In this document: positions 1 to 64,000 of the stretch, piece by piece | How the letters are laid out: every line of letters begins with the position of its first letter | How positions within the stretch are numbered: position 1 is the stretch's first letter | Assembly (NCBI GenBank): GCA_003551425.1 | Contig: PUMP01000059.1 | Coordinates: 1-64,000 of the forward strand | DNA length: 64,000 nt | DNA from: Candidatus Nealsonbacteria bacterium | Lineage (GTDB): Bacteria > Patescibacteriota > Minisyncoccia > Minisyncoccales > PWPS01 | Reading direction: 5' to 3' | The notes under the pieces: model-generated | Told to the model about the DNA's origin: nothing | Database searches by the model: none | Seen by the model: only the letters and a program-made list of their open reading frames with translations | Translations under genes and position numbers: made by a program

Positions 1-1019
1 ATGCGATAGGAAGAGCAAGAGGGGCCGGTCTGGGAGGAGGCCACGACGAGAGAGAACAGACCCTAAACCAAATTCTCGCCGAAATGGACGGCTTCCAGCA
101 AGACACCCAAATAGTGGTACTTGCCAGTACCAACCGTCCCGATGTTCTTGATTCCGCTCTTCTTCGCCCCGGTAGATTCGACAGAAAGGTAGTCCTCGAT
201 CTTCCGGACAAAAAAACAAGAGAAAATATGCTAAAGATACACAGTAAGAAAATGCCTCTTTCTTCTGATATAAAATTTAAAGAAATAGCGGAAAGAACAC
301 CGGGATTTTCAGGAGCCGATATGTTTAACTTGGCGAACGAAGCAGCAATTTTTACGGCACGAAAGAAAAAAACAAAAATATCCCAGTCAGACTTCTTGGA
401 GGCGATAGAAAAAGTTTTGCTCGGCCCGGAAAGAAAAAGTTATACCATAAGCAAAAAGGAAAAAGAAATAAGCTCTTATCACGAAGCGGGACACGCTGTT
501 GTATCTTCTTTCCTCCCAAACGCGGAACCGGTAAGAAAGATCTCCATCGTATCAAGAGGGCATGTCGGAGGATACACCATCAAAATTCCTTCCGAAGAGA
601 GCAGAACCAAAAGAAAGTCGGAGTTTATGTCCGAAATGGCGGTTCTCATGGGAGGATACTGCGCAGAAAAGCTGATTTTCAAAGAGATCTCCACGGGAGC
701 AACCAATGACCTGGAAAGAGCATCAAGCTATGCAAGAAAGCTGGTAAAAGAGTTCGGAATGTCGTCCCTCGGTCCGATTCATTTTGGAGGAGAAAAAGAG
801 CATGTTTTCCTAGGAAGAGAAGTCCCCGGTGAAAAGAACTATTCGGAAAAAACCGCCTCCAAGATTGATGAAGAGGTGTCTCGTTTCATTAAAGAGGCGG
901 AGAAAAAAGCCAACACTCTCCTAAAAAACAAAAAAAGAGTTTTAGAGAAAGTGGCAAAACACTTAATGGAACACGAAACCATTGAAAGAGAAGAGTACGA
1001 AAAAATCATTAAAAAGTAG
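1..1019 (+). CDS. ftsH: ATP-dependent zinc metalloprotease FtsH, 5'-truncated by the window edge. It covers the AAA C-terminal half and the M41 peptidase domain.
   Basis: The frame is open from nt 3. It shows the SRH-like 'TNRPDVLDSALLRPGRFDR' motif and the zinc-binding 'HEAGHA' motif, and the typical FtsH C-terminus. Confidence 0.9.
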   Translation, partial: AIGRARGAGLGGGHDEREQTLNQILAEMDGFQQDTQIVVLASTNRPDVLDSALLRPGRFDRKVVLDLPDKKTRENMLKIHSKKMPLSSDIKFKEIAERTPGFSGADMFNLANEAAIFTARKKKTKISQSDFLEAIEKVLLGPERKSYTISKKEKEISSYHEAGHAVVSSFLPNAEPVRKISIVSRGHVGGYTIKIPSEESRTKRKSEFMSEMAVLMGGYCAEKLIFKEISTGATNDLERASSYARKLVKEFGMSSLGPIHFGGEKEHVFLGREVPGEKNYSEKTASKIDEEVSRFIKEAEKKANTLLKNKKRVLEKVAKHLMEHETIEREEYEKIIKK

Positions 1020-1078
1020 GAGTGGTAAAATTCTTATTTTGTGGTATAATAACGGGAGCGAGAAGCTAAGAATAGGAC

Positions 1079-1153
1079 GGGCGCATAGCTCAACTGGTTA
1101 GAGCGCGATTCTTATAAAATCGAGGTTTCCAGGTTCAAGTCCTGGTGCGCCCA
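1079..1153 (+). tRNA. tRNA-Ile with anticodon UAU (TAT). It has a 6-nt variable loop and no encoded CCA.
   Basis: The cloverleaf was folded by hand: acceptor gggcgca/tgcgccc, D-arm gctc/gagc, anticodon stem cgatt/aatcg with loop cTTATaa, T-arm ccagg-ttcaagt-cctgg. Confidence 0.7.
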
Positions 1154-1196
1154 CAAGCAGTGAGACTACATTAAACAATTCTTAGTAATCACCAAA

Positions 1197-1269
1197 GGGC
1201 GCGTAGCTCAGTCGGCAGAGCGCGTCGTTGACATCGACGAGGTCCCCTGTTCAAGTCAGGGCGCGCCCA
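1197..1269 (+). tRNA. tRNA-Val (GAC)
   Basis: Acceptor gggcgcg/cgcgccc, anticodon stem cgtcg/cgacg with loop ttGACat, T-arm ccctg-ttcaagt-caggg. Confidence 0.85.
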
Positions 1270-1275
1270 CACATC

Positions 1276-1956
1276 ATGATAGAAGTAGTTTACAAAGACA
1301 AGAACATTATCGCCGTAAACAAGCCTCCCGGCATGGTGGTCTTTCGAGAGAAAGAGGGAGAGGAGAGAAGCGTAGCAGACGTCCTTTCTTTGCAGTTTCC
1401 GGAAATAAAAGACGTGCACAGCGAAAGGTACGGAGCAGTACATAGATTGGATAAAGACACTTCCGGTATTCTTCTTTTCGCAAGAGACAAAGCAACATTT
1501 TCTTTTTTGCAAAAGGAGCTACTTGAACAAAACGCAAAAAAAAGGTATATTGCTCTTGTCTTTAAGCCGATGAAAGAAAGCAGTATAAGAGTACAAACTT
1601 TTATCAAGCGCTCCCCGAAAGACAGAAGAAAACAAAAAGCATATAAGGGAGGAGAGGGGAAAAGAGAGGCGGTTACGTTTATTCGAACAATAAGAACATT
1701 TTCAAGATTTTCTCTTTTGGAAGTCTTTCCAAAAACAGGAAGAAAGCATCAAATAAGGTGCCATCTCGCCTATATCGGCCATCCTGTTGCGGGAGATAAA
1801 CTTTATCGCTTCAAAGATCAAGTTGATCCAAAAGAGTTAAAGAGACAGTTCTTACACGCAAGTGCGATAAAGATAAGGACACCTCTTGGAGAAAAAATCT
1901 TTCACGCAAAACTGCCCACAAACCTAAAAAAAATTATTTACAATCTGGAAAAATAA
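1276..1956 (+). CDS. RluA-family pseudouridine synthase. The start was moved to the ATG at 1276 because the longer ORF would overlap tRNA-Val.
   Basis: Shows the catalytic 'HRLDKDTSGILLFA' motif and 'VNKPPGMVV'. The gene abuts rplS. Confidence 0.85.
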   Translation: MIEVVYKDKNIIAVNKPPGMVVFREKEGEERSVADVLSLQFPEIKDVHSERYGAVHRLDKDTSGILLFARDKATFSFLQKELLEQNAKKRYIALVFKPMKESSIRVQTFIKRSPKDRRKQKAYKGGEGKREAVTFIRTIRTFSRFSLLEVFPKTGRKHQIRCHLAYIGHPVAGDKLYRFKDQVDPKELKRQFLHASAIKIRTPLGEKIFHAKLPTNLKKIIYNLEK

Positions 1957-1957
1957 C

Positions 1958-2287
1958 ATGTCTACTAAATTGGAAGAATTCAAAAAGAGCCAAACAAAGG
2001 ATATTCCCTATATAACGACGGGTGATACCGTGCGTGTTACGGAAAAAGTAAACGGAAAAACGCAAGCCTTCGAAGGGTTGGTGATCGCTAAAAAGCACGG
2101 AAACACCGTTTCCGCAACCATCACTGTGAGAAAGGTTGTCGACAAAGTAGGAACAGAGAAGATCTTCCCGATCCACTCTCCTTCCATAGAAAAGATTGAA
2201 GTAGTAAAAAAAGGAAGAACCAGGAAAGCCAAGATATATTACATCAAAGAAAAATCAAAAAAGATTGCAAGAAAGAAGATAAAATAA
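1958..2287 (+). CDS. rplS: 50S ribosomal protein L19
   Basis: The core 'GDTVRV...QAFEGLVIAKK...TVRKV..GVEKIFPIHSPSIEKIEVVKKG' is characteristic of bL19. Confidence 0.9.
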   Translation: MSTKLEEFKKSQTKDIPYITTGDTVRVTEKVNGKTQAFEGLVIAKKHGNTVSATITVRKVVDKVGTEKIFPIHSPSIEKIEVVKKGRTRKAKIYYIKEKSKKIARKKIK

Positions 2288-2291
2288 TTAA

Positions 2292-2379
2292 GCCCAGGTG
2301 CTGGAATTGGCAGACAGGCATGGTTGAGGGCCATGTGTTCATTATGAACGTGTGGGTTCAAGTCCCACTCTGGGCACCA
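2292..2379 (+). tRNA. tRNA-Leu (GAG), with a long variable arm and an encoded CCA
   Basis: Acceptor gcccagg/tctgggc, anticodon stem catgg/ccatg with loop ttGAGgg, a long variable arm, and a T-arm ending tgggcaCCA. Confidence 0.85.
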
Positions 2380-2393
2380 GCTCACTTAATTAC

Positions 2394-2467
2394 GGACGGT
2401 TAGCTCAGTTGGCTAGAGCACCTCGCTTACATCGAGGGGGTCGCAGGTTCGAGTCCTGCACCGTCCA
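2394..2467 (+). tRNA. tRNA-Val (TAC)
   Basis: Acceptor ggacggt/accgtcc, anticodon stem cctcg/cgagg with loop ctTACat. Confidence 0.85.
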
Positions 2468-2475
2468 CAAGTGCT

Positions 2476-2550
2476 GCCGCGGTAGCTCAGTGGTAGAGCG
2501 TCTCTCTGAAAAAGAGAAAGTCGTCAGTTCAATTCTGACCCGCGGCACCA
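2476..2550 (+). tRNA. tRNA-Phe (GAA), with an encoded CCA
   Basis: Acceptor gccgcgg/ccgcggc, D-arm tagctcagtggtagagc, anticodon stem tctct/agaga with loop ctGAAaa, ending ...ggcaCCA. Confidence 0.9.
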
Positions 2551-2557
2551 GTTATGT

Positions 2558-2629
2558 GCGGGAGTAGCTCAACGGCAGAGCGTTTGCTTGCCATGCAAAA
2601 GGTTGCGGGTTCAAATCCCGTCTCCCGCT
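2558..2629 (+). tRNA. tRNA-Gly (GCC)
   Basis: Acceptor gcgggag/ctcccgc, anticodon stem tttgc/gcaaa with loop ttGCCat, T-arm gcggg-ttcaaat-cccgt. Confidence 0.85.
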
Positions 2630-2735
2630 CACTAAATATTTAGGAAAATCCTTGACATTATTTCTTTTGTATGATAAAGTGTAACTACCCTTCATAAAGA
2701 GAGGGGTTTTTTATTTTAAAGTACAAATAAAAAAT

Positions 2736-3317
2736 ATGTACAAGACTAGTGGATCTTCCGATGACGGGAGTCTGAATATCGCCTTCTTTTCCGTGCTGAT
2801 TATGTCTCTACTTCTTCTTTTTAATTTTTCAGAAGGAGAAACGGTAAGAGAAGGTGAAGAAAAAAGAGAGATCGTTATCTCTTCTCTTGATAAAACAGAA
2901 GACGATAAAGAAGATTACGATTTTCACGACGATAATACTCTTCTTGCGGTATCCTCCCCTACTTACCATAAACCACAAGTGATGGGAACACCGAAAGAAG
3001 AAAGGGTGGTCAGACAAATATGGTCAAATATAACCGCCTACGCCCCTTTGGATGTTAATGCCAGGGAAGGAATGTGTTTCTCCGGAAACCCTTCCCTTAC
3101 GGCATCGGGAACATCTCCGAGAGACGGCATCGTGGCAGCTAACTTCCTTCCTTTCGGGACCAGAATAAGAATACCGGCAGTTTTTGGAAACAAGGTTTTC
3201 GTAGTAGAAGACAGAATGAGCCCCAGAAAGAACAATACTGTTGATATATTCTTGTTCTCACAACAAGAGGCGATTAACTTCGGGAGGAGAGAAGCTTATA
3301 TAGAAATTATCGAGTAA
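2736..3317 (+). CDS. Membrane-anchored 3D-domain protein (MltA-like cell-wall-binding/lytic domain)
   Basis: An N-terminal TM helix is present. The C-terminus 'ITAYAP...TASGT...GIVAAN..LPFGTRIRIP....VFVVEDRMSPR...VDIF' matches the three-aspartate 3D-domain pattern. Confidence 0.6.
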   Translation: MYKTSGSSDDGSLNIAFFSVLIMSLLLLFNFSEGETVREGEEKREIVISSLDKTEDDKEDYDFHDDNTLLAVSSPTYHKPQVMGTPKEERVVRQIWSNITAYAPLDVNAREGMCFSGNPSLTASGTSPRDGIVAANFLPFGTRIRIPAVFGNKVFVVEDRMSPRKNNTVDIFLFSQQEAINFGRREAYIEIIE

Positions 3318-3337
3318 ACTCTTTTGAGAGTTGAAAA

Positions 3338-3363
3338 AGCCCCGTTATTACGGGGCTTTTTTT
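3338..3363 (+). terminator. Rho-independent terminator: GC hairpin agccccg-ttatta-cggggct followed by a T-run
   Basis: A perfect 7-bp GC stem followed by TTTTTTT lies directly after the 3D-domain gene. Confidence 0.6.
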
Positions 3364-3366
3364 ATG

Positions 3367-3448
3367 TGCCCGGGGTGGGACTCGAACCCACAAGCCTTAC
3401 GGCACACGATTTTAAGTCGTGCGTGTTTACCGGTTTCACCACCCGGGC
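3367..3448 (-). tRNA. tRNA-Leu (TAA), with a long variable arm
   Basis: On the reverse complement: acceptor gcccggg/cccgggc, anticodon stem cacga/tcgtg with loop ctTAAaa, T-arm gtggg-ttcgagt-cccac. Confidence 0.85.
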
Positions 3449-3450
3449 TA

Positions 3451-3525
3451 TGGAGGCGTGGAGGGGATTTGCACCCCTGTAAACGGTTTTGCAGACCGCC
3501 CCCTAGTCTCCTCGGGCACCACGCC
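3451..3525 (-). tRNA. tRNA-Cys (GCA), with an encoded CCA and an atypical D-arm and T-loop
   Basis: On the reverse complement: acceptor ggcgtgg/ccacgcc, anticodon stem gcggt/accgt with loop ctGCAaa, T-arm agggg-tgcaaat-cccct, ending tCCA. The D-stem has only 3 bp plus a G13-A22 mismatch, as in known tRNA-Cys. Confidence 0.7.
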
Positions 3526-3528
3526 TAT

Positions 3529-5022
3529 TTAAAGGGTTCTTTTGACCGTCTCCTCGGTATAAAATAACAAAATATCTTTTTCTTTTGCTTTTCCGTTTCC
3601 TTCAAAAAGCATGCCGAACTCTTCTTTCCCGGAAATCTTTTCAATATCTTTCTCTTCTTTCTTTAAACCAATAATTTTCCCTTCCGCAACCTTTTCTTTT
3701 TCTCGCCAAACTTCAACAAGAAAACCTTTCCTTGCTTCTCCTTTTATAATCTCTCCTCCCAATACTTGCCTGTCTTTTTGTTCTCGAAAAACAGCAAGGA
3801 CTTTTGCCTGCCCTTGTTCATTTCTTACTACTTCCGGTTCTAATAGTTCTTCCGCTTCTTTTTTAACCTCCTCAATTAACTCGTAAATAACATTAAACTC
3901 TTTAACCTCTACTCCTTCCTTTATTGACATTTTTTCAGCGGATCTGTCTTTTTTAACCCGAAAAGCGAAGATCTTGGAACCGGTAGCTTTGGCAAGCTCA
4001 ATGTCGGTTTCGTTGACACTCCCAATGCCCGAACTGACTATCCTTATACCGATCTCTTCCTGTGGTATTTTTTCCAAAGAACTCTCAATAGCCTCCACCA
4101 GCCCGACAACATCTGCTTTTATTATAACATTCAAATTGCTCTTTTCTTCTTTGTCGACAAAGCTTTTCCTTTCTACTCCTTGAGACGCAATCTTCTTTGC
4201 TTCTCCGACACTACTACAAACAAAAAACTCATCTCCGGTCCTGGGGCTGCCCTTAAGGCCCACTACCTGGACAGGAGTGGAGATGCCGGCCTCTTCCAGC
4301 TCTTCTCCAAGAAAGCCTTCCATAACTCTTAGTTTTCCAAAAGAGGACCTGGTGGCTATTATGTCTCCCTTTTTCAGGGTTCCGCTTTTGACAAGAAGAG
4401 TGACTATCGCTCCTCTTTGCGAGTCAAGGTGGGTTTCAATTACCACCCCTTCGGCAGGAAGGTTGGGATTTCCTTTCATTCCTTCCATCTCGGCAAGAAG
4501 AAGAACCATTTCCAGAAGGTCGTTTATTCCGCTTTTCTTAATGGCCGAAATGTTCACAGAAGGAATTTTCCCTCCATAAGATTCTAAAAATATTCCTTCT
4601 TTGGAAAGATCTTGCTTTATTTTTTCCGGCTCAGCACTTTGCTTGTCCATCTTATTTATTGCTACCAAAAAAGGCATTCCCGATTCTTTTAAGTGAGAGA
4701 TGGCTTCCTTGGTTTGCTCTTTTACGCTTTCATCGGCGGCCACCACCAGAATTCCAATGTCTGCAACCTCGGTTCCTCTCGATCTCATCGCAGAAAAAGC
4801 TTCATGCCCGGGAGTGTCGATAAAAGTAATTGATTTTTCTTCATGCGACACGGCATAAGCTCCCATATGCTGAGTGATTCCCCCGGACTCATGCTCGGTA
4901 ATTTTAAGGTCTTTTATAGCTTCCAACAGAGAGCTTTTCCCATGGTCAACGTGCCCCAAGATTACTACAACCGGCGGTCTTGTTATTAAGTTTTGTTCTT
5001 TTTTACTCATGTTGCTCTTCAT
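3529..5022 (-). CDS. infB: Translation initiation factor IF-2, short form lacking the long N-terminal region
   Basis: G-domain motifs 'ILGHVDHGKSSLL', 'DTPGHEAF' and 'NKMD' are followed by the IF-2 beta-barrel and C-terminal domains. Confidence 0.9.
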   Translation of the reverse strand: MKSNMSKKEQNLITRPPVVVILGHVDHGKSSLLEAIKDLKITEHESGGITQHMGAYAVSHEEKSITFIDTPGHEAFSAMRSRGTEVADIGILVVAADESVKEQTKEAISHLKESGMPFLVAINKMDKQSAEPEKIKQDLSKEGIFLESYGGKIPSVNISAIKKSGINDLLEMVLLLAEMEGMKGNPNLPAEGVVIETHLDSQRGAIVTLLVKSGTLKKGDIIATRSSFGKLRVMEGFLGEELEEAGISTPVQVVGLKGSPRTGDEFFVCSSVGEAKKIASQGVERKSFVDKEEKSNLNVIIKADVVGLVEAIESSLEKIPQEEIGIRIVSSGIGSVNETDIELAKATGSKIFAFRVKKDRSAEKMSIKEGVEVKEFNVIYELIEEVKKEAEELLEPEVVRNEQGQAKVLAVFREQKDRQVLGGEIIKGEARKGFLVEVWREKEKVAEGKIIGLKKEEKDIEKISGKEEFGMLFEGNGKAKEKDILLFYTEETVKRTL

Positions 5023-5380
5023 CTTTTAAGGCTCCTTCTATTGCGTTCTTCTCCTCGCGAGAAAGGGAATACTCCGATACTCCTCCCTTTACCGGTTTTG
5101 CATAAACTCTATTTCCTCCGCTGGAGTAAAGGCTTGTGATAACCGCTCCGTTGCCACTGCTGTCCAAGACAGCTACAGAGAAACTTTGATTACCGCCCGA
5201 ATCGGAAAAAGGATTGAATCTTACCACCTTTACGTTCTGCAAAAAAGTCTCTCCTCTCTTGCAGATTTCATCCAATTTTCCTTTTATCTCTGCATTTTCT
5301 TTCTCCAACTCCTCAATCTTTTCTGCAAGCTGATTGATGTTTTCGGGAGTTTCTTTTTTCTTTTTTTTAAGATTAAACAT
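5003..5380 (-). CDS. Hypothetical protein with an N-terminal coiled coil plus 'RFNPF.DSGGNQSF' region, DUF4446-like
   Basis: The ORF overlaps the infB start by 20 nt. Motif 'RFNPFSDSGGNQSFSVAVLD..GNG.VITSLY...NRVYAKP' recalls DUF4446, recalled from memory only. Confidence 0.4.
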   Translation of the reverse strand: MFNLKKKKKETPENINQLAEKIEELEKENAEIKGKLDEICKRGETFLQNVKVVRFNPFSDSGGNQSFSVAVLDSSGNGAVITSLYSSGGNRVYAKPVKGGVSEYSLSREEKNAIEGALKDEEQHE

Positions 5381-5396
5381 ATTAGCAACTGTTAAG

Positions 5397-5483
5397 CGGA
5401 GGGGGTGGGATTCGAACCCACGTGCCCTTTAAGAGCCAATCGCTTTCGAGGCGACGCCGTTATGTCCGCTTCGGTACCCCTCC
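5397..5483 (-). tRNA. tRNA-Ser (CGA), with a long variable arm
   Basis: On the reverse complement: acceptor ggagggg/cccctcc, anticodon stem gtcgc/gcgat with loop ctCGAaa, a long variable arm, T-arm gtggg-ttcgaat-cccac. Confidence 0.8.
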
Positions 5484-5498
5484 ACGGCAAAAATAAAG

Positions 5499-5572
5499 TG
5501 GACCCGATCGGACTTGAACCGATGGCCTTTTGCGTGCCACGCAAACGCTCTAGCCAGCTGAGCTACGGGCCC
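5499..5572 (-). tRNA. tRNA-Ala (GGC)
   Basis: On the reverse complement: acceptor gggcccg/cgggtcc with a G3-U70 wobble (the Ala identity element), D-arm tagctcagctggctagagc, anticodon stem tttgc/gcaaa with loop gtGGCac. Confidence 0.8.
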
Positions 5573-6041
5573 ATTCTAAAAAGCTATCGCTTATTATACC
5601 ACTATTATCCTTCACTATCAACTCTCTTTCCTTGGAAGAGATAAAGGTAAAATGAAGAGTCGTCACTCCGTAGGGAAGAATCTTTTTTACCTTCTCTCCC
5701 CATTCTATCGCTACAATGTTTTTTTTACTGCTCATCTTCTCTCTTATTCCAAGAGAACACAGATCCTTCTCCTCTACTCTGTAAGCGTCAAAATGATAAA
5801 AAAAACGACCCTTCTCCGTCTTATATTTTTTAAATATTAAGAAGGTTGGGCTGGTTACTTCTTCTCTCACTCCAAGACCTCGCGCAAATCCTTGCAGAAA
5901 AGTCGTCTTTCCACTTCCTAGATCACCCTCTAAAGATAAAACAATCGGAATCTCTTTTGCAAGCACTTCTTTTGCCAGGCGCCATCCTATTTTCTTCATT
6001 TGATCCGGAGAAAAAACTTTTATTTTTTGACTAATCATCAA
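5550..6041 (-). CDS. tsaE: tRNA threonylcarbamoyladenosine biosynthesis protein TsaE
   Basis: P-loop 'LEGDLGSGKTTF', 'SPTFLIFKKY', 'HFDAYRV' and 'IEWGEK'. Its last ~7 codons overlap the 5' end of tRNA-Ala. Confidence 0.8.
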   Translation of the reverse strand: MMISQKIKVFSPDQMKKIGWRLAKEVLAKEIPIVLSLEGDLGSGKTTFLQGFARGLGVREEVTSPTFLIFKKYKTEKGRFFYHFDAYRVEEKDLCSLGIREKMSSKKNIVAIEWGEKVKKILPYGVTTLHFTFISSKERELIVKDNSGIISDSFLEWARSSAG

Positions 6042-6079
6042 ATTTAGGCTAAATTTACGTACAGATAATAATACCTTTT

Positions 6080-7381
6080 ATGGCTAAAAATTCCAAGGGA
6101 GTATCGGGAGAGATAAAGATCCCTTCCCCTATAACGGAAGAGATCACCAGAAAGATAAATAATCTTCCCAGCCTCCAAGAAAAAATAAGAGAATCTTTAA
6201 AAGAAGACGTCTCAAAGATCTTGGAGATTATTCTTATGGGTGCCATCAATATAAATTCTTCCGATGTGCATATCGAGCCGGAAGAAGAGAAGGTTAAAAT
6301 AAGAATGAGGGTAGACGGAGTATTGCATGATGTCTCTGTAATAGAAAAAGAGCTGTATAATAAGATAATTTCCAGGATAAAGCTTCTTTCCCGAGTAAAG
6401 ATCAATATTGAAGACCGTCCTCAAGACGGTAGATTTACAATATGGATTCCCGAAAAAGATCTTTCTATTGAAGTTAGAATGTCCACCCTTCCTTCCGAAT
6501 ACGGAGAAACAATCGTAATGAGACTCCTTGATCCGCGCAAACTGATAAACCTTGATCAGCTGGGATTAAGAGATGACCTTCATAGCCTTTTTGAGGAAGA
6601 GATTGCAAAGCCCAACGGAATGATTATCGTCACAGGACCTACCGGCTCCGGTAAGACTACCACTCTTTATGCTTTTTTAAAGACTATCAACAAGCCTGAT
6701 ATAAAGATTGTTACAATTGAAGATCCGGTAGAGTACCATTTAGAGGGTATCTCGCAAACAAGAGCGGATTCAAGCAAAGAATATGACTTTGCAAGCGGGC
6801 TGCGCACCATTGTCCGTCAAGACCCCGATGTAATTCTGGTTGGAGAGATAAGAGATCTTGAGACAGGGCAAATCAGCATGCAAGCGGCATTAACGGGCCA
6901 TCTTGTTTTCTCTACGCTGCACACGAACGACGCCCCCGGCGCGATAGCCAGGCTCCAGGCATTAGGAGAAAAAGCTGTAAATATCGCTCCATCAATCAAT
7001 ATGATAATCGCCCAAAGGCTGGTAAGAAAGGTCTGCAAGAGTTGTACCAAGCTCGTAGAGGCAAAAGAAGAGGAGCTGAAAGAAATAAAAGAAGAGTTAA
7101 AAAACATAAAAGAAGATATCTTTTCTTTCCCGGAAACCGTTAATCTCCCGCAAAACAAAGGGTGTAGAGAGTGCAGCTACACAGGATACAGAGGAAGAGC
7201 CGGAATTTTTGAAGCACTGGTAATTGACGAAGAGATGGAAGAGTTTATTCTCTCCTCTCCTTCCACTTCAAAAATAAAGAACAAAGCTATTGAAAAAGGA
7301 ATGATCACCATGCGCCAAGACGGAATGATAAAAGTATTAAAAGGGGAAACAACAATAGAAGAAGTAAATAGAGTTACTTAG
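6080..7381 (+). CDS. GspE/PilB-family type II/IV secretion ATPase, short form without the N-terminal domain
   Basis: Walker A 'GPTGSGKTTT', Asp box 'DPVEY', Walker B 'PDVILVGEIRD', His box 'LVFSTLHTND' and the tetracysteine motif 'C.SC...C.ECSYTGYRGRAGIFE'. Confidence 0.85.
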   Translation: MAKNSKGVSGEIKIPSPITEEITRKINNLPSLQEKIRESLKEDVSKILEIILMGAININSSDVHIEPEEEKVKIRMRVDGVLHDVSVIEKELYNKIISRIKLLSRVKINIEDRPQDGRFTIWIPEKDLSIEVRMSTLPSEYGETIVMRLLDPRKLINLDQLGLRDDLHSLFEEEIAKPNGMIIVTGPTGSGKTTTLYAFLKTINKPDIKIVTIEDPVEYHLEGISQTRADSSKEYDFASGLRTIVRQDPDVILVGEIRDLETGQISMQAALTGHLVFSTLHTNDAPGAIARLQALGEKAVNIAPSINMIIAQRLVRKVCKSCTKLVEAKEEELKEIKEELKNIKEDIFSFPETVNLPQNKGCRECSYTGYRGRAGIFEALVIDEEMEEFILSSPSTSKIKNKAIEKGMITMRQDGMIKVLKGETTIEEVNRVT

Positions 7382-7386
7382 GTTAC

Positions 7387-8382
7387 ATGTCTCAGAACAA
7401 AAAAATTGTACCACTGCCGACAGAAGAAGACAAAACCCTTGACCTTGCTCTTCGTCCGCAAAGATTCCAAGATTATCTTGGACAGGAGCGAATCAAAAAA
7501 AATATTCGCATCATTACGGAAGCAGCCCAAAAAAGAAAAGATTCCTGTATCGAGCATATACTTTTTTATGGAGGACCGGGACTCGGAAAAACAACCTTAT
7601 CTTACTTGGTGGCAAAAAAAATGGGAACCGGAATCCGAACCATCGCCGGCCCTTCCATAAAGAAAACGGGAGATCTGGCCGCTATTCTTACAAACCTGCG
7701 TGAAGGAGACATTCTTTTTATTGACGAAATACACCGCACAAATAAGACATGTGAAGAGATGATATATCCCGTGATGGAAGAATTCAAATTGAACCTTATT
7801 ATCGGCAAGGGCCCTATGGCGCGAACAATGGACTTAAAAATACCAAGATTTACTCTCATTGGCGCAACCACAAGACTGGCCCTTCTTTCTTCTCCTTTAA
7901 GAAGTCGCTTCGGAGCTACTTTCAAGCTCGATAACTACAGCACAAAAGAGATCGGTGACATTGTTAAAAGATCAGCGTCCTTGTTAGAGGTAAAAATAGA
8001 AGAAGATGCGATAAAAACAATCGCTTCCCGCTCAAGGTTTAATCCTCGAATAGCAAACAGGCTCCTTAAAAGAGTCCGGGATTTTTCGGAGGTAGAAGGG
8101 AAAGGAATTATCTCCGGAAAAGAAGCTATAAACGCCCTTTCTTTTTTGGATGTTGACGAGATGGGGTTGGAGTCCGGAGACAGAAGAATATTGGAGACTC
8201 TTTCCGAAAAGTTCGAGGGAGGGCCCGCCGGCCTTCAGTCTCTTTCCATCGCAACCGGAGAAGAAGAGGAGACCATTATAGATATTTATGAGCCTTACCT
8301 TATACAGCTCGGCTTTATAAAAAGAACTCCTCGCGGAAGAGTTATTACCGAAAAAGCAAAAGAATATTTGAAGAAGAAGTAA
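7387..8382 (+). CDS. ruvB: Holliday junction branch-migration helicase RuvB
   Basis: 'LRPQRFQDYLGQE', Walker A 'GPGLGKTTL', 'DEIHR' and the winged-helix C-terminus. Confidence 0.9.
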   Translation: MSQNKKIVPLPTEEDKTLDLALRPQRFQDYLGQERIKKNIRIITEAAQKRKDSCIEHILFYGGPGLGKTTLSYLVAKKMGTGIRTIAGPSIKKTGDLAAILTNLREGDILFIDEIHRTNKTCEEMIYPVMEEFKLNLIIGKGPMARTMDLKIPRFTLIGATTRLALLSSPLRSRFGATFKLDNYSTKEIGDIVKRSASLLEVKIEEDAIKTIASRSRFNPRIANRLLKRVRDFSEVEGKGIISGKEAINALSFLDVDEMGLESGDRRILETLSEKFEGGPAGLQSLSIATGEEEETIIDIYEPYLIQLGFIKRTPRGRVITEKAKEYLKKK

Positions 8383-8383
8383 T

Positions 8384-9067
8384 ATGACCGTAAAGCTGTT
8401 ATGCCTCCTTTTGATCTTATTTCCTCTTTTTGCCGATGCCATTATAATAACAAAAGTGCAGATTGAAGGAGAAAGAAGCGACGATTGCTATATAAAGCTT
8501 TATAATCCCCATGACGAAAAGAGGGCTCTGGAAGGTTATAACATAAGAAAGAAAACTTCTACCGGGACAGAAAGTTCCGTGCGCGTGATTCCTTCAGATA
8601 AGATTATAGAAAAAAACGGTTATCTTGTTTGGGCAAGCTCAAGAAATAAAGATTTCCCGGGTAAGGTAAATGCGGATATAGTATCAACTCAATACCTTTC
8701 CCGTAACAACAGTATCACCGTACTCGATAATGAAGGTCGCGTTTTAGATTCTTTGGGATGGGGAGACGGTAAAGACCAATACAAGAAAGGAGAGGTTTTT
8801 CCTCTAAATCCGGAAAAAGGCCAGGTGATAAAAAGAAAAGAAATAAACGGAGAATATCAAAACACGGGGAGTAATGCTGATGATTTTTATCTGTACCCGC
8901 CCCCGACATCCCCTTTAAAGATAAAAGAAGTTTATACGGAAGAAGAAGAGCCGGAAGAGAAAAGCGCTTTCTTGGTCGCTATCTCTTCTTCCGTTTTTCT
9001 CGGATTATTAATTTTATTTCTTAAAAAAATTGAAAAATGGCAGGGCACAGTCACTTCAAAAACATAA
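8384..9067 (+). CDS. Hypothetical secreted/membrane protein with a lamin-tail-domain-like (LTD) region
   Basis: A signal-like N-terminus is present. 'ITKVQIEGERSDDCYIKLYNPHDEKRALEGYNIRKK...YLVWAS' fits the LTD consensus (i.e.v..n....ve.iEl.N.....l.g..l). There is a C-terminal TM, and the ORF overlaps the yebC start by 31 nt. Confidence 0.35.
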   Translation: MTVKLLCLLLILFPLFADAIIITKVQIEGERSDDCYIKLYNPHDEKRALEGYNIRKKTSTGTESSVRVIPSDKIIEKNGYLVWASSRNKDFPGKVNADIVSTQYLSRNNSITVLDNEGRVLDSLGWGDGKDQYKKGEVFPLNPEKGQVIKRKEINGEYQNTGSNADDFYLYPPPTSPLKIKEVYTEEEEPEEKSAFLVAISSSVFLGLLILFLKKIEKWQGTVTSKT

Positions 9068-9726
9068 AAAGAAAAAAGGAAGCCGAAGATCAAAGAAAGG
9101 CAGCTGTTTTTTCCAAGATGTCTCGTCTTTTAATCTCTGCTGCTCGCGAAAAAGGAGAAGATCCTAACTCCAATCCTGCTCTTCGGCTGGCTATTGAAAA
9201 AGCAAAAGAAGCAGACATGCCGAAAGAGAGGATTAACCGGGCGATAGCGAGAGGAGTAGGAAAGGGAGAAGAGGGAAGGCTGGAGCCTTTTCTTTTCGAA
9301 GCTTACGGTCCCGAAAGCACCGCTTTTCTGATTCAAGGATCAACCGATAATAAGAACCGTGACTTAAGCGTAATAAAAGAGACTTTAAAAAGGCACGGCG
9401 GGAAGCTTGCAGATCCCGGATCCGTAAAGTGGCTTTTTGTTTCGCAAGGAATTATTGAGGTGGAGAATAAGGAGTTTATTATAACAAAAGCAATAGATTA
9501 CGGCGTGGAAGAGATAGAAGAGAAAGAAGATTCTTTCTTGATTTATATTGCTCCCGAAGAGGCGGAAAGCGTAAAAAGCGCTTTAGAGGGAGATGTGTTG
9601 TCTTTTACTCTGGGATGGAGGGCAAAAAACAAGATCGGTTCTATGGGTAAGAGAGACAAAGATCTTCTTTACGATTTAGAAAACATACAAGCGGTTGAAG
9701 GAGTTTATTCAAACGCAAAAATATGA
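9037..9726 (+). CDS. yebC: YebC/PmpR-family transcriptional regulator
   Basis: 'MAGHSHFKNIKRKK' followed by 'ARGVGKGEEG'. It sits in the ruvB-yebC-ruvC cluster. Confidence 0.9.
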   Translation: MAGHSHFKNIKRKKEAEDQRKAAVFSKMSRLLISAAREKGEDPNSNPALRLAIEKAKEADMPKERINRAIARGVGKGEEGRLEPFLFEAYGPESTAFLIQGSTDNKNRDLSVIKETLKRHGGKLADPGSVKWLFVSQGIIEVENKEFIITKAIDYGVEEIEEKEDSFLIYIAPEEAESVKSALEGDVLSFTLGWRAKNKIGSMGKRDKDLLYDLENIQAVEGVYSNAKI

Positions 9727-10202
9727 TCTCTATAGGAATAGACCCGGGCATCGCCACTACCGGATACGGGGTAGTGGAGCATAAAGAAAATAATTTCATA
9801 TGCCTTGAGTATGGGATTATTGAAACGGAAAAGAGCATCTCCATGCCACAAAGATTAAGCTTACTAAACGAAAAGCTTTCTTTTATAATCAAAAAATACA
9901 ATCCCCATATAATTGGGATTGAAAACGTCTACTTCTTTAAAAACCTTAAAACCGCAATGCCGGTAAGCCAAGCAAAAGGAGTAATCATGATGACCGCAGA
10001 GAAAGAAGGTATCCCGATAGAAGAGTTTACTCCCCCTGAAATAAAGGTAGCCGTTACCGGTTACGGCCAGGCAAACAAAGAACAAGTAAAAAAAATGATT
10101 CAACTTCTTTTAAATTTAAAAGAAAAACCGCATCATGATGATGCGGCGGATGCTTTGGGAGCATCTATCTGCGCAATAAACAAAGCTATGTCACTTCTTT
10201 AA
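9723..10202 (+). CDS. ruvC: Crossover junction endodeoxyribonuclease RuvC
   Basis: 'MISIGIDPGIATTGYGVV' and the catalytic acidic residues 'IGIENVYF' and 'HHDDAADALG'. Confidence 0.9.
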   Translation: MISIGIDPGIATTGYGVVEHKENNFICLEYGIIETEKSISMPQRLSLLNEKLSFIIKKYNPHIIGIENVYFFKNLKTAMPVSQAKGVIMMTAEKEGIPIEEFTPPEIKVAVTGYGQANKEQVKKMIQLLLNLKEKPHHDDAADALGASICAINKAMSLL

Positions 10203-11367
10203 ATCTTCTCTTTCCCACTTTTACTATCATCCCCTTCTTTACGCTTATTTTAGCGTGAGGCTCTTTAATTATGTTTTGATCTATCTTTACTCCTCCCTGG
10301 ACTATAAGCCTCTTTGCCTCTGCCCGAGAAGAAACCATTCCACAAGACTCCAAGAGATCAATAATGCCCATTTCTCCCTCTTCTAATTTAACTTTTTCTA
10401 CATCTTCCGGGCTTTCCTTTTTTCGAAAAACACGTTCAAAATATTCTCCGGCCTCCTCGGCCGTTTTCTTTCCGTAATAAAGAGCTACTATACGAAAAGC
10501 AAGATCGGCTTTGGCGTCTCTCGGACTAAGCCTTTCAGCGGCAATGTCTTCTTTTATCTTTTGGAGCTCTTCATAAGAAGCGAAAGCACAAAACTCAAAG
10601 TAATCAAGAATTAAATCATCGTGTATGGACATTATCTTTCCATACATCTCTTTGGGTTCATCGTTGATGTTTACTACATTTCCCCAGCTGGTAGACATCT
10701 CTCTCCCGTCAAGACCATAAAGCATCTTGGACGTTATAATGTTTTGCGGTTTCTGTTTATAAAATCTTTGAATCTTTCTGCCGGCCTTTAAGTTAAAGAG
10801 TTGGTCAAAGCCACCTATCTCTACATCTGCATTAATCGCCACAGAGTCATATCCTTGGAGGAGAGGATATAAAAGCTCATGGAGGCCGATCGGCTTCTCT
10901 TGGTCCCATCTTTCTTTAAAATTGCGTCGCTGAATCATTTGCTGGGCGGTAAACTCCATCGCCAAAGGGATGAGTTTCCTTAAATCAAAGCCATTGAACC
11001 ATTCACTGTTATACCTAATTTCAACTTTCTCTATGTCCAATATCTTACTGATCTGCTCTTTGTAGTCTTTCATATTCTTGCTTATCTCTTCATCGGTAAG
11101 GTTGCTTCTCATCTCTTGCTTGTCGGAAGCATCGCCAATTTTAGCGGTAAAATCGCCTATTATAAAAACCACTTGATGTCCCAAATCTTGAAAGGCTTTT
11201 AATCGCCAAAACTGAGAGGCTCCTCCAAGATGAATATTGGTTCCTGTCGGGTCAAGGCCAAGCTTCACTCTCAACTTTTCTCCACTTTGAAGGGCTTCTT
11301 TTATCTCCTTTTCTCCTATTATATCTTCCGTTCCTCTTTCTAAGATATCTTTTATTTTTTCATTCAT
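10186..11367 (-). CDS. tyrS: Tyrosyl-tRNA synthetase
   Basis: A class I HIGH-like 'TGTNIHLGG' and KMSKS-like 'KMSTSWGN' are followed by a C-terminal S4 domain 'EAKRLIVQGGVKIDQNII'. Confidence 0.85.
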   Translation of the reverse strand: MNEKIKDILERGTEDIIGEKEIKEALQSGEKLRVKLGLDPTGTNIHLGGASQFWRLKAFQDLGHQVVFIIGDFTAKIGDASDKQEMRSNLTDEEISKNMKDYKEQISKILDIEKVEIRYNSEWFNGFDLRKLIPLAMEFTAQQMIQRRNFKERWDQEKPIGLHELLYPLLQGYDSVAINADVEIGGFDQLFNLKAGRKIQRFYKQKPQNIITSKMLYGLDGREMSTSWGNVVNINDEPKEMYGKIMSIHDDLILDYFEFCAFASYEELQKIKEDIAAERLSPRDAKADLAFRIVALYYGKKTAEEAGEYFERVFRKKESPEDVEKVKLEEGEMGIIDLLESCGMVSSRAEAKRLIVQGGVKIDQNIIKEPHAKISVKKGMIVKVGKRRFKEVT

Positions 11368-11430
11368 GCTTTCATTATACCAAAAAAATATTTATTTGAA
11401 AAATTACAATATTAAGTTAAAATTGTAAAG

Positions 11431-13293
11431 ATGACAAAAAGTAAAAAAGAAAAGCTACTTAATCTCCTTTATATATTCATAGCGGGCGTTCTTTGTATTG
11501 TTTTGATTGCACTACTGTTTTTTATTTATTTTGCACGTGACCTTCCACGCCCTGAAAGATTTATGGATCGCCCAACCGCCGAACCTACTCATATCTATGA
11601 CAGAACCGGAGATAACTTGTTATACACTATTCACGGGGAAGAAAGAAGGCAGACAGTAGAAATATCAGAAGTTTCCGATCATTTTGTCTCCGCCCTGCTT
11701 ACAGCAGAAGATTCCAACTTTTATAATCACCCCGGAATAGATTTTCAAGGCATTGTGCGCTCTGCAATAGTCAATTTGCAAACAGGAAGAACCGTTGCCG
11801 GAGGATCCACCATCTCTCAACAATTCGTACGTTCCGCTTTTCTTACCGCAGAGAGAACTTATATGCGAAAAATAAGAGAGATAATACTTACCTTAGAGCT
11901 TGAAAGAAGGTACTCCAAAGATCAGATTCTTGAATTTTATTTAAATCAAATTCCTTTTGGCCACAACGCATACGGAATTGAATCGGCGGCCCAAACTTAT
12001 TTCAATAAAACAGCAAAAGAATTAACCGCTGCCGAGTCTGCGGCCTTGGTCTCATTAATTCCTTCTCCAAGCCATCTTTCTCCTTTTGGAGAAAACAAAG
12101 AGACGCTGCTGGCAAGAAAGGATCATCTCTTAAATAGGATGCATGATGCCGATTTTCTTACAAAAGAGGAGCTGGAGGAAGCAAAAGAAGAAGAGCTGCA
12201 GTTCTCACCTTTTTCTATTTATCTCCGAGCCCCACACTTTGTAATGGAGGTCAAAGACCAGCTAGAAAAAAAGTACGGAGCGGATTTTTTAAGAAATAAC
12301 GGTCTCCGGGTTTACACCACTATTGATTATGAAATGCAGCAAAAGGCGGAAAATATTATAAAAGAAAAGGCTCTAAATAATTACCAGTACAACGCTTACA
12401 ACTCTGCTCTAGTTGCTATCGACCATAATACGGGAGAGATTCTTGCCATGGTAGGATCAATGGACTACTATCGTGACCCCATCCCCGAGGGATGTGTCCC
12501 GGGAGCCACCTGCAGATTCTCCCCCTACACAAATGTTGCAATGAGTGAAAGGCAGCCCGGTTCCGCCTTTAAGCCATTTGTGTATGCTACCGCTTTTCAG
12601 AACGGCTATAGCGGGAGTACCACGGTAATAGATGAAAAAACAAACTTCGGCACGGAGAGCAATCCTTATGTTCCCCGAAATTACGACGGCCAGTTCCGGG
12701 GAGAAGTTACTCTCCGCCAATCTCTTGCCCAATCTCTTAATATACCATCGGTAAAAACACTTAAAGAGTTGGCCGGACTGGAAAGAAGCATAGAAGATGC
12801 AAGAATGTTCGGAATAGAATTGCCTCGTGATGCTCAATTCTATGGTCTTCCTTTAGTGTTGGGCGGAGGAGACGTGAAATTACTAGAGATAACTTCCGCC
12901 TACGGTGTCTTTGGCTCCGGAGGATATAGAAACTCTCCTGTTTTTATTTCCAGGATTAAAGATAACAGCGGCAATATAATTGAAGAAAAAGAGAAAACAT
13001 CCAGAAGAGTGCTTGAGTCTTCCGTAGCAGAGGAAATAACTGACATTTTATCTGATAATGACGCAAGAGCTCCTGTTTTTGGAGAAGATTCATTATTACA
13101 CTTTAAAGATCGTGAAGTAGCGGTTAAAACAGGTACTACTCAAAGTTTTCGTGATGGTTGGACGATAGGATATGATTCTTCTATTGTAGTCGGAGTTTGG
13201 ACCGGGAATAACGACAACACCCCCATGATTAACGCTCCGGGAATTTCGGTTTCCGCTCCTGCTTGGAGAGAGTTTATGGAAAGCACTTTCTAG
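11431..13293 (+). CDS. Bifunctional class A penicillin-binding protein (GT51 transglycosylase + transpeptidase)
   Basis: N-terminal TM; GT51 motifs 'EDSNFYNHPGID' and 'GGSTISQQFVR'; transpeptidase SxxK 'SAFKPF', 'SLN' and 'KTGT'. Confidence 0.85.
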   Translation: MTKSKKEKLLNLLYIFIAGVLCIVLIALLFFIYFARDLPRPERFMDRPTAEPTHIYDRTGDNLLYTIHGEERRQTVEISEVSDHFVSALLTAEDSNFYNHPGIDFQGIVRSAIVNLQTGRTVAGGSTISQQFVRSAFLTAERTYMRKIREIILTLELERRYSKDQILEFYLNQIPFGHNAYGIESAAQTYFNKTAKELTAAESAALVSLIPSPSHLSPFGENKETLLARKDHLLNRMHDADFLTKEELEEAKEEELQFSPFSIYLRAPHFVMEVKDQLEKKYGADFLRNNGLRVYTTIDYEMQQKAENIIKEKALNNYQYNAYNSALVAIDHNTGEILAMVGSMDYYRDPIPEGCVPGATCRFSPYTNVAMSERQPGSAFKPFVYATAFQNGYSGSTTVIDEKTNFGTESNPYVPRNYDGQFRGEVTLRQSLAQSLNIPSVKTLKELAGLERSIEDARMFGIELPRDAQFYGLPLVLGGGDVKLLEITSAYGVFGSGGYRNSPVFISRIKDNSGNIIEEKEKTSRRVLESSVAEEITDILSDNDARAPVFGEDSLLHFKDREVAVKTGTTQSFRDGWTIGYDSSIVVGVWTGNNDNTPMINAPGISVSAPAWREFMESTF

Positions 13294-14408
13294 CCTTTAA
13301 TAGGCATTACCACATAAAGAAAATCACTCTTTCCTACGGGCTTTAAAACACCGGGGCTAGACTCTCCGCTTATTTCAAATATAACTTCAGAGCTTTTTAT
13401 ATTTAAGAGTCCATCTAAAAGAAAACGATAATTAAAGGAGATATTTGTTTTCTCTCCCTCTGCTCTTCCTTTTATTTTTGCCTTATAATCACCAAGGTCG
13501 GTAGCTTGGCTTTTAATGGTTATCTCTTCTTTCTCCGTATCAACATCCAAATTGACCTCATTAACCTTTCCACTAAAAACACTTGCTGCTTTGATTTTAT
13601 TTAAGAATTCATCTTTATCTAATATTATTTGAGATTTAAACTCGGAAGGAATAATACTTTTATAATCAGGATATTCACCTTCAATTAATTTAGATGTAAG
13701 CTCAATATAGGGCTGCTCCGCCTCTCTCATATCAACTTTAAACAAGATTTGGTTATCGCCAAAAACAATCTCCATATCTTCATCCAGTTCTTTAAAGATA
13801 TTAACAACTTCTCTTGCTGTTTTTTGGGGAATAATAAAAGAGAGATTGTTCACTTTGTTTTGTATACCAATATTCTTCTCTGCTAACCTATAACTATCGG
13901 TAGCAACCATTTTTATTCCTTCTTTTGTAAAAATAAGCAGCACGCCCGATATCTCCGGCTTTACTTTGGAAAGAGAAGGAATGTCGATAATTTGCGATAA
14001 ACCCTCACAAAAGGATTTACCACTTAATACTACGGAATCTTTTTTTGTTATCTTAGGGATAATAGGATACTCTTTTGCATTAATCCCATTTATCTTTATA
14101 TTATAATCCTTACACTGAACGGAAAGAACACTTCCTTTTAAATTCATATCCACTCTCTCGTTTGGTAATAAATTAATAAAATTGGAAAAAACACCAAAAG
14201 GAACCGTAATCTCTCCTTTTTTCTCCACTTTAGCAAGAGTCCACCACTTTACTCCAATCTCTAAGTCGGTAGAAGAAAGTGATAAAAAATTATCTTCTCC
14301 TTTTATTAATATATTTTTTAAAATTGGAAGAGTTGTAGACTTAATGGACGCTCTACTTATAATATTTAATCCTTCTTTTAATTTGTTTTGTAATACTTTA
14401 ATATTCAT
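13290..14408 (-). CDS. dnaN: DNA polymerase III beta sliding clamp
   Basis: Typical DnaN N-terminus 'MNIKVLQNKLKEGLNIISRA...LPILKNILI'. Its ~370 aa length fits three clamp domains, and it lies downstream of dnaA. Confidence 0.9.
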   Translation of the reverse strand: MNIKVLQNKLKEGLNIISRASIKSTTLPILKNILIKGEDNFLSLSSTDLEIGVKWWTLAKVEKKGEITVPFGVFSNFINLLPNERVDMNLKGSVLSVQCKDYNIKINGINAKEYPIIPKITKKDSVVLSGKSFCEGLSQIIDIPSLSKVKPEISGVLLIFTKEGIKMVATDSYRLAEKNIGIQNKVNNLSFIIPQKTAREVVNIFKELDEDMEIVFGDNQILFKVDMREAEQPYIELTSKLIEGEYPDYKSIIPSEFKSQIILDKDEFLNKIKAASVFSGKVNEVNLDVDTEKEEITIKSQATDLGDYKAKIKGRAEGEKTNISFNYRFLLDGLLNIKSSEVIFEISGESSPGVLKPVGKSDFLYVVMPIKG

Positions 14409-14585
14409 ATTTTATAACTTATTATTAATATTAAATTTGTTAATAACTTATTTTTTGAACTTAAATAGCGTGGGGAATTGTTTGGGAAAAAATATTAAAA
14501 GAAGGGTTTAAAAGATAGGGGATAATTTAAAGAAAAAAATAACGGTTAATTATAAACACTTTTTTCAATAACTTTTCCACAACTT
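14409..14585. promoter_or_regulatory. AT-rich dnaA-dnaN intergenic region with DnaA-box-like 9-mers (candidate oriC segment / DUE)
   Basis: Very AT-rich. It contains 'ttttccacaac' (TTTTCCACA) and 'gataggggataat', which are DnaA-box-like. Confidence 0.4.
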
Positions 14586-15929
14586 TTACATAGAAGATAT
14601 TGTTTGCTTGATATATAATATCTCTTCTTTTAATTCCTCGTTATTTTTTATTTCTTCTATTATCTTTTTATAAGAATACATTACTGTGGTGTGGTCTTTA
14701 CCGCCTATCTTTTTCCCTATAAAAGGAAAAGAATAATTTAACTCATCTCTCATTAGATAGATAACAACTTGTCTTGGCTTTACAATCTCTTTCTTTCTAG
14801 AAGATCCCCTTACTTCTTTTTCATTTATATCATAAAAGTCACTTACCACTTTAATTATCTTTTGTGGTGAAAAAGAGATTGCCGATGATTGGATAATGTT
14901 CTTTAAAAGGCTTTTTGTCGTTTCAAGATTAATCTCTTTTTTGTTTATTTTTTGGTGAATAATTAATTTATTTAAAACACCTTCCAATTCTCTTATGTTT
15001 TTTTGTATATTTTCTACTATATAAGAGCAAGCGTCATCGGGGAGATTAAAGTCCTTTTCAAGTGCTTTTTTCTTAAGAATAGCGGCCCTTGTTTCGGTGT
15101 CCGGATAATCTATATCGGTAATCATTCCTCCTTCGAAGCGGGATCTTAATCTGTCGGTAAGAGCGTTAATGGATTTAGGCGGCCTGTCGGAAGAAAGTAT
15201 TATTTGTTTGTTCTTTTCGTATAATTCATTAAAGATATGAAAGAACTCTTCTTGTGTTTTTTCTTTTCCGGAAAGAAACTGAATATCATCAATAATGATT
15301 ACATCAATATCCTTGTATTGTTCTTTAAAAGAATCCATTTTTCCGTTTCTAATAGCGGAGACCACTTCGGAAATGAATTTTTGTGCTTGAATATACAGTA
15401 TATTCTTATCTTTAATTTTATTTCTTATCTCGTTTCCCGCGGCTTGTAAAAGGTGCGTTTTCCCAAGTCCTGTTTTCCCGTAGATAAAAAGAGGGTTATA
15501 GATATTTCCGGGGCTCTCTGATACGGCAAAACTGGCGGCTTGGGCAAGCTCATTAAAAGGACCAACAACAAAATTTTCAAATGTGTATTTCGGGTTTAAT
15601 CCCGTAACAGAATCTACGGAAAATTCTTGAAACTGCATCTGGTTAATAGCCTCTTTTTCTTCCTTTGGAGCCTCTTTCTTGATTGGTGCTCTTACAACAT
15701 AGTCAACTTCTTTTATGTTGGTATTTAACTCTCTTAATGTTTTTAGTATTGTCTTATTGAACTTACTTTCCAGCCACTCTTTGACAAAAGAATTGGGAAC
15801 GGCAATAGTTATCTTCGGGTTTTCCAGGGAGTAAATCTGAGTATTTTTAAACCATGTATTAAAGCTTGCTTCAGAGATATTTAATTGTACTTGAGCTAAA
15901 ACTGATTGCCAAAGCTTTTCTTTCTCCAT
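14586..15929 (-). CDS. dnaA: Chromosomal replication initiator DnaA. The start was moved to the internal Met 'MEKEKLWQSV'; the 42-aa upstream extension of the ORF is rejected.
   Basis: Typical N-terminal 'LWQSVLAQVQ..ISEASFNTWF'. AAA+ 'GKTGLGKTHLL', 'IIIDDIQF', a sensor region and the C-terminal DNA-binding helix-turn-helix 'TTVMYSYKKI'. Confidence 0.9.
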   Translation of the reverse strand: MEKEKLWQSVLAQVQLNISEASFNTWFKNTQIYSLENPKITIAVPNSFVKEWLESKFNKTILKTLRELNTNIKEVDYVVRAPIKKEAPKEEKEAINQMQFQEFSVDSVTGLNPKYTFENFVVGPFNELAQAASFAVSESPGNIYNPLFIYGKTGLGKTHLLQAAGNEIRNKIKDKNILYIQAQKFISEVVSAIRNGKMDSFKEQYKDIDVIIIDDIQFLSGKEKTQEEFFHIFNELYEKNKQIILSSDRPPKSINALTDRLRSRFEGGMITDIDYPDTETRAAILKKKALEKDFNLPDDACSYIVENIQKNIRELEGVLNKLIIHQKINKKEINLETTKSLLKNIIQSSAISFSPQKIIKVVSDFYDINEKEVRGSSRKKEIVKPRQVVIYLMRDELNYSFPFIGKKIGGKDHTTVMYSYKKIIEEIKNNEELKEEILYIKQTISSM

Positions 15930-16114
15930 AGTTGTTTTAAAAATTAAAGTAAATTCAACTGAATGGATTATAACATAATTAAAATAGTGTGGAAAACTCT
16001 TTTTATTTGTTAAAATCTTAATAAGTTGTGGAAAATGTGGGGATAAGTTAATCAACTGTTAAAATTGACTTTTTCTTTTGTTTAAAGTAAAATACAAAAG
16101 TAAAATCTTAAATT
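15930..16114. promoter_or_regulatory. Candidate oriC / dnaA promoter region carrying a cluster of DnaA boxes
   Basis: Between the dnaA start and rpmH there is 'tgtggaaaa' twice plus 'tgtggggataa' (TTATCCCCACA on the other strand). It lies in the conserved rpmH-dnaA position. Confidence 0.5.
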
Positions 16115-16249
16115 ATGTCATTTTTCAACAACCCTAAAAACAGAAAAAGGAAGAGAGCACACGGCTTTCTCAGTAGAATTAAGTCAAGGACCGGAAAAGC
16201 CGTTGTTAAAAGAAGAATAAGAAAGAGGAGAAACAGTATAACTGTTTAA
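16115..16249 (+). CDS. rpmH: 50S ribosomal protein L34 (44 aa, below the ORF-track length cutoff)
   Basis: The translation MSFFNNPKNRKRKRAHGFLSRIKSRTGKAVVKRRIRKRRNSITV matches the bL34 consensus. It is immediately upstream of rnpA. Confidence 0.85.
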   Translation: MSFFNNPKNRKRKRAHGFLSRIKSRTGKAVVKRRIRKRRNSITV

Positions 16250-16252
16250 TTA

Positions 16253-16600
16253 ATGCTTCCTTTTAAATATAGAATAAAGAAAAAGAAAGAGTTTGATGAT
16301 GTCTTTAGAAGCGGAAAAAGGATTGAAAACCATTTTTATTTAATAAAGATAAAAAAGAATGGCCTGGCCTTCTCCCGCTTTGCTTTTGTTGTTCCTTTAA
16401 GGCTTTCCAAAAAAGCGACAAAAAGGAATAAAATAAAAAGAAGACTGAGAGAGGCTGTGCGCAGCGTTTTCTATCAAATCGAAAAAGGATTTGATATTAT
16501 TTTTATCAGCAAAGAGAGAGTAAAAGAAAGCGAGTACAGGGAGATAAAAGAAGGAATTATAGATGTTTTAAAAAAGGCGGAGATTATAAGAAGCCAATAA
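16253..16600 (+). CDS. rnpA: Ribonuclease P protein component
   Basis: Basic ~115 aa protein with 'RLSKKATKRNKIKRRLRE' (RnpA RNR-like motif), in the canonical position after rpmH. Confidence 0.85.
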   Translation: MLPFKYRIKKKKEFDDVFRSGKRIENHFYLIKIKKNGLAFSRFAFVVPLRLSKKATKRNKIKRRLREAVRSVFYQIEKGFDIIFISKERVKESEYREIKEGIIDVLKKAEIIRSQ

Positions 16601-16601
16601 T

Positions 16602-17309
16602 ATGATAGGAGATTTTTTTTACATTTTAATATACCAGCCTCTCTTTAACTTGCTTATCTTTTTTTATAACGCAGTTCCCTTTGCCGACCTTGGAATAGCC
16701 GTTATTTTAGTGACGGTTCTTATCAAGGGCGTACTTTACCCTCTCGGGCTTAAGGCGGCAAGGTCACAAAAAGACATACAAAAGCTCCAACCGACCATAA
16801 AAGAGATACAAGAGAAATATAAAGACGACAAAGAAACGCAAGCAAAGAAGATAATGGAGGCCTATAAGAACGCCAAGGTTAGTCCTTTTTCCGGCATCTT
16901 TCCTCTTTTTATTCAGCTCCCCATCCTTATCTCTTTATTTCAGATCTTTAGAAGAGGGCTGGGGGAGGAAGAGATGGCACATCTTTATGATTTTCTTTCT
17001 GTCCCGGAGAGCATCAATGCTACTTTTTTGGGGATTGTAGATTTATCTTCTTCTAATATTGTTATTGCCGTTCTGGCGGGGGCGGGACAGTATCTTCAAA
17101 TGAAAATGACGATGGACAATAAAAAAGACGAGGGAGGAAGCAAGGATATGGCAAAGATGATGCAGTCGCACATGATTCTCTTTCTCCCCGGATTCACTTT
17201 TATAATACTTTTAAGCCTTCCCTCGGCGGTTGGTCTTTACTGGCTTATAACCATAATCTTCTCTGTATTACAGCAATATACAGTAAAGAAGGATGAAAAA
17301 CATGCATAA
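16602..17309 (+). CDS. yidC: Membrane protein insertase YidC (short Oxa1-like form)
   Basis: Five TM segments. The conserved C-terminal 'LPSAVGLYWLITIIFSVLQQY' and its position after rnpA support the call. Confidence 0.85.
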   Translation: MIGDFFYILIYQPLFNLLIFFYNAVPFADLGIAVILVTVLIKGVLYPLGLKAARSQKDIQKLQPTIKEIQEKYKDDKETQAKKIMEAYKNAKVSPFSGIFPLFIQLPILISLFQIFRRGLGEEEMAHLYDFLSVPESINATFLGIVDLSSSNIVIAVLAGAGQYLQMKMTMDNKKDEGGSKDMAKMMQSHMILFLPGFTFIILLSLPSAVGLYWLITIIFSVLQQYTVKKDEKHA

Positions 17310-17748
17310 AGAAGAAATGAAAAAGATTATTTTTGAGTTCTTCCGTCTCATTGATCCCGATATAAGGGTGGATTTTCCTGCTTCTGAAGAGAATACGATT
17401 AATGTCTGTGTAAAAATAAAAGATCCCGAGTCTTTGATAGGAGAAAAAGGAAGAACCCTGGTTGAGACGGAGAGATTATTCAAGATTATAGCAAGAAAGA
17501 AGAGCAAGGACCCTCTTTTTGTAAACCTTGATATTAACGATTATAAGAAGAGAAAAGGAGACCAATTAAAAGAGCTTGCAAACAGTACGGCAGACGAAGT
17601 CTCTCTTACCGGGATAGGAAAAAAATTTCCTCCCATGTCTGCTTACGAAAGGAGGATTATTCATATGGCGCTTGCGGAGAGAGAAGACGTGCTAACAGAG
17701 AGCGTAGATGAAGGTTCTCAGAGAAGAGTTGTTATCAAAAAGAGCTAG
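17293..17748 (+). CDS. Jag/KhpB-like RNA-binding protein (KH + R3H domains)
   Basis: R3H motif 'YERRIIHMALAEREDVLTESVDEGSQRRVVI'. It follows yidC as in the rnpA-yidC-jag operon. Confidence 0.75.
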   Translation: MKNMHKEEMKKIIFEFFRLIDPDIRVDFPASEENTINVCVKIKDPESLIGEKGRTLVETERLFKIIARKKSKDPLFVNLDINDYKKRKGDQLKELANSTADEVSLTGIGKKFPPMSAYERRIIHMALAEREDVLTESVDEGSQRRVVIKKS

Positions 17749-19562
17749 TCTTGCAGATCTTTTCCTTTCTCCTCTTTTATCCTTTCCAGTTCTTCCGGAG
17801 AAGATGTTATAATCTGGTCTTCCGTGTAAGATGCATTAATCTCGATAACCACCCTCTTTTGGCCGGCAAAAAAGATACCTTCTCCTATCTGTCCCTCTAA
17901 GAGAACAAATTTTTCTTCATCTGTGAGACTGAAAGTCTTTTGAACTTTGTCAATTACCGCGGATGACTGTTTAAGAAGTATTTTTAAAGCAGAGTTAGTG
18001 ACGATCGGCTTACCGTATTCGGACTTCATAAAGTCGGCGACATCTTGGGTTATGGTCGTAACCCCTAGCCAGTATTTCCTTGACCTTTTGACAAGGCCAA
18101 AGAGGAAAGACGCTCCGTCTTCGGTTTGCATCATCCACCAAGCTTCATCTACCACAAGGATACGTTTTTTTGTTGCGGAAGTCACTGCTTTCCATATGTA
18201 ACGCATGATAATGAACATTGCCATAGTTCTAAGCTCTTCCTCCAAATTTCTTATTCCAAAGACAGAAAGATTTCCTTCAAGCTTGACATTGGAGTATTGG
18301 TTGAAGAACTTTGCGTAAGTTCCTCTTGAAAACTTTCGAAGACGAAGAATAAGTGATCTTGTTCCTTCCATTGACTCTAAAACCTCTTCCAGGTCAGAAA
18401 AGAGAGGTACTTTTTCCTCCCAAGTATCGGGATCACTGTCTGCCGTTATGTCTTTTGCGGCGTAAGTTGCAATAATTGCTTGATCTATAATTGCGTCTTC
18501 TTCAGGAGTTAATCCCCCAAGCATAATCCTCAAGAGACCAACAAGATTAATCGTATTTGTCCTTAAAACCTCCTCTGCCGTTTCTCCTTCCTTGGGAACG
18601 GGGATATCAAAGGGATTTATGTGATTATCTGATCCGAGAGAGATATCGTAGAAAGAGCCTCCGGCTGCTTCAGCCAATGTTTTATATTCATTTTCCGGAT
18701 CAATAACAATTGCCTCTGTTCCCGTCATGAGCGACCTTAAAAGGGCTAACTTTACAAGATACGATTTTCCTGACCCCGCTGTGCCGAAGACTACTTCGTT
18801 GGGATTTTCAAGATCAAAACGGTCAAAAAGTACAAGAGAGTTGTTGTGCTTATTGATTCCGTATAAGATGCCGTCATTAGAGCTGAGCTCGGAAGAGATA
18901 AAGGGGAATATACTGGAAAGAGGCTCCGTGTTCATGGGGCTGTGAGTCTGAAGAACATCTCTTCCGTACGGAGAGGTGCTGATAAAGCCACTCTTTTGCT
19001 GGAAAAGCGCGGACTTGAGATAAACTACTTTAGATTCCAGAATTGATCTTAAGACAGTTTCCGTGTCTTCCAGGTCTTTTTCAGTCTCTCCATAGATGGT
19101 GATATAAAATCCAAACTGAAACATTCTTTCTTGCGCTGATTGAAGCCTGTTTCGCAAGTCTTCCAGGTCTTGGTGGGCTGTTTCTAGTGCAGGGTCACGA
19201 ACCATGCCCTTATCTTCATTCTCCATTATCTCTGCCTGTACTTCGGTAAGCTTCTTTCTTAGTTTTTTAAGGACTTGTGTTGTATCTACGGCGTGGATGA
19301 AGAACGCTATATCCATCGGAGCATTTAAGTTAATAATTGAAATTAGCCAGCCGCTTGTTAAATAGTGAGGATAAGAGAAAACGAAGAAAGAGCGAGAAGT
19401 CTTTTCTCCTATCTTAAGCTCTCCCTGTTTTTCTTCTATAAAAGAAGGAGCGATAATATCTTTTATCTCAAAGAAATCATCCTCCTCTTCTTCAGTAGAA
19501 GATTTCTTTTGGGGAATGTCGAGCCCAAACATCTTTTTAAAGTTTTCTATAAAGTTTGACAT
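17745..19562 (-). CDS. VirB4/TrbE/CagE-family type IV secretion ATPase (ATPase moiety; C-terminal ~600 aa of a split VirB4)
   Basis: Walker A 'GTAGSGKSYLVK', Walker B 'RILVVDEAWWMM' and a C-terminal 'GVTTITQDVADF' helicase-like motif. The overall organisation matches Gram-positive VirB4 (PrgJ/TcpF-like). Confidence 0.75.
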   Translation of the reverse strand: MSNFIENFKKMFGLDIPQKKSSTEEEEDDFFEIKDIIAPSFIEEKQGELKIGEKTSRSFFVFSYPHYLTSGWLISIINLNAPMDIAFFIHAVDTTQVLKKLRKKLTEVQAEIMENEDKGMVRDPALETAHQDLEDLRNRLQSAQERMFQFGFYITIYGETEKDLEDTETVLRSILESKVVYLKSALFQQKSGFISTSPYGRDVLQTHSPMNTEPLSSIFPFISSELSSNDGILYGINKHNNSLVLFDRFDLENPNEVVFGTAGSGKSYLVKLALLRSLMTGTEAIVIDPENEYKTLAEAAGGSFYDISLGSDNHINPFDIPVPKEGETAEEVLRTNTINLVGLLRIMLGGLTPEEDAIIDQAIIATYAAKDITADSDPDTWEEKVPLFSDLEEVLESMEGTRSLILRLRKFSRGTYAKFFNQYSNVKLEGNLSVFGIRNLEEELRTMAMFIIMRYIWKAVTSATKKRILVVDEAWWMMQTEDGASFLFGLVKRSRKYWLGVTTITQDVADFMKSEYGKPIVTNSALKILLKQSSAVIDKVQKTFSLTDEEKFVLLEGQIGEGIFFAGQKRVVIEINASYTEDQIITSSPEELERIKEEKGKDLQD

Positions 19563-19563
19563 T

Positions 19564-20193
19564 TTACATAATAAGTTCTTCCGGTATTTCCGGGAAGTAC
19601 CCCTTTTCCGCTTGTTTTGGATGGTGCATGCTCCAAAGCAACTCTATGAGCTCGGAAGAAGTAAGCGGAACGGAGTGAAGGCTGCACCTGCGAAGCCCCA
19701 AAGCCACAAACTCCATTCTTTGGTATAACTGATCTCTTGATCTTTTAAAAACTTCTTCGGAAAGAGTTCCTTTGCGTGATGCTACAACGTCACGGGTTGA
19801 AGTCTTTGTTTCACCGACACTGTAAGGGACAACAACGAAGAAATTCTTGCTATAGACATCTTCTTTTCTTACAAACTCTTCCAAAAAGTCTATATATCCC
19901 GCTGTTTGGTGCCGTAAAAGATCATTAGTCTGTTCTTTCTTGAGCTCTTTAATTTTATCTATATATCCTCTGATATTGGTTCTCCTGGACTGAACCACAA
20001 TTTGTAAATAAAAATCCAAAGAGTTTAAAAAGGCTTGGAAGTGATAGATGATTGCCTTTTGCTCTTCTTCGGACTTTAAGACGAAGTTTATCGATGAAAT
20101 CATTAAGATTCCCCGTAACTGATTGTTTTTTAGAACAATCAACCCTTCTCTTATTTGCTTTATTTCAAGTAACTCTTGTGTGCTTAAAGGCAT
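19564..20193 (-). CDS. Probable N-terminal domain of VirB4 encoded as a separate ORF (stop TAA, 1 nt, then ATG of the ATPase ORF)
   Basis: Its 209 aa plus the 605 aa of the next ORF equal the ~800 aa of a full VirB4. 'INFVLKSEEEQKAIIYHFQAFLNSLDFYLQIVVQSRR' resembles the CagE_TrbE_VirB N-terminal region. The junction reads ATTATGTAAAATGTCA. Confidence 0.4.
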   Translation of the reverse strand: MPLSTQELLEIKQIREGLIVLKNNQLRGILMISSINFVLKSEEEQKAIIYHFQAFLNSLDFYLQIVVQSRRTNIRGYIDKIKELKKEQTNDLLRHQTAGYIDFLEEFVRKEDVYSKNFFVVVPYSVGETKTSTRDVVASRKGTLSEEVFKRSRDQLYQRMEFVALGLRRCSLHSVPLTSSELIELLWSMHHPKQAEKGYFPEIPEELIM

Positions 20194-20195
20194 AT

Positions 20196-20621
20196 TTAAA
20201 ATGTTTCAATACGTGAGCTCACCTTGCCGAGCCTACTGCCTTTTTTTAATTTTTTCTCTTCCTCCCTTTCTTCTGTTTTTTTCTTCTTTGGGAGAGACCT
20301 CTTCTTTCTTTCTGTAGATATTTTAACCGGTTTTTCTTTTTTTTCCCATACATACTCTTTTGAAGCTGTAGAGAAAGCAATATAGTTTTTAATGTAGTTA
20401 GAAAGAGGCATTTCGTTAATTTTTAAAAAAGCCAAAGCGACTCCTCCTGTAGCCACAAAGGCGGAAATGAAAAAGAAAAGGAGCAAACTTACTTCTCTTA
20501 ATATAAGATAAAGGAAAAAGATAATAAAAGCCGCGATTCCAAGCGGGATAATTTGTTGGAAAGTAGCAGGGCCCACTATTTTTGCCTCATGCTCAATATT
20601 CCTTGGCACTTTATATCTCAT
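20196..20621 (-). CDS. Small two-TM membrane protein, VirB3/PrgI-like T4SS component
   Basis: 141 aa with two adjacent TM helices after an N-terminal 'KVPRNIEHEAKIVGPATFQQ'. It sits immediately upstream of VirB4 as VirB3 does, and has a lysine-rich C-terminal tail. Confidence 0.4.
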   Translation of the reverse strand: MRYKVPRNIEHEAKIVGPATFQQIIPLGIAAFIIFFLYLILREVSLLLFFFISAFVATGGVALAFLKINEMPLSNYIKNYIAFSTASKEYVWEKKEKPVKISTERKKRSLPKKKKTEEREEEKKLKKGSRLGKVSSRIETF

Positions 20622-20749
20622 ATGATCATTTTAGCACAAAGGTAATCCAAGTAAAGAGGGAGGGTGAAGCTTGACAAATCTGCCATTTCATGATAGAAAA
20701 AAAGCGGAGTATGCACACTACAAAATTGTTATATAAGGAGGTTTTTAAA

Positions 20750-21991
20750 ATGATATGGTGGATTCTTTTTGTACTGTTGTTGGTAGGAATCTTTCTCCTC
20801 TCTTTCTATTCTCTCCGGTATTCTTTTGGAAAGGTGGAAGAAGGGACGACCAGGGTTATTATGAGCCTTGGGCAGTTTGATAACATCAAAATGGTCTGGA
20901 GGGGCCATTTTATGGATGAAGACTTTAACATTCTAAGAGAAGAAGAGGACGATGGAAGAAGAAGAAAAAAGATATCTGGTCGAATTTTTGGCGGATTCTT
21001 CTTTATGGGGCTTTATCCTTTTAAGAAGATCCATAGCTATTCTATTACGTGGAGTAGTAGCCATGGTCGAAAAGAAGGAAAAGCTGGGATAAGTGAAGAA
21101 TTCAAGAAGATAAACCTCAAGCCCGAGGTTTATAGGTCGCTGGTAGAGAACGCTGAGACAAAAGAAAGGGTGCAATGCAAGGTTGAATACCTTGTGACTC
21201 TCAGAATTAATAATCCCTACAGATTTTTATTCGTTAGCCCTGATAACTCCCTAGAAGAAGCGTTGTCCCAAATAGATACACTGATACGTGACCTGGTTGG
21301 AAGTTATTCCTTTGAGAAGCTGTATACGCTTGAAAGACAGAAGATTTGGGAAAAAGTAAAAGACAGGAAGCTGTTACGAGTGTCCCAGCAAGATCCGGGG
21401 ACGCTTCAAAAGTGGGGAATAGGAGTAGCGAAAGAGGGGATTACCTTTATAGAGGTCTCCCCCATGGACAAGAGAATTACCGAAGCTCTTGCAGAGGAGC
21501 AAAAAGAAGACTTCGAGGCGAAAGGAGCCTCGAAAAGGATAGCAAAGAAAGTAGTATATATGATGGCAGAAGGTGCTGGCAAGACTCCTAAGCAAATCGC
21601 AAGAGATATAGAAAGCGATGCCGAGACGAGAAATAAGTTCTTTTCTTGGTGTCAAGAAATGGTAAGGAAAGATCTTGCCATGAGATCCGGTAGTTATATT
21701 AATGTTGACGTGGAAAGTGGAGGCGAGCTGGAGAAAACAATTCTTAATACAATTGCGGGCTTTCTGAGAATGCCACAGGGTCCGCAAGGAAAAGGAAATG
21801 AGCAAGGAGGCGTAGAAAAAGAAGAGAAGAAAAAGCCTAAGAATGATGTCGATGCAGACGAAGATGAAATAGATGAAGAAGAGCAAGAAAACGAAGAAAG
21901 CAACAAAGAAGAAGAGGGCTCCGAGGTTTCATACAGCCCGGAACTTATGAAAAGAAATAGAGAGAGAATACTAAAAGAACAGGGCCGTTAA
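20750..21991 (+). CDS. SPFH/band-7 (stomatin/prohibitin-like) membrane protein with an acidic C-terminal tail. The start was set at the ATG preceded by GGAGG.
   Basis: N-terminal TM 'IWWILFVLLLVGIFLL'. 'GTTRVIMSLGQF', 'KVEYLVTLRINNPYRF' and 'WGIGVAKEGITFIEVSPMDKRITEALAEEQKE' fit the SPFH fold pattern. A D/E-rich tail follows. Confidence 0.5.
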   Translation: MIWWILFVLLLVGIFLLSFYSLRYSFGKVEEGTTRVIMSLGQFDNIKMVWRGHFMDEDFNILREEEDDGRRRKKISGRIFGGFFFMGLYPFKKIHSYSITWSSSHGRKEGKAGISEEFKKINLKPEVYRSLVENAETKERVQCKVEYLVTLRINNPYRFLFVSPDNSLEEALSQIDTLIRDLVGSYSFEKLYTLERQKIWEKVKDRKLLRVSQQDPGTLQKWGIGVAKEGITFIEVSPMDKRITEALAEEQKEDFEAKGASKRIAKKVVYMMAEGAGKTPKQIARDIESDAETRNKFFSWCQEMVRKDLAMRSGSYINVDVESGGELEKTILNTIAGFLRMPQGPQGKGNEQGGVEKEEKKKPKNDVDADEDEIDEEEQENEESNKEEEGSEVSYSPELMKRNRERILKEQGR

Positions 21992-22016
21992 CCCCTTATA
22001 ACAATTCAACTTTAAA

Positions 22017-22044
22017 GGCCGACAATCACTGTCGGTCTTCTTCA
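22017..22044. terminator. Hairpin ccgaca-atcac-tgtcgg followed by a T-rich tract, a candidate bidirectional terminator
   Basis: A perfect inverted repeat lies between the convergent SPFH gene and the 22059-22469 gene. Confidence 0.5.
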
Positions 22045-22058
22045 TGGACAAGAAAGAG

Positions 22059-22469
22059 TTAAGTTATGGGCTCTCTGTAAGGATCGCTACTCCTTTTCTC
22101 TGTTGCTTTCTTCCTCTTAGGGAGAGACTTTTTCTTTTCTTTAACATGAGGAGAGGAGATGTGCGGCAATACTTTTGAGCTTAACGTTCTTTTAATTTTT
22201 CGCGCTCTTTCTTCACTTACTTCTAACTTCTTAACAAAATAAGAAACCATATCTTCTTTCTTTAACTTTCCATGAGCGTAATCGGATACGGCTTTAGAAA
22301 TAATTCCTCCGGGAGAAGAAGCCATTATTTTCTTTCTTTCTTCTTTCTCTTCGCACTTAACCCATTTTTGAAAAGACTTGTCTTGCTTAGACTTTAATTT
22401 CTTGCTTTTTTCAACAATCTCTTTAATTATTTCTGCGACGTTTTGAGGATAAGTTATTTTTTCACTCAT
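22059..22469 (-). CDS. Hypothetical small basic protein (K-rich, 136 aa) within the T4SS-like locus
   Basis: Reasonable ORF in an operon-like array, with no recognisable motifs. Confidence 0.4.
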   Translation of the reverse strand: MSEKITYPQNVAEIIKEIVEKSKKLKSKQDKSFQKWVKCEEKEERKKIMASSPGGIISKAVSDYAHGKLKKEDMVSYFVKKLEVSEERARKIKRTLSSKVLPHISSPHVKEKKKSLPKRKKATEKRSSDPYREPIT

Positions 22470-22479
22470 ATGAAATTAA

Positions 22480-24699
22480 TTAATCATCTCTTAGTTCTTC
22501 AGCTTCTATATATGCAGGATGAGCTGTGATAATGTTAAAGTTATGTCTTCTTTGCCTGCGTGCCTCTTCGGGGAAGTCATTAAATGTTTCTATAAGATTC
22601 CTTAATCCCTTATAATTATATTCTGCTACTGCTTGGATGCTGCGAGAATTCTGAGTAAGAGCGTCAGCAACGGCTTCGTTTCTGTAAGCGGAAGGAATCA
22701 TGTTTCTTTGTTCTCCGGGGCTCATATTTAGCACCAGATTAACATCATCTCTGTATCGATCGTCTAATCGCCTTTCCAGTTCTGTTTGAATTATTCTGTT
22801 TCTTTCCTCTTCAGATTGCCCTTGCCTCTTCGGGGTTTCTCGCGCAACATCTTCCCAGGTAGGTTGTTCTTCTGCGTGCGGGGCTATTTTTTTGTATTGA
22901 CTTATTTGATTATTTACATTTCTTAGTGCGTTTGCTTGGCTTCTTTGCCTTCTATTCATCTCTCTTTGAATTCTATCATTGTAATCGGCATTTGATTCTC
23001 CTGTATTTTGTGGAAAATCTCCTTGTACCGCTCCCCTGGTGATGTTTTCTTGAGATGCTTCAACTTCCCTTCTTTTCCTTTGTAATTTCTCTATTTCGTC
23101 TCCAATAGCTAATCTAGCTGCATTCTCTTGATATTTATCACCGGTATCAGCAATTTTTTTCAAATCACCAGCCTTTCCCCCGGCCCTTCTTATTTGATCC
23201 GGTCTTTGGAACTCTGACGGGGTTTTCTTTGCCTCTTCTTCGGCTTCACTTTTTCTTCTTTTTGCCCACCTGGCAAGAGATGGTGCTGCTAATTTTGCTA
23301 TCGGCATCTTTCTCATTCGTTCCGCCATGTTTTCTACACCTTCCGGCACATTGGCTCTTTCTTGTGATCCCTTAGGAACAAAGCTATGCTTGAAAGCTCG
23401 TCCTGCAGTTCCGCTAATTGAAGCACCAAATGTTTTGGCCTGGCTTATTGCGGCATCTACTCCTGCCGGTATAAACTTCTTTCCGAAAAAGAGAATTGTA
23501 ATGAAGTAAATTAAAAGAATGACGTAATAAACAATCCCGCTATCCAGGAAGATTCGTGATATGCCAACAACCCACCCTGTCTCTCCTAGCTCTGCTTCTC
23601 TAATAGAGCCTTCAAGAACATCCACCATTCCTACCATATTAAATCCCAAGATAAGCAGAAAGGCGAAAACGATACCAGCAAAGAGCCACTGCAAAAGGCT
23701 TCTTAGCCATAACTCAAAATAGCCGTAGATCTTTGTGCCGGGAAAAATCAAACAGATGAAGGCAAGAGGAGCAATAACCGCAAGTATTTGTATGATAAAG
23801 ATTCTTACAACGAAAATCACAAAGAAGAGAAAGAAAGCGCCGGCAAGAAGCATGTTTATCAGTCCCTGAACAAACATTGATAATATCTCACCAAACCAGA
23901 TGAATCCGGCTGCTATAACCGCAAATTGCACCGCTACGGATAAATAAGGGATTAGCATTGCTAAGGAAAATACCCCTAGAGCAACCGCAAATCCAATTAT
24001 TTGTTCTGTTGTACCGGTAAAAAGCGTGTCCATTGATGCAGTAACAAGGTTTGTTGCTTCTTGGGGACCGTCTCTTTCACAGCAACACGGTTCTTCTCCT
24101 TCGCAGAATTGGGGATCTCCAGGGACTGTCCCTGACGGGCACACGCCTTCTCCCGGATAAAATTCTATATGTGTACAATCGGGCTCTATTACAAGTTGCT
24201 CTGAAATAGTGCTAAAGAAAACATTTGAGACATCAATTCCCATTCCTACAAAAACCAAAGAGAAGTTTATAAGCAAGGCGACGCCGATTAGCCTGGGGAA
24301 TGCTTTCTTAAGCCCAAGATTGTCAAACTTTAATATGATAGAGATAGCGATAATAACAAACGCTATGATAAGCAGCATATTAGAGATACCGAGAACAAAC
24401 TCCCATCCTACCTCTATAATTCGATGATCCAAGGTAAGCACCTCCGGTGTGGCTGTAATAATTGACACCAAGTATTCGGTAGCCATCTTTAAGAGCCCGA
24501 AAGAGAGAATTAAAAACAAGAACAAAAATATTGCCAGAGCCAGAATTGGTCCCACTGCTTCAGATAGCCCTTCAAGCTGTTTGTGCCCAAGGTCAAAGAC
24601 AAAGCCATCCGTTATTTTTGGCAATAAAAGAAATAATAGAAAAATAAAGGCAGAAGAGAGCAGCTTTAGCTTTGACTTATATTTTTCCTTTAAAAACAT
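22480..24699 (-). CDS. Polytopic membrane protein, VirB6/TrbL-like, with a Cys-rich extracytoplasmic insert and a long charged C-terminal extension
   Basis: About 10 predicted TM helices in the first 420 aa, a Cys cluster 'GEGVCPSGTVPGDPQFCEGEEPCCCERDG', and a ~300 aa hydrophilic R/E/Q-rich tail. This architecture is typical of VirB6/TrbL/PrgH-like mating-channel proteins. Confidence 0.45.
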   Translation of the reverse strand: MFLKEKYKSKLKLLSSAFIFLLFLLLPKITDGFVFDLGHKQLEGLSEAVGPILALAIFLFLFLILSFGLLKMATEYLVSIITATPEVLTLDHRIIEVGWEFVLGISNMLLIIAFVIIAISIILKFDNLGLKKAFPRLIGVALLINFSLVFVGMGIDVSNVFFSTISEQLVIEPDCTHIEFYPGEGVCPSGTVPGDPQFCEGEEPCCCERDGPQEATNLVTASMDTLFTGTTEQIIGFAVALGVFSLAMLIPYLSVAVQFAVIAAGFIWFGEILSMFVQGLINMLLAGAFFLFFVIFVVRIFIIQILAVIAPLAFICLIFPGTKIYGYFELWLRSLLQWLFAGIVFAFLLILGFNMVGMVDVLEGSIREAELGETGWVVGISRIFLDSGIVYYVILLIYFITILFFGKKFIPAGVDAAISQAKTFGASISGTAGRAFKHSFVPKGSQERANVPEGVENMAERMRKMPIAKLAAPSLARWAKRRKSEAEEEAKKTPSEFQRPDQIRRAGGKAGDLKKIADTGDKYQENAARLAIGDEIEKLQRKRREVEASQENITRGAVQGDFPQNTGESNADYNDRIQREMNRRQRSQANALRNVNNQISQYKKIAPHAEEQPTWEDVARETPKRQGQSEEERNRIIQTELERRLDDRYRDDVNLVLNMSPGEQRNMIPSAYRNEAVADALTQNSRSIQAVAEYNYKGLRNLIETFNDFPEEARRQRRHNFNIITAHPAYIEAEELRDD

Positions 24700-24721
24700 T
24701 TATCTTTAATTATTCTTTATT

Positions 24722-26173
24722 TTATTCCCACCAACCTTCTTCGCATGAATATAGTCCCCACAAACCTTCCCAGCAGACATTAATTGTTACATCTTCGGTC
24801 ATTTCAATGTTAGGGATATATCCATCGTTAATAGCGGGATCTCCTTCTTTTGACCATTCGAAAGTTGTTCCCCACCATTCGGAGCCAACCTCATGAAGTG
24901 CTACAATATTACGGTGTTCCGGAATCTCTGTGCGGCATCTATTTCTAGCTTCCACGAACCCGCAATCAATGTACCCATGATGAGGGGGGCGGTGCTTTGT
25001 CTCTATTCTCATAATGTCAAGCTCGATACCCCAGTCATCTTCATCTGCTTCTCCAATATGGCCCCGATAAGGGTTAATGGTCAGAGTAAATGTCTCTATG
25101 CCGTCGGGAAGATCCAGTGGTCCGGAGTAGCACCGATTAGGAGAGCTGTCTCTGCAATAGGTGCGAGAAATCTCTACGGCACCTTCCTCCGGGTCTGTTG
25201 TTCCTATTGCCTCTCTTTCTTGTCTTCTTTCAATCTCCATGCAATCTATTGATCTTCCAAATCCGAAAATTCCTTCCTCCAGATCAACCGTAGGTATTGA
25301 GCCGCGGCTTAATTTTTCACCACAAGCGACTTCTGGAGCTCCAATCTCCCACCAGTTTGCTGTTGCTTCATAAAGATCGGCTATGGAAGTTCCTCCTTCT
25401 TTATATAAGCCCCTGGGGTCCGGTCTCATTTTCTCACCGGGACCAAACCTTTCCGCCTGATGGCTGCCAATTCCTATTATATCTCCTCCTTGCCCCATTG
25501 TTTGTTCTATTTCTACCGGAGGACTATATCTCTGATACCCAAGAGATATGCCGTCTTCTAGTTGTTTCATTTCATCCGGCGGTATTGCCGTATATCCCTT
25601 TACCGATTTTGGAGAATGATCTTCGTGTATTTCATCGGCTTCTAGTTGTATGTTGTATATATCCTTGTTTCTTATATAAACCGTGGCAATGTGATCTTCA
25701 TGGTTTTTCTTGGCGTAAAACTCCATAATATCAACGGGTTCTCCTTCAAGGTCTGCGAGACTTAGATCGGAAATATAGACTTCGTCATGAATGCTAAAAG
25801 TTACGGGAGAGATTCTTACCAGTTCGGGGTTTATCATGCTTAATATTACCCAAGAAGATAAAAGCAATACTAGCCCTATTACTGCGGACTGGATTCTTGA
25901 CAAAGCATCTTGCATCACGGCGGGCTTTCCGGCAGAGATTGTGTATTGAAATCCGGAGAATACCAGGATGCCAAATACCAGCAATATGCCGATAATAATT
26001 CCCCACTCGTAAAAGTATGCGATAAGTTCGTGAAGTGGCATATCGCGCCGGAACTCTATGGTGGGAGAGTCTGGCCAAGCAACTTCCGTATTGGCAATAG
26101 CCACGGAGAAAGACGCAAAAAATAAAAAGAGAGAAGAAAAAAGCGTTTTTAAATTAAGTATTTCTTTTTTCAT
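24722..26173 (-). CDS. Secreted/membrane protein with an N-terminal signal peptide plus a two-helix pilin-like module, followed by a ~380 aa Cys/His/Trp-rich extracellular domain
   Basis: The signal peptide is followed by 'HELIAYFYEWGIIIGILLVFGILVFSGFQY...AVIGLVLLLSSWVILSMINP'. This two-helix module is similar to the C-terminal modules of the 26874-29972 and 41710-42222 proteins. Confidence 0.5.
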   Translation of the reverse strand: MKKEILNLKTLFSSLFLFFASFSVAIANTEVAWPDSPTIEFRRDMPLHELIAYFYEWGIIIGILLVFGILVFSGFQYTISAGKPAVMQDALSRIQSAVIGLVLLLSSWVILSMINPELVRISPVTFSIHDEVYISDLSLADLEGEPVDIMEFYAKKNHEDHIATVYIRNKDIYNIQLEADEIHEDHSPKSVKGYTAIPPDEMKQLEDGISLGYQRYSPPVEIEQTMGQGGDIIGIGSHQAERFGPGEKMRPDPRGLYKEGGTSIADLYEATANWWEIGAPEVACGEKLSRGSIPTVDLEEGIFGFGRSIDCMEIERRQEREAIGTTDPEEGAVEISRTYCRDSSPNRCYSGPLDLPDGIETFTLTINPYRGHIGEADEDDWGIELDIMRIETKHRPPHHGYIDCGFVEARNRCRTEIPEHRNIVALHEVGSEWWGTTFEWSKEGDPAINDGYIPNIEMTEDVTINVCWEGLWGLYSCEEGWWE

Positions 26174-26865
26174 GCTTCGTTTTCTGTTTTAATCTCTATG
26201 GAATCCATTATATGGTTTACTTGTTCAGAAAAATCTTCCCAAAGACTGGAGATTATGAAAACGGAAACCATGTATCTTTCGTTATCAATATGTATTATTT
26301 GTTCTTTTGCTCGAACCTCTCCTATCGGGCTTTTATACTTTGTTTTAAATATTTTTCCATGTTTTGTTTCTTCTTCTTCCAAAATCTCACGGGAAGTATC
26401 TTTCACAAAAATATCTTCCGTTTTTTTCAATAAATCACCTTCTTCCGCACCATCTTCTCTTAAAACAGTCATTCCCGCCTTTGCCTCAAAAGGCCCTACA
26501 AGAAAAGAGGTAAAAAGGATTTCAATGTTCTCCTGATCCAAGTCTTCTATATCTTCTACAGATTCCCAGTGCGAAGGGTATGCTACTCTTATTTTGTCAT
26601 TTGGCCCTGTAAATTCTTCATATTCTATCTCTTCGGCGCTTTTTAGTTCTTCGTTATTTAGGCTTCGATATTCATCCAGATAATCTCCGCTAATAATGTC
26701 TTCCATGGAAGGAAGAGAATATTCCGAAGTGGCTATTTCTCTTTCCGGAAACCTGGGGTGAGTAACGCCCTCTTTATTCCCGGTTTGCTGGCTGTGAAAA
26801 TAGGTAGAAAGAACCAGGAAAGCTATCATCAAGAAGCTTATTATAACTATTTTTTTATCCGACAT
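26170..26865 (-). CDS. Hypothetical N-terminally membrane-anchored acidic protein
   Basis: N-terminal TM 'IVIISFLMIAFLVLSTYF'. It is co-directional and overlaps its neighbours by 4 nt. Confidence 0.4.
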   Translation of the reverse strand: MSDKKIVIISFLMIAFLVLSTYFHSQQTGNKEGVTHPRFPEREIATSEYSLPSMEDIISGDYLDEYRSLNNEELKSAEEIEYEEFTGPNDKIRVAYPSHWESVEDIEDLDQENIEILFTSFLVGPFEAKAGMTVLREDGAEEGDLLKKTEDIFVKDTSREILEEEETKHGKIFKTKYKSPIGEVRAKEQIIHIDNERYMVSVFIISSLWEDFSEQVNHIMDSIEIKTENEA

Positions 26866-26873
26866 TTTTATGA

Positions 26874-29800
26874 TTATAATTCAATTTGCCACCAAAATCC
26901 ATATATGCTTGTATCATATCCTATCATAGGCATTCCCATTGTTAAAATAAGCCATCCGAAGAAAAGGATGACAAATCCGATTCCTACCGCTCTCCAAACA
27001 GCCTTTACTCTTGCCAAGACCTCTGTTCCCAAGGAAGGAGAAAGGTAAAATATTGCCCCTGTTGCCAGTATCATTAATCCAATAGCGACGGGAAAGAGGT
27101 TCCAAAGAACAAAATCGATTAATACTTTAAATAATATCAATAAATGCTTGGGCTGGCAAGATTCTCTTTCATTCCAGTCGGTATCCGGGCTGTTATATGT
27201 CCTGCCACAAGGAACAAGGCCGACGCCGTCAACCTCTACTTCGTAGTAATTGAAAGACCACCAGGGAGAAAAGTCTCCGCTTTCTTCGCACTCGCTGTCA
27301 AGGCAAGATTTTACTCTCCACTCATAATCTCCCAGGTCAAATAACCTTAAAAAGAAATTATTATCGGAGATAATCTCTTTTTCTTTCTCTCCGTCGGGAA
27401 AAATAACTTCGTATTTATAATAATTTGCTCCCCTAATAGCGTTCCAAGAAACATCGATATTTCTTTCTTCGGTAAAAATCTCGGCGTTATCTTGAGGGCT
27501 GGGGACAGAAGGAGCGTAAAGAGTAAAGGTGGTGAACTCTACCGGAGGAGTAAAGAATCCTCCGCAATAATCGGTGCCCGGATCGGCACAAGTTTCCACT
27601 GTCCAAGAATAAGATTCTTCTGTTTTAATTTTCGGATAGTCAAGACGGATCCTTGTCGTTGAAGTATGACTTCTTTTTATCTTATCTCCTTCTTTGTTAA
27701 ATAACTCGAATACATAGGATTTTGCCCCCGAAACAGCTCCCCACTCTGCGTTAAGGGGAATTAAAACTTCTTGGGCTTTGTTATAAGGAGTTGCGGTTTT
27801 ATTTAAGTCGGGAGGACGTCCGGTAGTGGTAAATTTATGCCAATCCGTCCAAGTGTCGTTACAATCGTCTCCGTTTTCGTCGTAGCAAGACCTGAGCCGC
27901 CACCTGTAATCTGTGTTAAGAGCAAAGTCATCTATGTCTATCCTGGTATTGGTATCTTGAAGGTGTCTTTCTATTGTTCCTCCTTCTCCGTCCATTCTTT
28001 CCAGCTGAAAATAATAGGAGTGAGCACCAAATGGCTTGTTCCACTCAAAATAAGCGCTGGGATGAATGGCGATAGGATTTCTCCCCTCTGGATCGTTAAG
28101 AGGAGAGAGTCCGGAGGGGTTCTCAAGACCCCCGGAAACAATAAACTTCCATATTTGACCATAATCGGTGCAGTCTTTTCTGGAGTGGTCTTTACAAGCG
28201 GCGATTTGCCATCCGTATATCTCTCCTTTTTCATCGAATAGTCCGACATTTTTATTAATTAATTTTGTAGGAGGGTCTCCTCTATGGATAGGAACAAGAC
28301 TAGGATCGTGAATGGGGACAGGTTCGCAAAGACCTCCCAAGCGAACACGGTCGGGATGACACTCCAGTTCACCGCCTATTTCTTTATAGGCATAAAGCAA
28401 ATAAGCCTTATAATCTTCCTCTCTTTCATGGTCACACCAAGTTGGGTTTGCGTCTTTAAAGTCTATAGGGTTATGATGAGTCCCCGCCATACTTTCCGGA
28501 TCTACCCATCCGGAATCATAAGGGGAAAGCGGTTCGGGAGCCTCGTTGGTTTGAAATCCCGGCCAACTGCTCCACTTTCCGCAGTCTGTACCATCAGTGC
28601 TACAACAAGCCTGTACTTTCCAGTTATGGGTGTCGCCGGGCCTAAGAAGGCAGCGGTCTGCATTGAAGTTATTACGGGAAACCGTGGTTTCAAGAGCTTT
28701 CCCCGAAGAGCTTGAGGTTAGCTTATAGGAAGAGCCTGCTATCTTTTCACTATTATCTTTGTTTAAGGCAGCTAAATCTATCCTTGAATCGGAAGGAGAT
28801 TTCTCTAGAAGAAGATCGTTTTCGTAAGGATCTTCCATTTCGCCGTTATAGAGATCTTCTGGAGGAGTCTCTTTATCTGATACATATTTTGGCACATAGC
28901 CTGGAACATAATAAGTTGCTCTCCCCATGTTGCTATGATTCCTAATATAATTAATAGTTTCTGCAAAGACTAGCTGATTACGATCAAGATATTTAAGAGG
29001 ATCGTCATGTCCACGATCAACACCACCGCTCCAGCAAGAACCCAAACAAACATCAAGATGCAAATGAACTCCAGTAGAGGCTCCGGTAGTTCCCATTCTT
29101 CCGATTTGTTGTCCTTGCTCTACTTTATCGCCTGGACTAACGAACATACTATGGAGATGAAGATACTGCGTATATAGATTATCTCCACTGCCCGTTATAT
29201 CACCGTGATTGATTCTTACAGTATTTCCCGCGCCTCTTCCAGGGGTACCGATATATCTTGCTATAGTTACTTTACCTTCTGCTGCTGCATATATAGGTGG
29301 ATTAGTAAATCCTGATTGAACAAAGTCAGTCCCAAGATGAAAATGGCCAACATCCATGTCCCAGCCACTGCGATCTTGGGCAAAATTAGAAGTAACTCTT
29401 ATATTTTTTAATTCTAATGGCCAAGCAAGAAGTCCTTCTTCCGGAGCAGGAGGAGGGTCGCCAATAGGCTGAGAGGGGTCGTCGGGATCGGGATGAAGAA
29501 AATCTCTGGTGGTATTGTCTATCTTTATGTTATAAGAGCTTGGTCCCGTATCTTCATTCCATCCTGAGACATTGTCCCAAGCAAGAGCTACGGGAAGATA
29601 TATGTCATCATTTCCTTCATAAGGATAATCGGACTGAAGAATTGTTGTTGCTGGATTGGCGTAATACTCTTCGTTTTGCGGAGCATCTAAACACTCACCG
29701 GCACAGGAGCAATCATTTTTTGTAGCATCACACTTTTCCCAAGAGTTGCAATTTTCTTTAGTTACCCAACGAGTATTACCGCATCCATCTTCTTGCTGTC

Positions 29801-29972
29801 TCTGCAATGTTCCTCCGCAGCTACCAACACAGCGCGTGTTATTGGTATTACTCCAGCTGGGCTCACACTCTTCGGCATTAGCCAAGTTTATCCCCAAAGC
29901 AAGGAAGGCGGTTATTATTAAAAAAAGAGAAAATAATAAGAGAGTTTTTATGTTGGCTGGCTTAAATGACAT
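26874..29972 (-). CDS. Large secreted M23-family (LytM-type) peptidoglycan metallopeptidase. Architecture: Cys-rich N-terminus, M23 domain, three Fn3-like repeats, and a C-terminal two-helix pilin-like membrane module.
   Basis: Signal peptide present. M23 motifs 'HLGTDF', 'GKV...GNTVRINHGD....YTQYLHLHS..V..GDKVEQGQQIGRMGTTGASTGVHLHLDV'. Three ~90 aa repeats (YYFQLE...YRWRLRSCYDENGDDC; YVFELF...YSWTVETCADPGTDYC; YKYEVI...YEWRVKSCLDSECEES). The C-terminal 'VGLVPCGRTYNSPDTDWNERESCQ...' plus two TM helices is shared with the 41710-42222 protein. Confidence 0.7.
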   Translation of the reverse strand: MSFKPANIKTLLLFSLFLIITAFLALGINLANAEECEPSWSNTNNTRCVGSCGGTLQRQQEDGCGNTRWVTKENCNSWEKCDATKNDCSCAGECLDAPQNEEYYANPATTILQSDYPYEGNDDIYLPVALAWDNVSGWNEDTGPSSYNIKIDNTTRDFLHPDPDDPSQPIGDPPPAPEEGLLAWPLELKNIRVTSNFAQDRSGWDMDVGHFHLGTDFVQSGFTNPPIYAAAEGKVTIARYIGTPGRGAGNTVRINHGDITGSGDNLYTQYLHLHSMFVSPGDKVEQGQQIGRMGTTGASTGVHLHLDVCLGSCWSGGVDRGHDDPLKYLDRNQLVFAETINYIRNHSNMGRATYYVPGYVPKYVSDKETPPEDLYNGEMEDPYENDLLLEKSPSDSRIDLAALNKDNSEKIAGSSYKLTSSSSGKALETTVSRNNFNADRCLLRPGDTHNWKVQACCSTDGTDCGKWSSWPGFQTNEAPEPLSPYDSGWVDPESMAGTHHNPIDFKDANPTWCDHEREEDYKAYLLYAYKEIGGELECHPDRVRLGGLCEPVPIHDPSLVPIHRGDPPTKLINKNVGLFDEKGEIYGWQIAACKDHSRKDCTDYGQIWKFIVSGGLENPSGLSPLNDPEGRNPIAIHPSAYFEWNKPFGAHSYYFQLERMDGEGGTIERHLQDTNTRIDIDDFALNTDYRWRLRSCYDENGDDCNDTWTDWHKFTTTGRPPDLNKTATPYNKAQEVLIPLNAEWGAVSGAKSYVFELFNKEGDKIKRSHTSTTRIRLDYPKIKTEESYSWTVETCADPGTDYCGGFFTPPVEFTTFTLYAPSVPSPQDNAEIFTEERNIDVSWNAIRGANYYKYEVIFPDGEKEKEIISDNNFFLRLFDLGDYEWRVKSCLDSECEESGDFSPWWSFNYYEVEVDGVGLVPCGRTYNSPDTDWNERESCQPKHLLILFKVLIDFVLWNLFPVAIGLMILATGAIFYLSPSLGTEVLARVKAVWRAVGIGFVILFFGWLILTMGMPMIGYDTSIYGFWWQIEL

Positions 29973-30813
29973 TTTTTAGAACTTTGACAAGCAGCTTCCA
30001 TTCTTTTATGCTTAATTTTTCCGCCCTGCTTTTAGGGTCAACACCACTTTCTTTGATCAAAGAATAAAGCTCTTCTTTTTTTATTAAGTTTAGCCCCTTT
30101 TTGCCTTTAATGTCAAACTGGAAGTTAGTTAAGATTTGTTTTCGGGGATGAGAGAATCCCTTTTTAACTATTCGGAAAAAATCTTTTTTGAATTCTTCGT
30201 CAAAGATTTCTTCTTTTGGCGTGATTTTTATAATTGACGACTCTACGGAAGGGGACGGCCAAAAAGAGTTTCTGGAAACATGGGAAACGATCTCGGGCCT
30301 GGCATAGAACTGTACGGAAACGGACAAAACGCTCATATTGGGAGGCTTGGCAATTATTCTTTCCGCGACTTCTCTTTGAACGGTAAGTACAAGAGAGCTA
30401 GGCGGACATCTTTCTTCTAAAAACTTTCTTATTACGGGAGAAGTAATGTAATAGGGAAGATTTGCTACAACCTTGTAGTCTCTGAAAGGGACGGGAAAAC
30501 TTAAAATATCTTCGTGAATTATCTTTATGTTTTCTTTGTTTTTTATGAGATCACGGAGTACCGACACCAGTCTCCTGTCTTTTTCTACCGCTGTAACGCG
30601 CTTTGCTTTTTTTGCCAAGGGGAGAGTAAGAGTTCCGATGCCGGGACCGACCTCAACAACTTCATCTTTCTTTGAAAGATCGGCGCTGTCGCATATTTTC
30701 TTTACGACACTTTTGTCTATGACAAAGTTTTGTCCCAGTGATTTTTTCGGATTTACAAAATAAGAATCAAGAACTTTTTTTAGGTTTTCTTTGTTTGTTA
30801 GGTCTATTTCCAT
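29962..30813 (-). CDS. rsmA: 16S rRNA (adenine1518/1519-N6)-dimethyltransferase
   Basis: 'LGQNFVIDKSVVKKI', SAM-binding 'VEVGPGIGTLT' and 'NLPYYITSP'. Confidence 0.9.
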   Translation of the reverse strand: MEIDLTNKENLKKVLDSYFVNPKKSLGQNFVIDKSVVKKICDSADLSKKDEVVEVGPGIGTLTLPLAKKAKRVTAVEKDRRLVSVLRDLIKNKENIKIIHEDILSFPVPFRDYKVVANLPYYITSPVIRKFLEERCPPSSLVLTVQREVAERIIAKPPNMSVLSVSVQFYARPEIVSHVSRNSFWPSPSVESSIIKITPKEEIFDEEFKKDFFRIVKKGFSHPRKQILTNFQFDIKGKKGLNLIKKEELYSLIKESGVDPKSRAEKLSIKEWKLLVKVLKNVI

Positions 30814-30890
30814 TGACTTTTCTTCGTGAGTTGGTAAAATAATACAACAATTTACTATATAAAGCTATTCATACTTCAAAGAAAAAAGGC

Positions 30891-31892
30891 TTGAAGAGGA
30901 GGGCTTCGGGTCAAAGTGGCTTTACGATTCCAAAAAGGAGAAATAAAATTTTCCTTGTTTTTGTTTTATCTTTATTTATAGCTGCTTGCCTTACAAATAC
31001 GGAAGATTTCTTTGGCAAAGAAGAACCCAAAGAGGAAAGCTTTGTATCGGACTTTGATTTTTTTCTTTCCTCCGAAAGAGAAGATAGCTCCGAATCAATT
31101 ATATTTACCGACAAGAACACCCTTCTCTCCGGGTCGGCTCCTTACTTTGTGAGCTCGAGGGTGATGGGGGGCGCCGGAGTAAGCCAAAGAAACAATATTA
31201 TTTCTTATAAGGTGGAGGAGGGGGATACTCTTTCAAGTGTTGCCGATAAGTTTGATATTAGCAAAGACACGATACGGTGGGCTAATGACATAAACGGCCA
31301 AGTAAAACCCGGAGAAGAGTTGGTTATTCTTCCCGTAACGGGAGTTATGTATTATGTAGAGTCCGGAGATACTTTATCGGAGGTTGCCGAAATGCATAAA
31401 GCGGAAAGAGAAGAGATAAAGGAGTTCAATAATCTATATGTAGAGGACATTTATCCCGGTGACTTGATAATTATTCCGGGAGGGGAGCGTCCCGCTATTC
31501 CTGAACCTGCGCCTCCGGCACCTTCTACGCAGTTCGTTGCTCCCGCAATAGGGATTGTTACTCAAGGGCCACACCACTATAATGCGATAGACATTGCTAA
31601 TAATTGTGGTAGCCCTATCTATGCGGTACAATCGGGGGTAGTAGTGGAAAGAGCCTATAACACTTGGCCGGCAGGTCACTTCTTAAAAATTGATCATGGA
31701 AATGTGGTGGCAATGTATGCCCACATGCAAAATATGTATGTTGGAGTAGGCGACAGAGTCCATCAAGGACAGCAAGTTGGAACGATGGGGACTACAGGAC
31801 TTTCAACCGGTTGTCATATTCACTTTGATATTCTTTCAAGAAGAATAAGGAATCCTTTTGCTCACATTCCGGTTGGAGGACAGGTAAGATAA
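30891..31892 (+). CDS. Membrane-anchored LysM(x2)-M23 peptidase
   Basis: N-terminal TM. Two LysM motifs ('YKVEEGDTLSSVADKF', 'YYVESGDTLSEVAEMH'). M23 motifs 'HYNAIDIA...GSPIYAVQSGVV' and 'MYAHMQN..V.VGDRVHQGQQVGTMGTTGLSTGCHIHFDI'. Confidence 0.8.
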   Translation: MKRRASGQSGFTIPKRRNKIFLVFVLSLFIAACLTNTEDFFGKEEPKEESFVSDFDFFLSSEREDSSESIIFTDKNTLLSGSAPYFVSSRVMGGAGVSQRNNIISYKVEEGDTLSSVADKFDISKDTIRWANDINGQVKPGEELVILPVTGVMYYVESGDTLSEVAEMHKAEREEIKEFNNLYVEDIYPGDLIIIPGGERPAIPEPAPPAPSTQFVAPAIGIVTQGPHHYNAIDIANNCGSPIYAVQSGVVVERAYNTWPAGHFLKIDHGNVVAMYAHMQNMYVGVGDRVHQGQQVGTMGTTGLSTGCHIHFDILSRRIRNPFAHIPVGGQVR

Positions 31893-31894
31893 TC

Positions 31895-32254
31895 TTAAGC
31901 GCAATTAGTACAAGTCTTAGTTTCCGGGACTAAAGAAAGTTTTTCGTAAGGAATCTCTTCTCCGCATTTTTCACAGAGACCGTAATTGCCTTCTTTCATC
32001 TTTTCCAATGCACGGTTAATGTTTTTTAGCTTTATCTCTAAAGCATGTTCCACTTTAAGGAGAGCGGAGTATTCCTCCACTTCATCGGCCTCTTCCTCCA
32101 TCCCGCTTTCATTGGGATTAAAGTCAGGGTAAACGGTCTTCCAGTCTCCTTTCGGCTTGTCGCTCTCTTTTGCGAATCTTTGTAGTGTGCCTTGGAGAGA
32201 CTCTTTGTTTTCTTCCAGTTTCTTTTTTAATGTTTCGATTTGTTCTTTATTCAT
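31895..32254 (-). CDS. DksA/TraR-family C4 zinc-finger protein
   Basis: An N-terminal coiled coil and a C-terminal 'CEKCGEEIPYEKLSLVPETKTCTNCA' (C-x2-C-x17-C-x2-C) motif. Confidence 0.6.
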   Translation of the reverse strand: MNKEQIETLKKKLEENKESLQGTLQRFAKESDKPKGDWKTVYPDFNPNESGMEEEADEVEEYSALLKVEHALEIKLKNINRALEKMKEGNYGLCEKCGEEIPYEKLSLVPETKTCTNCA

Positions 32255-32256
32255 AT

Positions 32257-33570
32257 TTATAAACGATCAATTATTGCCTTAGTACTTTCAAGCGAAGTGG
32301 AAAATACAATTTTTCTTCCCACTATAGCGTAATAAAATCCTATGCCCTCATGAGGAGACTCTGTGCTTATGACGTTATCTTTTTCTATCCATCCCTCCGT
32401 GTTATTTACCAGTATACTGTAACGATCTCCTTCTTCTCTTAGTTTCTTGTATTTTTCACCTTCTTCTGTTCTTCCTGTTTCGATTAAGTTTTGCGCTCCG
32501 GAGTATATAGGAGTGTTTCTCATAACGTTAAGAAGTTCTTCTTCCGGTGGAGTGCTGCGGTAACGGATAATAATGTTTTCATAAGTAGTGCTATTTAATT
32601 CTTCGTCAGTAGTAGGAACCTCTATCTCTAAGAAAGAGAATAGTCTTTGAAAATCTCTTTCAATAGATTCCTCCCAAGGCCTCATTAATCCCCAGCTTAA
32701 ATCTTTGTCTTCATTCGTTTCTACCACGAATCCAAGCCTGCTCTCCTTTTCTTTTGTGTATAAAAGAAGAGTAAAGTCTTCTTCTATTATATCAAAGAAA
32801 TCTTGAGGGTGACTGACACGAAAAATTTGAAAGAAATCTTTTAAATTAGAAATACGTGGCTCTTCCTCTCTTTGGTCTTCTATAATTATACGTACCATTT
32901 CTCCTCTTTCCTCTTCTTCTATTGCCTTGCGTAAAAGCATAATATATTCATCATTACTTGTGATCGGAATTCTGATAATATCATCTTTTTCTCTGTCTAT
33001 TCTTATAAGGGAATCGGGGGCACGAGGGGTAATTATCTCTTTTACTTTTTCTACCGGCTCAACTTCCGGAGGAGAAGTTAAAAATAAGGCTCTGTAAAGA
33101 AAAGCAATAGAAAAAATAAAGATAGAAACAATAACCAAGGCCACAAGTAAGCGGACCCATAATTTTGATTTTTCAGTAGGTTTCTGCGGGGGTTGCAAGT
33201 GTTCTTCTTCTATCTCTTCCTCATCTTCCTCTTCTATATCTTCTTCCTCTGGTGAGGATTCTGAAAGAGAGGATTCTAACGCTTCGGAAGAAGGGGTCGC
33301 AAAGCCACCTTCTTTACTCATTTCTTTCTGCTCAACTCTTTCTAAGAACTTTCTTCTTCTTTCTTCCTCCTTGTTTATTCTGGCAGAGGATTCTTCTTGT
33401 GCATTTTGCTTTATTATTTCATCTAAAATTTGCGAAGGACCTGCTCCCCGATATTCCGCTTTTAGAAAAAAATCTTCTTTCTCTGGATTTTGTCTTCTTA
33501 TCTCAGATAAGATCTCTTTGTCGGAAGCCCCTTTTGCTCGGGCTTTTTTAATAGAGCTTACAATGTTCAT
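32257..33570 (-). CDS. Hypothetical single-pass membrane protein (acidic N-terminal cytoplasmic region, TM near aa 135-157, ~280 aa outside)
   Basis: ORF with a clear TM segment 'LWVRLLVALVIVSIFIFSIAFL'. No recognisable catalytic motif. Confidence 0.4.
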   Translation of the reverse strand: MNIVSSIKKARAKGASDKEILSEIRRQNPEKEDFFLKAEYRGAGPSQILDEIIKQNAQEESSARINKEEERRRKFLERVEQKEMSKEGGFATPSSEALESSLSESSPEEEDIEEEDEEEIEEEHLQPPQKPTEKSKLWVRLLVALVIVSIFIFSIAFLYRALFLTSPPEVEPVEKVKEIITPRAPDSLIRIDREKDDIIRIPITSNDEYIMLLRKAIEEEERGEMVRIIIEDQREEEPRISNLKDFFQIFRVSHPQDFFDIIEEDFTLLLYTKEKESRLGFVVETNEDKDLSWGLMRPWEESIERDFQRLFSFLEIEVPTTDEELNSTTYENIIIRYRSTPPEEELLNVMRNTPIYSGAQNLIETGRTEEGEKYKKLREEGDRYSILVNNTEGWIEKDNVISTESPHEGIGFYYAIVGRKIVFSTSLESTKAIIDRL

Positions 33571-33575
33571 GTGTT

Positions 33576-36455
33576 TTAGAACTTAAAATCTAAATCAGAG
33601 ATGTCCGGAGTTTCTTCCTTTTTCTTTGGAGAAGGGGGAGTCTCTTCTTCCTCCTCTTCCTCTTCTTCCTCTTCCTCTTCTTCATCTTCCCCCTCCTCTT
33701 CAGGCTCTTCTATTTCTTCCTCGCTTTCTTTTGCTTTTTCGTCATTTTCTTCTAATTTTTTTCTGTCCAGTTCTTCTCTATATTTATCTTCTTCCTCCTC
33801 TTCATCTTCTTCCTCCTCTTCTTCTGCCTCTTCCTCTTCTATGTCTTCATCATCATCTAGCACTTCCTCTTCTTCCGGCTCTTCTTCTGTTATTATCGAC
33901 TCTTCTTCCTCTTCGCCCTTTACGGACTGCTCCAGCTCTCCTATCTCTTCTCGAAGCTCCGCTTCTCTTTTTTGAATAAGGTCGAATCCTTGTTTTTCTT
34001 TTTCAATTTCCGCCAATCTATTCTCTAACTTCCATATCTCCTTTTCTTTATCGCGCTTTTCTTCTTCTACCTCCCATCTTTTTTCTTCTACTTTCTTTTT
34101 TTCTCCGGGATCTTCGATGTATTGCTCTTCTTCCTCTATGTCATCCATGCGACTTTTAATTTCTTCTTTGCTCTTCTTCATCTCTTCAAGAGATTCTTTT
34201 ATTTGAGTTTCTTCATCAATTAATTTCTCGCTTTTTTCTTCTATTCTGCCCCTAATTGTTTGTACTCTTTTCAGTTCTTTCTTCTTTTGTTTTGCTTTCT
34301 CTGTCTTCTCTATATTTTCCTCTTTTACCGCAAGAGAACTTTCTTTCTTCTTTAACCTTTCTTCTTCGTTTAGTATTTGCTGGTAATGCAGTTCGGAAGC
34401 GTACAATTGTTCTTCAATCTTTTTAACTCTTTTTTGCAAGCCCCACTTTTCTTTTTCAATATCTCTTCTTTTTTCTTCTATCATCCATCTTTCTTTTTCT
34501 TTTTCCCTCCTTTCTTCTGTAGTTTTGGCTGACGATTCCTCTTTCTCAATCTTCTTTTTCCTGTCTTCTACCTCTTTCTCCCTTTCGAGCGTAATATTTA
34601 ATTTTTCTTGAAGATGATCTTTCTTCTCTTTCGTTTTAGCTGTCTTTAAATCAAGACCCTTTCTTTCCTCTTTGATAGAACTTATTTTTTCTTTTATTTT
34701 TGCTCTTTCCAGTGAGACTTTTACCCTTTTTTCTTTCTGAGACAACTCTTTCCACCTTTCATGAACTCTTTTTTCTTTATTGGAGATTCTCCACTTTCTT
34801 GTGTGTGTTTGGCGGCTTCTTTTTTTTATTTCATTTAATCTTTCCTTGATGTCCCATATCTTTCTTTTAGCCTCTCTTATTTCTTCTTCTACCTCCCATC
34901 TGTTCTTTTCAATCTCACTTTTTTCCTCCGGGTTGTATGCTATTTTTTCTTTTGACTCGATATCATCCCTCTTTCTTTCAATATATCTTTCTTCTTTATA
35001 AGCTTCTTCTAGCTTTCTTTCGCTCACTTTTTCTTTCTGTGAAAGCTTATCTGCCTCAATCTCTAAGAGCTTTCTTTCTTCTCGCAAGTCGTAGAATTGG
35101 TCACTTAACTTTTCTTTTAATAGTTCTATCTTCTCCAAGTGAAGTTCTTTTTTTTGTACCGAGGAAAGAGTTTCATCTTGTAAGCCAATAGCGATCTCCC
35201 TTTCTTTTCTCTTAATATTTCTTTCTCTTTCTCTTTCTTCTTTTCTTTTTTGCAACTCTTCTTCTTTTTTTCTTATAAGCTTCTCTTGTTTATTGATTTT
35301 CTCTAACCCTTTTTCGGTGTCACTTAGCTCTTTTTCCATGTCCCATCTCTCTTTCTCTATGTTTCTTCTTTTTTCTTCTATACTCCACCCTCTTTCGGTT
35401 AATTCCTTTTCTTCGCCCGTCCCCTTTGCAATGCTCTCCTCTTTTTTAATACTGCTCTTTTTACTCTCTATCTCTTTTTCTTTCTCTTTTATTTCTTTTA
35501 ATTTATCTGAAAGCTCTATTCTTCTTGCAAGAAGATTCTCTTTCTCTTCTTTAAGAGATTCTTTTTTTTCGGTTATTTTTTCTTCGAGATCACCTGCCGG
35601 TATTTTTTCTTCTTTCTCTAGAGGAGTCTTTGTTTCTTCCCTTGCTTTTACTTCTCTTATCTCGTCTTCTTTTTCTTGCAGCTTTTCAATCTCTTCTCCA
35701 AGCTCTTCCAATCGATTGGTTGCTTTTTCAATCTTTTCTCTTGCAGCGGCAACCTCTTCTTCTTTTTGCCACCTTTCTTCTTCTATTTTTTTTCTTTCGT
35801 CTTCTATCTTCCACCTTTCCTCCTTAAGTTTCTTTTTTTTGGAAAAGTCTTTTTCTATTTCTTCTTTTTTTTCCAGGTCTCTTTCTTTTTTTTCAATTGT
35901 TTTTTCTTTCTCTTTTATTTCTCTTAGCCTTTCTTTTATTTTTTTCTCCTCGCTAACCAATGATTTTTTTTCTTTAAGAAGAAGATTCCCTTCCTTTTCT
36001 TTCTTCTTTATTTTTTCTTCAATTTGTTCTCCCTCTGTTTCTTTTTGGTCTTTTTGATCTTTTTCAAGTTTTTGCTCTTCTTCTTTCTTCTTTTTCTTAA
36101 GCTCTTCTCTCTCTTGCCTTAAAGAGCTTATTTGTTTTTCTACTTCTTCAACCTTACTTTCCCAGTTCCAACGCTCTTTTTCGATGTCTTTTCTTTTGTC
36201 TTCAACTCTCCATCTTTCTTCGCTTATTTTCTTTTTTTCTTTCTCGTCTTTTGTTTTTTCTCCCTGCTCTTCTATCTCTTTTTCTTTATCCTCTATCTCT
36301 CTTTCTTTTTTGGTTATAAGGTTGAGGCTTTTTTTAATTTGCTCTTTCTTTTCCGTAGCGCTGGCAATGTTAACTTCTAGCTCTTCAAGCTTTTTTTCCA
36401 GCTCTTTTAATTTATTGTTTTTTTCTTCCAAGTTATTATTGTTTGAATTTATCAT
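33576..36455 (-). CDS. Giant (959 aa) E/K-rich coiled-coil repeat protein with a poly-acidic C-terminal tail
   Basis: There is no TM or signal. The motif 'E[EK]RW.[IV]E[DE][KE]R[RK].IEKE.W..E' occurs at least 6 times (for example EERWRVEDKRKDIEKERWNWE, ERWKIEDERKKIEEERWQKE, KERWMIEEKRRDIEKEKWGLQ). The tail is 'EEEEEEEEEEEEEETPPSPKKKEE'. Confidence 0.6.
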   Translation of the reverse strand: MINSNNNNLEEKNNKLKELEKKLEELEVNIASATEKKEQIKKSLNLITKKEREIEDKEKEIEEQGEKTKDEKEKKKISEERWRVEDKRKDIEKERWNWESKVEEVEKQISSLRQEREELKKKKKEEEQKLEKDQKDQKETEGEQIEEKIKKKEKEGNLLLKEKKSLVSEEKKIKERLREIKEKEKTIEKKERDLEKKEEIEKDFSKKKKLKEERWKIEDERKKIEEERWQKEEEVAAAREKIEKATNRLEELGEEIEKLQEKEDEIREVKAREETKTPLEKEEKIPAGDLEEKITEKKESLKEEKENLLARRIELSDKLKEIKEKEKEIESKKSSIKKEESIAKGTGEEKELTERGWSIEEKRRNIEKERWDMEKELSDTEKGLEKINKQEKLIRKKEEELQKRKEERERERNIKRKEREIAIGLQDETLSSVQKKELHLEKIELLKEKLSDQFYDLREERKLLEIEADKLSQKEKVSERKLEEAYKEERYIERKRDDIESKEKIAYNPEEKSEIEKNRWEVEEEIREAKRKIWDIKERLNEIKKRSRQTHTRKWRISNKEKRVHERWKELSQKEKRVKVSLERAKIKEKISSIKEERKGLDLKTAKTKEKKDHLQEKLNITLEREKEVEDRKKKIEKEESSAKTTEERREKEKERWMIEEKRRDIEKEKWGLQKRVKKIEEQLYASELHYQQILNEEERLKKKESSLAVKEENIEKTEKAKQKKKELKRVQTIRGRIEEKSEKLIDEETQIKESLEEMKKSKEEIKSRMDDIEEEEQYIEDPGEKKKVEEKRWEVEEEKRDKEKEIWKLENRLAEIEKEKQGFDLIQKREAELREEIGELEQSVKGEEEEESIITEEEPEEEEVLDDDEDIEEEEAEEEEEEDEEEEEDKYREELDRKKLEENDEKAKESEEEIEEPEEEGEDEEEEEEEEEEEEEETPPSPKKKEETPDISDLDFKF

Positions 36456-36467
36456 GAGCCAAAAACC

Positions 36468-38726
36468 TTAAGAAATTACTTTTTGAAGTTCGTTTGTTAT
36501 TTTTTTTGCAATTTCCGCAAACCTTTCTTCAAGAACTTCACTGTCTTTCTCTTTCTCCATCATTGTTTCTGTCTTCTTTTTTTCTTTCTCCAGAGAGATT
36601 AACTGTTCCTTGTCTTTAAAGCTTTCTTTCTCTTTGCTTAATTTATCTTCTTCTTCCGATATTTGCTTGTACTGTGATTCTATTTTTTTCTGAAGGTTTT
36701 CCATTTCTCTTATCTTTTCCTGGAGCTTCCATTTTAAGCTCTCTATTTCTCTTCTCTTGTCTTCTAGCTGCCATCTCTTCTTTGTCTCATCCTTTCTTTC
36801 TTTTGAGTTAATATCCATTGTCTCTATTTTATCTTCCATCCATCTTATTTGTTCTTCAACCTCGCTCTCATTTTTCATTATATCTCTTAATTTTTCTTCA
36901 CTTTCTTTCTTCCTCTCTTGTAGTTGCCTTTTTTTCTTATCAAGAATTTCTCTTTTTTTCTTAAGCTCTTCTTCCCTTTCTCTTATCTTCTCCCTTCTTC
37001 CCTCCATCTCCATCCACTCCAAAAGCTTAGAGGCAAGATCTTTTTCTTTATCGTGCATATTTTCTTTTTCTTCCATCAATCTATCATATCTTTTCTCCAT
37101 CTCTTTCCTTTCTTTTGTAACATTGTTTAATTTTTCTTGGATGTCCAAAGATTCTTTTTCCACGGCTCTTCTTTTTTCTCCTATTTCCCACCTTTTCTTT
37201 TCCATCTCTCTTACTTCTTGAGGGTCCTTTGCTGTTCTTTCTCTTTCTTCGATATCTTCTTTCTCTTTCTTCATCTGTTTTTCTTTTTCATAAACTTCGT
37301 TGAGCTCTCCTTTGATCTCTCTTTCTTTTTCCAAGGGAGCCTTTAAATCTCTCTTAATCTCTTTCTTTTTTTCTATCGTCTCACAGATAGCGCCTAAAAG
37401 ATCTATTCTGTTTATGACTATCTGTTTTCTGTATCGGGGGTCTCTTAAAAGAAACTCTTTTCTTTTAAGGGAAATGAAGCGCTTTTTCTCTTCAATCTGC
37501 TCTTTCTCTTTTGCTCTTTTTTCCTTTTCTTTGTTTAGGGCATCTTCTGCGGCGGTGGTTCTTTCTTGAAAAGCTTTTTCATTTTGCCGTATCTCTTTTT
37601 TAAGTGACTCTATTTTTTCTTTTAGAGAAGTACTTTTGCCTTCAATTATCTTTATTTTCTCTTTTGTTTTTTTAATTTTTTCCTGCCACTCCCAAGCCTC
37701 TTCTTTGACTTGTTTCTTTTTCTCTTCGATCCTCCATCTTTCACTTTCAAGTTCCTCTAGCTCTTTGCTATCCTCTGTTTTCCCCGTTCTTTCTTTTATG
37801 TCTAAAAATCTTTCCTTTATGTTTTTATCTACTTGGATAATTTTCTTTAACTTGTCTTTTGCTCTTTTTTCACGAGCTTGAAGCAGTCCTATTATTTGTT
37901 CGTAAAAATTATTTTTCTTTTCTAGAAATCTTATTTTGCTTTGAGGTATGAGGATAGAAAGCTTAAGACCCAAAGCCTCTCTTTCCACCTTTATTATCTC
38001 GGCTTTTCTCTTTGCTCTTTCTTCTTTTATATCACAAAGGAGTTGCCTTAACTCAAGAGATTGTATTCCTTTTTTAATTTGAATTATTTTTTCTTCTATT
38101 TCCCAGCTTATTCTACTCGCTTCTCTTTCTTTTCTGCTTATCTCTTCTTCTTTTCTTTCAAGGTCTTCCTGTCTTTCAGGGCTTTGTGCCGCCACTTTCA
38201 TCTCTTTTATCTTTTCTTTTTGCGTCTTTATCTTTGTTTCCTTTGATTTTACAACGCCTTTTTTCTCTTCCAGCTTTATAATGTTCTTTTTTGCAAAGTT
38301 ATTCTTTAGCTCGAGAGATTTTCTTTCTTTTAACACCTCTTCCAGTAGCTGGTTGTTTCTTTCTTGCTCTTGTCTTTTTTCTTCAATTTTTCTTTTGGTT
38401 GCTTCTATTTTATCCTTTACGGACTCTTTTATCCCTTGTCTTGTTTTTTCAATATTTTTTATCCACTCTTCTTTTTCTTCCTTTTCAATCTTTCTTATTT
38501 TATTTTCTTCCTCCAGTCTTGCTTGCCTTTTTTCTTCCTCTTTTCTTTTTTCTTCTTCTCTTATTATTTCTTCTTCTTTCTTTTTGTCTTCTTCACTTTT
38601 CTTTTGCGTTCCTTTCTGCGGGGGTTTGGATTGTTGAGCCACGTCTTTTTTTCCTCCTGTCTTGGCAAGTAAAAGGTCCTTTTTCATCGTCCTAATCTCT
38701 TGTGTGGTGTCTTTATTTTCTTCCAT
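36468..38726 (-). CDS. Giant (752 aa) E/K-rich coiled-coil repeat protein, paralogue of the 33576-36455 protein
   Basis: Same composition and the same W-containing motif ('SERWRIEEKKKQVKEEAWEWQEKI', 'KKRWEIGEKRRAVEKE', 'KKRWQLEDKRREIESLKWKLQEKI'). It lies directly downstream of pnp on the same strand. Confidence 0.6.
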   Translation of the reverse strand: MEENKDTTQEIRTMKKDLLLAKTGGKKDVAQQSKPPQKGTQKKSEEDKKKEEEIIREEEKRKEEEKRQARLEEENKIRKIEKEEKEEWIKNIEKTRQGIKESVKDKIEATKRKIEEKRQEQERNNQLLEEVLKERKSLELKNNFAKKNIIKLEEKKGVVKSKETKIKTQKEKIKEMKVAAQSPERQEDLERKEEEISRKEREASRISWEIEEKIIQIKKGIQSLELRQLLCDIKEERAKRKAEIIKVEREALGLKLSILIPQSKIRFLEKKNNFYEQIIGLLQAREKRAKDKLKKIIQVDKNIKERFLDIKERTGKTEDSKELEELESERWRIEEKKKQVKEEAWEWQEKIKKTKEKIKIIEGKSTSLKEKIESLKKEIRQNEKAFQERTTAAEDALNKEKEKRAKEKEQIEEKKRFISLKRKEFLLRDPRYRKQIVINRIDLLGAICETIEKKKEIKRDLKAPLEKEREIKGELNEVYEKEKQMKKEKEDIEERERTAKDPQEVREMEKKRWEIGEKRRAVEKESLDIQEKLNNVTKERKEMEKRYDRLMEEKENMHDKEKDLASKLLEWMEMEGRREKIREREEELKKKREILDKKKRQLQERKKESEEKLRDIMKNESEVEEQIRWMEDKIETMDINSKERKDETKKRWQLEDKRREIESLKWKLQEKIREMENLQKKIESQYKQISEEEDKLSKEKESFKDKEQLISLEKEKKKTETMMEKEKDSEVLEERFAEIAKKITNELQKVIS

Positions 38727-38734
38727 GGAAAGAA

Positions 38735-40828
38735 TTATTTTTTATCTTCTTTTGCTTTTTTAATGGAAAGGCTTATTTTCCCACTTTCTTCTTTTTTGAT
38801 TACTTTAACGGGGACTACTTGTCCTTTTTCAAGTTCGCTTTCTACTGATTCTATTCGGTGTGGAGCAATTTCTGAGATGTGGCAAAGCCCTTCGTGTCCG
38901 GGGAGAATCTCGATTACAGCACCGAAATCAAATATTTTAATCACCTTTCCTTTGAAGACTTCTCCTTCCTTGACTTCTCGGGTGAGATCTTTGATTCGAG
39001 AAACAGCTTTTTCAATAGCTTCTTCGTTTTCTGAGGTTATGGAGATGAGGCCGGAGTCTTCGATATCAATGGCAACGCCCGTTTCTTCCATGATCTCGTT
39101 TATCGTTTTTCCCTTGGGTCCAATTATGACACCTATTTTCTCTGAATCAACCTTAATGGTCGCGATGCGGGGAGCGTAAGGGGAAAGTTCTTCTCTCGGC
39201 TCTTTGATGGTCTTTCCCATTTCTTCCAGAAGATAAAGACGAGTCTCTTTGCCTCTTTCTAAGGCCTCTTTAATCATCTCTTTTGTAATGCCTTCTATTT
39301 TTACGTCCATCTGAATAGCCGTTACGCCGTCTTTTGTTCCCGCTACTTTAAAATCCATGTCTCCGTAGTGATCTTCGGGACCTTGAATATCGGTAAGTAT
39401 TTTGTACTCTCCTTCTTCATTTGAAACAAGACCGATAGAGATTCCCGCCACGGGCTTTTTAATGGGAACTCCGGCGTCCATAAGGGCAAGAACGGTGCTA
39501 CACACGGAAGCCATGGAAGTGGATCCGTTAGAAGAGAGTATCTCCGAAACGGAACGTATAGTGTAGGGAAACTCTTCTATATCGGGGATAAGAGGAAGAA
39601 TCGCTTTTTCCGCAAGCATGCCATGGCCGATATCTCTTCTTCCCGGTCCACGAACGGGCTTTACTTCTCCTACCGAGTAGGGAGGGAAGTTATAGTGATG
39701 CATAAAGCGTTTTTTCCCGGAAAGCTCCATCTCTTCGATTAGTTGCTGCTCTCCCGGAGCTCCTAGGGTTATAATGGAAAGTGACCTGGTTTTTCCTCTT
39801 CTAAAGATTCCCGAGCCGTGAGTACGGGGAAGAATAGCAACGGCGGTGCCTATCTCTCGCACCTCGTTCATTTTTCTTGCATCGGGACGATCTTCTTCTT
39901 TTAATATCTTCTCTCTTATTATTTCTTCTATCTTTTCGTCCATATAGGAGAGGGCGTAATCTTTTTCTTTGTCCTCGTAATTTTCTTTTATAAAAAGGGA
40001 GAGGTCTTTTTTAAGGGATTTTATTTTATCTCCTCTTCCTTCTTTCTTCGCAAAGACATCGCTCATTCCTTCCTTAACTTTTTCCGCGACCACTTTCTTT
40101 ACTTCTTCGTCTTGGAAAAGAGGGGGAGGCATAATCTTTTCTTTACCTTTTTCTTTCCTTATTTTCTCTTGAAAAGAGCAGATCTGTTTTATTGGATCTT
40201 CTGCAAACTGAAAAGCATCTTCTATCGCTTTTTCTTCTGTCTCTTCAAAGAAACCCTCTATCATATTGGTTATGAGAACTCCTTCTTTATTGATAAAGCC
40301 ACTTATTATTATATCTATCTCTCCTTCGTCTCTTTCCAAGTAAGTGGGATTTAAGATGTGATTTTCTTTTTTACCCACTCTTATCGATCCAAGGGGTCCG
40401 TTCCAGGGAATATCGGATACTTCGAGAGCAACGGAAGCAGCGATCATTCCCAAAACACCCGGATCGTTTTCTTCATCCCAAGAAAGGCAAGTTACAATTA
40501 CTTGTACTTCTTTCTTTAGTTCTTTGGGAAACTTGGGGCGAATAGCACGATCGATCATGCGAGAGATTAAAGTTGCTCTGTCGGAAGGCTTTCCCTCTCT
40601 TCTTGTATAGCGAGGACCGCTTATCTTCCCGGCGGCGTAAAATTTTTCCTCGTAGCTTACCGAAAGCGGAAAGAAATCTTTTTCCGTGTCTTCTTCGGCA
40701 AGAGTTACGGTGGCGAAGACGACCGTATCTCCGTAACGGACCATAGCCTCACCGTTTGCTTGTTCTGCTAAGCTGCTTAAAGAGATAATCAAATTACGAT
40801 TTCCCAGTGGTAGATTGTATTCATTCAT
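38735..40828 (-). CDS. pnp: Polyribonucleotide nucleotidyltransferase (PNPase)
   Basis: Two RNase PH domains plus KH ('IGPKGKTINEI') and S1 ('GEVFKGKVIKIFDFGAVIEI') domains, ~700 aa, downstream of rpsO. Confidence 0.9.
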   Translation of the reverse strand: MNEYNLPLGNRNLIISLSSLAEQANGEAMVRYGDTVVFATVTLAEEDTEKDFFPLSVSYEEKFYAAGKISGPRYTRREGKPSDRATLISRMIDRAIRPKFPKELKKEVQVIVTCLSWDEENDPGVLGMIAASVALEVSDIPWNGPLGSIRVGKKENHILNPTYLERDEGEIDIIISGFINKEGVLITNMIEGFFEETEEKAIEDAFQFAEDPIKQICSFQEKIRKEKGKEKIMPPPLFQDEEVKKVVAEKVKEGMSDVFAKKEGRGDKIKSLKKDLSLFIKENYEDKEKDYALSYMDEKIEEIIREKILKEEDRPDARKMNEVREIGTAVAILPRTHGSGIFRRGKTRSLSIITLGAPGEQQLIEEMELSGKKRFMHHYNFPPYSVGEVKPVRGPGRRDIGHGMLAEKAILPLIPDIEEFPYTIRSVSEILSSNGSTSMASVCSTVLALMDAGVPIKKPVAGISIGLVSNEEGEYKILTDIQGPEDHYGDMDFKVAGTKDGVTAIQMDVKIEGITKEMIKEALERGKETRLYLLEEMGKTIKEPREELSPYAPRIATIKVDSEKIGVIIGPKGKTINEIMEETGVAIDIEDSGLISITSENEEAIEKAVSRIKDLTREVKEGEVFKGKVIKIFDFGAVIEILPGHEGLCHISEIAPHRIESVESELEKGQVVPVKVIKKEESGKISLSIKKAKEDKK

Positions 40829-41336
40829 TTCCTTTTTTCTTTAATAAAAATTTTTTTGTACTCTTTTCTAAATCTATGAATTCGTCCGCTACCTCTTTCA
40901 GTTTTGCGGAAGCGGACCTTTCAAAGGCCATTATTTCCACTCTTTTTCCTTGATTTTTCAGGTATTCTACGAGGGGAATAAAATCACCATCACCCGTGAC
41001 AAGAACGATAGAGTCTACTGCAGGGGACAAGCGAACGGCGTCTATTACAATTCCAACGTCCCAGTCTCCTTTTTTGAATCCTCCGTAGAATTCTTGTAAG
41101 TCTTTTATCCTTGTTTCTATTCCTAAATTAGTGAGAGCTTCGAAAAAAGCCTTTTCTTCGCCGGTCTTGGTCCTTATTACATAAGCAAAAGAGCGAATAA
41201 GGTTTCTTTTGCTTACTGCCTTCTCCACTATTGCGCTAAAATCAACACGTGAGTTATAGAGATTTTTTGCCGAGTGATAAAGGTTTTGCACATCGATGAA
41301 AATTGCGACGCGCTGACCTTTGTGTTTAATAAGCAT
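40821..41336 (-). CDS. NYN/LabA-like (DUF88) domain protein inserted between rpsO and pnp
   Basis: 'VAIFIDVQNLYHSAK' (the Asp of the NYN/PIN-like fold) ... 'IVLVTGDGDFIPLVEYLKNQGKRVEI', the typical LabA/NYN signature. It overlaps pnp by 8 nt. Confidence 0.7.
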   Translation of the reverse strand: MLIKHKGQRVAIFIDVQNLYHSAKNLYNSRVDFSAIVEKAVSKRNLIRSFAYVIRTKTGEEKAFFEALTNLGIETRIKDLQEFYGGFKKGDWDVGIVIDAVRLSPAVDSIVLVTGDGDFIPLVEYLKNQGKRVEIMAFERSASAKLKEVADEFIDLEKSTKKFLLKKKGNE

Positions 41337-41337
41337 G

Positions 41338-41592
41338 TTATTTTTTTAAGCCCAGTTTTTGAGTGAGCTTATTGTATCTTTCTTCGTCTTTTTTACGCAG
41401 ATAAGAAAGAAGCTTTCTCCTTCTATTAACGGCTTTCAAAAGCCCTTGCTTGGAGTGCTGATCTTTCGGGTTCTCCTTAAAATGAGGAAAGAGTTTTTTT
41501 ATCTTTGCCGAAAGTAAAGCGATTTGAGCTTCCGAACTGCCGGTATCTTTGTATTCTTTTAATATTTCTTCTTTTTCTTCTTTGGTAAGCAT
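41338..41592 (-). CDS. rpsO: 30S ribosomal protein S15
   Basis: '[57 protein letters not shown]' is the uS15 consensus. Confidence 0.9.
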
Positions 41593-41619
41593 ATTTTTAA
41601 GATTAATTTATCTCTCTAG

Positions 41620-41692
<73 letters not shown>

Positions 41693-41709
41693 AAATCAAA
41701 CAAAGCAGC

Positions 41710-42222
41710 TTAATCTTCTTCTATCGTACAATCTATTTTATAAATCCCCTCATCCCACCAGTCTTCAAACCCCCAGCTGTCTTCTTCCGTCATTCCCATA
41801 CCTTCAAGAATAAGCCCTACTGTGACCCATGCGGTGTAAGCGATAAGAACGCCGGCGATAGCTACAAGGATAACAGTTCTTCCTTTTTTATATCCCTCGG
41901 GATTGGCAGAGTTCGTATAAAGCGTGATTCCACCGAAGATTATAAGGATAATGGCGGCTGCGGGAATCATTCTTGTCATAAAGAAATCGACTACATTGCC
42001 GAAAATTACAAACAAGTGGCATAACTGACAGTCCGGCAAATGATCTTCGGGTCCGCAAGGAACAAGCCCGACACTGACATCATAACATGTACTGTCATGC
42101 CAATGATATCCTGCCTCTTCACACTCTTCTTTGGTGTTAAGGCCCTCAACCTCGTAATTTGCCAAGGCAAGAAGGGGAAGAGCCATGAAAAGAAGAACAA
42201 CTATCAATATCCTTTTTAGCAT
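41710..42222 (-). CDS. Small secreted Cys-rich protein with the same C-terminal two-helix pilin-like membrane module found in the M23 giant protein
   Basis: Signal peptide 'MLKRILIVVLLFMALPLLALA'. 'VGLVPCGPEDHLPDCQLCHLFVIFGNVVDFFMTRMIPAAAIILIIFGGITLY...ILVAIAGVLIAYTAWVTVGLILEGMGM' aligns with the C-terminus of the 26874-29972 protein (VGLVPCG identical, with conserved C, H and helix spacing). Confidence 0.55.
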   Translation of the reverse strand: MLKRILIVVLLFMALPLLALANYEVEGLNTKEECEEAGYHWHDSTCYDVSVGLVPCGPEDHLPDCQLCHLFVIFGNVVDFFMTRMIPAAAIILIIFGGITLYTNSANPEGYKKGRTVILVAIAGVLIAYTAWVTVGLILEGMGMTEEDSWGFEDWWDEGIYKIDCTIEED

Positions 42223-42285
42223 TTGGTAATTATAATCTTTTTTAACAAAAAATCAAAGGGCGCTTTTTCTAAAGGCTTAACTTTG

Positions 42286-42359
42286 TACCCCGGGAGGGAT
42301 TCGAACCCCCAACCTGCGGTTCCGAAGACCGACGCTCTATCCAGTTGAGCTACCGGGGC
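42286..42359 (-). tRNA. tRNA-Arg (TCG)
   Basis: On the reverse complement: acceptor gccccgg/ccggggt, D-arm tagctcaactggatagagc, anticodon stem tcggt/accgc with loop ctTCGga, T-arm ggggg-ttcgaat-ccctc. Confidence 0.75.
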
Positions 42360-42421
42360 ATTATCCGTTAATTCTACAAGTTGTAATTGAAAAAAACAAG
42401 CGTTTAAGCTACAATAAACTG

Positions 42422-43870
42422 ATGCAAATTCCGGAAATAATAAGGGGAATAATAAAAAAACTGGAAGATAACGGGTTTGAAGGATATATGGTAGGAGGGT
42501 GTGTTCGCGATATTTTACTCGGGAAAGCTCCCGAGGACTTTGATATTGCGACGGACGCGAAACCGCAAGAGATAGAAAAATTGTTCAAGAAGAGTTTTTC
42601 GGACAATAACTTCGGAACAGTTACCGTAATATCGGATACGGAAGAAAAAAGCCTGCGGGAGGTTCAAATCACTCCTTATCGCACGGAAAGGGAATATAAG
42701 GACAAGAGACACCCGGAGAAGGTATTTTTTACAAAGAATATAAAGGAAGATCTAAAAAGGAGAGATTTTACCATCAATGCGATGGCGATGAGCAAAGAAG
42801 AAGAGATCATCGACCCCTATAACGGAAGAGAAGACTTGAAAAATAAAATAATAAGGGCGGTAGGAAGCCCCGAAGAAAGGCTTGCCGAAGACGCTTTGCG
42901 ACTTATGCGTGTGGTGAGATTCGCTTCCACTTTGAATTTCTCCATTGAAAAGAACACAAAAGAAGCGGTTAAAAACAATGCTGATCTTTTGCAAAAAATA
43001 TCGAAAGAAAGAATAAGGGACGAGTTTGTAAAGATTGTAATGGCGGAAAAGGCGGCGGAAGGGGTAGAAGAGCTCCGCCGCATGGGACTTTTAGGGCATT
43101 TTCTTCCCGAATTGCTTGAGGGTTATAAGGTGGCACAAAACAAGCACCATATTTATGATTGTTACGAACATGCCATTGAGTCTCTAAGATATGCCGCTAA
43201 GAAAGGCTTCGGTATGCACGTAAGAATGGCTGCTCTTTTGCACGATATAGGAAAGCCGAGAGTAAAAAGAGGAGAGGGAGAGGATGCTGTTTTTTACAAT
43301 CATGAAATTGTCGGGGCAAAAATAACAAAAGAAATTTTAAAGAGACTTAAATTTAAACGTAAGGACATAGAAAAGATCGTTCTTTTGGTGCGCTATCATC
43401 TGTTTTACTATAATGTGGGAGAGGTCTCCGAAAGTTCCGTAAGAAGGCTTCTTAGAAAAGTGGGGAAAGAAAATATGGAAGAACTTTTAGAGGTAAGAAT
43501 GGCGGACAGAATAGGTTCCGGGGTTCCGAAAGCGGAGCCGTACAAATTGCGTCACATGCGCTATCTTATTGACAAAGTATCGCAAGATCCGATAAATGTT
43601 AACATGCTTCAAGTGGGAGGAGAGGACGTGATGGAGATAATGAATACCTCCCCCGGAAAAATAATCGGGGAAGTATTGTATATATTACTGCTTAAGGTGA
43701 TAGATAGCCCTGAAAGAAATAAGAAAGATATATTAAGGGAAGAAATAAGAAGAATGAAAGACTGGAGCGGGGATACAATAGAAAAAGAATCCTGGAAAGC
43801 AAAAGAAGAAATAAATAAAATGGAAACAAAGCGCGACGAGATGACGAAAAAGAAGTACTGGGTTACGTAA
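42422..43870 (+). CDS. cca: CCA-adding tRNA nucleotidyltransferase (PolyA_pol head + HD domain)
   Basis: 'GYMVGGCVRDILLGK.PEDFDIAT' and 'RRDFTINAMA' (nucleotidyltransferase head), followed by HD 'LLHDIGKP'. Confidence 0.85.
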   Translation: MQIPEIIRGIIKKLEDNGFEGYMVGGCVRDILLGKAPEDFDIATDAKPQEIEKLFKKSFSDNNFGTVTVISDTEEKSLREVQITPYRTEREYKDKRHPEKVFFTKNIKEDLKRRDFTINAMAMSKEEEIIDPYNGREDLKNKIIRAVGSPEERLAEDALRLMRVVRFASTLNFSIEKNTKEAVKNNADLLQKISKERIRDEFVKIVMAEKAAEGVEELRRMGLLGHFLPELLEGYKVAQNKHHIYDCYEHAIESLRYAAKKGFGMHVRMAALLHDIGKPRVKRGEGEDAVFYNHEIVGAKITKEILKRLKFKRKDIEKIVLLVRYHLFYYNVGEVSESSVRRLLRKVGKENMEELLEVRMADRIGSGVPKAEPYKLRHMRYLIDKVSQDPINVNMLQVGGEDVMEIMNTSPGKIIGEVLYILLLKVIDSPERNKKDILREEIRRMKDWSGDTIEKESWKAKEEINKMETKRDEMTKKKYWVT

Positions 43871-43872
43871 GG

Positions 43873-44358
43873 CTATCCATTTTCAGGATAGTAGCTCCAA
43901 GAGATATATGTGGCAGTAACTTCATCTACAAAGGAGTCTTCTTCGATGTCGACATAAACTGCAATTATATGATCTTCTTTAACATAATCAAAAGCGGGTA
44001 ACCCTTCTTTTTCTTCTGGCAGGTCTACGTAGTGCGTATAGGTATCGTCAATAAATTCTGTCTCTTCGGTTACATTCACTTTGACATTTATTCTTTCATA
44101 GGTGTCTTCTTCCAGCTCCATTATTTCTTCTTCGGGCGTTCCCTCAAACTGTCTTGTGTCTATGGTTTCCATGATAAAATAATCTTCTCCGAGAGAGACA
44201 ACAAATCCCCTGGTGAGGGAAAGAAAGTACTCTATCTCTTCATCGGACATATCCTTTTTTATATTAGGCTCTTCTTCAGGTTTTTCAAACCAAAGAAGAA
44301 AGAGCAAGGTGATAAGCAGTATTAATAAAAAAATTATTGTTACTCTGGTTTTATTCAT
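43873..44358 (-). CDS. Hypothetical N-terminally anchored acidic protein
   Basis: N-terminal TM 'VTIIFLLILLITLLFLLWF'. No recognisable motifs. Confidence 0.4.
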   Translation of the reverse strand: MNKTRVTIIFLLILLITLLFLLWFEKPEEEPNIKKDMSDEEIEYFLSLTRGFVVSLGEDYFIMETIDTRQFEGTPEEEIMELEEDTYERINVKVNVTEETEFIDDTYTHYVDLPEEKEGLPAFDYVKEDHIIAVYVDIEEDSFVDEVTATYISWSYYPENG

Positions 44359-44466
44359 ATTGCTTTACTTAAGATTATAAAACTTTTTATCATTCTTTAA
44401 TATTTATGACTTTCTGTCAAGCAAAAGGGTTGATATAATTGTAAGTTATAATAGAATTAAGCAAGT

Positions 44467-45402
44467 ATGTCTCTAGTAATAAATGCGACAATTCCGGAAG
44501 GCATCATTTTGGCCGCGGACAGCAGGCAGTCTTTTCGTAATCGCAAAGGAATGGCTCGCATCGGTTCCGATAACGCTTCGAAGATTTTTCAAATTAATAG
44601 CAAAGTGGGTGTTGGCGTTACCGGACTTGCTTTTTTGCCGGAAGACGGAGTAATGAAGAATATCAGTAAATTCATTGATGTTTTTAAGCATAAAACGGAG
44701 ACAGAAGATATGACCGTACAAGAGATCGCTGAAAAGCTGCACTTTCTTTTCAGTAAAAAATATGATTATAAGAGGCAACTAAGAAGAATAACGGAAAAAG
44801 TGGAGAATGATCTTAAAAGACAAGGGGCTGAAATCATAGAGAAAAAAGAGAATGAAGAATTTACAATAATTCGTTTTAAAGACGCCGAGGAGAGAGAAAA
44901 AGAGACCAGGGTCGGAGTTGATATGATAAAACTTATGGTCTCCGGGTATAACAGTGACGGAAACCATGAAGTTTATACCTGCCATATTCCGGGCAAAGTT
45001 CAAAAAGTAAGAGATGGAAATGAAAAAGGGAAAGAGTATGGGTCTTCGTGGATAGGGCAAACAGATGTGGTTTCAAGAATTGTTTTAGGTTTTGACGGTA
45101 GAGTCGGTAACCTTGATTTTGTAAGTAAAGCGGTACAAGAGAAAGGCAAAGAAGAGATCAATAAACAACTAAGAAATTTAGAGTATGTTATCCAGTGGGG
45201 GACGATGACAGTGCAAGATGCGGTTGATTTTTGTGTTCTTATGGTTCAGAGTACTTCTGCTATTCAACGGTTCTCAGACGGAATAAAGGGCGATCCGGGA
45301 GATATGCCCGGTGTCGGAGGGCCCGTTGACGTGGCTGTTATTACCCCGGAGAAAGGATTTGTTTGGGTAAAAAGAAAAAAGATAAACGTTGAAGAGGACT
45401 AA
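44467..45402 (+). CDS. Proteasome beta-subunit-like Ntn hydrolase (Anbu/BPH-like homologue) with a charged insertion
   Basis: N-terminal 'TIPEGIILAADSRQS' (proteasome-type 'T..GxxxxAADxRxS' with a candidate nucleophile Thr after a short propeptide). The C-terminal 'TMTVQDAVDFCVLMVQ...GVGGPVDVAVITPEKG' matches the beta-subunit 'sGG.idv.vI' region. Confidence 0.4.
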   Translation: MSLVINATIPEGIILAADSRQSFRNRKGMARIGSDNASKIFQINSKVGVGVTGLAFLPEDGVMKNISKFIDVFKHKTETEDMTVQEIAEKLHFLFSKKYDYKRQLRRITEKVENDLKRQGAEIIEKKENEEFTIIRFKDAEEREKETRVGVDMIKLMVSGYNSDGNHEVYTCHIPGKVQKVRDGNEKGKEYGSSWIGQTDVVSRIVLGFDGRVGNLDFVSKAVQEKGKEEINKQLRNLEYVIQWGTMTVQDAVDFCVLMVQSTSAIQRFSDGIKGDPGDMPGVGGPVDVAVITPEKGFVWVKRKKINVEED

Positions 45403-45416
45403 GAAGGCGGGCCGTG

Positions 45417-45492
45417 GTGTAACGGCTAACATGCACGATTCGGGTTCGTGTGATTCCGGGTTCGAATCCCGGCGGCCCGACCACGATGGGCC
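45417..45492 (+). tRNA. tRNA-Pro (CGG), with an encoded CCA
   Basis: Acceptor cgggccg/cggcccg, anticodon stem cacga/tcgtg with loop ttCGGgt, T-arm ccggg-ttcgaat-cccgg, ending aCCA. Confidence 0.8.
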
Positions 45493-45496
45493 CATA

Positions 45497-45571
45497 GCTC
45501 AGACAGGCTAGAGCGCTTGCTTCGCATGCAAGAGGTCGCCGGTTCGATTCCGGCTGGGTCCACTTTCATTT
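45497..45571 (+). tRNA. tRNA-Ala (CGC)
   Basis: Acceptor gggccca/tgggtcc including the G3-U70 pair, anticodon stem cttgc/gcaag with loop ttCGCat, T-arm gccgg-ttcgatt-ccggc. Confidence 0.8.
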
Positions 45572-45668
45572 GACAAAGAGAAATATTTTGTTACAATACA
45601 AAGCAGTTGAGAAGTTTTGTATTGTCCGTTGAGAAGCGGACAATATTTGTTAATAAAAAGATTAATTC

Positions 45669-46793
45669 ATGGATATAAAATCATTTGCATCAGCGGTTTC
45701 TCAGATTACTACGGAGAAAGAGATTCCTGAAGAAAAGATGATAGAGATTGTCGAGCAAGCAGTAGCAACCGCTTACAAAAAAGAATACAGAGAGAAAGGT
45801 GAAGTAGTAAAAGCAAAAGTTGACCCTAAAACGGGAGAGGCGAACTTTTGGCTAGTAAAGACAGTTGTCGACGAAACAACAGCTAATTTTGACGAAGAAG
45901 AAGAGAAAGAAGAGGAAGAGGACGAAAAAGTGCAGTATAACCCCAAAAGACACATTACACTGGAAGATGCAAAAAAGATAAAGCCCGACGCTGTTTTAGG
46001 AGAGGAAATTGAGACCTTACTGGAGAAAAAAGAAGATTTTGGAAGAATCGCCGCTCAAACCGCAAAACAGGTTATTCTACAGAAAATAAAAGAGACGGAA
46101 AGAGAGCTTATCTTTAACGAATATAAAGACAAAGAAGGAGAGGTTATTTCCGGTATAGTACAAAGAATGGAGGGAAGAAATGTTCTAATTGATATAGGAA
46201 AGGTTCTTGGGATATTGCATGGGGATGAACAAATCCCGGGAGAAAATTATCGTCCGGGACAGAGATACAAAGTTTATGTTTTAAGTGTGGAAGACAGTTC
46301 AAGGGGTCCGAGCGTAGTGCTTTCTCGTGCTTTCCCCAAGCTGCTAACCAAGCTTTTTGAACTGGAAGTTCCCGAGATTGCCGCAGGAACGGTGGAGATA
46401 AGAGCGGTGGCCAGAGAGCCAGGATCACGCGCTAAGATAGCCGTTTATTCTCAGGAAGAGGGAATTGATCCGGTAGGAACCGCTGTCGGTCAGCGCGGGA
46501 CTCGCGTGGGAGCCATCATTTCTGAGCTCAGTGGAGAAAAAATTGATATTATCGAGTACTTTGAGGACCCGGTAGAATTTGTTAAAAATGCACTTTCTCC
46601 AGCAAAGATTTCAGACGTAGAGATCAAAGAAAACAGAGCGATTGTAACCGTTCCGGAAGATCAACTTTCTTTGGCTATTGGTAAAGATGGCCAAAATGTC
46701 CGCCTTGCGGCAAAGCTTACCGGGTGGAGGATTGATGTAAAAGCTATTGGGAAAGATGAAATAGAAGAAACCGCGGAAGTAGAAAATAATTAA
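45669..46793 (+). CDS. nusA: Transcription termination/antitermination factor NusA
   Basis: N-terminal domain; S1 '[22 protein letters not shown]'; KH1/KH2 '[13 protein letters not shown]...[19 protein letters not shown]' and '[23 protein letters not shown]'. Confidence 0.9.
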
Positions 46794-46800
46794 AAAATAT

Positions 46801-47391
46801 ATGAATCTTATACCAACAGTAGTAGAAAAAACTCAATACGGCGAAAGAGCCTACGATATTTATTCCAGGCTGTTAAAGGAGCGTATTATCTTTTTAGGAT
46901 CACCTATTAACGATAACGTTACAAACTCCATTATTGCCCAGATACTCTTTTTGGCCAGCCAAAGCTCGCAGAAAGACATTCGCCTTTATATCAACACTCC
47001 CGGAGGATCGGTAACGGCAGGAATGGCGATATATGACACTATGCAGTATGTAAAATGTGATGTTTCCACCGTTTGTGTAGGAATGGCCGGATCAATGGGG
47101 GCAGTACTTCTTGCCGGTGGAGCGGAAGGAAAACGTTTTGCTCTTCCCAATTCCGAAATTCTTTTGCATCAAGTAATGGGAGGAGCCAGCGGAGCGGCAG
47201 CGGAGATTGAGATTACAGCCAAGCAAATCTTAAAGATTAGAGAGAAACTAAACAAGATATTGGCAAATCACACAAAGCAGCCTATTGCAAAGATTCGTAA
47301 AGACACGGACAGAGATTTTTATCTTACCCCCGAAGAGGCAAAAGATTACGGCGTAATTGATGCAATGATCACGGAGAAAAGAAAAGTGTAA
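46801..47391 (+). CDS. clpP: ATP-dependent Clp protease proteolytic subunit
   Basis: '[11 protein letters not shown]..', the catalytic-Ser region '[11 protein letters not shown]' and 'LLHQVMGG'. Confidence 0.9.
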
Positions 47392-47437
47392 TTGACTTGC
47401 ACGATAAGGCAGTGGTATTGTTATACGGATAGTTAGT

Positions 47438-47513
47438 CGGGGCATGGTGTAACGGCTAACATGCTCGCTTTGGGTGCGAGTGATTCTCGGTTCGAATCCG
47501 AGTGCCCCGACCA
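47438..47513 (+). tRNA. tRNA-Pro (TGG), with an encoded CCA
   Basis: Acceptor cggggca/tgccccg, anticodon stem ctcgc/gcgag with loop ttTGGgt, T-arm ctcgg-ttcgaat-ccgag, ending aCCA. Confidence 0.8.
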
Positions 47514-47524
47514 AAGAAAGAAGT

Positions 47525-47596
47525 GCGGGCGTTGTATAATGGCTATTACCCAACCCTTCCAAGGTTGTGATGGCGGTTCGAATCCGCTCGCCCGCT
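47525..47596 (+). tRNA. tRNA-Gly (TCC)
   Basis: Acceptor gcgggcg/cgcccgc, anticodon stem caacc/ggttg with loop ctTCCaa, T-arm ggcgg-ttcgaat-ccgct. Confidence 0.75.
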
Positions 47597-47600
47597 CAAA

Positions 47601-47630
47601 AAAACTCCGCTTATTTCAGCGGAGTTTTAA
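47601..47630. terminator. Bidirectional rho-independent terminator (aactccgc-ttatttca-gcggagtt flanked by A/T runs)
   Basis: A perfect 8-bp stem lies between the convergent tRNA-Gly (+) and rny (-). It is flanked by an A-run on one side and a T-run on the other. Confidence 0.6.
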
Positions 47631-47632
47631 TT

Positions 47633-49162
47633 TTATCTTGCGTAATCAACAATCCTTTTCTCTCTAATCACCGTTACTTTTATCTCTCCCGGGTATTTGA
47701 GGTTATCTTGTATTTTTTTCGCTATGCTGCGGGATATTTTTTTTGCTTCCAAGTCACTTATTTCTTCCGGCCTTACAAAAACCCTTATTTCCCTACCCGC
47801 TTGCACGGCATAGGATTTTTCTATGCCCTCAAAAGAATTCGCTACCTCTTCCAGCTCGCTTAGTCTTTTCAGGTAGTTTTCCAAGGTATCTTTTCTTGCT
47901 CCCGGCCTGCTTCCCGATATCGCGTCTGCCGTTTGTACAATTACGGCTTCTATACTTTCGTAAGGATATTCTTCGTGGTGAGATTTCATTGCGGTAATAA
48001 CATCTTCTTCTACTTCAAACTTTTTTAGAACTCTTATTCCGATATCGGCATGAGACCCTTCTATTTGATGGTCCAAGGCTTTTCCTATGTCGTGCAAAAG
48101 GCCCGCTTTTTTACAAACAGAAGTGTCCGCTCCGATTTCTGCGCCAAGTGCTTCAGCCAAGAAACTTACTTCTAAAGAGTGGGCCAGGATATTTTGCCCA
48201 TAACTGGAACGGAAGAAGAGCCTTCCCAGAAGATTTACCAGTTTCGGGTCAAGATCAATAATTCCCGTATCGTAAATTGCCTGCTCTCCCGCTTTCTTGA
48301 TTTGGTCAGAGACCTCTTCTTCTGCCTTTTCTACGGTTTCTTCTATTCTTGCCGGCTGAATTCTTCCGTCAAAGATAAGTTTCTCCAAGGCAATTTTAGC
48401 TATTTGCCTTCTTATGGGATCAAAACTGGAAATAATTACCGTTTCCGGAGTATCGTCTACTACTATTTCTGCACCGGTTAACTTTTCCAGTGTTTTGATA
48501 TTTCTTCCTTCTTTTCCAATAATTCTTCCTTTAATCTCATCGTCGGGAAGCCTGACATTGCTGGTTGTCAGGTCCTGTACTTGAGATGCGGAGTATTTTT
48601 GGACTACGGAAGCAAGTATTTCTTTCGCTCTTTGCAAATAACGATCTTTGCCCTCTTTTTCCAGTTTATCGATTCTACTTACTATATCTGTTTCGTAATC
48701 TCGCTCTAAGGCTTTGAAAAATTCTTCCTTAGCGTCTTCTTTGGAAAGTCCGGCGATACGTGAAAGCTCTTCTTCCGCTTGTTTTTGCATTTCATCTATT
48801 TGTGCTTTGAGTTCTTTTAAGCGGTGTACCTTTTGGTTTAGAAGAGCCTCTCTTTTCTCATGAGCAGATAGTTTATTGTCCAAAGTGTTTTCTCTTTTGA
48901 GCAAGAACTTTTCTCTCTTGAAAAGCTCTTCTGTCTTTTCTTCTGTTTCTTTTTTCGCCGTCTCTACTATTTCTGTCGCTTTCTTTCTCGCTTCTCCTAT
49001 TATTTTTTTACTTCTCTTCTTTGCGTAATCAATTCTCTGCTGAACTTTTGTCTCCAGCGTTTTGTGGTCTCTTTTGGCGATAGATTGCCTGGCATAGTAT
49101 CCTAAGACAGCGCCGACAACCAAAATTAACGTAGCTACCAAGAGTGTAGTTAAGTGTTCCAT
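47633..49162 (-). CDS. rny: Ribonuclease Y
   Basis: N-terminal TM, a coiled coil, KH 'GRIIGKEGRNIKTLEKLTGAEIVVDD' and HD 'GLLHDIGKA'. Confidence 0.9.
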   Translation of the reverse strand: MEHLTTLLVATLILVVGAVLGYYARQSIAKRDHKTLETKVQQRIDYAKKRSKKIIGEARKKATEIVETAKKETEEKTEELFKREKFLLKRENTLDNKLSAHEKREALLNQKVHRLKELKAQIDEMQKQAEEELSRIAGLSKEDAKEEFFKALERDYETDIVSRIDKLEKEGKDRYLQRAKEILASVVQKYSASQVQDLTTSNVRLPDDEIKGRIIGKEGRNIKTLEKLTGAEIVVDDTPETVIISSFDPIRRQIAKIALEKLIFDGRIQPARIEETVEKAEEEVSDQIKKAGEQAIYDTGIIDLDPKLVNLLGRLFFRSSYGQNILAHSLEVSFLAEALGAEIGADTSVCKKAGLLHDIGKALDHQIEGSHADIGIRVLKKFEVEEDVITAMKSHHEEYPYESIEAVIVQTADAISGSRPGARKDTLENYLKRLSELEEVANSFEGIEKSYAVQAGREIRVFVRPEEISDLEAKKISRSIAKKIQDNLKYPGEIKVTVIREKRIVDYAR

Positions 49163-49403
49163 ACAAATTTTTGACGACTTGATTCTTCAGTAATCTTTTA
49201 CCCGATTTAAGAGGCCAATAATACTATCTTGAGTGAGTATAGATGTTTCTTTGTTGGCATAAAAATGAAGTTATTTCGGGCACAAGTTTTAGATGAATTC
49301 CAAGTCCAAAGGTTATTATAATATCTTTATAATATCAGAAAAGATGCACTCTGTCAAAGCCCGCTTTGTATCCGGCGCTTTTGGTATGGTATAGTTAAAG
49401 TTA

Positions 49404-50297
49404 ATGAAAAATAAATTTTTATTGATTGATACGAACTCTATTATTCACAGAGCGTTTCATGCTCTTCCGCCTCTTACCACAAAAGAAGGAGACCCCGTTG
49501 GAGCAATATACGGATCGCTACTTGCGTTCTTCCGTGTTTTTTCCGAGTTCGAGCCGCAGTATGTGGCAGCCGTTTTTGATTCTCCGGGGAAAACCTTTCG
49601 TCACGAAAAGTACGAGAAATATAAAGAGCAGCGCCCCAAAGCCCCGACAGAGCTTATCTTCCAGATAAAAGAAATGAGAAATGTTTTCCGGGAGATGGGA
49701 GTTTCTGTTATGGAAAAAGAAGGATGGGAAGCGGATGATGTCATAGGAACCCTTTCTTCCTTTTCTTCAAAAGAGATGGAGACAGTTATTGTAAGCGGTG
49801 ACGGCGATGTCTTGCAACTTGCGCAAGAGAATATAAACATTCATAATTTAAAAAGAGGCGTTAAGGAGGGGGTTTTTTACGATAAAGAGAAAGTGAAGGA
49901 AAGATACGACGGAATCTCTCCGGAAAATATTCCGGATGTTAAAGCTCTTCAAGGAGATCCATCGGATAATATACCCGGAGTCGGAGGGATTGGAGAAAAA
50001 ACAGCCATAAAGCTTATTAAAGAGTTTGGGAACTTAGAAAACTTATATTCCTCTCTTTCTAATATTCATTCGGAGAAATTAAAAAAAACTCTTGAAAGTG
50101 AAAAAGAGATGGCGTTTTTGAGCAAAGACCTGGCTACGATAAAAAAAGACAGATCTTTCAAGTTTAATTTTTCCGATTTTTATTTTGATTATAAAAAGGA
50201 AAGAGTAGTTCCAATTTTTGAAAGGTTTGGCTTTAGCAGCCTTATAAAACGTCTTCCCGAAGACGAAAAGAAAGTTAATTTAGAGTTGGGCATATAA
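49404..50297 (+). CDS. Standalone 5'-3' exonuclease (FEN/Pol I N-terminal-domain-like)
   Basis: 'LLIDTNSIIHRAFHAL' plus acidic metal-binding clusters, and H3TH 'LQGDPSDNIPGVGGIGEKTAIKLIKEFG'. Confidence 0.85.
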   Translation: MKNKFLLIDTNSIIHRAFHALPPLTTKEGDPVGAIYGSLLAFFRVFSEFEPQYVAAVFDSPGKTFRHEKYEKYKEQRPKAPTELIFQIKEMRNVFREMGVSVMEKEGWEADDVIGTLSSFSSKEMETVIVSGDGDVLQLAQENINIHNLKRGVKEGVFYDKEKVKERYDGISPENIPDVKALQGDPSDNIPGVGGIGEKTAIKLIKEFGNLENLYSSLSNIHSEKLKKTLESEKEMAFLSKDLATIKKDRSFKFNFSDFYFDYKKERVVPIFERFGFSSLIKRLPEDEKKVNLELGI

Positions 50298-50336
50298 AAA
50301 TTGTATTTGAAGCTTTAAAATGTTACTCTTATTAAA

Positions 50337-52043
50337 ATGGCGGAAGAAGAAGGAAAAAAAGAAAAACTTGTTGAAGCAAAAGAGAAAGAACTCGAAGATC
50401 TTCGGCAGTACATAGAAGAGTTTGTTTCTTTTTTGCCTCTTTCTTTTTGTATGGTCAACTCTCTTGACTTTATTCTTGACGTAAATCAGAGCTTTGAGAA
50501 CCTTACCGGTTACGAAAAACTGGATGTTATCGGAAATGATATTGAGTTTTTGTTTAAAGATAAGGAAGACATTAAAGAATTTAAGAAAGAAGTGGCAAAA
50601 GAGGAAAGAGCGGTAGATAAAAGAACCTATCTTGTCACCAAAAAAGGGAAAAATGTTCCTGTGGAAATATCGGCTCTGGCAAGAAAGGATCGAAACGGCA
50701 ATTTTTCCGGATATTTTTTAACCTTTACCGATATTACAAAAACCAAAGAGTTCGAGGATGAGCTGGAAAGGAAGATAAAAGAAAGAACAGCCGAACTGGA
50801 AAAGGCAAAAGAAAAGCTTGAAAGATCGGAAGCGGTGCTGGAGATTAAAATCAATGCCCGCACCAGAGAACTTAAAGAGTTGAACGAAAATTTGGAAAAA
50901 AAAGTAGAAGAGAGAACTAAAGAGTTGCAAGAAAGAGCAAAAGAACTTGAAAAATCTCAAACAGCCCTTTTAAATATCTTAGAAGAAAATGAAGAATCTT
51001 TGAAAAAAGTAGAAAGGGAGAAAGAAAAAACTTTGGCCGTAATTAGTAACTTTACGGACGGCCTTTTTCTTTTTAACGAAAAAAAGGAGCTTATCCTTGT
51101 CAATTCTGAAGCAGAAAGAATGTTTGATATAAAAGCTAAAGATGTTAAGGGTAAAAGCACAGAAGAGCTTGGCTCTTTGCCCGCACTAAAGCTGTTGATC
51201 GGAATGATTGGCAAGGACATAAAAGATCTTTTTCGAAAAGAGATGCAGGTTCGGGAAGACTTTTTCTTGGAGATCACAACTATCCCTATTATGCATAAGA
51301 AAAGGAATCTTGGCACGCTTGTAAACGTTCATGATGTTACAAGAGAAAAACAAATGGAACAAATCAAAACGGAGTTTGTTTCTGTCGCAGCTCATCAGCT
51401 TAGAACACCTCTTTCCGGGATTAAATGGACATTAAAAACAATATTGGAAGAAATAGAGGAAGAAGTTTCGGAAGAACAAATTGAACTTCTTGAAAAAGCT
51501 TATGACGCTAATAATCGTATGGTGTCTCTGATAAACGACCTTTTAAATGTAACTCGTATTGAAGAAGGAAGATATATATATAATCCGCAAGAAGAGGATT
51601 TGGTAGAAATTGTAGAATCAATAATTGATGATTATAAGGAAAAAATTAAAAGCAAGGGATTAAACTTTCAAATAGAAAAACCGAAAGAAGAGCTTCCAAA
51701 AGTAAAAATTGACAGGGAGAAGATTGAAATGGTAGTACGTAATTTCTTGGATAACGGTATAAATTATACAAAAGAAGGAGGAGTTATTCTTTCTATAAGT
51801 AAAGAGAAAAAAGGAGTTAAATTATCCGTAAGTGATACGGGAGTAGGAATACCGGAAGAACAAAAGAAAAGAGTTTTTACTAAATTTTTTCGTGCCGCTA
51901 ACGTAATGCGTATGGAGACCGAAGGATCGGGAATAGGGCTTTTTATCTCCAAAAACATTATTGACGCACACGGTGGAGAAATTGGATTTACTTCCGAGTT
52001 CGGGAAAGGAAGTACCTTTTATTTTATTCTTCCGACAGCTTAG
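50337..52043 (+). CDS. Cytoplasmic PAS-domain sensor histidine kinase
   Basis: Coiled coils, PAS-like segments, H-box 'FVSVAAHQLRTPLSGI', and N/G boxes 'NFLDNGINYT...DTGVGIPEE...GSGIGLFISKNIIDAHGGEI'. Confidence 0.8.
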   Translation: MAEEEGKKEKLVEAKEKELEDLRQYIEEFVSFLPLSFCMVNSLDFILDVNQSFENLTGYEKLDVIGNDIEFLFKDKEDIKEFKKEVAKEERAVDKRTYLVTKKGKNVPVEISALARKDRNGNFSGYFLTFTDITKTKEFEDELERKIKERTAELEKAKEKLERSEAVLEIKINARTRELKELNENLEKKVEERTKELQERAKELEKSQTALLNILEENEESLKKVEREKEKTLAVISNFTDGLFLFNEKKELILVNSEAERMFDIKAKDVKGKSTEELGSLPALKLLIGMIGKDIKDLFRKEMQVREDFFLEITTIPIMHKKRNLGTLVNVHDVTREKQMEQIKTEFVSVAAHQLRTPLSGIKWTLKTILEEIEEEVSEEQIELLEKAYDANNRMVSLINDLLNVTRIEEGRYIYNPQEEDLVEIVESIIDDYKEKIKSKGLNFQIEKPKEELPKVKIDREKIEMVVRNFLDNGINYTKEGGVILSISKEKKGVKLSVSDTGVGIPEEQKKRVFTKFFRAANVMRMETEGSGIGLFISKNIIDAHGGEIGFTSEFGKGSTFYFILPTA

Positions 52044-52103
52044 AAATTTATTTGACAATATTTTAAATCATAATAGAATATAAAAAAGACTAATTAAGGC
52101 TTT

Positions 52104-52481
52104 ATGAAAAAGATTTTAGTGGTTGAAGATGAAGAGATTCTTCGTAGTTTATTACAAAAAAGATTAAGTGAAGAAGGCTATGAGGTAGATGTTGCACGAG
52201 ACGGATTGGAAGGAATGGAGAAGATAAGAGAAAAACGGCCTGACGTTATTCTTTTGGACATTATTATGCCGAATATGGATGGTTTTGAAATGATGGAAGA
52301 GATGAAGAAAGAAAGTATTTCCGATATTCCCATTATTGTGGTTTCTAATTCCGGTCAGCCGGTTGAAATTGACAGAGCACAAAAGCTCGGTGCAAGAGAT
52401 TGGCTGGTTAAAACAGAGTTTGATCCCCAGGAAGTAGTGGATAAAGTGGCGATTCAAGTCGGTGAGCATCAAAATAAATAA
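52104..52481 (+). CDS. Single-domain response regulator (CheY-like receiver)
   Basis: 'KILVVEDEE', phospho-acceptor 'ILLDIIMPNMDG', 'IIVVSN' and 'KLGARDWLVK'. Confidence 0.8.
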   Translation: MKKILVVEDEEILRSLLQKRLSEEGYEVDVARDGLEGMEKIREKRPDVILLDIIMPNMDGFEMMEEMKKESISDIPIIVVSNSGQPVEIDRAQKLGARDWLVKTEFDPQEVVDKVAIQVGEHQNK

Positions 52482-52512
52482 TATTAGCAATTATAAAAAT
52501 AATAAAAGAAAT

Positions 52513-52875
52513 ATGACTAAAATATTAGTTGTTGAAGATGATAAATTTCTTCGGGAAATGATTACTCGTAAACTGGACAGAGAAAACTATGAAGTAATTC
52601 AAGCAGTGGACGGAGAAGAAGGAGAAGAAAAAATAAAAGAAGAACGTCCTGACTTGGTTCTTCTTGACCTTATTCTTCCCGGTATTGATGGATTTACCGT
52701 CTTGGAGAGAGCAAAGCAAGATCCGGAAGTAAAAGATATTCCTGTAATAATTCTTTCCAATCTAGGACAAAAGAGTGAAGTAGAGAGAGGGTTGAAGCTT
52801 GGCGCTATTGATTTCTTGATTAAGGCGCATTTTACTCCCGGAGAGATTATAAAAAAAATTAAAGAAACTCTTTAA
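52513..52875 (+). CDS. Single-domain response regulator (CheY-like receiver). The start was set at the ATG giving MTKILVVEDD.
   Basis: 'KILVVEDDKFLRE', 'VLLDLILPGIDG', 'VIILSN' and 'KLGAIDFLIK'. Confidence 0.8.
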   Translation: MTKILVVEDDKFLREMITRKLDRENYEVIQAVDGEEGEEKIKEERPDLVLLDLILPGIDGFTVLERAKQDPEVKDIPVIILSNLGQKSEVERGLKLGAIDFLIKAHFTPGEIIKKIKETL

Positions 52876-52892
52876 TCGATATGTAGCTTATT

Positions 52893-53717
52893 ATGCCGGA
52901 GCTTCCCGAGGTAGAAACAACAGTTTTGTCGCTTAAGTCAAAGGTCCTCAAAAGGACCTTTGTTCGTGTATGGGGAGATGATAATTTGAAGCAACTAAAA
53001 GGTAAATGTATCGAAAAAATAAAAAGAAGAGGAAAATATATTATTTTTGAGCTAAGCGAAGACAAGGCATTGCTTGTTCATCTGCGAATGACAGGACATT
53101 TTCTTCTTGGAGAATGGGAATACAAAAGAAGTGAATGGGAAAGCAAGGATAAAATCATGCAAGAGAAAAAGAATAGATTCTTGCGCTTTATCTTTTTTCT
53201 TGACGACGGCAAGCAGCTTGCGCTTTCCGATCCGCGTAAATTCGCAAAGCTTTCTTTGCTTGGCAAAAAAGAAATAGAAAAGCACTTGGAAAGCTTGGGG
53301 CCGGAGTTATTATCAATTAAAGAAAATGATTTTTTACGTATTTTGGAGAAAAAAAGAGGAAGAATAAAGCCGGTTCTCATGGACCAGAATTTTCTTGCCG
53401 GTCTCGGCAATATTTATGCTGCCGAGATTCTTTTTAAGGCAAAAATTGCTCCATGGAGAGATGTCACTTTTTTAACAGAAGCGGACAAAAAAAGAATCTA
53501 TTGTTTTATGCAGAAAATAATAAAAAAAGCATTAGAGCTTAAAGGAGACAGCACAAGCGACTATCGACTTATTACCGGAGAAAGAGGAGGGTATCAAAAT
53601 GAGCACTTGGTGTATAATAGAAAGGATTTGCCGTGCTTTATTTGCAAAGATAAAATAAAAAGAATTGAAGTAGGGGGAAGAGGAACTTATTATTGTCCTA
53701 CTTGCCAAAAGTTATGA
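52893..53717 (+). CDS. mutM: Formamidopyrimidine-DNA glycosylase
   Basis: The catalytic N-terminus 'MPELPEVETT', H2TH, and a C-terminal zinc finger 'C..C.........RGTYYCPTCQK'. Confidence 0.85.
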   Translation: MPELPEVETTVLSLKSKVLKRTFVRVWGDDNLKQLKGKCIEKIKRRGKYIIFELSEDKALLVHLRMTGHFLLGEWEYKRSEWESKDKIMQEKKNRFLRFIFFLDDGKQLALSDPRKFAKLSLLGKKEIEKHLESLGPELLSIKENDFLRILEKKRGRIKPVLMDQNFLAGLGNIYAAEILFKAKIAPWRDVTFLTEADKKRIYCFMQKIIKKALELKGDSTSDYRLITGERGGYQNEHLVYNRKDLPCFICKDKIKRIEVGGRGTYYCPTCQKL

Positions 53718-54646
53718 TTATTATTCTTCACGGAAAAGACACTTACCGCTCTAAAGAAAAGTTGGAGGAGATTATTCAGGGGTATAAAAAAAATCACGGG
53801 AGTGGATTAAATCTCAAGCTTTTAAGCGAGAAAAGCTCACTTGAAGATGTCTGTAGCGAAGAAAGACAGGTCTCCATGTTCCAGGAAAAGCGACTCCTTG
53901 TCATAAAGAACGCGTTTTCTTCCTCTTCTTTGAAAAAAGATATTATAAAAAGTCCGGAGAAAATTACATTATCGGAAAATATTATTATTTTTTATGAAGA
54001 AAATGAGATTAAAGAGAATGATGATCTTTTTTTACTTTTAACAAAAGAGAAGGAAACCAAGCATCAGAAATTTATGCCCTTTTCTAAAGGAAATCTTTCT
54101 TCATGGATTGAGAGAGAGTTTAATAAAAGAGGAACAAGGACTGAAAAAGATGTTATTTATTACTTGATGCGTTTTGGAGGAGAAGATTTGTATAGAATAA
54201 AAAATGAGATAGAAAAACTTTCTCTTTATTCTAGTGCCGTAGAAATGAACGACGCAAAGCTTCTCGTCAAGCCCGAAATAGAGCCTAATATTTTTAAAAT
54301 GATAGATGCTCTCGCTTTCGGAGAGAAAGAAGAGGCTGTTATATTTTTATATGATCACCTGGAGAAAGGAGACAACCCCTTATATCTTTTTTCCATGATT
54401 GGATATCAGTTTCGAAACTTACTCATTGTAAAAAGTCTTATAGAGAAGGGAATTTCTTACAAAGAGGCAAAAAAGAGAGCCAAGCTTCGTGATTTTGTTT
54501 TTGCTAAAAGTTATAAACAAGCGGAGAGATTCTCTTATGACGAATTAAAAAAGAAGTATGACTGGCTTTTTGAGATAGATTTGAAAGTAAAAACGGGACA
54601 AATTGATCCCGTTCCTGCTCTTTATCTTTTTATTTTCCACTCTTAA
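53693..54646 (+). CDS. holA: DNA polymerase III delta subunit
   Basis: A delta-like N-terminus with ~320 aa length. It lies immediately upstream of (convergent with) rpsT, a common holA-rpsT arrangement. Confidence 0.65.
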   Translation: MSYLPKVMIIILHGKDTYRSKEKLEEIIQGYKKNHGSGLNLKLLSEKSSLEDVCSEERQVSMFQEKRLLVIKNAFSSSSLKKDIIKSPEKITLSENIIIFYEENEIKENDDLFLLLTKEKETKHQKFMPFSKGNLSSWIEREFNKRGTRTEKDVIYYLMRFGGEDLYRIKNEIEKLSLYSSAVEMNDAKLLVKPEIEPNIFKMIDALAFGEKEEAVIFLYDHLEKGDNPLYLFSMIGYQFRNLLIVKSLIEKGISYKEAKKRAKLRDFVFAKSYKQAERFSYDELKKKYDWLFEIDLKVKTGQIDPVPALYLFIFHS

Positions 54647-54897
54647 GAGAGTGCCTTGGTTAGGCGTGACTTTTTTCTGGAAGCGGTGTTCTTCTTTATT
54701 ATTCCGGCTTTTGCAGCTTTATCTATTTTTTTATAAGCTTCCGGAAGGAGTTTTTTTGCGTCGCTTTTCTTTTTATCTTTGAGAAGTTCTCTGATTTGCT
54801 TTACTATCAGCTTCATTTGTCTTTTGTATCTCAAGTTAAGCGATCTCCTTTTTTCGCTTTGCTTTAATCTTTTTTTTGCTGATTTAATTATTGGCAT
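54643..54897 (-). CDS. rpsT: 30S ribosomal protein S20
   Basis: 'MPIIKSAKKRLKQSEKRR..N' and the basic helical bS20 pattern. Confidence 0.9.
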   Translation of the reverse strand: MPIIKSAKKRLKQSEKRRSLNLRYKRQMKLIVKQIRELLKDKKKSDAKKLLPEAYKKIDKAAKAGIIKKNTASRKKSRLTKALS

Positions 54898-54974
54898 CGT
54901 CTTTCATATATCATTTTTTCTTGTTTTAGTCAAATTTCTTTATTAATTTCCGTTATTTTTATATAATATAAACT

Positions 54975-55508
54975 ATGATTTATTACTTAAAAGGAGAAAT
55001 AGTTATAACCGAAAAAGATTTTGTTGTTGTCGATGTAAACGGAGTTGGCTACAAGGTGTTTGTTGCTTCCAGTGCTGTGCTTTCCAAGAAAGTTATTCTT
55101 TACTGTTATATGCAAGTAACGGATAAAGGGTTTCGTCTTTACGGCTTTGAGAATAAAGAAAACTTGGATTTTTTCGAGAAGCTGATGAACATATCGGGAA
55201 TCGGACCCAAGACAGCCCTTCGGATCGCTTCTATAGCGCCAATGGAAGAGATGAAGGAGGCCATAAAGAGAGAAGATGAAGAAATAATGAAAGAGATCTT
55301 CAGTATCGGAGAGAAAAAGGGACAGCAGATAGTTTTTGAACTATCACGTAAATTTATAAAAGAACCGGAAAAAGACGAAGTATTTGAAACATTACAAGAG
55401 CTTGGATTTTCACAAGCAAGAATAAAAGAAGTATTAAAAAAGGTTTCTTGTGATAACAGTAAAGAAGAAAGAGTTAAGGAAGCCTTAAAAATACTGGGAA
55501 ATGCTTAA
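54975..55508 (+). CDS. ruvA: Holliday junction DNA helicase RuvA
   Basis: OB-fold N-terminus 'MIYYLKGEIV.....VVVDVNGVGYKVFV'. HhH 'ISGIGPKTALRIAS' is present. Confidence 0.85.
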   Translation: MIYYLKGEIVITEKDFVVVDVNGVGYKVFVASSAVLSKKVILYCYMQVTDKGFRLYGFENKENLDFFEKLMNISGIGPKTALRIASIAPMEEMKEAIKREDEEIMKEIFSIGEKKGQQIVFELSRKFIKEPEKDEVFETLQELGFSQARIKEVLKKVSCDNSKEERVKEALKILGNA

Positions 55509-56763
55509 AAGAATATTACAAAAAATCAGACCTCTTGTTAGTGCTTATCACTTTCTTTTTTCTTTTTTGGGAGCGGCTTATTACCGTTTTCCCTCTTCCA
55601 AAATAAAAGTTTTTGCCGTGACGGGAACCAACGGAAAAACTACTACCGTAGACCTTGCGTCTCGTATATTCAAAGAGGCCGGATATAAGGTGGCCGCTTT
55701 TTCTTCGGTAAAATTTGAAATTGCGGGTGAAGAGAAAAAAAATCTTTTCAAAATGACAATGCCGGGAAGAGCGGTTATCCAATCGCTTCTCAGGAAAGCG
55801 GTCAGTAAAGGCTGTGAAGTGGCGATAATGGAAGTTACATCGGAGGGGATTAAGCAACATCGCCACCGTTTTATAAATTTTGCCGCTGTTTGCTTTACTA
55901 ATCTTTCTCCGGAACATATTGAGTCGCATGGAGGGTTTGAAAACTATAAGAGAGAGAAGGGTAAACTTTTTAAAGCGGCAAAGACCACTCATATTATAAA
56001 TACTGACGACGAGCACTCAGGTTATTTTCTCGGTTTTAAGAGTAAGGAGAAAATTTGTTATGGAGCAAGGGGCGTATCACCGAGAGAAGACTGCAGAGCG
56101 CTTCGTGCCACCGATATAAAATCCTCCTATGACGGTATAAATTTTGTGGTAGAAAGCACGAGCTTTAACCTTAAATTAAAAGGTTCTTTTAACGTTTATA
56201 ATGCTCTTGCCGCTACTTCTTTTGCTTCGCTTGAAGGAATAAAGCTGGAAGTAGCGGCAAGAGCTCTTTCTAATGCAAAAGTAATTCCGGGAAGGATGGA
56301 AGAAATCATTTCTTCTCCCTTTAAAGTGATTGTGGATTATGCAGTTACTCCTGTTACATTGGAAGCTGTTTATAAAGAGATTAGCGACCATTTTGACCAC
56401 GAGAGAATAATCGCTGTTTTAGGATCGTGCGGTGGCGGGAGAGACAAGTGGAAAAGGCCTGTACTAGGAGAGATTGCCGCGGAATATTGTGACCGAATTA
56501 TTGTTACCAATGAAGATCCTTACGACGAAGATCCCGAAGAAATAATTGAAGAGGTTATTTCCGGTACAAAAGGAAAAGGGGAAAAAATAATAGACAGAAG
56601 GAAAGCAATAGGAGAAGCAATTAAGGGGGCGAGAGAAAGAGATGTAATAATTGTTACCGGAAAAGGGAACGAACCTTGGCTTTGCCTTGAGGGAGGGAAG
56701 AAGATACCGTGGAGTGAGAAAGAGGTAATAGAGGAAGAGTTCAATAAAAATGCTAATAAGTGA
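55501..56763 (+). CDS. Mur ligase family protein (MurE/MurF-like, lacking the N-terminal domain)
   Basis: P-loop 'VFAVTGTNGKTTTV', 'NLSPEHIESHGGFENYKREKGKLF' and the Mur ligase middle/C-terminal domain pattern. Confidence 0.65.
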   Translation: MLKRILQKIRPLVSAYHFLFSFLGAAYYRFPSSKIKVFAVTGTNGKTTTVDLASRIFKEAGYKVAAFSSVKFEIAGEEKKNLFKMTMPGRAVIQSLLRKAVSKGCEVAIMEVTSEGIKQHRHRFINFAAVCFTNLSPEHIESHGGFENYKREKGKLFKAAKTTHIINTDDEHSGYFLGFKSKEKICYGARGVSPREDCRALRATDIKSSYDGINFVVESTSFNLKLKGSFNVYNALAATSFASLEGIKLEVAARALSNAKVIPGRMEEIISSPFKVIVDYAVTPVTLEAVYKEISDHFDHERIIAVLGSCGGGRDKWKRPVLGEIAAEYCDRIIVTNEDPYDEDPEEIIEEVISGTKGKGEKIIDRRKAIGEAIKGARERDVIIVTGKGNEPWLCLEGGKKIPWSEKEVIEEEFNKNANK

Positions 56764-58174
56764 TTTTAAAAAAGTAGATGATTATCTTTGGGAAATTCCC
56801 AAAGATCGCCGCAGGGATATGCTTGTTCCCGCAAGAGTGTATGCAACAGAAGAAATATTGGAAGCGAGCTTGCAGGACAGATCGTTGCAGCAGCTGGTGA
56901 ATCTTACTACACTCCCCGGAATAGAAAGATATGCGATTGCAATGCCTGACATTCACGAAGGTTATGGCTCTCCTATCGGGGGTGTAGTTGCTACCGACGC
57001 AAACAAGGGGGTAATATCTCCCGGGGTTGGTGGTTATGACATAAACTGTGGAATGCGGCTTTTTGCATCAAGTGTCTCTGAAAACGAGGCAGCACCGCAT
57101 TTAGAAGAATTGGCTGGCAAATTGCAAAGAGAGATTCCTTCCGGATTGGGAAAGGGAAGAAAATTAAAATTTAACTCTTTTCAAATGAACTTATTACTTG
57201 AAAAGGGAGTGGATTACTTGATAGAGGAAGGATATGGCACAAAAGAAGAAGCGGAGCTTTGTGAAGAAAAAGGAAGAGTAGAAGATGCAAATCCTTCTGC
57301 TATTTCGGAAAAAGCAAAAAAGAGAGGAGCAGATCAAGTGGGAACTTTGGGCTCCGGAAATCATTTTTTGGAGATACAAAAAGTAGAGGAAGTCTTTGCA
57401 AAAGAAGAGGCAGAAACGATGGGTGTCTTCAAAGGGCAAATAATGATTATGGTTCATTCCGGATCACGAGGGCTTGGGCATCAAGTCGCCAGTGAAAATA
57501 TTGACGCAATGGGGCGTAAAATGAGAGATTACGGCATTACTGTTCCCGACAAGGAGCTTGTTTGTGCTCCTTTTCTTTCTAAAGAAGGAAAAGAGTACAA
57601 GGAGGCCCTTTCCGGCGCCATGAACTATGCTTTTGCCAACAGGCATATGATTGGTCACTTTATTCACAGAGCGTGGGAAAAAGTTTTTGAAAAAGAGGCC
57701 CTTAATATGATTTATGATGTTGCGCATAATACGGTAAAACTGGAAAATCACTACGGAAAGAAGCTTCTTGTGCACCGAAAAGGAGCAACCGAAGCTCTCC
57801 CACCGGGAGATGAAAATATTCCGGAGAAGTATAAAAAGACAGGACAGCCGGTAATTATTCCCGGCTCTATGGGAACAGCTTCTTATCTCTTGTGCGGAGC
57901 GGAAAAGGCAAGAGAAACATTTTATTCCGTCTCCCATGGAGCAGGAAGAAAAATGTCCAGAAAAGAGGCGGTTCGAAGAGTGGGAGAAGAGGATATAGTA
58001 AAGGAACTGAAAAAGAAAGGAATTATCATAAAGTCGTTCTCGAAAAAAGGAATTGCCGAAGAGGTGCCTTTTGCGTATAAGGATATAAATAAGGTGGTAA
58101 ATGTGATTTGCGGTGCCGGTTTAGCCAAGAAAGTAGCAAAAATTGTCCCTCTCTTTGTGATAAAGGGGGAGTAA
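56750..58174 (+). CDS. rtcB: RNA-splicing ligase RtcB
   Basis: 'MPDIHEGYGSPIGGV', 'DINCGMRL', 'GSGNHFLEIQ' and 'HNTV' metal and GMP-histidine motifs. Confidence 0.9.
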   Translation: MLISDFKKVDDYLWEIPKDRRRDMLVPARVYATEEILEASLQDRSLQQLVNLTTLPGIERYAIAMPDIHEGYGSPIGGVVATDANKGVISPGVGGYDINCGMRLFASSVSENEAAPHLEELAGKLQREIPSGLGKGRKLKFNSFQMNLLLEKGVDYLIEEGYGTKEEAELCEEKGRVEDANPSAISEKAKKRGADQVGTLGSGNHFLEIQKVEEVFAKEEAETMGVFKGQIMIMVHSGSRGLGHQVASENIDAMGRKMRDYGITVPDKELVCAPFLSKEGKEYKEALSGAMNYAFANRHMIGHFIHRAWEKVFEKEALNMIYDVAHNTVKLENHYGKKLLVHRKGATEALPPGDENIPEKYKKTGQPVIIPGSMGTASYLLCGAEKARETFYSVSHGAGRKMSRKEAVRRVGEEDIVKELKKKGIIIKSFSKKGIAEEVPFAYKDINKVVNVICGAGLAKKVAKIVPLFVIKGE

Positions 58175-58225
58175 TTATTTTGACAAGGACGGTATAAAGA
58201 ATTAGAATAAGGGGCGTATTTATTA

Positions 58226-58366
58226 ATGATTTTGAGGCCTATGAAAAAGAAAAGAATCCCTAGAAGCATCCGGAAACACATTAGAAAAGAGAAAGCTCGT
58301 ATCAGAAAGGATGCCGTAAACAAGGAAGAAAAAATAAAAGAACTTTTAAATAAGTTTAATTTATGA
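58226..58366 (+). CDS. Small basic protein (46 aa, MILRPMKKKRIPRSIRKHIRKEKARIRKDAVNKEEKIKELLNKFNL), translationally coupled (ATGA) to the downstream Nif3 gene
   Basis: A sigma70-like promoter (TTGACA-17-TAGAAT) lies upstream, with a purine-rich RBS. Its stop overlaps the next start in the ATGA arrangement. It is not in the ORF track because it is under 60 aa. Confidence 0.4.
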   Translation: MILRPMKKKRIPRSIRKHIRKEKARIRKDAVNKEEKIKELLNKFNL

Positions 58367-59310
58367 AAATAAAAGAAATATATAATTTAGCCGTAAAAGA
58401 AGGAATAGAAGCCGACTTTAGAGGGAAAGAAAAAATCTCTTGGCTTCTCGACAGAAAGAGGAAGAAGTTTGAAAAGATGAGTGAAGAACAGAAGGAAGAG
58501 TTTGACCAAGAAAAACTAAATAATCCTTTTACCGATACCCGTATTCTTGCTGGAGATGAAGAAAAAGAAGTCAAGAAGATCATGGTAGGTATTGATATTG
58601 ACGGGGAAGAACTTCTCCTGGCTAAAGAATTGGGAGATATAGATTTGGTCATTTCCCATCATCCACGAGGGAAAGCTCTTGCCGGACTGGATGATGTAAT
58701 GGAGCTCCAAGCAGATCTTCTTCATGATTACGGAGTTCCTATTAACATAGCGGAAAAGCTTTCAAAGAAGCGAATTCAAGAAGTTTCTCGCGGGCTTGCT
58801 CCCGGAAATCATAACAGGGTAGTAGATACGGCAAACCTTTTGGGAATTCCTTTGATGTGTATACATACGCCCGCTGATAATCTTGTAGCAAAATTTGTAG
58901 AAGAAGAGATTAAAAAGAATAACCCTTTTTTGGTGGAAGATGTAATGAAAGCACTCAAAGGAATAGAAGAATATCGCAGGGCGATTGCCATAGGAATTGG
59001 TCCTAGGCTTTTTGCCGGCAAGGAAGAAGACAGAGTAGGGAAAATAGCGCTTACGGAGATTACGGGAGGCACGGAAGGGTCTTCTCACATCTATGAGCAC
59101 CTTGCAAGGCAAGGAATAGGGACCGTTGTTGGAATGCATATTTCGGAAAAGAGTCGCGAGGAGGCTGAGAAGGCGCATATTAACGTAGTTATTGCGGGCC
59201 ATATTTCTTCCGATTCTATCGGAATGAATCTTTTTCTTGATTTACTTGAAAAAGAAGGATTAAACATAGTCCCTTCTTCGGGGCTTATAAGGGTCTCAAG
59301 GCAAAAGTAA
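58363..59310 (+). CDS. Nif3-family dinuclear metal-centre protein (GTP cyclohydrolase 1 type 2 / YqfO-like)
   Basis: 'DLVISHHP', 'MCIHTPADN' and 'VIAGHISSDSIGM' match the Nif3 metal-binding motifs. Confidence 0.7.
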   Translation: MKIKEIYNLAVKEGIEADFRGKEKISWLLDRKRKKFEKMSEEQKEEFDQEKLNNPFTDTRILAGDEEKEVKKIMVGIDIDGEELLLAKELGDIDLVISHHPRGKALAGLDDVMELQADLLHDYGVPINIAEKLSKKRIQEVSRGLAPGNHNRVVDTANLLGIPLMCIHTPADNLVAKFVEEEIKKNNPFLVEDVMKALKGIEEYRRAIAIGIGPRLFAGKEEDRVGKIALTEITGGTEGSSHIYEHLARQGIGTVVGMHISEKSREEAEKAHINVVIAGHISSDSIGMNLFLDLLEKEGLNIVPSSGLIRVSRQK

Positions 59311-60113
59311 TGCGTCTTTTCTTAGTAGAGCTTTTTCTTTTTTCGGTCACTTTACTCTTAGGAATTTTAGTTTCTTTTCGGCTTGATAAAGCTCTTGTGG
59401 TAGAAGGATCTGTCGCTCCGATGGGAGCGATTTTTTTATACTTTATACTGGCAACTCTATTTATTCTTTTTTTTATAAAGAAAGGAGGAGAAAGAAAAAC
59501 TTTTTTCTTTCGTTTAGCATTTTATCTGGCTGTCTTTTTTGGAGGACTAATTACACTTTCTAGCTTTTTAGAAAATTATGCTTTTATTTTTCTCTTCCTC
59601 CTTCTTTTTATTTTTACCGTTAAGCCGATTATTTTAGTACACAATATTTGTATTATTATCGGCATTTCCGGGGTAGGCGCGATGGCCGGTCTTTCTTTCT
59701 TACCGCAACAGATTGCAATATTTATGGTTTTGCTCTCTTTTTATGATGTGATTGCGGTATACAAGACAAAACACATGATAAAAATGGCCAAAGAAATGAT
59801 TGCTGCACGTTCTTTAATGGGGATGATTATCCCTTTTCATTTACGGGACTTTCTTTCAACAAGCAAGAAATTTTTTATTTTAGGAGGAGGAGACGTTATG
59901 ATTCCGCTTATTTTTGCTGTTTCTTTTGTCCCTCAAAATAGTGTTTATCCTTTTGTTATTTTTCTTTTTTCAATTCTTGGTCTTTTCTTCTCTTTTCTTA
60001 TTTTTATATCACTCTCACGTCCTATTCCCGCGTTACCCCCGATAGTACTTTTCCTTCTTTTGGGATATCTTTTTATTGAGCTTCAGGTTCTTTATCATAT
60101 AGGTATCCTTTAG
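59310..60113 (+). CDS. Presenilin / signal-peptide-peptidase-like (A22 family) intramembrane aspartyl protease homologue
   Basis: Polytopic (about 8-9 TM helices). It has the catalytic-type motifs 'SFYDVIAVY' (YD), 'LGGGDVMIPLIF' (GxGD) and 'SRPIPALPPIVLF' (PAL) in the canonical order and spacing. Confidence 0.55.
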   Translation: MRLFLVELFLFSVTLLLGILVSFRLDKALVVEGSVAPMGAIFLYFILATLFILFFIKKGGERKTFFFRLAFYLAVFFGGLITLSSFLENYAFIFLFLLLFIFTVKPIILVHNICIIIGISGVGAMAGLSFLPQQIAIFMVLLSFYDVIAVYKTKHMIKMAKEMIAARSLMGMIIPFHLRDFLSTSKKFFILGGGDVMIPLIFAVSFVPQNSVYPFVIFLFSILGLFFSFLIFISLSRPIPALPPIVLFLLLGYLFIELQVLYHIGIL

Positions 60114-61628
60114 GCGATATCCGGATTTTCTCCAGTAATCTCTTGCGCCAATTCCGGAGATTACCGTAATGCGGTCTTTTTTGAATTCATCTTTTACTAT
60201 TTTTTCTGCTCTTTTGATTAACTTTTTGCCGAGCCCTTTATGCTGAGGAGATGCTGCACCTTTATTCTTTATTAAGAGTTGTTGCCCGTAAGTGTGTATT
60301 TCTCTTATAACCCCTGAGCTTTTTAGTACCGAAAAAACTGAATCTTCTACCTTTCTTAATCTTAATATAGCAAAAAGCTTATTTCTGCTATCGTTTTCTA
60401 TGCTGAGAAAAACCTCTTTTCCTTCTGACGCAAAATAATCTTCTCGGAAAATCTTTAGTTTCTCTTTCGGATTATATTCTCCCCTTACTTCTCTGCAACG
60501 GATACACTTACATCTCCAATTTTCTTTTTCGGCTTCTTTTATAATATTTTCCCTTAAGTTAGATATTTTTGAGCCTGCAATGATACTTTGTGAAGGAATG
60601 TCCCGAAAAAGCCTTTGTATTCTCACATAGCGCGGAATAAATTCTCTTTTTATCTTTTTGATTATCCCTACAAGTTCTTTATTAGTAAAAGCACGGTATT
60701 CCCCTTTTTGCCAAAGAGAGTATAGGGGAGCTTCTTTTAACACGGCGCAAGGGTATATCTTTAAAAAATCAGGGCGAAAAGATGAGTCTTCAAAGAGTTG
60801 TCGGAAGGTTTCAACGTCTTTTTTTACGCTACTTTGTGGAAGGTTGAGCATTACTTGATGACAAACCTTAAAACCGGTGTCTTTTAAAAGTTTTGTTGCT
60901 TTTTTTGTGTCTTCCACTTTGTGCCCTCTTTGATTGAAATCTAATACGTCATCAAAAAGTGACTGAATGCCAAGCTCAACCATGGTAACTCCCATGGAGC
61001 GCATCCTTTCAATCTCTTCTTTGGTGATAAAATCGGGCCTAGTCTCTACGGAAAGACAGATAATACGATGCTTTGCTTTCTCGTTTCTTTTTTGGGCTTC
61101 TGCTAGGTTTTTGCTGTTTCTTCTATTGCACGCGTCAAAGCATTTTTTGATAAAGCTTTCTTGGTATTTTTTAGGATAAAAAGACCACGTTCCTCCTATA
61201 ACCCTTAATTCTATTTTATCCGTAGGATGCCCTGTCTTTTGTAAAGACGAGATCCTTGTTTTTACTTGTTCTTGAGGGTTATAACTATTTCTTACCGCAC
61301 GCATTACGGCCGGCTCGTTCTGGAGATAGCTTTTCGGTACTCCTTCCTGAAACGGGCAGTAAAGACATCTCCCTGGACAAGGAAAGGGCTTGGTAAGAAC
61401 AGATATGTTTACTACTCCGGACAGGGAGCGAACGGGCCTTGTTCTCAGCAAAGAAACCACTCGTTCGTCTCTTTTTTTATTTTTATGATAAACTTGAAGA
61501 AGGTCCGTATTGGTAGGAAAAGAGGCTTTATGCTTTTTGGCCACTTCTCTTTTTATCCGGTTTAGATCCTTTATATTGGTCGCCTCTTCTTCAATTATTT
61601 TTTTAATTATTTCTTTTTCGATGCTCAT
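60033..61628 (-). CDS. Elongator Elp3 homologue (radical SAM + GNAT; tRNA wobble uridine cm5U synthase)
   Basis: Radical-SAM 'CPGRCLYCP' (CxxxCxxC), Elp3-type N-terminal 'SGVVNISVLTKPFPCPG' and a C-terminal GNAT 'HKGLGKKLIKRAEKI'. The ~530 aa length fits bacterial Elp3. Confidence 0.8.
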   Translation of the reverse strand: MSIEKEIIKKIIEEEATNIKDLNRIKREVAKKHKASFPTNTDLLQVYHKNKKRDERVVSLLRTRPVRSLSGVVNISVLTKPFPCPGRCLYCPFQEGVPKSYLQNEPAVMRAVRNSYNPQEQVKTRISSLQKTGHPTDKIELRVIGGTWSFYPKKYQESFIKKCFDACNRRNSKNLAEAQKRNEKAKHRIICLSVETRPDFITKEEIERMRSMGVTMVELGIQSLFDDVLDFNQRGHKVEDTKKATKLLKDTGFKVCHQVMLNLPQSSVKKDVETFRQLFEDSSFRPDFLKIYPCAVLKEAPLYSLWQKGEYRAFTNKELVGIIKKIKREFIPRYVRIQRLFRDIPSQSIIAGSKISNLRENIIKEAEKENWRCKCIRCREVRGEYNPKEKLKIFREDYFASEGKEVFLSIENDSRNKLFAILRLRKVEDSVFSVLKSSGVIREIHTYGQQLLIKNKGAASPQHKGLGKKLIKRAEKIVKDEFKKDRITVISGIGARDYWRKSGYRLKDTYMIKNLKLNKKISQKKEKYYRG

Positions 61629-62288
61629 ATGAAAAAAAAGGAAGCAAAATTTTTAATGGAAAGGCTGCGGGAAGATTATAACTCTTTAGCCCCTTCTTTT
61701 TCAAGGACTCGCGATTCTCTGTGGCCGGAACTAAAGTTCCTTTTTGATCGTGCGCGGTCGGGAGAAAAAGTACTGGACTTGGGTTGCGGAAATGGGCGTT
61801 TTTCTCAGTATCTTGAAGAAAGCGATTATGTAGGAGTTGACTTTTCGGATAAGATGATTGAGGAAGCGAAAGCACGTTTCCCGAAAGAAAAGTTCTTAGT
61901 GGCCGATGCTCTTTCTCTTCCCTTTTCTGAAAACTCTTTTCATAAAGTGTACAGCATTGCTCTTATTCATCACGTGCCTTGTGATGATTACAGGTTACAA
62001 GTTTTCAAGGAGATTAAAAGAGTTCTAAAGCCGGGAGGTTATACTTTTATTACTGCTTGGAATATAGAAAAGGGATTTCTTTTTTATTTAAAAAATATTT
62101 TTTGCAAACCTTTTGGCGCTCGTGATACTTTTTTAAAAAGGGAGAAATATTATTATATTTTTCGCAAAGAAGAGCTTTCTTTGCTGGCAACAAAGGCAGG
62201 CTTTAAAGTAATGGAAGAGGGTGTTGTAAAAACTAAAGGTAGAAATAATTTTTATCTTATTGCTTTTAAAGAAAATTCTTCTGTTTGA
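61629..62288 (+). CDS. Class I SAM-dependent methyltransferase, Trm9-like
   Basis: Motif I 'VLDLGCGNGRF', 'GVDFSDKMIE', 'LPFSENSFHKVYSIALIHHV' and 'IKRVLKPGG' resemble Trm9/ALKBH8 methyltransferases. It is divergent from Elp3. Confidence 0.55.
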   Translation: MKKKEAKFLMERLREDYNSLAPSFSRTRDSLWPELKFLFDRARSGEKVLDLGCGNGRFSQYLEESDYVGVDFSDKMIEEAKARFPKEKFLVADALSLPFSENSFHKVYSIALIHHVPCDDYRLQVFKEIKRVLKPGGYTFITAWNIEKGFLFYLKNIFCKPFGARDTFLKREKYYYIFRKEELSLLATKAGFKVMEEGVVKTKGRNNFYLIAFKENSSV

Positions 62289-62344
62289 CAAAAATAATTG
62301 TTTGTGTTATTAGGTAATAAACTTACTACAAAGGAGGGTTTGTC

Positions 62345-62515
62345 ATGGACCCCGTATCGGTGATTGTGAATTTTAAAAAGGATCACCCGGACAAAGCAAA
62401 AGCTTGGGAGGAAGTACTTGAAGACCTGTCAAAAGAAAAACTGGAGGCGATACTTAAAGCTCCCGAATGGGAGTTCCGGGCAATTGCCAACATCTTAAAA
62501 GGTGTGGCGAAATAA
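62345..62515 (+). CDS. Small hypothetical protein (56 aa, MDPVSVIVNFKKDHPDKAKAWEEVLEDLSKEKLEAILKAPEWEFRAIANILKGVAK)
   Basis: A strong RBS (AAGGAGGG, 7 nt upstream of the ATG) is followed by a terminator. It is not in the ORF track because it is under 60 aa. Confidence 0.4.
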   Translation: MDPVSVIVNFKKDHPDKAKAWEEVLEDLSKEKLEAILKAPEWEFRAIANILKGVAK

Positions 62516-62533
62516 GAAAAAAAATAAATAAAA

Positions 62534-62560
62534 AGGCGGATAGTTCCGCCTTATTTTTTT
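62534..62560 (+). terminator. Rho-independent terminator (aggcgga-tagt-tccgcct + T8)
   Basis: A perfect 7-bp GC-rich stem is followed by TTATTTTTTT. Confidence 0.55.
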
Positions 62561-62764
62561 AGTTATTATTGACAAAATGGTTTAAAAATGTAAGATGAAA
62601 CTATGACGGAAAAAGCCAAAAAAGACGGATTGCTTCTAATGTGCTGTAGTGCACATGGCATTATTTCCGTTACCTTTTTTAGTACTAATTTCGGGGAGAG
62701 TTAGGAAAAATTTAAAACAACATAGAATCAAATCTCCCCCGCTACAAGGGGATTATTTAATTAT

Positions 62765-63229
62765 ATGGGAGACAAAAAATATTATTTAACCAAAGAAGGG
62801 CTGGAAAAGATTAAAAAAGATCATGAAAGCTTGCGAGAAGAAAGAAAAAGAAAATTAAAAGAGGAAACTCCGGATGTTTTTCATTCCGAAGACATTAATC
62901 CGGAATATCTCTCTTTCCAAAAAGAGTTAAATCTTCTAGAATCGAAAATATCTAAACTGGAAGAAGTTTTGCATAGTGCGGAGATAATTAAGCCTCCTCG
63001 AAAAGACTCTAAAGAAGTGCAGCTTGGCGCTACCGTAACCGTTCAAGTAGGAAAAAGGGTGGACGAATTTGTTTTAGTTGGTACAATGGAAGCGGATCCT
63101 TCTTACGGAAAAATTTCCAACGAGTCACCTGTGGGATGTGCTCTTTTAGGGCGCAAAGAAGGAGAGGAAGTAACAGTTTCTTCGAAGGTAGGAGTTGTTT
63201 ATAAGATTAAAAAGGTTAGTTATAAATGA
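62765..63229 (+). CDS. greA: Transcription elongation factor GreA
   Basis: 'YLTKEGLEKIK.....L....R......I' coiled coil, then the FKBP-like C-terminus 'GATVTV......DEFVLVG..EADP..GKISNESPVGCALLGRKEGEEV'. Confidence 0.9.
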   Translation: MGDKKYYLTKEGLEKIKKDHESLREERKRKLKEETPDVFHSEDINPEYLSFQKELNLLESKISKLEEVLHSAEIIKPPRKDSKEVQLGATVTVQVGKRVDEFVLVGTMEADPSYGKISNESPVGCALLGRKEGEEVTVSSKVGVVYKIKKVSYK

Positions 63230-63861
63230 AGGAAGTATTTAATTTTTTGGTTAATATAGGAAAACTCAAGGGAAGAGAAAGAAGGGGGTGGGTTTTTCAC
63301 AAAATTAAGAACGCAGAAACAACAGCGGAACACTCATTTCACATTGCTTTCCTGGTTTGGGTTATAGGAAAGAAGAAGAAAAATATTGACATGGAAAGGG
63401 CAATAAAAATGGCGCTTGCACATGATATATGTGAGGTTTACTCTCCGGATTTTACTTCTTATGATGCGGTAGCAATTGACGAAAATAAAGAAATTACGAA
63501 AGAAAATTTTAAAGAATTACGCCCCAAGAAAGGAAGACCTATATTCAAGCAAAGAGCGAAAATGGAAAAAATAAAGAAAGAGTTGGAGGAGGAAGGAATG
63601 GGAGAGCTTTTAAAAAGCCTCGATAAAGAATTGAAGGAAGAGCTTTATGATATCTGGAAAGAATACGAAGTGGGGGAAACATTAGAAAGTAGACTTGTTA
63701 GGCAAGCAGATAAAGTCATTAACCTTTTTCAGGGGATGGAGTATCACAAAAAGCAAAAAGACATAGAGTATGATCTTTGGATACAAAGAGCGAAAGAGAC
63801 TATTGATGATCCTCATTTATTAGAACTCTTAAAAGAAATAGAGGAAGATATTGAGATATAA
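63226..63861 (+). CDS. HD-domain phosphohydrolase (YfbR-like 5'-deoxynucleotidase family)
   Basis: 'ETTAEHSFHIAFL' and 'LAHDICEV' give the H...HD metal-binding signature. Confidence 0.7.
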   Translation: MKEVFNFLVNIGKLKGRERRGWVFHKIKNAETTAEHSFHIAFLVWVIGKKKKNIDMERAIKMALAHDICEVYSPDFTSYDAVAIDENKEITKENFKELRPKKGRPIFKQRAKMEKIKKELEEEGMGELLKSLDKELKEELYDIWKEYEVGETLESRLVRQADKVINLFQGMEYHKKQKDIEYDLWIQRAKETIDDPHLLELLKEIEEDIEI

Positions 63862-63866
63862 GTTTT

Positions 63867-64000
63867 ATGTTAAAACCGAACAACTTAATTGTTAAACTTA
63901 TAGGGATCAATTTTTTTGTTAATGCGGGATGGGGGCTTATTGCTCCCATTTTTGCAATTTATGTTACCGAGCAGGTACAAGGAGGATCAATAGAGATGGT
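63867..64000 (+). CDS. 5' end of a membrane transporter gene (MFS-like), truncated by the window end
   Basis: 'MLKPNNLIVKLIGINFFVNAGWGLIAPIFAIYVTEQVQGG', a hydrophobic TM1 typical of MFS. Confidence 0.35.
   Translation, partial: MLKPNNLIVKLIGINFFVNAGWGLIAPIFAIYVTEQVQGGSIEM

Follow-up and report, generated by a model that had tools for sequence, protein, structure and literature searches.

The 170-aa protein encoded at positions 41710..42222 (minus strand, stop codon included) of the window, the whole 64-kb stretch of DNA analyzed here, is probably a divergent but genuine patescibacterial VirB2-like pilin (PF18895), distantly related to the TrbC/VirB2 family (PF04956). The host organism is a Nealsonbacteria-like Parcubacterium. 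The protein is largely ordinary, one more member of a very large, already described family of pilin-like membrane proteins employed by ultrasmall Patescibacteria (CPR) together with their type IV secretion system (T4SS). Patescibacterial VirB2-like pilins, including copies distant from virB4, were described by Quinonero-Coronel et al. (2025); VirB2-like PF18895/PF04956 pilins are found in 1948 Patescibacteria assemblies with VirB4, but they are near virB4 in only 1135 (PMC12102498). A preliminary description of this DNA had proposed a pilin-like subunit of a T4SS-like apparatus, an interpretation that is partly supported by the present analysis: it is broadly right and not new. What is new relative to the literature found is a four-Cys pattern, the linkage of the pilin stop codon to a tRNA-Lys gene, and a putative leaderless promoter.

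Protein architecture and predicted topology

The open reading frame was found where the preliminary description had placed it, and the strings CEEAGYHWHDSTCYD, VGLVPCGPEDHLPDCQLCH, and GMGM quoted there are all present in the translation. It is not a chance ORF, since it has a syntenic orthologue of 54% identity (P0002) and thousands of homologues. The predicted signal peptide (aa 1-21, MLKRILIVVLLFMALPLLALA|N; 42160..42222, minus strand) was recognized by hydropathy and by an AF2 helix at residues 2-19. Cleavage at the putative AXA-type SPase I site would take place after ALA21 (ALA|N), and A or G occupies the -1 position just ahead of the mature N-terminus in the family alignment; this site and the membrane orientation were derived from the AXA rule, hydropathy, and charge distribution. 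The signal peptide is followed by a 30-aa insertion (aa 22-51, NYEVEGLNTKEECEEAGYHWHDSTCYDVSV; 42070..42159, minus strand) with two extra Cys, C34 and C46. Pairwise alignment with P0002 indicated that the insertion is lineage-specific and missing from the orthologue; it is weakly similar in alignment to a repeat ahead of the pilin module of a giant M23-peptidase protein (see below), and AF2 models it as a small helix (31-36) and a beta-hairpin (40-47).

The signature GLVPCG-x8-CQLCH, defined by column conservation (aa 52-69 with C56, C65, C68, and H69; 42016..42069, minus strand), is predicted to be extracytoplasmic and lies directly ahead of helix 1, outside the Pfam PF18895 model, whose match starts at residue 76. 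The VirB2/TrbC-like core is a two-helix TM hairpin (aa 70-141; 41800..42015, minus strand), delimited by AF2, the PF18895 stretch (76-138), and hydropathy, in which a short basic loop, SANPEGYKKGR, joins the helices. Hydropathy placed hydrophobic segments at ∼83-104 and 114-140 in addition to the N-terminal signal-like segment, and AF2 placed helices at 67-103 and 108-141, with pLDDT of 86-94 over the hairpin. An acidic C-terminal ectodomain tail (aa 142-170; 41713..41799, minus strand) carries W155, W156, I163, and C165, all conserved in the family alignment, and was modeled at low AF2 confidence (pLDDT 58-67). The earlier reading of a signal peptide, a Cys-rich ectodomain, and two TM helices holds, and the protein has the architecture of PF18895-family pilins, i.e., a signal peptide and two hydrophobic helices with a short loop between them.

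Family membership

A family profile built from three seeds (the 170-aa protein, P0002, and the module of the M23 giant) was used in exhaustive HMMER searches, which retrieved 6434 representatives at E<=1e-3, 1310 of them with E<=1e-10. A word-index homology search with the single protein returned itself and one orthologue only, so the family was seen only through exhaustive HMMER. The members share a common architecture of signal peptide, GLVPCG, CxxCH, TM1, G(N)PE loop, TM2, and WW...IxC. Within GLVPCG, the P, C, and G are conserved in 145, 149, and 143 of 158 modules, respectively, and W155 is conserved in 140 of 158.

The window protein matches PF18895 with 18.3 bits (E=0.0025; residues 76-138 against profile positions 11-71 of 71), below the gathering cut-off of 26.6, and the orthologue P0002 reaches 25.5 bits. 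Membership was found transitively: P0009, P0013, P0026, P0078, and others, retrieved with E-values of ∼1e-22 to 1e-24, reach 39-48 bits on PF18895, P0026 being above the gathering cut-off with 47.7 bits. The VirB2/TrbC-type likeness noted in the preliminary description holds at the family level, with 50 of 57 close family members matching PF18895 and 17 of the 57 matching PF04956 (TrbC/VirB2) at E<=1e-3. P0058 matches the full PF04956 model with 30.9 bits and is the sole member above the cut-off of 27.9 bits among 10 relatives scanned individually; the window protein itself gave no match to PF04956 at E<=1. Weak similarity was also detected to NF045849, a Mycoplasma ICE pilin-like family (E=0.0012, 18.5 bits vs. 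a cut-off of 40 for the window protein; 8 of 57 relatives at E<=1e-3).

Searching PDB sequences with the family profile yielded no significant match (VirB2 8exh, E=3.3). The highest-ranking PDB matches were to the PsaF signal peptide plus 'GLVPC' and are probably coincidental. Foldseek against PDB likewise returned nothing significant, the matches being unspecific helical hairpins (best, ATP synthase subunit c, E=0.68). A literature search for the motif 'LVPCG' found nothing relevant.

Module copies and the T4SS locus

A six-frame HMM scan of the window detected exactly three module copies, the number given in the preliminary description: the 170-aa protein (3.5e-47), the C-terminus of a 1032-aa M23-peptidase protein (2.9e-30), and the N-terminus of a 483-aa protein (4e-8). 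In the M23 giant (26874..29972, minus strand; M23 domain assigned by Pfam), family HMM and alignment place the module at aa ∼914-1032 (26877..27233, minus strand); it belongs to a 2-Cys 'CQxKH' subfamily, and its nearest relatives are the C-termini of giants of 570-1670 aa. The module of the 483-aa protein (24722..26173), encoded in the T4SS locus, occupies aa 1-119 (25817..26173, minus strand) and has a signal peptide and hairpin without the Cys motif; it scores 28.6 bits on PF18895 vs. the cut-off of 26.6. Of the three, the standalone pilin alone is short and unfused. It is of the 4-Cys, CxxCH type; the giant's module is of the 2-Cys, CQxKH type.

The homology between the standalone protein and the C-terminus of the M23 giant, reported earlier, was borne out (E=1e-13, 29% identity over 157 residues), and both VGLVPCG and ...LTMGMPMIGYD are present in the giant. 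The identity of VGLVPCG, cited in support of a paralogue tie, is no sign of close kinship, because GLVPCG is nearly invariant throughout the family. In mutual similarity the standalone protein and the giant's module rank only 151 and 124 among ∼185 family sequences and, judged by sequence, they belong to different, anciently diverged subfamilies.

The T4SS core (17745..20621, minus strand) encodes a VirB4-like ATPase (17745..19562), a 209-aa TraC-N-like protein (19564..20193), and a PrgI/VirB3-like protein (20196..20621), with Pfam matches to P-loop_TraG (1.4e-24), AAA_10, and PrgI (6.7e-11), and it adjoins jag-yidC-rnpA-dnaA-dnaN. VirB4, PrgI, and two further PF18895-type modules are therefore all encoded in the same 64-kb window as the pilin. 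The nearest T4SS-linked gene, that of the M23 giant (end 29972), is 11.7 kb from the pilin gene, in agreement with the ∼12 kb of the preliminary description; virB4 is 22 kb away, and no virB4 is found within 10 kb of the window's own pilin gene.

Fifteen related loci were found with a 12-sequence pilin alignment. The family had been expected beside VirB4 in other genomes; by tblastn, none of the 15 loci has VirB4, PrgI, or VirB6-like genes within 10 kb of the pilin. The same searches gave a single weak P-loop match, at L011 (E=0.004). The short pilin is 1.8-4 kb from a homologue of the 483-aa T4SS pilin-fusion gene in L007, L008, and L014, and 8.3 kb in L013. The genomic tie of the pilin to the T4SS is loose, because its conserved neighbors are housekeeping genes.

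This housekeeping neighborhood, with virB4 not within 10 kb at the 15 related loci, is one of the points in favor of a different reading, which we regard as unlikely though the best of the alternatives: the module would be a generic two-helix anchor for surface proteins (sortase/LPXTG-type anchoring is not used here), and the 170-aa protein a small surface or adhesion protein with a tiny Cys-rich ectodomain that is T4SS-independent and non-polymerizing. Among the 150 best representatives, ∼65 carry the module as part of a fusion with larger ectodomains (35 N-terminal and 29 C-terminal, the latter in proteins of up to 1668 aa), the other two copies in the window attach the M23 peptidase giant and the 483-aa protein, and the standalone copy has its lineage-specific 30-aa Cys mini-domain. 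The profile homology to TrbC/VirB2 pilins argues against a pure anchor, and so does the abundance of short, unfused members (about half the family), for which an anchor role would make little sense; in addition, PF18895 genes lie near virB4 in 1135 assemblies, and pilin arrays within the T4SS cluster have been shown to be essential (PMC12102498, PMC10633639). Because minor pilins can carry domains, the anchor and pilin roles are compatible.

Cysteine pattern

Four conserved Cys (C56, C65, C68, and C165) lie beyond the Pfam model. C165 is present in 113 of 158 modules (plus 5 mis-aligned). The third and fourth Cys (C68 and C165) occur together in 112 modules (plus 5 mis-aligned) and are both missing in 30; the fourth never occurs without the third, the sole complete-looking exceptions being due to a 2-residue alignment shift. 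This strict co-occurrence suggests a disulfide linking the N- and C-terminal tails. The Cys-pairing inference depends on essentially one phylogenetic split, that between the 4-Cys clade and the CQxKH clade.

The same residues could be read as a c-type haem site at CQLCH, or as a Cys/His metal site with C56 and C165, in a small membrane-anchored redox or metal protein. CXXCH is literally there, the four Cys and the His are on one (outer) side of the membrane, and H69 is found in 125 of 150 modules with this column, being kept even in the CQxKH subfamily without C68. This reading is nevertheless very improbable. Asp replaces His in 24 of 150 modules, and Lys, Arg, Met, or Ser replaces the second Cys in 30, a variability incompatible with an obligatory haem c site, and the haem c reading of CQLCH is rejected on these grounds. 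Furthermore, no cytochrome- or haem-related Pfam or NCBIfam match was obtained, cytochrome c maturation genes were not found among the window genes scanned, and a disulfide is the simpler account of the strict C68/C165 co-occurrence. Patescibacteria are generally without respiratory chains (PMC10633639).

Conserved locus and promoter

The preliminary description had stated that the gene is flanked by tRNA-Lys and tRNA-Arg, and both were located on the same strand as the pilin: tRNA-Lys(ctt) at 41619..41692 (minus strand), 17 nt downstream of the pilin stop, and tRNA-Arg(tcg) at 42285..42359 (minus strand), upstream of the pilin promoter. The putative promoter is a sigma-70-type near-consensus match, TTGATT-16-TATAAT (42229..42256, minus strand; 10 of 12 consensus matches), and its -10 hexamer ends 6 nt ahead of the ATG. 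The same -10-to-ATG geometry was observed in orthologues and in other first genes of this Shine-Dalgarno-less genome. The pilin mRNA would thus be leaderless. No terminator-like site was found between the pilin and tRNA-Lys, and the two are probably co-transcribed.

The pilin stop is linked to tRNA-Lys in 11 of 15 related loci, with a gap of 0-21 nt at nine of them and 103 nt at the other two, and tRNA-Arg is upstream of the pilin in L001, L006, L009, L011, L013, and L015. The order CCA-tRNA-Arg-pilin-tRNA-Lys-rpsO-NYN-pnp is conserved in Nealsonbacteria-like genomes, where the syntenic pilins are only 28-54% identical. Since tRNA-Arg-pilin-tRNA-Lys-rpsO is conserved synteny, the flanking tRNAs are no mark of insertion, and the standalone pilin is a core chromosomal gene. 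That the gene is a recent duplicate or horizontal cassette, a functionless fragment of the M23 giant C-terminus in a tRNA hotspot, is hardly credible: tRNA genes are classical integration sites, two of them flank the pilin, and VGLVPCG is common to the pilin and the giant, but this idea is refuted by synteny (the gene order is kept at such low pilin identity) and by the subfamily analysis (mutual ranks of 151 and 124 and a different Cys pattern). The base composition (GC 0.44 and GC3 0.42, like the neighboring genes) also speaks against it; moreover, the signal peptide is intact, a putative promoter precedes the gene, and a full-length orthologue is conserved.

Proposed mechanism

We propose that the pilin gene would be transcribed from its own near-consensus promoter into a leaderless mRNA, probably reading into tRNA-Lys(ctt) 17 nt downstream. 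The precursor would be inserted by Sec/YidC and cleaved after ALA21, and the mature protein of ∼149 aa would sit in the membrane as the helical hairpin seen by hydropathy and AF2. According to the positive-inside rule, its orientation would be N-out/C-out, with the basic loop (KKGR) cytoplasmic and the two strongly acidic tails outside. Extracytoplasmic disulfides C56-C65 and C68-C165 may then form, a pairing suggested by Cys co-occurrence; C68-C165 would tie the C-tail to the N-terminal segment and could serve as a non-covalent-backbone analogue of TrbC/VirB2 head-to-tail cyclization.

From this membrane pool a VirB4/VirB3(PrgI)/VirB6-like machine, encoded 12-24 kb away, might draw subunits for a pilus-like or channel-lining polymer, in which the short unfused copy would be the predominant subunit. 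The polymer step is based on analogy with VirB2 systems and with the pilin arrays of Southlakia epibionticum, which lie within the T4SS cluster and are essential (PMC10633639, PMC12857230). A major-pilin role of the standalone protein is plausible and, since no other copy in the window is both short and unfused, 'major subunit' is a reasonable guess. The fused paralogues (the 483-aa protein and the M23 giant) may be minor subunits or machine-proximal anchors, through which a large ectodomain and a peptidoglycan hydrolase would be displayed to the host cell.

A more specific proposal, which we put forward tentatively and as rather doubtful, is that pilins of the GLVPCG...CxxCH...WW-IxC form are 'disulfide-stapled' via C68-C165, that the CQxKH form is specialized to hang giant enzymes (M23 peptidases) on the polymer, and that the major pilin is wired into a leaderless pilin-tRNA-Lys(ctt) co-transcript in Nealsonbacteria-like genomes.

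Comparison with known systems

The closest known systems include the archaeal conjugative (Ced/Ted) pilins of Aeropyrum pernix (PDB 8dfu) and Pyrobaculum calidifontis (PDB 8dft). With other patescibacterial VirB2-like pilins, i.e., the essential array of Ca. Southlakia epibionticum ML1 and the 'Sec-secreted array' of Ca. Nanosynbacter lyticus TM7x (PMC12102498, PMC10633639), the window protein shares a signal peptide and two-helix hairpin, PF18895 profile homology (50 of 57 close relatives), a patescibacterial genome with a relaxase-less MPF_FATA-like VirB4/PrgI T4SS adjoining dnaA, and the presence of several divergent paralogues per genome. In contrast to those arrays, it stands alone as one copy, separated from virB4 by 22 kb and surrounded by conserved housekeeping and tRNA genes, it falls below the Pfam cut-off with GLVPCG, CxxCH, the C-terminal Cys, and the 30-aa Cys mini-domain outside the Pfam model, and its paralogues are fused to large ectodomains.

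TrbC (RP4) and VirB2 (Agrobacterium T-pilin) of PF04956 also combine a long signal peptide with two hydrophobic helices that a short basic loop connects. TrbC and T-pilin are cyclized head-to-tail after proteolytic maturation, F-pilin is N-acetylated, and TrbC/VirB2 pilins polymerize into an extracellular conjugative pilus with bound phospholipid. The N- and C-ends would be joined on the outer face in both cases, here through a proposed disulfide and not a peptide bond; no TraF-like cyclase was identified in Pfam scans of the window genes, and no cyclization motif or processing site was identified for the pilin. The present protein also differs in its monoderm host, in a mature length about twice as long (∼149 aa), and in its acidic, Cys-containing tails. 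The weakly matching Mbov_0395 family of Mycoplasma ICE pilin-like conjugal transfer proteins (NF045849) likewise consists of small two-helix membrane proteins of a monoderm MPF_FATA-type system, but it is without the Cys signature and occurs in a mobile-element context, whereas the pilin studied here is chromosomal core.

Implications

The sole genetically tractable Patescibacterium requires the T4SS for its epibiotic life (PMC10633639, PMC12857230), and the gene described here adds no new kind of component to this system. The signature (GLVPCG, CxxCH, and C-terminal IxC) extends beyond the current Pfam model and recovers members under the Pfam cut-off. The analysis also offers a structural hypothesis in which 4-Cys pilins are stapled by a disulfide and 2-Cys pilins are, for the most part, fusions to giant hydrolases. 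If stapling is true, monoderm epibionts would gain by oxidation what TrbC/VirB2 gain by enzymatic head-to-tail cyclization. If the co-transcript is true, the supply of the main T4SS subunit would be coupled to a growth-linked promoter of tRNA strength. No pilus has been observed in any Patescibacterium so far (PMC12857230, PMC10633639); in Nealsonbacteria-like genomes the one short pilin, whose core gene keeps a constant position next to tRNA-Lys, is the obvious candidate in the search for such a filament.

Family Membership of the Standalone Pilin

Minus-strand ORF 41710..42222 encodes the standalone pilin (170 aa), and tRNA-Lys(ctt) (41619-41692) and tRNA-Arg(tcg) (42285-42359) lie on either side of it on the same strand, which bears out the protein and its placement between two tRNA genes in the preliminary description. 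Hydropathy analysis indicated a signal-like N-terminal segment and two hydrophobic segments; cysteines are found at positions 34, 46, 56, 65, 68, and 165. On PF18895 (T4SS_pilin, cut-off 26.6 bits) the protein scored below the cut-off at 18.3 bits (E=0.0025), and its match to NCBIfam NF045849 (Mycoplasma ICE pilin-like protein) was also sub-threshold (E=0.0012). Word-indexed search returned a single relative, the syntenic orthologue P0002 (139 aa, 54% identical), which bears a precomputed PF18895 annotation. A profile made from the standalone pilin, P0002, and the C-terminal module of the M23 giant (a 1032-aa M23-peptidase protein) was used for exhaustive HMMER search of 1.84 billion representatives, giving 6434 proteins at E<=1e-3 and 1310 at E<=1e-10.

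Family members start with a signal peptide, followed usually at once by GLVPCG, a variable loop, and C-x2-C-H-x-F; two helices come next, a long one (VP..A.LM..GG) and, after a short G(N)PE...K loop, another with G124 and W132, and the tail has W155-W/F and I163-x-C165. Among the 57 short members aligned with the standalone pilin, 50 match PF18895 and 17 match PF04956 (TrbC/VirB2) at E<=1e-3. The family representative P0026 reached 47.7 bits on PF18895, well over the cut-off, and another, P0058, spanned the whole TrbC model at 30.9 bits, also over the cut-off. Since its relatives match these models, some of them well over the cut-offs, the standalone pilin, as judged from sequence, belongs to the VirB2-like pilins of Patescibacteria as a divergent family member. 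Its own poor PF18895 score is explained by the extent of the Pfam model, which spans the hairpin only and includes neither the GLVPCG/CxxCH segment nor the C-terminal Cys.

In the PDB search, PsaF (photosystem I) precursors and the family profile had "signal peptide + GLVPC" in common (best E=0.0095), probably a short-motif coincidence. P0057, a 606-aa representative from outside the window, carries seven tandem Cys-less pilin hairpin modules in one polypeptide and is a "pilin array" fused into a single protein.

Predicted Structure and Cysteine Pattern

The AlphaFold2 model of the standalone pilin (34-sequence alignment, mean pLDDT 78.9) contains a signal helix (2-19), a small helix and beta-hairpin (31-47), a helical hairpin (67-103/108-141, pLDDT 86-94), and a low-confidence tail. 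The CQLCH motif matches the haem c consensus; such a site was rejected, as 24 of 150 modules have Asp for the His and 30 have another residue for the second Cys.

C68 and C165 either co-occur or are jointly missing, a signal that amounts essentially to a single phylogenetic split. C165 was found without C68 in no module; the seven modules with apparent C68 alone comprise five with a Cys two residues off (...DCP, ...NCP, ...ECE) and two truncated sequences. As read from the sequence, both tails carry about -10 net charge each and the inter-helix loop KKGR is basic, which argues for an N-out/C-out topology. This topology, together with the C68/C165 co-occurrence, suggests disulfides C56-C65 and C68-C165. 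The latter would tie the C-terminal tail onto the N-terminal segment, a joining that in function recalls TrbC/VirB2 cyclisation.

Relation to the M23 Giant

Six-frame scanning with the family HMM detected three pilin modules in the window and no more: the standalone pilin (3.5e-47), the C-terminus of the M23 giant (2.9e-30), and the N-terminus of a 483-aa protein (24722..26173; 4e-8), which lacks the Cys motif and exceeds the PF18895 cut-off unaided (28.6 bits). The C-terminal segment of the M23 giant (26874..29972, minus strand; Peptidase_M23 3.4e-21) contains VGLVPCG and ...LTMGMPMIGYD, and its homology to the standalone pilin, proposed earlier, was confirmed (E=1e-13, 29% identity across 157 residues). 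The identical VGLVPCG had been quoted along with it; it is no mark of close paralogy, GLVPCG being nearly invariant family-wide. The VirB2-type pilin reading as a whole was partly supported, and family membership by profile stood.

The standalone pilin is of the 4-Cys type (C56, C65, C68, C165; 112 of 158 modules), and the M23 giant module belongs to a 2-Cys type of 30 modules (GLVPCGR..NPDT.WNERE.CQxKH), 23 of which form the C-termini of 573-1668 aa proteins. By architecture, CxxC-type modules comprise 77 standalone proteins, 35 N-terminal fusions, and 6 C-terminal fusions. In local all-against-family BLAST, the M23 giant was only the 151st best match of the standalone pilin, and the standalone pilin the 124th best match of the M23 giant module, which shares 46-52% identity with the C-termini of other giants. 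We concluded that the two sequences are, by these comparisons, ancient paralogues. Between its peptidase domain and pilin module the M23 giant also has at least four FN3-like, Cys-bearing repeats (Y-x-W-x(3)-C-x-D...C...W-x-F), the last of which weakly resembles a 30-aa insert of the standalone pilin.

Genomic Setting and Synteny

The window lies near the chromosomal origin in a Parcubacteria or Nealsonbacteria-like genome. The T4SS-like locus comes straight after dnaN (13290..14408), dnaA (14586..16055), rnpA, yidC, and jag(R3H) (13290-19562), in agreement with the report that T4SSs of Patescibacteria are placed close to ori (PMC12102498). It comprises a VirB4-like ATPase (17745..19562), a TraC-N-like protein, a PrgI/VirB3-like protein (20196..20621), a 739-aa polytopic membrane protein (22480-24699, minus strand) that is VirB6-like by position only and had no match in the Pfam scan, the 483-aa pilin fusion, a 231-aa protein, and the M23 giant. 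In the polytopic protein a loop is rich in Cys (CTHIEFYPGEGVCPSGTVPGDPQFCEGEEPCCCE), and the C-terminal tail is long and charged. Past the M23 giant lie ksgA, a LysM-M23 protein, dksA, three large proteins (two of them E/K-rich coiled coils), and pnp, followed by a NYN protein gene, rpsO, tRNA-Lys, the pilin, tRNA-Arg, the CCA-adding enzyme, and more housekeeping genes. The two very large low-complexity coiled-coil proteins (959 and 752 aa; 33576-38726, minus strand) stand between the T4SS neighbourhood and the pilin; among the genes scanned they had no Pfam match, their counterparts in L001, a Nealsonbacteria relative, are 53-61% identical, and several related loci (e.g., L006, L010, L014) gave no homologue by tblastn.

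The closest relative, Ca. Nealsonbacteria MAG PWNV01000014.1, has identical gene order, both tRNAs included. In 15 related loci (Nealsonbacteria, Paceibacterota, and Minisyncoccales MAGs, some labelled Saccharibacteria) the pilin adjoins CCA/tRNA-Arg and/or tRNA-Lys-rpsO-NYN-pnp; in L004, L007, L008, L010, and L014, LysM-M23 and ksgA are upstream instead. The distance to the 483-aa pilin-fusion homologue is only 1.8-4 kb in L007, L008, and L014, and 8.3 kb in L013. A look for the family next to VirB4 in other genomes had been proposed; no virB4 was found within 10 kb of the pilin in any of the 15 loci. GC and GC3 of the pilin gene are unremarkable. Because gene order is conserved among relatives, insertion was rejected and the standalone gene is a stable core gene at the fringe of the T4SS neighbourhood. 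The syntenic pilins of two related genomes (L009, 1861-2883; L011, 9914-10930) follow CCA and tRNA-Arg, lack tRNA-Lys behind them, and are ~340 aa long, with a Cys-rich domain and a long Gly/Asp linker at the C-terminal side; the "standalone" position can therefore also hold a fused pilin.

Expression Signals

Upstream of the pilin ATG, and separated from it by 6 nt, lies a near-consensus promoter (TTGATT-16-TATAAT); no Shine-Dalgarno (SD) sequence is present at this start. The start regions of ~57 genes in the window are essentially without SD sequences, and TATAAT-like hexamers are located 5-7 nt before the ATG of many operon-first genes (e.g., 10186..11367, 11431.., 20196..20621, 26170..26865, 42422.., and 54975..). 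Since the -10-to-ATG geometry recurs in orthologues and, within this essentially SD-less genome, at further operon-first genes, leaderless expression appears to be the local norm, which implies that leaderless mRNAs may be widespread in it.

A gap of 17 nt (41693-41709) separates the pilin stop codon and tRNA-Lys(ctt), and no terminator-like site was found between them in the window. The tRNA follows the pilin in 11 of the 15 related loci (L001, L004, L006-L008, L010, L013-L017), overlapping or with a gap of 0-21 nt in nine and of 103 nt in two, and the linkage persists despite differing upstream neighbours. Such close linkage without an intervening terminator suggests an mRNA-tRNA co-transcript: the two genes are likely co-transcribed, and the transcript may be processed by RNase P.

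Relation to Published Pilins

Quinonero-Coronel et al. (2025) searched 3035 Patescibacteria genomes with PF18895, PF04956, and other profiles and reported VirB2-like pilins in 1948 assemblies with VirB4 (1135 of these have them near virB4), 441 arrays of 2-11 pilins each, and T4SS loci that adjoin dnaA and mostly miss a relaxase (PMC12102498). Wang et al. (2023; PMC10633639) found that Southlakia epibionticum requires its T4SS genes and pilin array as essential genes, and a 2025 review stressed that the Patescibacteria pilus is a mere possibility (PMC12857230). Because such PF18895/PF04956 pilins have been published, the standalone pilin belongs to an already described kind of protein. In our literature search the GLVPCG/CxxCH/C-terminal Cys signature, the 2-Cys giant-fusion subfamily, and the pilin-tRNA-Lys linkage were nowhere mentioned; they are modest additions.

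We hold the family assignment and general role with good confidence: the standalone pilin most likely acts together with the nearby VirB4 machine as a VirB2-like subunit of the membrane or a pilus. It is possibly the bulk subunit, and "major pilin of a real pilus" is a more tentative description that we slightly doubt; the fused paralogues (the 483-aa protein and the M23 giant) would serve as minor subunits or anchors.

Follow-up and report, generated by a model that had tools for sequence, protein, structure and literature searches.

Presenilin-type proteases are usually treated as eukaryotic and archaeal enzymes, and presenilin itself is known from Alzheimer's research. This study examined whether a bacterial locus encodes a genuine member of this group and, if so, which type of substrate it would cleave. 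The locus lies in a stretch of 64,000 nucleotides from a Candidatus Nealsonbacteria bacterium (hereafter, the window), in which the initial annotation had identified a 267-residue presenilin/signal-peptide-peptidase (A22) homologue with YD, GxGD, and PAL motifs. The open reading frame was recovered at the same coordinates with an ATG start, and all three motifs were found, namely FYDVIAVY (within residues 144–156), GGGDVMIPLIF (residues 192–202), and PAL (PALPP, residues 240–244). The features of the gene are as follows; TM denotes transmembrane helix.

59310–60113, forward strand: protease gene of the presenilin family (PSH-like, MEROPS A22-type), GxGD type; 267 aa, ATG start, nine predicted TM helices.
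59739–59777, forward strand: TM6 catalytic block FYDVIAVYKTKHM, residues 144–156, with the YD motif at 59742–59747 and the predicted first catalytic Asp, D146.
59769–59882, forward strand: short, K/R-rich, predicted cytoplasmic TM6–TM7 loop, residues 154–191, with a short helix and a beta-hairpin.
59883–59894, forward strand: GGGD (GxGD) motif, residues 192–195, with the predicted second catalytic Asp, D195, at the start of TM7.
60027–60041, forward strand: PALPP (PAL) motif, residues 240–244, directly before TM9.

The family assignment was examined by using sequence profiles. A Pfam search revealed a match to PF06550 ("Signal-peptide peptidase, presenilin aspartyl protease") that, at 36 bits, exceeded the gathering score of 23.9 and spanned residues 9–254 of the protein and positions 4–275 of the 283-position profile; this search returned no competing family and no transporter family, and 62 of 62 relatives also matched PF06550. 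With the single sequence as the query, the only significant match among PDB sequences was the PSH of Methanoculleus marisnigri (4hyc and related entries; E 2e-8), in which the YD of the protease aligned with the YD of PSH in VYDAISVYRTKHM and GGGD with the GMGD of PSH. The profile of the 62 family members matched the same protein with an E-value of 1.6e-22 across residues 16–288 of its 301-residue chain. The NCBIfam model NF041679 (IMP_arch_presen), the equivalog for archaeal PSH, was matched end to end, but with 57.3 bits it remained under the cut-off of 125; all 62 relatives matched this model, and the best E-value among them was only 1.2e-29. The score below the cut-off indicates a diverged subfamily that is related to, yet distinct from, archaeal PSH.

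Profiles of the eukaryotic families yielded a different result. PF01080 was not matched by the protease at E-values up to 10 and was matched weakly by one of the 62 relatives (E 0.0014), and the Pfam search produced no match to PF04258. The initial annotation had pointed to these two families and to the PSH structure (MCMJR1) for comparison; the kinship with PSH was borne out and was joined by the PF06550 match, whereas a direct match to PF01080 or PF04258 was absent. Accordingly, the protein does not belong to the eukaryotic presenilins, as it lacks both the PF01080 match and a long TM6–TM7 loop (approximately 38 residues here), nor to the eukaryotic SPP/SPPL group (PF04258, A22B), for which the profile match is absent and the predicted orientation is opposite. 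What places it in the PF06550/A22-type family is the combination of a full-length profile match, YD in TM6, GxGD at TM7, PAL before TM9, and the nine-TM fold.

We then considered the predicted structure. The AlphaFold2 model, for which an alignment of homologues served as input, had a pLDDT of 90.6 and a pTM of 0.88. Its helices span residues 2–29, 38–57, 61–104 (two TM spans), 108–129, and 132–153 (TM6, containing D146), followed by the short cytoplasmic helix and beta-hairpin of the TM6–TM7 loop (helix 155–165, strands 171–175 and 188–192) and by helices 193–204 (TM7), 213–235, and 242–263 (TM9). In this model, D146 lies within TM6, GGGD follows the strand 188–192 and opens TM7, and TM9 begins right behind PAL, so that both Asp residues occupy the adjacent helices on which the initial annotation had expected them. 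A Foldseek search against the PDB placed presenilin-family chains (PSH, SPPL2a, and PS1/PS2 in gamma-secretase) in all of the top 25 positions, with transporters and GPCRs at probabilities below 0.1; the highest fold similarity was to SPPL2a, despite its opposite predicted orientation. On the basis of the model, the link to eukaryotic presenilin and SPP is visible at the fold level only.

The motifs were strictly conserved. In an alignment of 120 homologues, Y145, D146, G192-G193-G194-D195, and P240-A-L-P-P244 were invariant in all 120, most of the homologues carried I or V before the Y of the YD motif, and much of the VYKTKHM stretch, which is common to PSH, was also invariant. Together with the PF06550 and PSH profile matches and the presenilin fold, this conservation confirms the A22-type identity that had been proposed.

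The membrane orientation was predicted from the distribution of positively charged residues. Among 62 members, the mean number of K and R residues was 2.7 at the N-terminus, 3.8 in loop 2–3, 7.7 in loop 6–7 (7 in the protease itself), and 1.5 in loop 8–9, and was near zero in loops 3–4, 5–6, and 7–8 and at the C-terminus. Loop 1–2 carries some K/R, which counts against a clean orientation call. By the positive-inside rule, these counts predict an N-in/C-out topology with a cytoplasmic TM6–TM7 loop, which is the presenilin orientation and the opposite of that of eukaryotic SPP.

A comparison with known systems clarifies what is shared and what is not. The archaeal PSH/MCMJR1 (PDB 4hyc, 4hyd, 4hyg, and 4y6k; PF06550; NF041679) is approximately 20–25% identical to the protease and differs in its host (an archaeon rather than a bacterium), in its length (301 aa versus 267 aa), and in the third motif, where the crystallized protein has AGLPP (AGL) and the protease has the canonical PAL (PALPP). 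Identity to human SPPL2a (PDB 9k93) and SPP/SPPL (PF04258, MEROPS A22B) is 15–16%; unlike these proteins, the protease has the opposite predicted orientation and no extra luminal domain. In contrast to presenilin-1/2 (PF01080, MEROPS A22A), the catalytic subunit of gamma-secretase, it lacks the long TM6–TM7 loop that serves endoproteolysis. To our knowledge, the partners Nicastrin, APH-1, and PEN-2 are not expected in prokaryotes.

On the basis of these findings, we consider it likely, with a probability of roughly 0.8, that the product is a presenilin/PSH-type intramembrane aspartyl protease that is catalytically competent, works alone, is oriented N-in, and, by analogy, acts on type I helices. 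The nine predicted TM helices adopt the presenilin fold, within which D146 (YD, TM6) and D195 (GGGD, TM7) would together activate water within the membrane as the catalytic pair, and the PAL motif before TM9 would shape the active site. Because the TM6–TM7 loop comprises only approximately 38 residues, maturation by presenilin-style endoproteolysis is not expected, and the enzyme would require no such activation. The archaeal PSH is active alone in vitro, and by analogy, the bacterial enzyme would need no cofactor subunits; among the prokaryotic types, Asp-dependent, inhibitor-sensitive intramembrane proteolysis has been reported for archaeal PSH only (PMC2947513, PMC9282858).

The likely substrates follow from the predicted orientation. 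For the eukaryotic enzymes, the orientation of the protease tracks that of its substrates: presenilin cuts type I helices, and SPP/SPPL enzymes cut type II helices. By the same logic, a protease in the presenilin orientation would be expected to act on type I substrates despite the name of its Pfam family, and this analogy is the weakest step in the argument. The substrates would be single-pass helices inserted N-out/C-in rather than signal peptides, with membrane stubs left after ectodomain removal and C-terminal anchor remnants as candidates, and the role would probably be a housekeeping or regulatory clearing of TM segments. The main alternative retains the enzyme family and changes the task: the protein may be a signal-peptide peptidase that clears N-in/C-out remnants after signal peptidase has acted. 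The name of PF06550 implies this role, and it has been predicted for archaeal homologues; with the orientation pointing toward type I helices, we regard it as possible but rather unlikely.

Other alternatives concern the nature of the protein itself. A GxGD motif is also found in the type IV prepilin peptidases and FlaK (Peptidase A24), which would imply a function in pilin processing, and such a function would suit the Patescibacteria, which depend heavily on pili; the window moreover contains a PilB-type ATPase (6080–7381) and a T4SS pilin-like protein. Nevertheless, the protease belongs to A24 by neither profile nor fold: it matches PF06550 in Pfam, and no FlaK or prepilin-peptidase fold occurred among the fold-search matches, which effectively refutes this reading. 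Even less credence is due to the idea that the short motifs arose by chance in a transporter or other hydrophobic protein with no relation to the family. Phe, Leu, and Ile constitute 45% of the residues, a composition prone to spurious low-complexity matches, and weak LptB-like matches (E ~0.5–1.5) did appear in the PDB sequence search. The fold and profile results refute this explanation; no profile result offered the better transporter-family match that the initial annotation had named as a possible counterargument, and fold matches were significant for the presenilin family only. A presenilin fold could also have a non-proteolytic role, as an ion-leak channel, a scaffold, or a pseudo-protease, and functions of this type have been proposed for eukaryotic presenilins (PMC6320538). 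However, both Asp residues, the GxGD glycines, and PAL are invariant in all 120 homologues, a pattern that, at the sequence level, fits an active enzyme and not a pseudoenzyme; we therefore consider a non-proteolytic role very unlikely, and an active presenilin/PSH-type protease remains our preferred reading.

The host of this protease is a Patescibacteria (CPR) bacterium close to Nealsonbacteria-type genomes. The window contains bacterial genes for RuvA, RuvB, RuvC, the delta and beta subunits of DNA polymerase III, and DnaA; for Fpg, GreA, NusA, IF-2, ClpP, FtsH, YidC, PNPase, and RNase Y; and for a Mur ligase and a class A penicillin-binding protein. Within the window, dnaN and dnaA are adjacent (13290–16055, reverse strand), the lowest GC content (0.307) occurs around and upstream of dnaA (14001–16000), and yidC and a jag-like R3H gene come next at 16602–17748; this region is probably the chromosomal origin region.

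To determine how widely the family is distributed, we searched for relatives of the protease. The homology search identified at least 927, all of which carry PF06550, and an exhaustive phmmer search of 1.84 billion cluster representatives yielded 732 clusters at E <=1e-3. In a scan that included one genome per species, relatives were located at at least 531 sites, taken as approximately that many species genomes; the scan patterns were clade-specific, and the count speaks for this clade and not for other bacteria. The best 80 of these sites consisted of 78 bacterial metagenome-assembled genomes (MAGs) and 2 DPANN archaea, and most of the 78 MAGs are labelled as Patescibacteria/Parcubacteria types (Nealson-, Staskawicz-, Yanofsky-, Azam-, Uhr-, Buchanan-, and Falkowbacteria, and Paceibacterota). 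Some of the records with this type of gene and synteny (among L068, L074, L075, and the many "binchicken" MAGs) bear the titles "uncultured Gammaproteobacteria" or "Candidatus Saccharibacteria", and these labels appear unreliable.

The proteins named in public records resemble the protease closely, forming one clade with 39–51% identity, an equal length class, and invariant motifs. NCBI names several of the relatives "presenilin family intramembrane aspartyl protease" (Patescibacteria group bacterium or Candidatus Nealsonbacteria bacterium), and JGI uses "presenilin-like A22 family membrane protease". This name is already in use in public pipelines, correctly so across the clade, which makes the annotation of the protease correct but unsurprising. 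The statement in the initial annotation that such proteases are uncommon in bacteria was only partly right, as the family is common in Patescibacteria. A search for papers on presenilin homologues in CPR/Patescibacteria, extended to bacterial and DPANN homologues, returned none (at most, papers on Alzheimer's disease and the microbiome) from the searchable literature, outside of which Raut, Glass, and Lieberman (2021) lies. The locus and the hundreds of related genomes reveal a conserved clade of bacterial proteins whose YD/GxGD/PAL active site is canonical, whose predicted orientation is that of presenilin, and whose nearest archaeal relatives belong to DPANN.

These archaeal relatives, from Micrarchaeota and Woesearchaeota (L079, 5528–6361, and L080, 5989–6771), are 34–40% identical to the protease and closer to the bacterial clade than euryarchaeal PSH is. 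Their contexts are archaeal: an MCM helicase gene adjoins the former, and RpoE/Rpb7 and aEF-2 are encoded near the latter. In a rough neighbor-joining tree rooted on PSH, which is indicative only, the protein of the window grouped with Nealsonbacteria-type loci, and the DPANN sequences were basal to or among the bacterial ones, separated by a long branch from euryarchaeal PSH. This pattern is compatible with, and hints at, inter-domain gene exchange between CPR and DPANN in either direction. A bolder proposal is that the Patescibacteria and DPANN proteins represent one presenilin subfamily exchanged between ultra-small episymbionts of both domains, and that in the bacteria they are the main enzyme that clears, or signals through, N-out/C-in TM stubs such as the C-terminal anchor remnants of surface proteins. 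We know of no bacterium for which such a role has been described, and we regard the proposal as speculative and improbable; if true, gamma-secretase-like (type I) intramembrane proteolysis would gain a bacterial model that needs no cofactors. If characterized, the small enzymes of this clade (~270–290 aa) could serve as further cofactor-free, minimal models of gamma-secretase-like catalysis and could show by what means bacteria with reduced genomes get rid of transmembrane remnants.

We further analyzed the neighborhood of the protease gene, for which the following features are relevant.

58180–58208, forward strand: promoter-like site, TTGACA-17-TAGAAT, 11 of 12 positions, in the RtcB–NIF3 spacer.
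58363–59310, forward strand: NIF3/DUF34-family gene (PF01784), upstream neighbor.
60033–61628, reverse strand: convergent Elp3-type radical-SAM/acetyltransferase gene with ELP3_N, Radical_SAM, and Radical_SAM_C domains.
60033–60113: convergent overlap, 81 nt, between the protease and Elp3 genes at their 3' ends.

The TAA stop codon of the NIF3 gene and the ATG of the protease gene have one base in common (TAATG), which suggests that the two are likely to be cotranscribed. The promoter-like site is a possible, weak candidate for the promoter of this transcript; the evidence is weak because promoter-like sites in the region number 9 against 8.5 expected from shuffled sequences, which is the chance level. 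Terminator-like sites in 58000–62500 number 10, compared with 4.3 +/- 2.0 in shuffles, and lie within T-rich coding sequence. One such hairpin with a T-run (59412–59431, forward strand; 8-bp stem, 5 GC pairs) falls at approximately residues 35–41 of the protease and is probably a by-product of T-rich codons in a Phe/Leu/Ile-rich protein.

Among 80 related loci, a NIF3 gene lies upstream of the protease gene in 31, and an Elp3 gene lies downstream and convergent in 27. The gene order of the window (Mur ligase, RtcB, NIF3, protease, convergent Elp3, and methyltransferase) recurs in the nearest relatives, and in a distant group, the protease gene is followed by RtcB. When all open reading frames within 2.5 kb of the protease gene were clustered across the 80 loci, no membrane or secretion partner and no candidate substrate gene emerged; the clusters comprised only the syntenic, RNA-related block of NIF3, Elp3, Mur ligase, RtcB, and methyltransferase, together with DUF763. 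Because no membrane or secretion partner emerged, we claim no functional linkage, including one between Elp3 and the protease, and treat the gene context as lineage synteny rather than a functional operon.

Several observations concern these neighbors. In 16 related genomes (e.g., L055, 33–1280), a DUF763 gene (PF05559, ~380 aa) separates NIF3 from the protease gene; the window has no such gene at that position. RtcB (56750–58174 in the window) is found near the protease gene in two layouts: it precedes the protease gene in the close clade, whereas it comes immediately after it in the distant clade (L068, L069, L074, L075, and L076). In L065 (515–3517), the RtcB reading frame encodes ~1,000 aa, and an insertion right behind QGYDINC looks intein-like. 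The Elp3 gene (reverse strand) is back to back with a Methyltransf_11 gene (forward strand) at 60033–62288, and the pair recurs in related Patescibacteria loci (Elp3 in 29 and the methyltransferase in 18 of 80); an Elp3 and Trm9-like pair looks like a eukaryote- or archaea-style wobble-uridine modification system in a bacterium.

The 81-nt convergent overlap with Elp3 reported in the initial annotation agrees with the coordinates of both reading frames and is repeated in an independent assembly. The Logan assembly of run SRR490150 (locus L081) agrees with window positions 57874–60376 at all 2,503 nt (0 mismatches) and gives identical gene calls and the same overlap, which indicates that the overlap is not a quirk of one assembler. 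A convergent protease–Elp3 pair was found at 33 loci, 14 of which have the two genes adjacent (gap below 300 nt); 10 of these 14 have gaps of 4–273 nt, and 4 have overlaps of 4–28 nt, in contrast to the 81 nt observed here. Both genes have longer ends in the window than in the relatives: the Elp3 tail past the conserved ...YMIK comprises 18 residues versus 2–10, and the C-terminal tail of the protease past GYL comprises 13 versus 4–7. The nonconserved Elp3 tail (60036–60089) is antisense to the conserved TM9 of the protease (60033–60092), and the nonconserved protease tail is antisense to the conserved LKDTYMIK of Elp3. The arrangement is most simply explained by loss of the spacer and of both original stop codons, which left each gene extending into its neighbor. 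The overlap is a curiosity of a compact genome, with no functional meaning that can be supported. At its other end, the protease lacks the N-terminal extension of ~17 residues that most relatives have.

Other parts of the window yielded additional observations. A cluster at 17745–29972 (reverse strand) is reminiscent of an apparatus of the type IV secretion or conjugation kind. Its products include a VirB4/TraG-like P-loop ATPase (605 aa), a T4SS-pilin-like protein (483 aa), and a protein of 1,032 aa that has an M23 peptidase domain, along with several for which no match was obtained. Three large reading frames at 32257–38726 (reverse strand; 437, 959, and 752 aa) lack Pfam matches; the region has a low GC content (0.33) and extreme strand skews (GC skew -0.46, AT skew -0.58), and the three products may be surface or repeat proteins of biased composition. 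In most bacteria, AUA is decoded by a lysidine-modified CAU tRNA, and a UAU isoacceptor is unusual. The window carries a tRNA-Ile gene with the anticodon UAU at 1079–1154 (forward strand; ARAGORN, with an Rfam tRNA match), which sits in one of several dense tRNA clusters among the 16 tRNA genes of the window.

Follow-up and report, generated by a model that had tools for sequence, protein, structure and literature searches.

What does a small class I methyltransferase do next to an Elp3 gene in a bacterium? The two genes were found in a stretch of 64,000 nucleotides, hereafter the window, from contig PUMP01000059.1 of a Candidatus Nealsonbacteria assembly (GCA_003551425.1). The host is a Patescibacteria (CPR) bacterium with a tiny genome. 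A preliminary description of the locus had proposed that the pair might form a complete (m)cm5U wobble-modification pathway. We suggest that two enzymes encoded in the window modify the wobble uridine by a pathway like that of archaea and eukaryotes, in which Elp3 would make cm5U and a Trm9-like enzyme would convert it to mcm5U, and we put the probability of this reading at roughly 0.7. In the first step, as family membership suggests, a stand-alone Elp3 would use SAM-derived radical chemistry and acetyl-CoA to attach a carboxymethyl group to C5 of U34, which yields cm5U. In the second, to which active-site conservation and gene linkage point, the Trm9-like methyltransferase would use SAM to methyl-esterify the cm5U carboxylate, giving mcm5U.

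Gene arrangement

Two ORFs were verified, one for Elp3 (531 aa) at 60033–61628 on the minus strand and one for the methyltransferase (219 aa) at 61629–62288 on the plus strand. The genes lie head to head and divergent, as the preliminary description had stated, and their start codons abut as CAT/ATG (61626–61631) with zero intergenic bases. The commonest junction among the relatives is a 2-base overlap, CATG, seen in 30 of 80 pairs, compared with CATATG in the window. The start codons of both genes are supported, since the N-termini of both proteins are conserved in relatives: within the methyltransferase family A6 does not vary, and the Elp3 relatives share M-x-IEKEII.

With start codons in contact or overlapping, neither gene has room for its promoter and 5′ leader except inside the other. 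A candidate sigma-70-like promoter, TTGAAA-18-TATAAT, is located inside the methyltransferase CDS on the minus strand (61675–61704, read from 61704 to 61675) and points toward Elp3. It agrees with the consensus at 11 of 12 positions, is the only good match, and would imply an Elp3 leader of about 40 nt. The divergent, touching starts would physically tie the two genes together, and we speculate that they are tied in regulation too. Leaderless transcription was rejected, as neither ATG has a suitably spaced −10-like hexamer. An Rfam scan of the window gave tRNAs and no other RNA family.

The methyltransferase and its active site

The methyltransferase matches Pfam Methyltransf_11 (E = 6e-25), and its AF2 model has a pLDDT of 92.4. 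Generic libraries name it only as Methyltransf_11 or UbiE-like, but Pfam and NCBIfam contain no Trm9-specific model and so cannot decide Trm9 membership, and all UbiE/MenG equivalogs score far under their cutoffs (TIGR01934, 61.3 bits against 158). In a single-sequence search of the PDB, Trm9 from Yarrowia (5cm2_Z) was the top match with 63.9 bits. It was also first with both family profiles, at 93.1 bits vs. 85.8 for the runner-up with profile A1 and 96.2 vs. 79.4 bits with profile A2, and in a Foldseek search with the predicted structure (E = 9e-18, TM 0.83). Trm9 alone aligned across positions 25–220, whereas the other PDB matches end at the Rossmann core, and the runner-up matches have neither the HH pair nor the Trp described below. 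The window protein scores 80.9 bits against Yarrowia Trm9, with about 28% identity, and a Halorubrum homologue scores 66.6 bits; judged by these scores, the window protein resembles yeast-type Trm9 as much as the haloarchaeal homologue does. By sequence and predicted structure, its closest characterised relative is Trm9, as the preliminary description had supposed, and not another methyltransferase family; clustering with UbiE/COQ5-type or rRNA methyltransferases instead was not found. The JGI records label many homologues of 47–57% identity as TRM9 or ALKBH8, and others are named ‘class I SAM-dependent methyltransferase’ or ‘UbiE’ by NCBI and in many JGI records. A search of a representative library with the family profile gave 1,098 clusters at E ≤ 1e-30; the best 150 matches were close family members only, with no bridge to eukaryotic Trm9 among them.

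The window protein and the Trm9/ALKBH8 domain (5CM2, Yarrowia Trm9–Trm112; HvoTrm9, HVO_1032) have the same fold, and they have in common an N-terminal helix motif, Y...APxFSxTR...W, the residues HH, W, R/K-Y-Y, and a C-terminal N surrounding the SAM methyl group, and a genetic association with Elp3. A mutagenesis and docking study of Trm9 found or modelled Y18, R29, D72, H115, H116, W145, W168, R241, Y243, and N271 to be important. The window methyltransferase keeps 9 of the 11 positions mapped from that study, namely seven of the eight where Ala mutants lose function, plus H114 and Y17. The residues that match ScTrm9 are Y17, R28, D71, H114, H115, W144, Y175, and N207. About 100 relatives, some with as little as 29% identity, share this signature, although the metagenome scan used the peptide IA..HHIP as one search pattern, so the conservation of the two His in the metagenome set is partly by construction.

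The features that follow are all on the plus strand. The N-terminal motif, Y17-NSLAPSFSRT-R28-DSL-W32 (61677–61724), has the spacing of Y18...R29...W33 in ScTrm9, with 11 residues from Y17 to R28 as from Y18 to R29. Y17 and W32 are invariant in the family, and R28 shows at least 97% conservation, with Arg in 30 of 31 sequences; positioning of the carboxylate is ascribed to Y18 and R29 of ScTrm9. The motifs quoted in the preliminary description, VLDLGCGNG (residues 48–56), IHHV (113–116), and RVLKPGG (131–137), are all present. Both SAM-binding motif I, LDLGCGNG (residues 49–56; 61773–61796), and the SAM-ribose acid after strand 2, D71 (61839–61841; ScTrm9 D72), are invariant. H114-H115 (61968–61973) corresponds to ScTrm9 H115/H116, for which a role in positioning the carboxylate and O4 of cm5U has been proposed; H114 is invariant, and at the H115 position 21 of 31 relatives have His and 10 have Gln, Asn, or Thr. 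W144 (62058–62060), also invariant, is the counterpart of ScTrm9 W145, for which stacking on U34 has been proposed and whose Ala mutant is inactive. In the lid hairpin, K173-Y174-Y175 (62145–62153) corresponds to R241-Y242-Y243 of ScTrm9; the position of Y243 is variable across the family (Y/F/V/I). N207 (62247–62249), invariant in A1 and A2, is the equivalent of ScTrm9 N271, proposed to recognise uracil O2/N3. On the Trm9 model, R28 and H114/H115 would orient the carboxylate, W144 would stack on the base, and N207 would read the uracil.

Does the window enzyme still make the Trm9 product? It could be a Trm9-derived partner of Elp3 with another end product, acting on a different Elp3-dependent intermediate or tRNA set, or its specificity could have been changed or lost in the short subclade to which it belongs. 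The ‘PW’ segment ahead of K173, which holds the equivalent of W168 and has Trp in 18 of 31 relatives, has been lost by deletion from the window protein and from its subclade. Furthermore, Lys replaces the Arg found at the R241 position in 29 of 31 relatives, and Gln takes the place of the second His in 8 of 31, as in several members of the window's subclade, while the W168A and H116A mutants of the yeast enzyme are inactive. In Haloferax, cm5U itself went undetected, and other derivatives were suspected. We nevertheless consider a different product unlikely, in view of the retained positions enumerated above. In addition, the short subclade (loci L001, L002, L003, and L034) is still linked to Elp3, and this speaks for a role retained in that pathway.

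Mcm5U formation remains the preferred reading, and HvoTrm9–Trm112 provides a prokaryotic precedent, as it makes mcm5U, a modification proven in Haloferax. Eukaryotic and haloarchaeal Trm9 need Trm112 as an activator. Unlike Trm9, the window protein is short, has lost the W168 loop along with its subclade, and belongs to a bacterial host, with no Trm112-like gene found in the neighbourhood among the tested small ORFs and the recurrent conserved neighbours. The 56-aa downstream ORF (62345–62515) and other small conserved ORFs gave no Trm112 or zinc-knuckle match. Of six hydrophobic positions that contact Trm112, two carry charged or polar residues throughout the family (K/R at the position of V59, D/N at that of F78). 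We tentatively suggest that the methyltransferase works without a Trm112 activator. No thiolation enzyme was found near the gene pair. Of the pathway put forward in the preliminary description, then, the Elp3 and Trm9-like pair is supported, but its completeness is conjectural, with neither Trm112 nor a thiolation enzyme found nearby.

The Elp3 protein

The minus-strand ORF matches NCBIfam TIGR01211 over residues 6–515 with 555.6 bits (cutoff 350), and its predicted product is a full-length Elp3, a radical-SAM and GNAT enzyme for carboxymethylation of tRNA U34. Its features are, in order from the N-terminus, an ELP3_N domain (residues 5–68; 61425–61616; PF23613, E = 1.6e-10); the radical-SAM triad, C84-PGR-C88-LY-C91 (61356–61379), which aligns with that of MinElp3; the Radical_SAM domain (residues 84–266; 60831–61379; PF04055, E = 1.5e-16); the Radical_SAM_C domain (residues 286–366; 60531–60773; PF16199, E = 1.1e-19); the linker motif C373-K-C-I-R-C378 (60495–60512), the Zn site of prokaryotic Elp3, which aligns with CRCIRC of MinElp3; and the acetyl-CoA motif region of the GNAT/KAT domain (residues 462–506; 60111–60245; Acetyltransf_10, E = 3.1e-5), where QHKGLGKKL aligns with QHMGYGRML. 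A basic tail of 16 residues extends past the C-terminal end of the family model. The CxxxCxxC and C-terminal GNAT ascribed to this protein at the outset are therefore present (C84/C88/C91 and QHKGLG at 462), and all the catalytic motifs are intact. Bacterial and archaeal Elp3 proteins reportedly share the linker Cys trio (PMC6367351).

The best PDB matches of the window Elp3 are the Methanocaldococcus infernus enzyme, MinElp3 (6ia8, 436.6 bits; 430.8–436.6 bits, varying by construct), and the Dehalococcoides mccartyi enzyme, DmcElp3 (5l7j, 388.6 bits). All three have the same radical-SAM plus KAT architecture, with the Cys triad, the Zn Cys motif, and QHxGxG in common, and are likewise without other Elongator subunits. 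However, the window protein is nearer to the archaeal enzyme. The ELP3_N domain is the extended basic N-terminus of archaeal and eukaryotic Elp3 and matters for tRNA binding by MinElp3, whereas DmcElp3 is without this region (PMC6367351).

Formation of cm5U34 has been demonstrated only for archaeal Elp3, in vitro, and for eukaryotic Elongator. It could be that the window Elp3 makes no cm5U in tRNA, having a weak or other activity as has been discussed for Dehalococcoides Elp3, and that the pair acts on another substrate. The activity of DmcElp3 is very weak, and there is no direct evidence of bacterial xcm5U (PMC7663514). We regard this as quite improbable, since the window Elp3 has the extended N-terminus that DmcElp3 lacks, matches the active archaeal enzyme with a higher score, and retains every catalytic motif, while its partner carries an active-site signature for cm5U recognition.

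Linkage of the two genes and its meaning

Is the proximity of the two genes more than an accident of one genome? Elp3 is divergently upstream of the methyltransferase at 58 of the 69 informative metagenome loci and in all four of the extra homologues that were looked up. At the 14 closest Elp3 loci, the methyltransferase is divergent and within 92 nt in 12 cases and at 2.2 kb in the other two. With about 70 independent loci showing it, the pairing far exceeds what chance would give. The co-occurrence that the preliminary description proposed to check holds across Patescibacteria, even where identity falls to about 30% for the methyltransferase and 41% for Elp3. The closest relatives share a wider synteny (Mur ligase, RtcB, NIF3, GreA), but the pair is kept at 16 of 26 loci, compared with at most 11 for any other neighbour gene, and it persists at four loci (L006, L012, L030, and L026) where all the other neighbours differ. 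The methyltransferase was absent within 6 kb of the Elp3 loci of Gracilibacteria and Peribacteria, and no Elp3 was found near a 47%-identical homologue (L040) or a Falkowbacteria homologue (L081).

An alternative is that the methyltransferase belongs with the ordinary UbiE/COQ5-type or small-molecule Methyltransf_11 enzymes and lies near Elp3 only by inherited synteny, without function. This has in its favour the generic or UbiE/MenG-like library matches and names and the shared synteny of the closest relatives, but it is very improbable and largely refuted, as those matches are all far under the family cutoffs, the pair outlasts every other neighbour to low identity, UbiE-type PDB entries fall well below Trm9 with core-only alignments, and Trm9-specific residues beyond the SAM site are conserved.

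Bacteria also have the MnmE–MnmG (cmnm5U/nm5U) and CmoM (cmo5U to mcmo5U) systems, which serve the same purpose, a C5 side chain on the wobble U. CmoM methyl-esterifies the carboxyl of a wobble-U side chain. The enzymes and chemistry of MnmEG are unrelated to those of the Elp3/Trm9-like pair, and no CmoM/SmtA entry was found among the best 60 PDB or best 25 NCBIfam matches of the window methyltransferase. The Elp3 and Trm9 genes are known to cluster in Sulfolobus solfataricus (Grosjean et al., 2008). Genes for consecutive steps are physically grouped in a prokaryote in both cases, but the Sulfolobus cluster is archaeal, whereas the window pair is bacterial and divergent, with start codons that usually are shared or abut. 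That the window pair is a bacterial member of this already known pathway is largely supported by sequence, with the chemistry being predicted.

The preliminary description had called bacterial Elp3 rare, and this must be revised: Elp3 is common in Patescibacteria, occurring in MAGs under several different CPR labels, and a 2026 paper speaks of ‘numerous bacteria’. One review assigned the bacterial Elp3 proteins to a single clade, and according to reviews direct evidence of bacterial Elp3-dependent (xcm5U) modifications is lacking (PMC7663514). In the literature on Elp3/Elongator in CPR, Patescibacteria, and Parcubacteria, we found no paper on a bacterial Elp3–Trm9 pair.

What would the pair mean for these organisms? 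We see about even odds that a large part of Patescibacteria (CPR) modifies wobble uridines by the Elp3-to-Trm9 route, with a minimal, Trm112-independent Trm9 and an unusual head-to-head lock, in which start codons that share the palindrome CATG place promoters and leaders in the opposite gene and expression is mutually constrained. A dedicated downstream partner of Elp3 predicts mcm5U as the end product, a chemistry so far undocumented in bacteria. The compact two-gene module of about 2.3 kb, apparently without Trm112 or other Elongator subunits, could be expressed in E. coli for a direct test of what bacterial Elp3 does, or used as a minimal mcm5U installer. The assignment would also put right the routine annotation of about 1,100 protein clusters (‘class I SAM-dependent methyltransferase’ or ‘UbiE’). 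It bears on the archaeal-like traits of the CPR translation machinery, and if a large part of Patescibacteria does use this route, mcm5U would occur in all three domains.

The gene pair and its chromosomal setting

The Elp3 gene occupies 60033–61628 on the minus strand (531 aa) and the Trm9-like methyltransferase gene 61629–62288 on the plus strand (219 aa), as read from the ORF listing. The head-to-head arrangement noted in the preliminary description is exact, as the start codons abut as CAT/ATG (61626–61631, both strands), with zero intergenic bases.

The window looks like a segment of a bacterial chromosome close to the replication origin. The dnaA gene (14586–16055, minus strand) adjoins a dip in GC content to 31% (14000–16250), which is probably the origin. 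The gene content includes ruvA, greA, a class A PBP, PNPase, RtcB and a Mur ligase, together with 16 tRNA genes and type IV secretion-like genes. The nearest relatives of both Elp3 and the methyltransferase are found in MAGs that carry the labels Patescibacteria, Nealsonbacteria, Paceibacterota or 'Saccharibacteria', which identifies the host as a CPR bacterium.

Several other features of the window were recorded. A type IV secretion/pilus-like cluster (17745–26173, minus strand), of a kind common in CPR genomes, encodes a TraG/VirB4-like ATPase, a T4SS-pilin-domain protein and a large M23 peptidase protein. Two large neighbouring ORFs of 959 and 752 aa (33576–38726, minus strand) have no Pfam match; base composition there differs extremely between the strands, with a GC skew of about −0.46 and an AT skew of about −0.58. 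A convergent presenilin/signal-peptide-peptidase-like gene (59310–60113) shares 81 nt with the 3′ end of the Elp3 gene (60033–60113), and this overlap takes in a 16-residue basic tail of Elp3 past the family model. Within 62345–62552 on the plus strand is a 56-aa ORF with GGAGG 8 nt upstream and a terminator hairpin (62533–62552) after it; this ORF, at 62345, belongs to no Pfam family and lacks homologues in 113 related loci. It is followed at 62569–62764 (plus strand) by a promoter-like TTGACA-16-TAAGAT and a roughly 160-nt leader that contains two hairpins; the terminator-like one, at 62735–62752, stands immediately upstream of the greA start. The leader may be regulatory, and it has no Rfam match.

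Identity of the two proteins

The minus-strand protein is, by its sequence, a complete Elp3: its score against NCBIfam TIGR01211 is 555.6 bits (cutoff 350) over residues 6–515, and it has the Pfam domains ELP3_N, Radical_SAM, Radical_SAM_C and GNAT, so that the Elp3 homologue described earlier, with a radical-SAM CxxxCxxC and a C-terminal GNAT, is confirmed. The radical-SAM triad C84-x3-C88-x2-C91, the linker motif CKCIRC (373–378) and the acetyl-CoA motif QHKGLG (462) all align with counterparts in the archaeal Methanocaldococcus infernus enzyme, MinElp3 (6ia8). Among solved structures, MinElp3 scores 436.6 bits, its N-terminally truncated construct 430.8, and Dehalococcoides mccartyi DmcElp3 (5l7j) 388.6. 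Furthermore, the window Elp3 has an extended N-terminal domain, whereas DmcElp3 does not, and MinElp3 requires this domain to bind tRNA (PMC6367351). Because of the higher MinElp3 score and the N-terminal domain without a DmcElp3 counterpart, we assign the protein as an archaeal-type stand-alone Elp3 within a bacterium.

Is the partner Trm9-like, or a methyltransferase of the UbiE/COQ5 type? The family libraries favour neither. Pfam gives generic class I families alone (Methyltransf_11/25/31 and others), and the NCBIfam matches, to UbiE/MenG, BioC and similar, are far under their cutoffs (e.g. 61 bits vs 158). Closer comparisons point to Trm9. In a single-sequence PDB search, the top match was 5cm2_Z, the Yarrowia lipolytica Trm9 chain of the Trm9–Trm112 complex (63.9 bits, residues 26–201), and the runners-up matched only the Rossmann core. 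A 31-sequence family profile gave Trm9 93.1 bits and the next match 85.8. With 41 sequences the scores were 96.2 and 79.4, and Trm9 was the sole full-length alignment (profile positions 25–220). The AlphaFold2 model is of high confidence (pLDDT 92.4, pTM 0.90), with an N-terminal helix, a Rossmann core and a C-terminal β-hairpin lid, and Foldseek ranked 5cm2_Z first (E 9e-18, TM 0.83). Two haloarchaeal-type matches appeared in a metagenome scan, one within a Halorubrum saccharovorum protein cluster; the window protein scores 101 bits against the Halorubrum protein and 80.9 against Yarrowia Trm9, while Halorubrum against Yarrowia gives 66.6. Many homologues at 47–57% identity carry the orthology-based JGI names 'tRNA (uracil-5-)-methyltransferase TRM9' or 'alkB homolog 8', whereas NCBI labels them only class I methyltransferases. 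The family comprises 1,098 clusters at 50% identity (E ≤ 1e-30). The protein, generic by family library, is thus Trm9-like in every closer sequence and structure-model comparison, as had been proposed.

In yeast Trm9, mutation of R29, D72, H116, W145, W168, R241, Y243 or N271 abolishes or strongly reduces activity, and the modelled cm5U pocket is also lined by H115 and Y18 (PMC4678810). We mapped these residues by HMMER alignment; the Yarrowia numbering and the Y-to-R spacing, 11 residues in both proteins, served as checks. The window protein retains Y17, R28, D71, H114, H115, W144, Y175 and N207. At the R241 position Arg is replaced by Lys, and the W168 equivalent is lost through a four-residue deletion. 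None of the 31 family members departs from Y17, D71, H114, W144 or N207. Arg is found at R28 in 30 of them and at the R241 position in 29, and 18 have Trp at the W168 position; 10 carry Gln, Asn or Thr in place of the second His. The departures are concentrated in the window's own 'short' subclade, in which the W168-bearing loop is deleted. The His pair and the Trp are absent from the next-best PDB matches after Trm9. The signature is also seen in about 100 translated relatives, at identities down to 29%, with His-pair conservation in the metagenome set being partly by construction, since one of the two peptide patterns used contains the pair.

Linkage and junction of the genes

Searching prokaryotic genomes, one per species, with the Elp3 protein gave 25 loci. 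Most are CPR-labelled (Patescibacteria group, Nealsonbacteria, Paceibacterota, Gracilibacteria, Peribacteria, 'Saccharibacteria'); a few are 'bacterium' only, and two short contigs are labelled Gammaproteobacteria. The methyltransferase is present and divergent in all 14 loci with Elp3 at least 49% identical, at a distance of ≤92 nt in 12 and about 2.2 kb in two. In L005, one of these 14 loci, the Trm9-like gene (5544–5987, minus strand) is broken, its ORF ending at 75 aa while the similarity runs on to residue 148; this is either a pseudogene or an assembly error. In locus L016, with a more distant Elp3, a signature-bearing copy lies 3.9 kb downstream. The Gracilibacteria and Peribacteria Elp3 loci have no methyltransferase within 6 kb. 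By neighbour clustering, the pair occurs in 16 of 26 loci and any other neighbour in at most 11; the pair is therefore not mere inherited synteny.

Searches starting from the methyltransferase gave the same linkage. All four homologues looked up by exact sequence have a 519–552-aa Radical_SAM + Radical_SAM_C gene divergently upstream, one of them with a gene in between and unrelated surroundings. A metagenome scan with the methyltransferase profile found 80 loci, 58 with Elp3 upstream on the opposite strand; 11 have too little upstream sequence to judge, and 11, including the haloarchaeal matches and one from Falkowbacteria, lack Elp3 despite at least 1.2 kb upstream. The linkage to Elp3 is conserved across Patescibacteria. 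A further conserved neighbourhood, found in 24–27 related loci, has genes for LDcluster4 (about 190 aa) and GTP_EFTU_D2-like (about 87 aa) proteins shortly downstream of the Trm9-like gene, in some loci directly after it. Examples are L026 (5975–6822), L029 (9469–10330) and L032 (5146–5978); the window does not have this arrangement.

The junctions were surveyed with the start codons nearest the homology-predicted N-termini, in loci including L002, L003, L005, L006, L008, L010, L012 and L025–L028. Among the 80 divergent pairs, 30, with 24 different junction sequences, have start codons that overlap by two bases in a CATG palindrome. The CATATG junction occurs in seven, the window among them, and 11 more have a 1–5 nt gap. 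The nine other divergent gene pairs of the window are 38–241 nt apart. Because the start codons touch or overlap, the promoter and leader of each gene must lie within the coding region of its partner. A near-consensus sequence match, TTGAAA-18-TATAAT (61704–61675, minus strand), fits an Elp3 promoter inside the methyltransferase gene. No Shine–Dalgarno-like sequence precedes either start codon in the window.

Proposed pathway and its relation to known systems

There are two intact genes here, with the family and active-site features of Elp3 and Trm9 and a conserved coupling. Elp3 is established to form cm5U34 from SAM and acetyl-CoA (reviewed in PMC7663514), and Trm9 converts cm5U to mcm5U by methyl-esterification (PMC4678810). 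Following this chemistry, the window Elp3 would form cm5U34 from SAM and acetyl-CoA, and its partner would place the methyl ester on cm5U to yield mcm5U34. We give a probability of about 0.7 that the pair forms mcm5U; one of the main reservations is the absent W168 equivalent. The Trm9 signature and the Elp3 linkage support the earlier interpretation of a eukaryote/archaea-like tRNA modification route. Of the complete (m)cm5U pathway proposed there, both enzymes and their coupling are recognizable in the sequences, but the W168 equivalent is deleted, and no Trm112 candidate was found near the pair among the small ORFs tested and the conserved neighbours. Of six hydrophobic Trm112-contact positions in Yarrowia Trm9, two are instead Lys/Arg and Asp/Asn in the window family, which hints weakly that the methyltransferase may be independent of Trm112.

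Which tRNAs might be modified? Candidate substrates in the window include Gly(UCC), Arg(UCG), Val(UAC), Pro(UGG) and Leu(UAA). The window also has a tRNA-Ile with anticodon UAU (loop CUUAUAA; 1079–1154, plus strand). In bacteria, AUA is normally read by a lysidine-modified CAU tRNA, and a UAU isoacceptor must somehow avoid reading AUG. This tRNA could be among the substrates of a system that modifies U34.

In 2018, Trm9 orthologues were thought confined to Sulfolobales and Halobacteriales. A 2020 review, which placed bacterial Elp3 in Dehalococcoides only, emphasized that evidence for xcm5U in bacteria was lacking (PMC7663514). Bacterial Elp3 is not as rare as the preliminary description has it: a 2026 paper mentions 'numerous bacteria', and the loci found here are mostly CPR-labelled. 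Elp3–Trm9 clustering has been known from Sulfolobus solfataricus since 2008, and HvoTrm9–Trm112 was shown to make mcm5U in 2018; our full-text literature searches found no paper connecting Elp3, Elongator or Trm9 with CPR/Patescibacteria. For these reasons, the pair would be a new bacterial instance of a known two-step pathway, not a new kind of system. Its variant features are that no Trm112 was found nearby, that the lid is shortened, and that the start codons share a palindrome.
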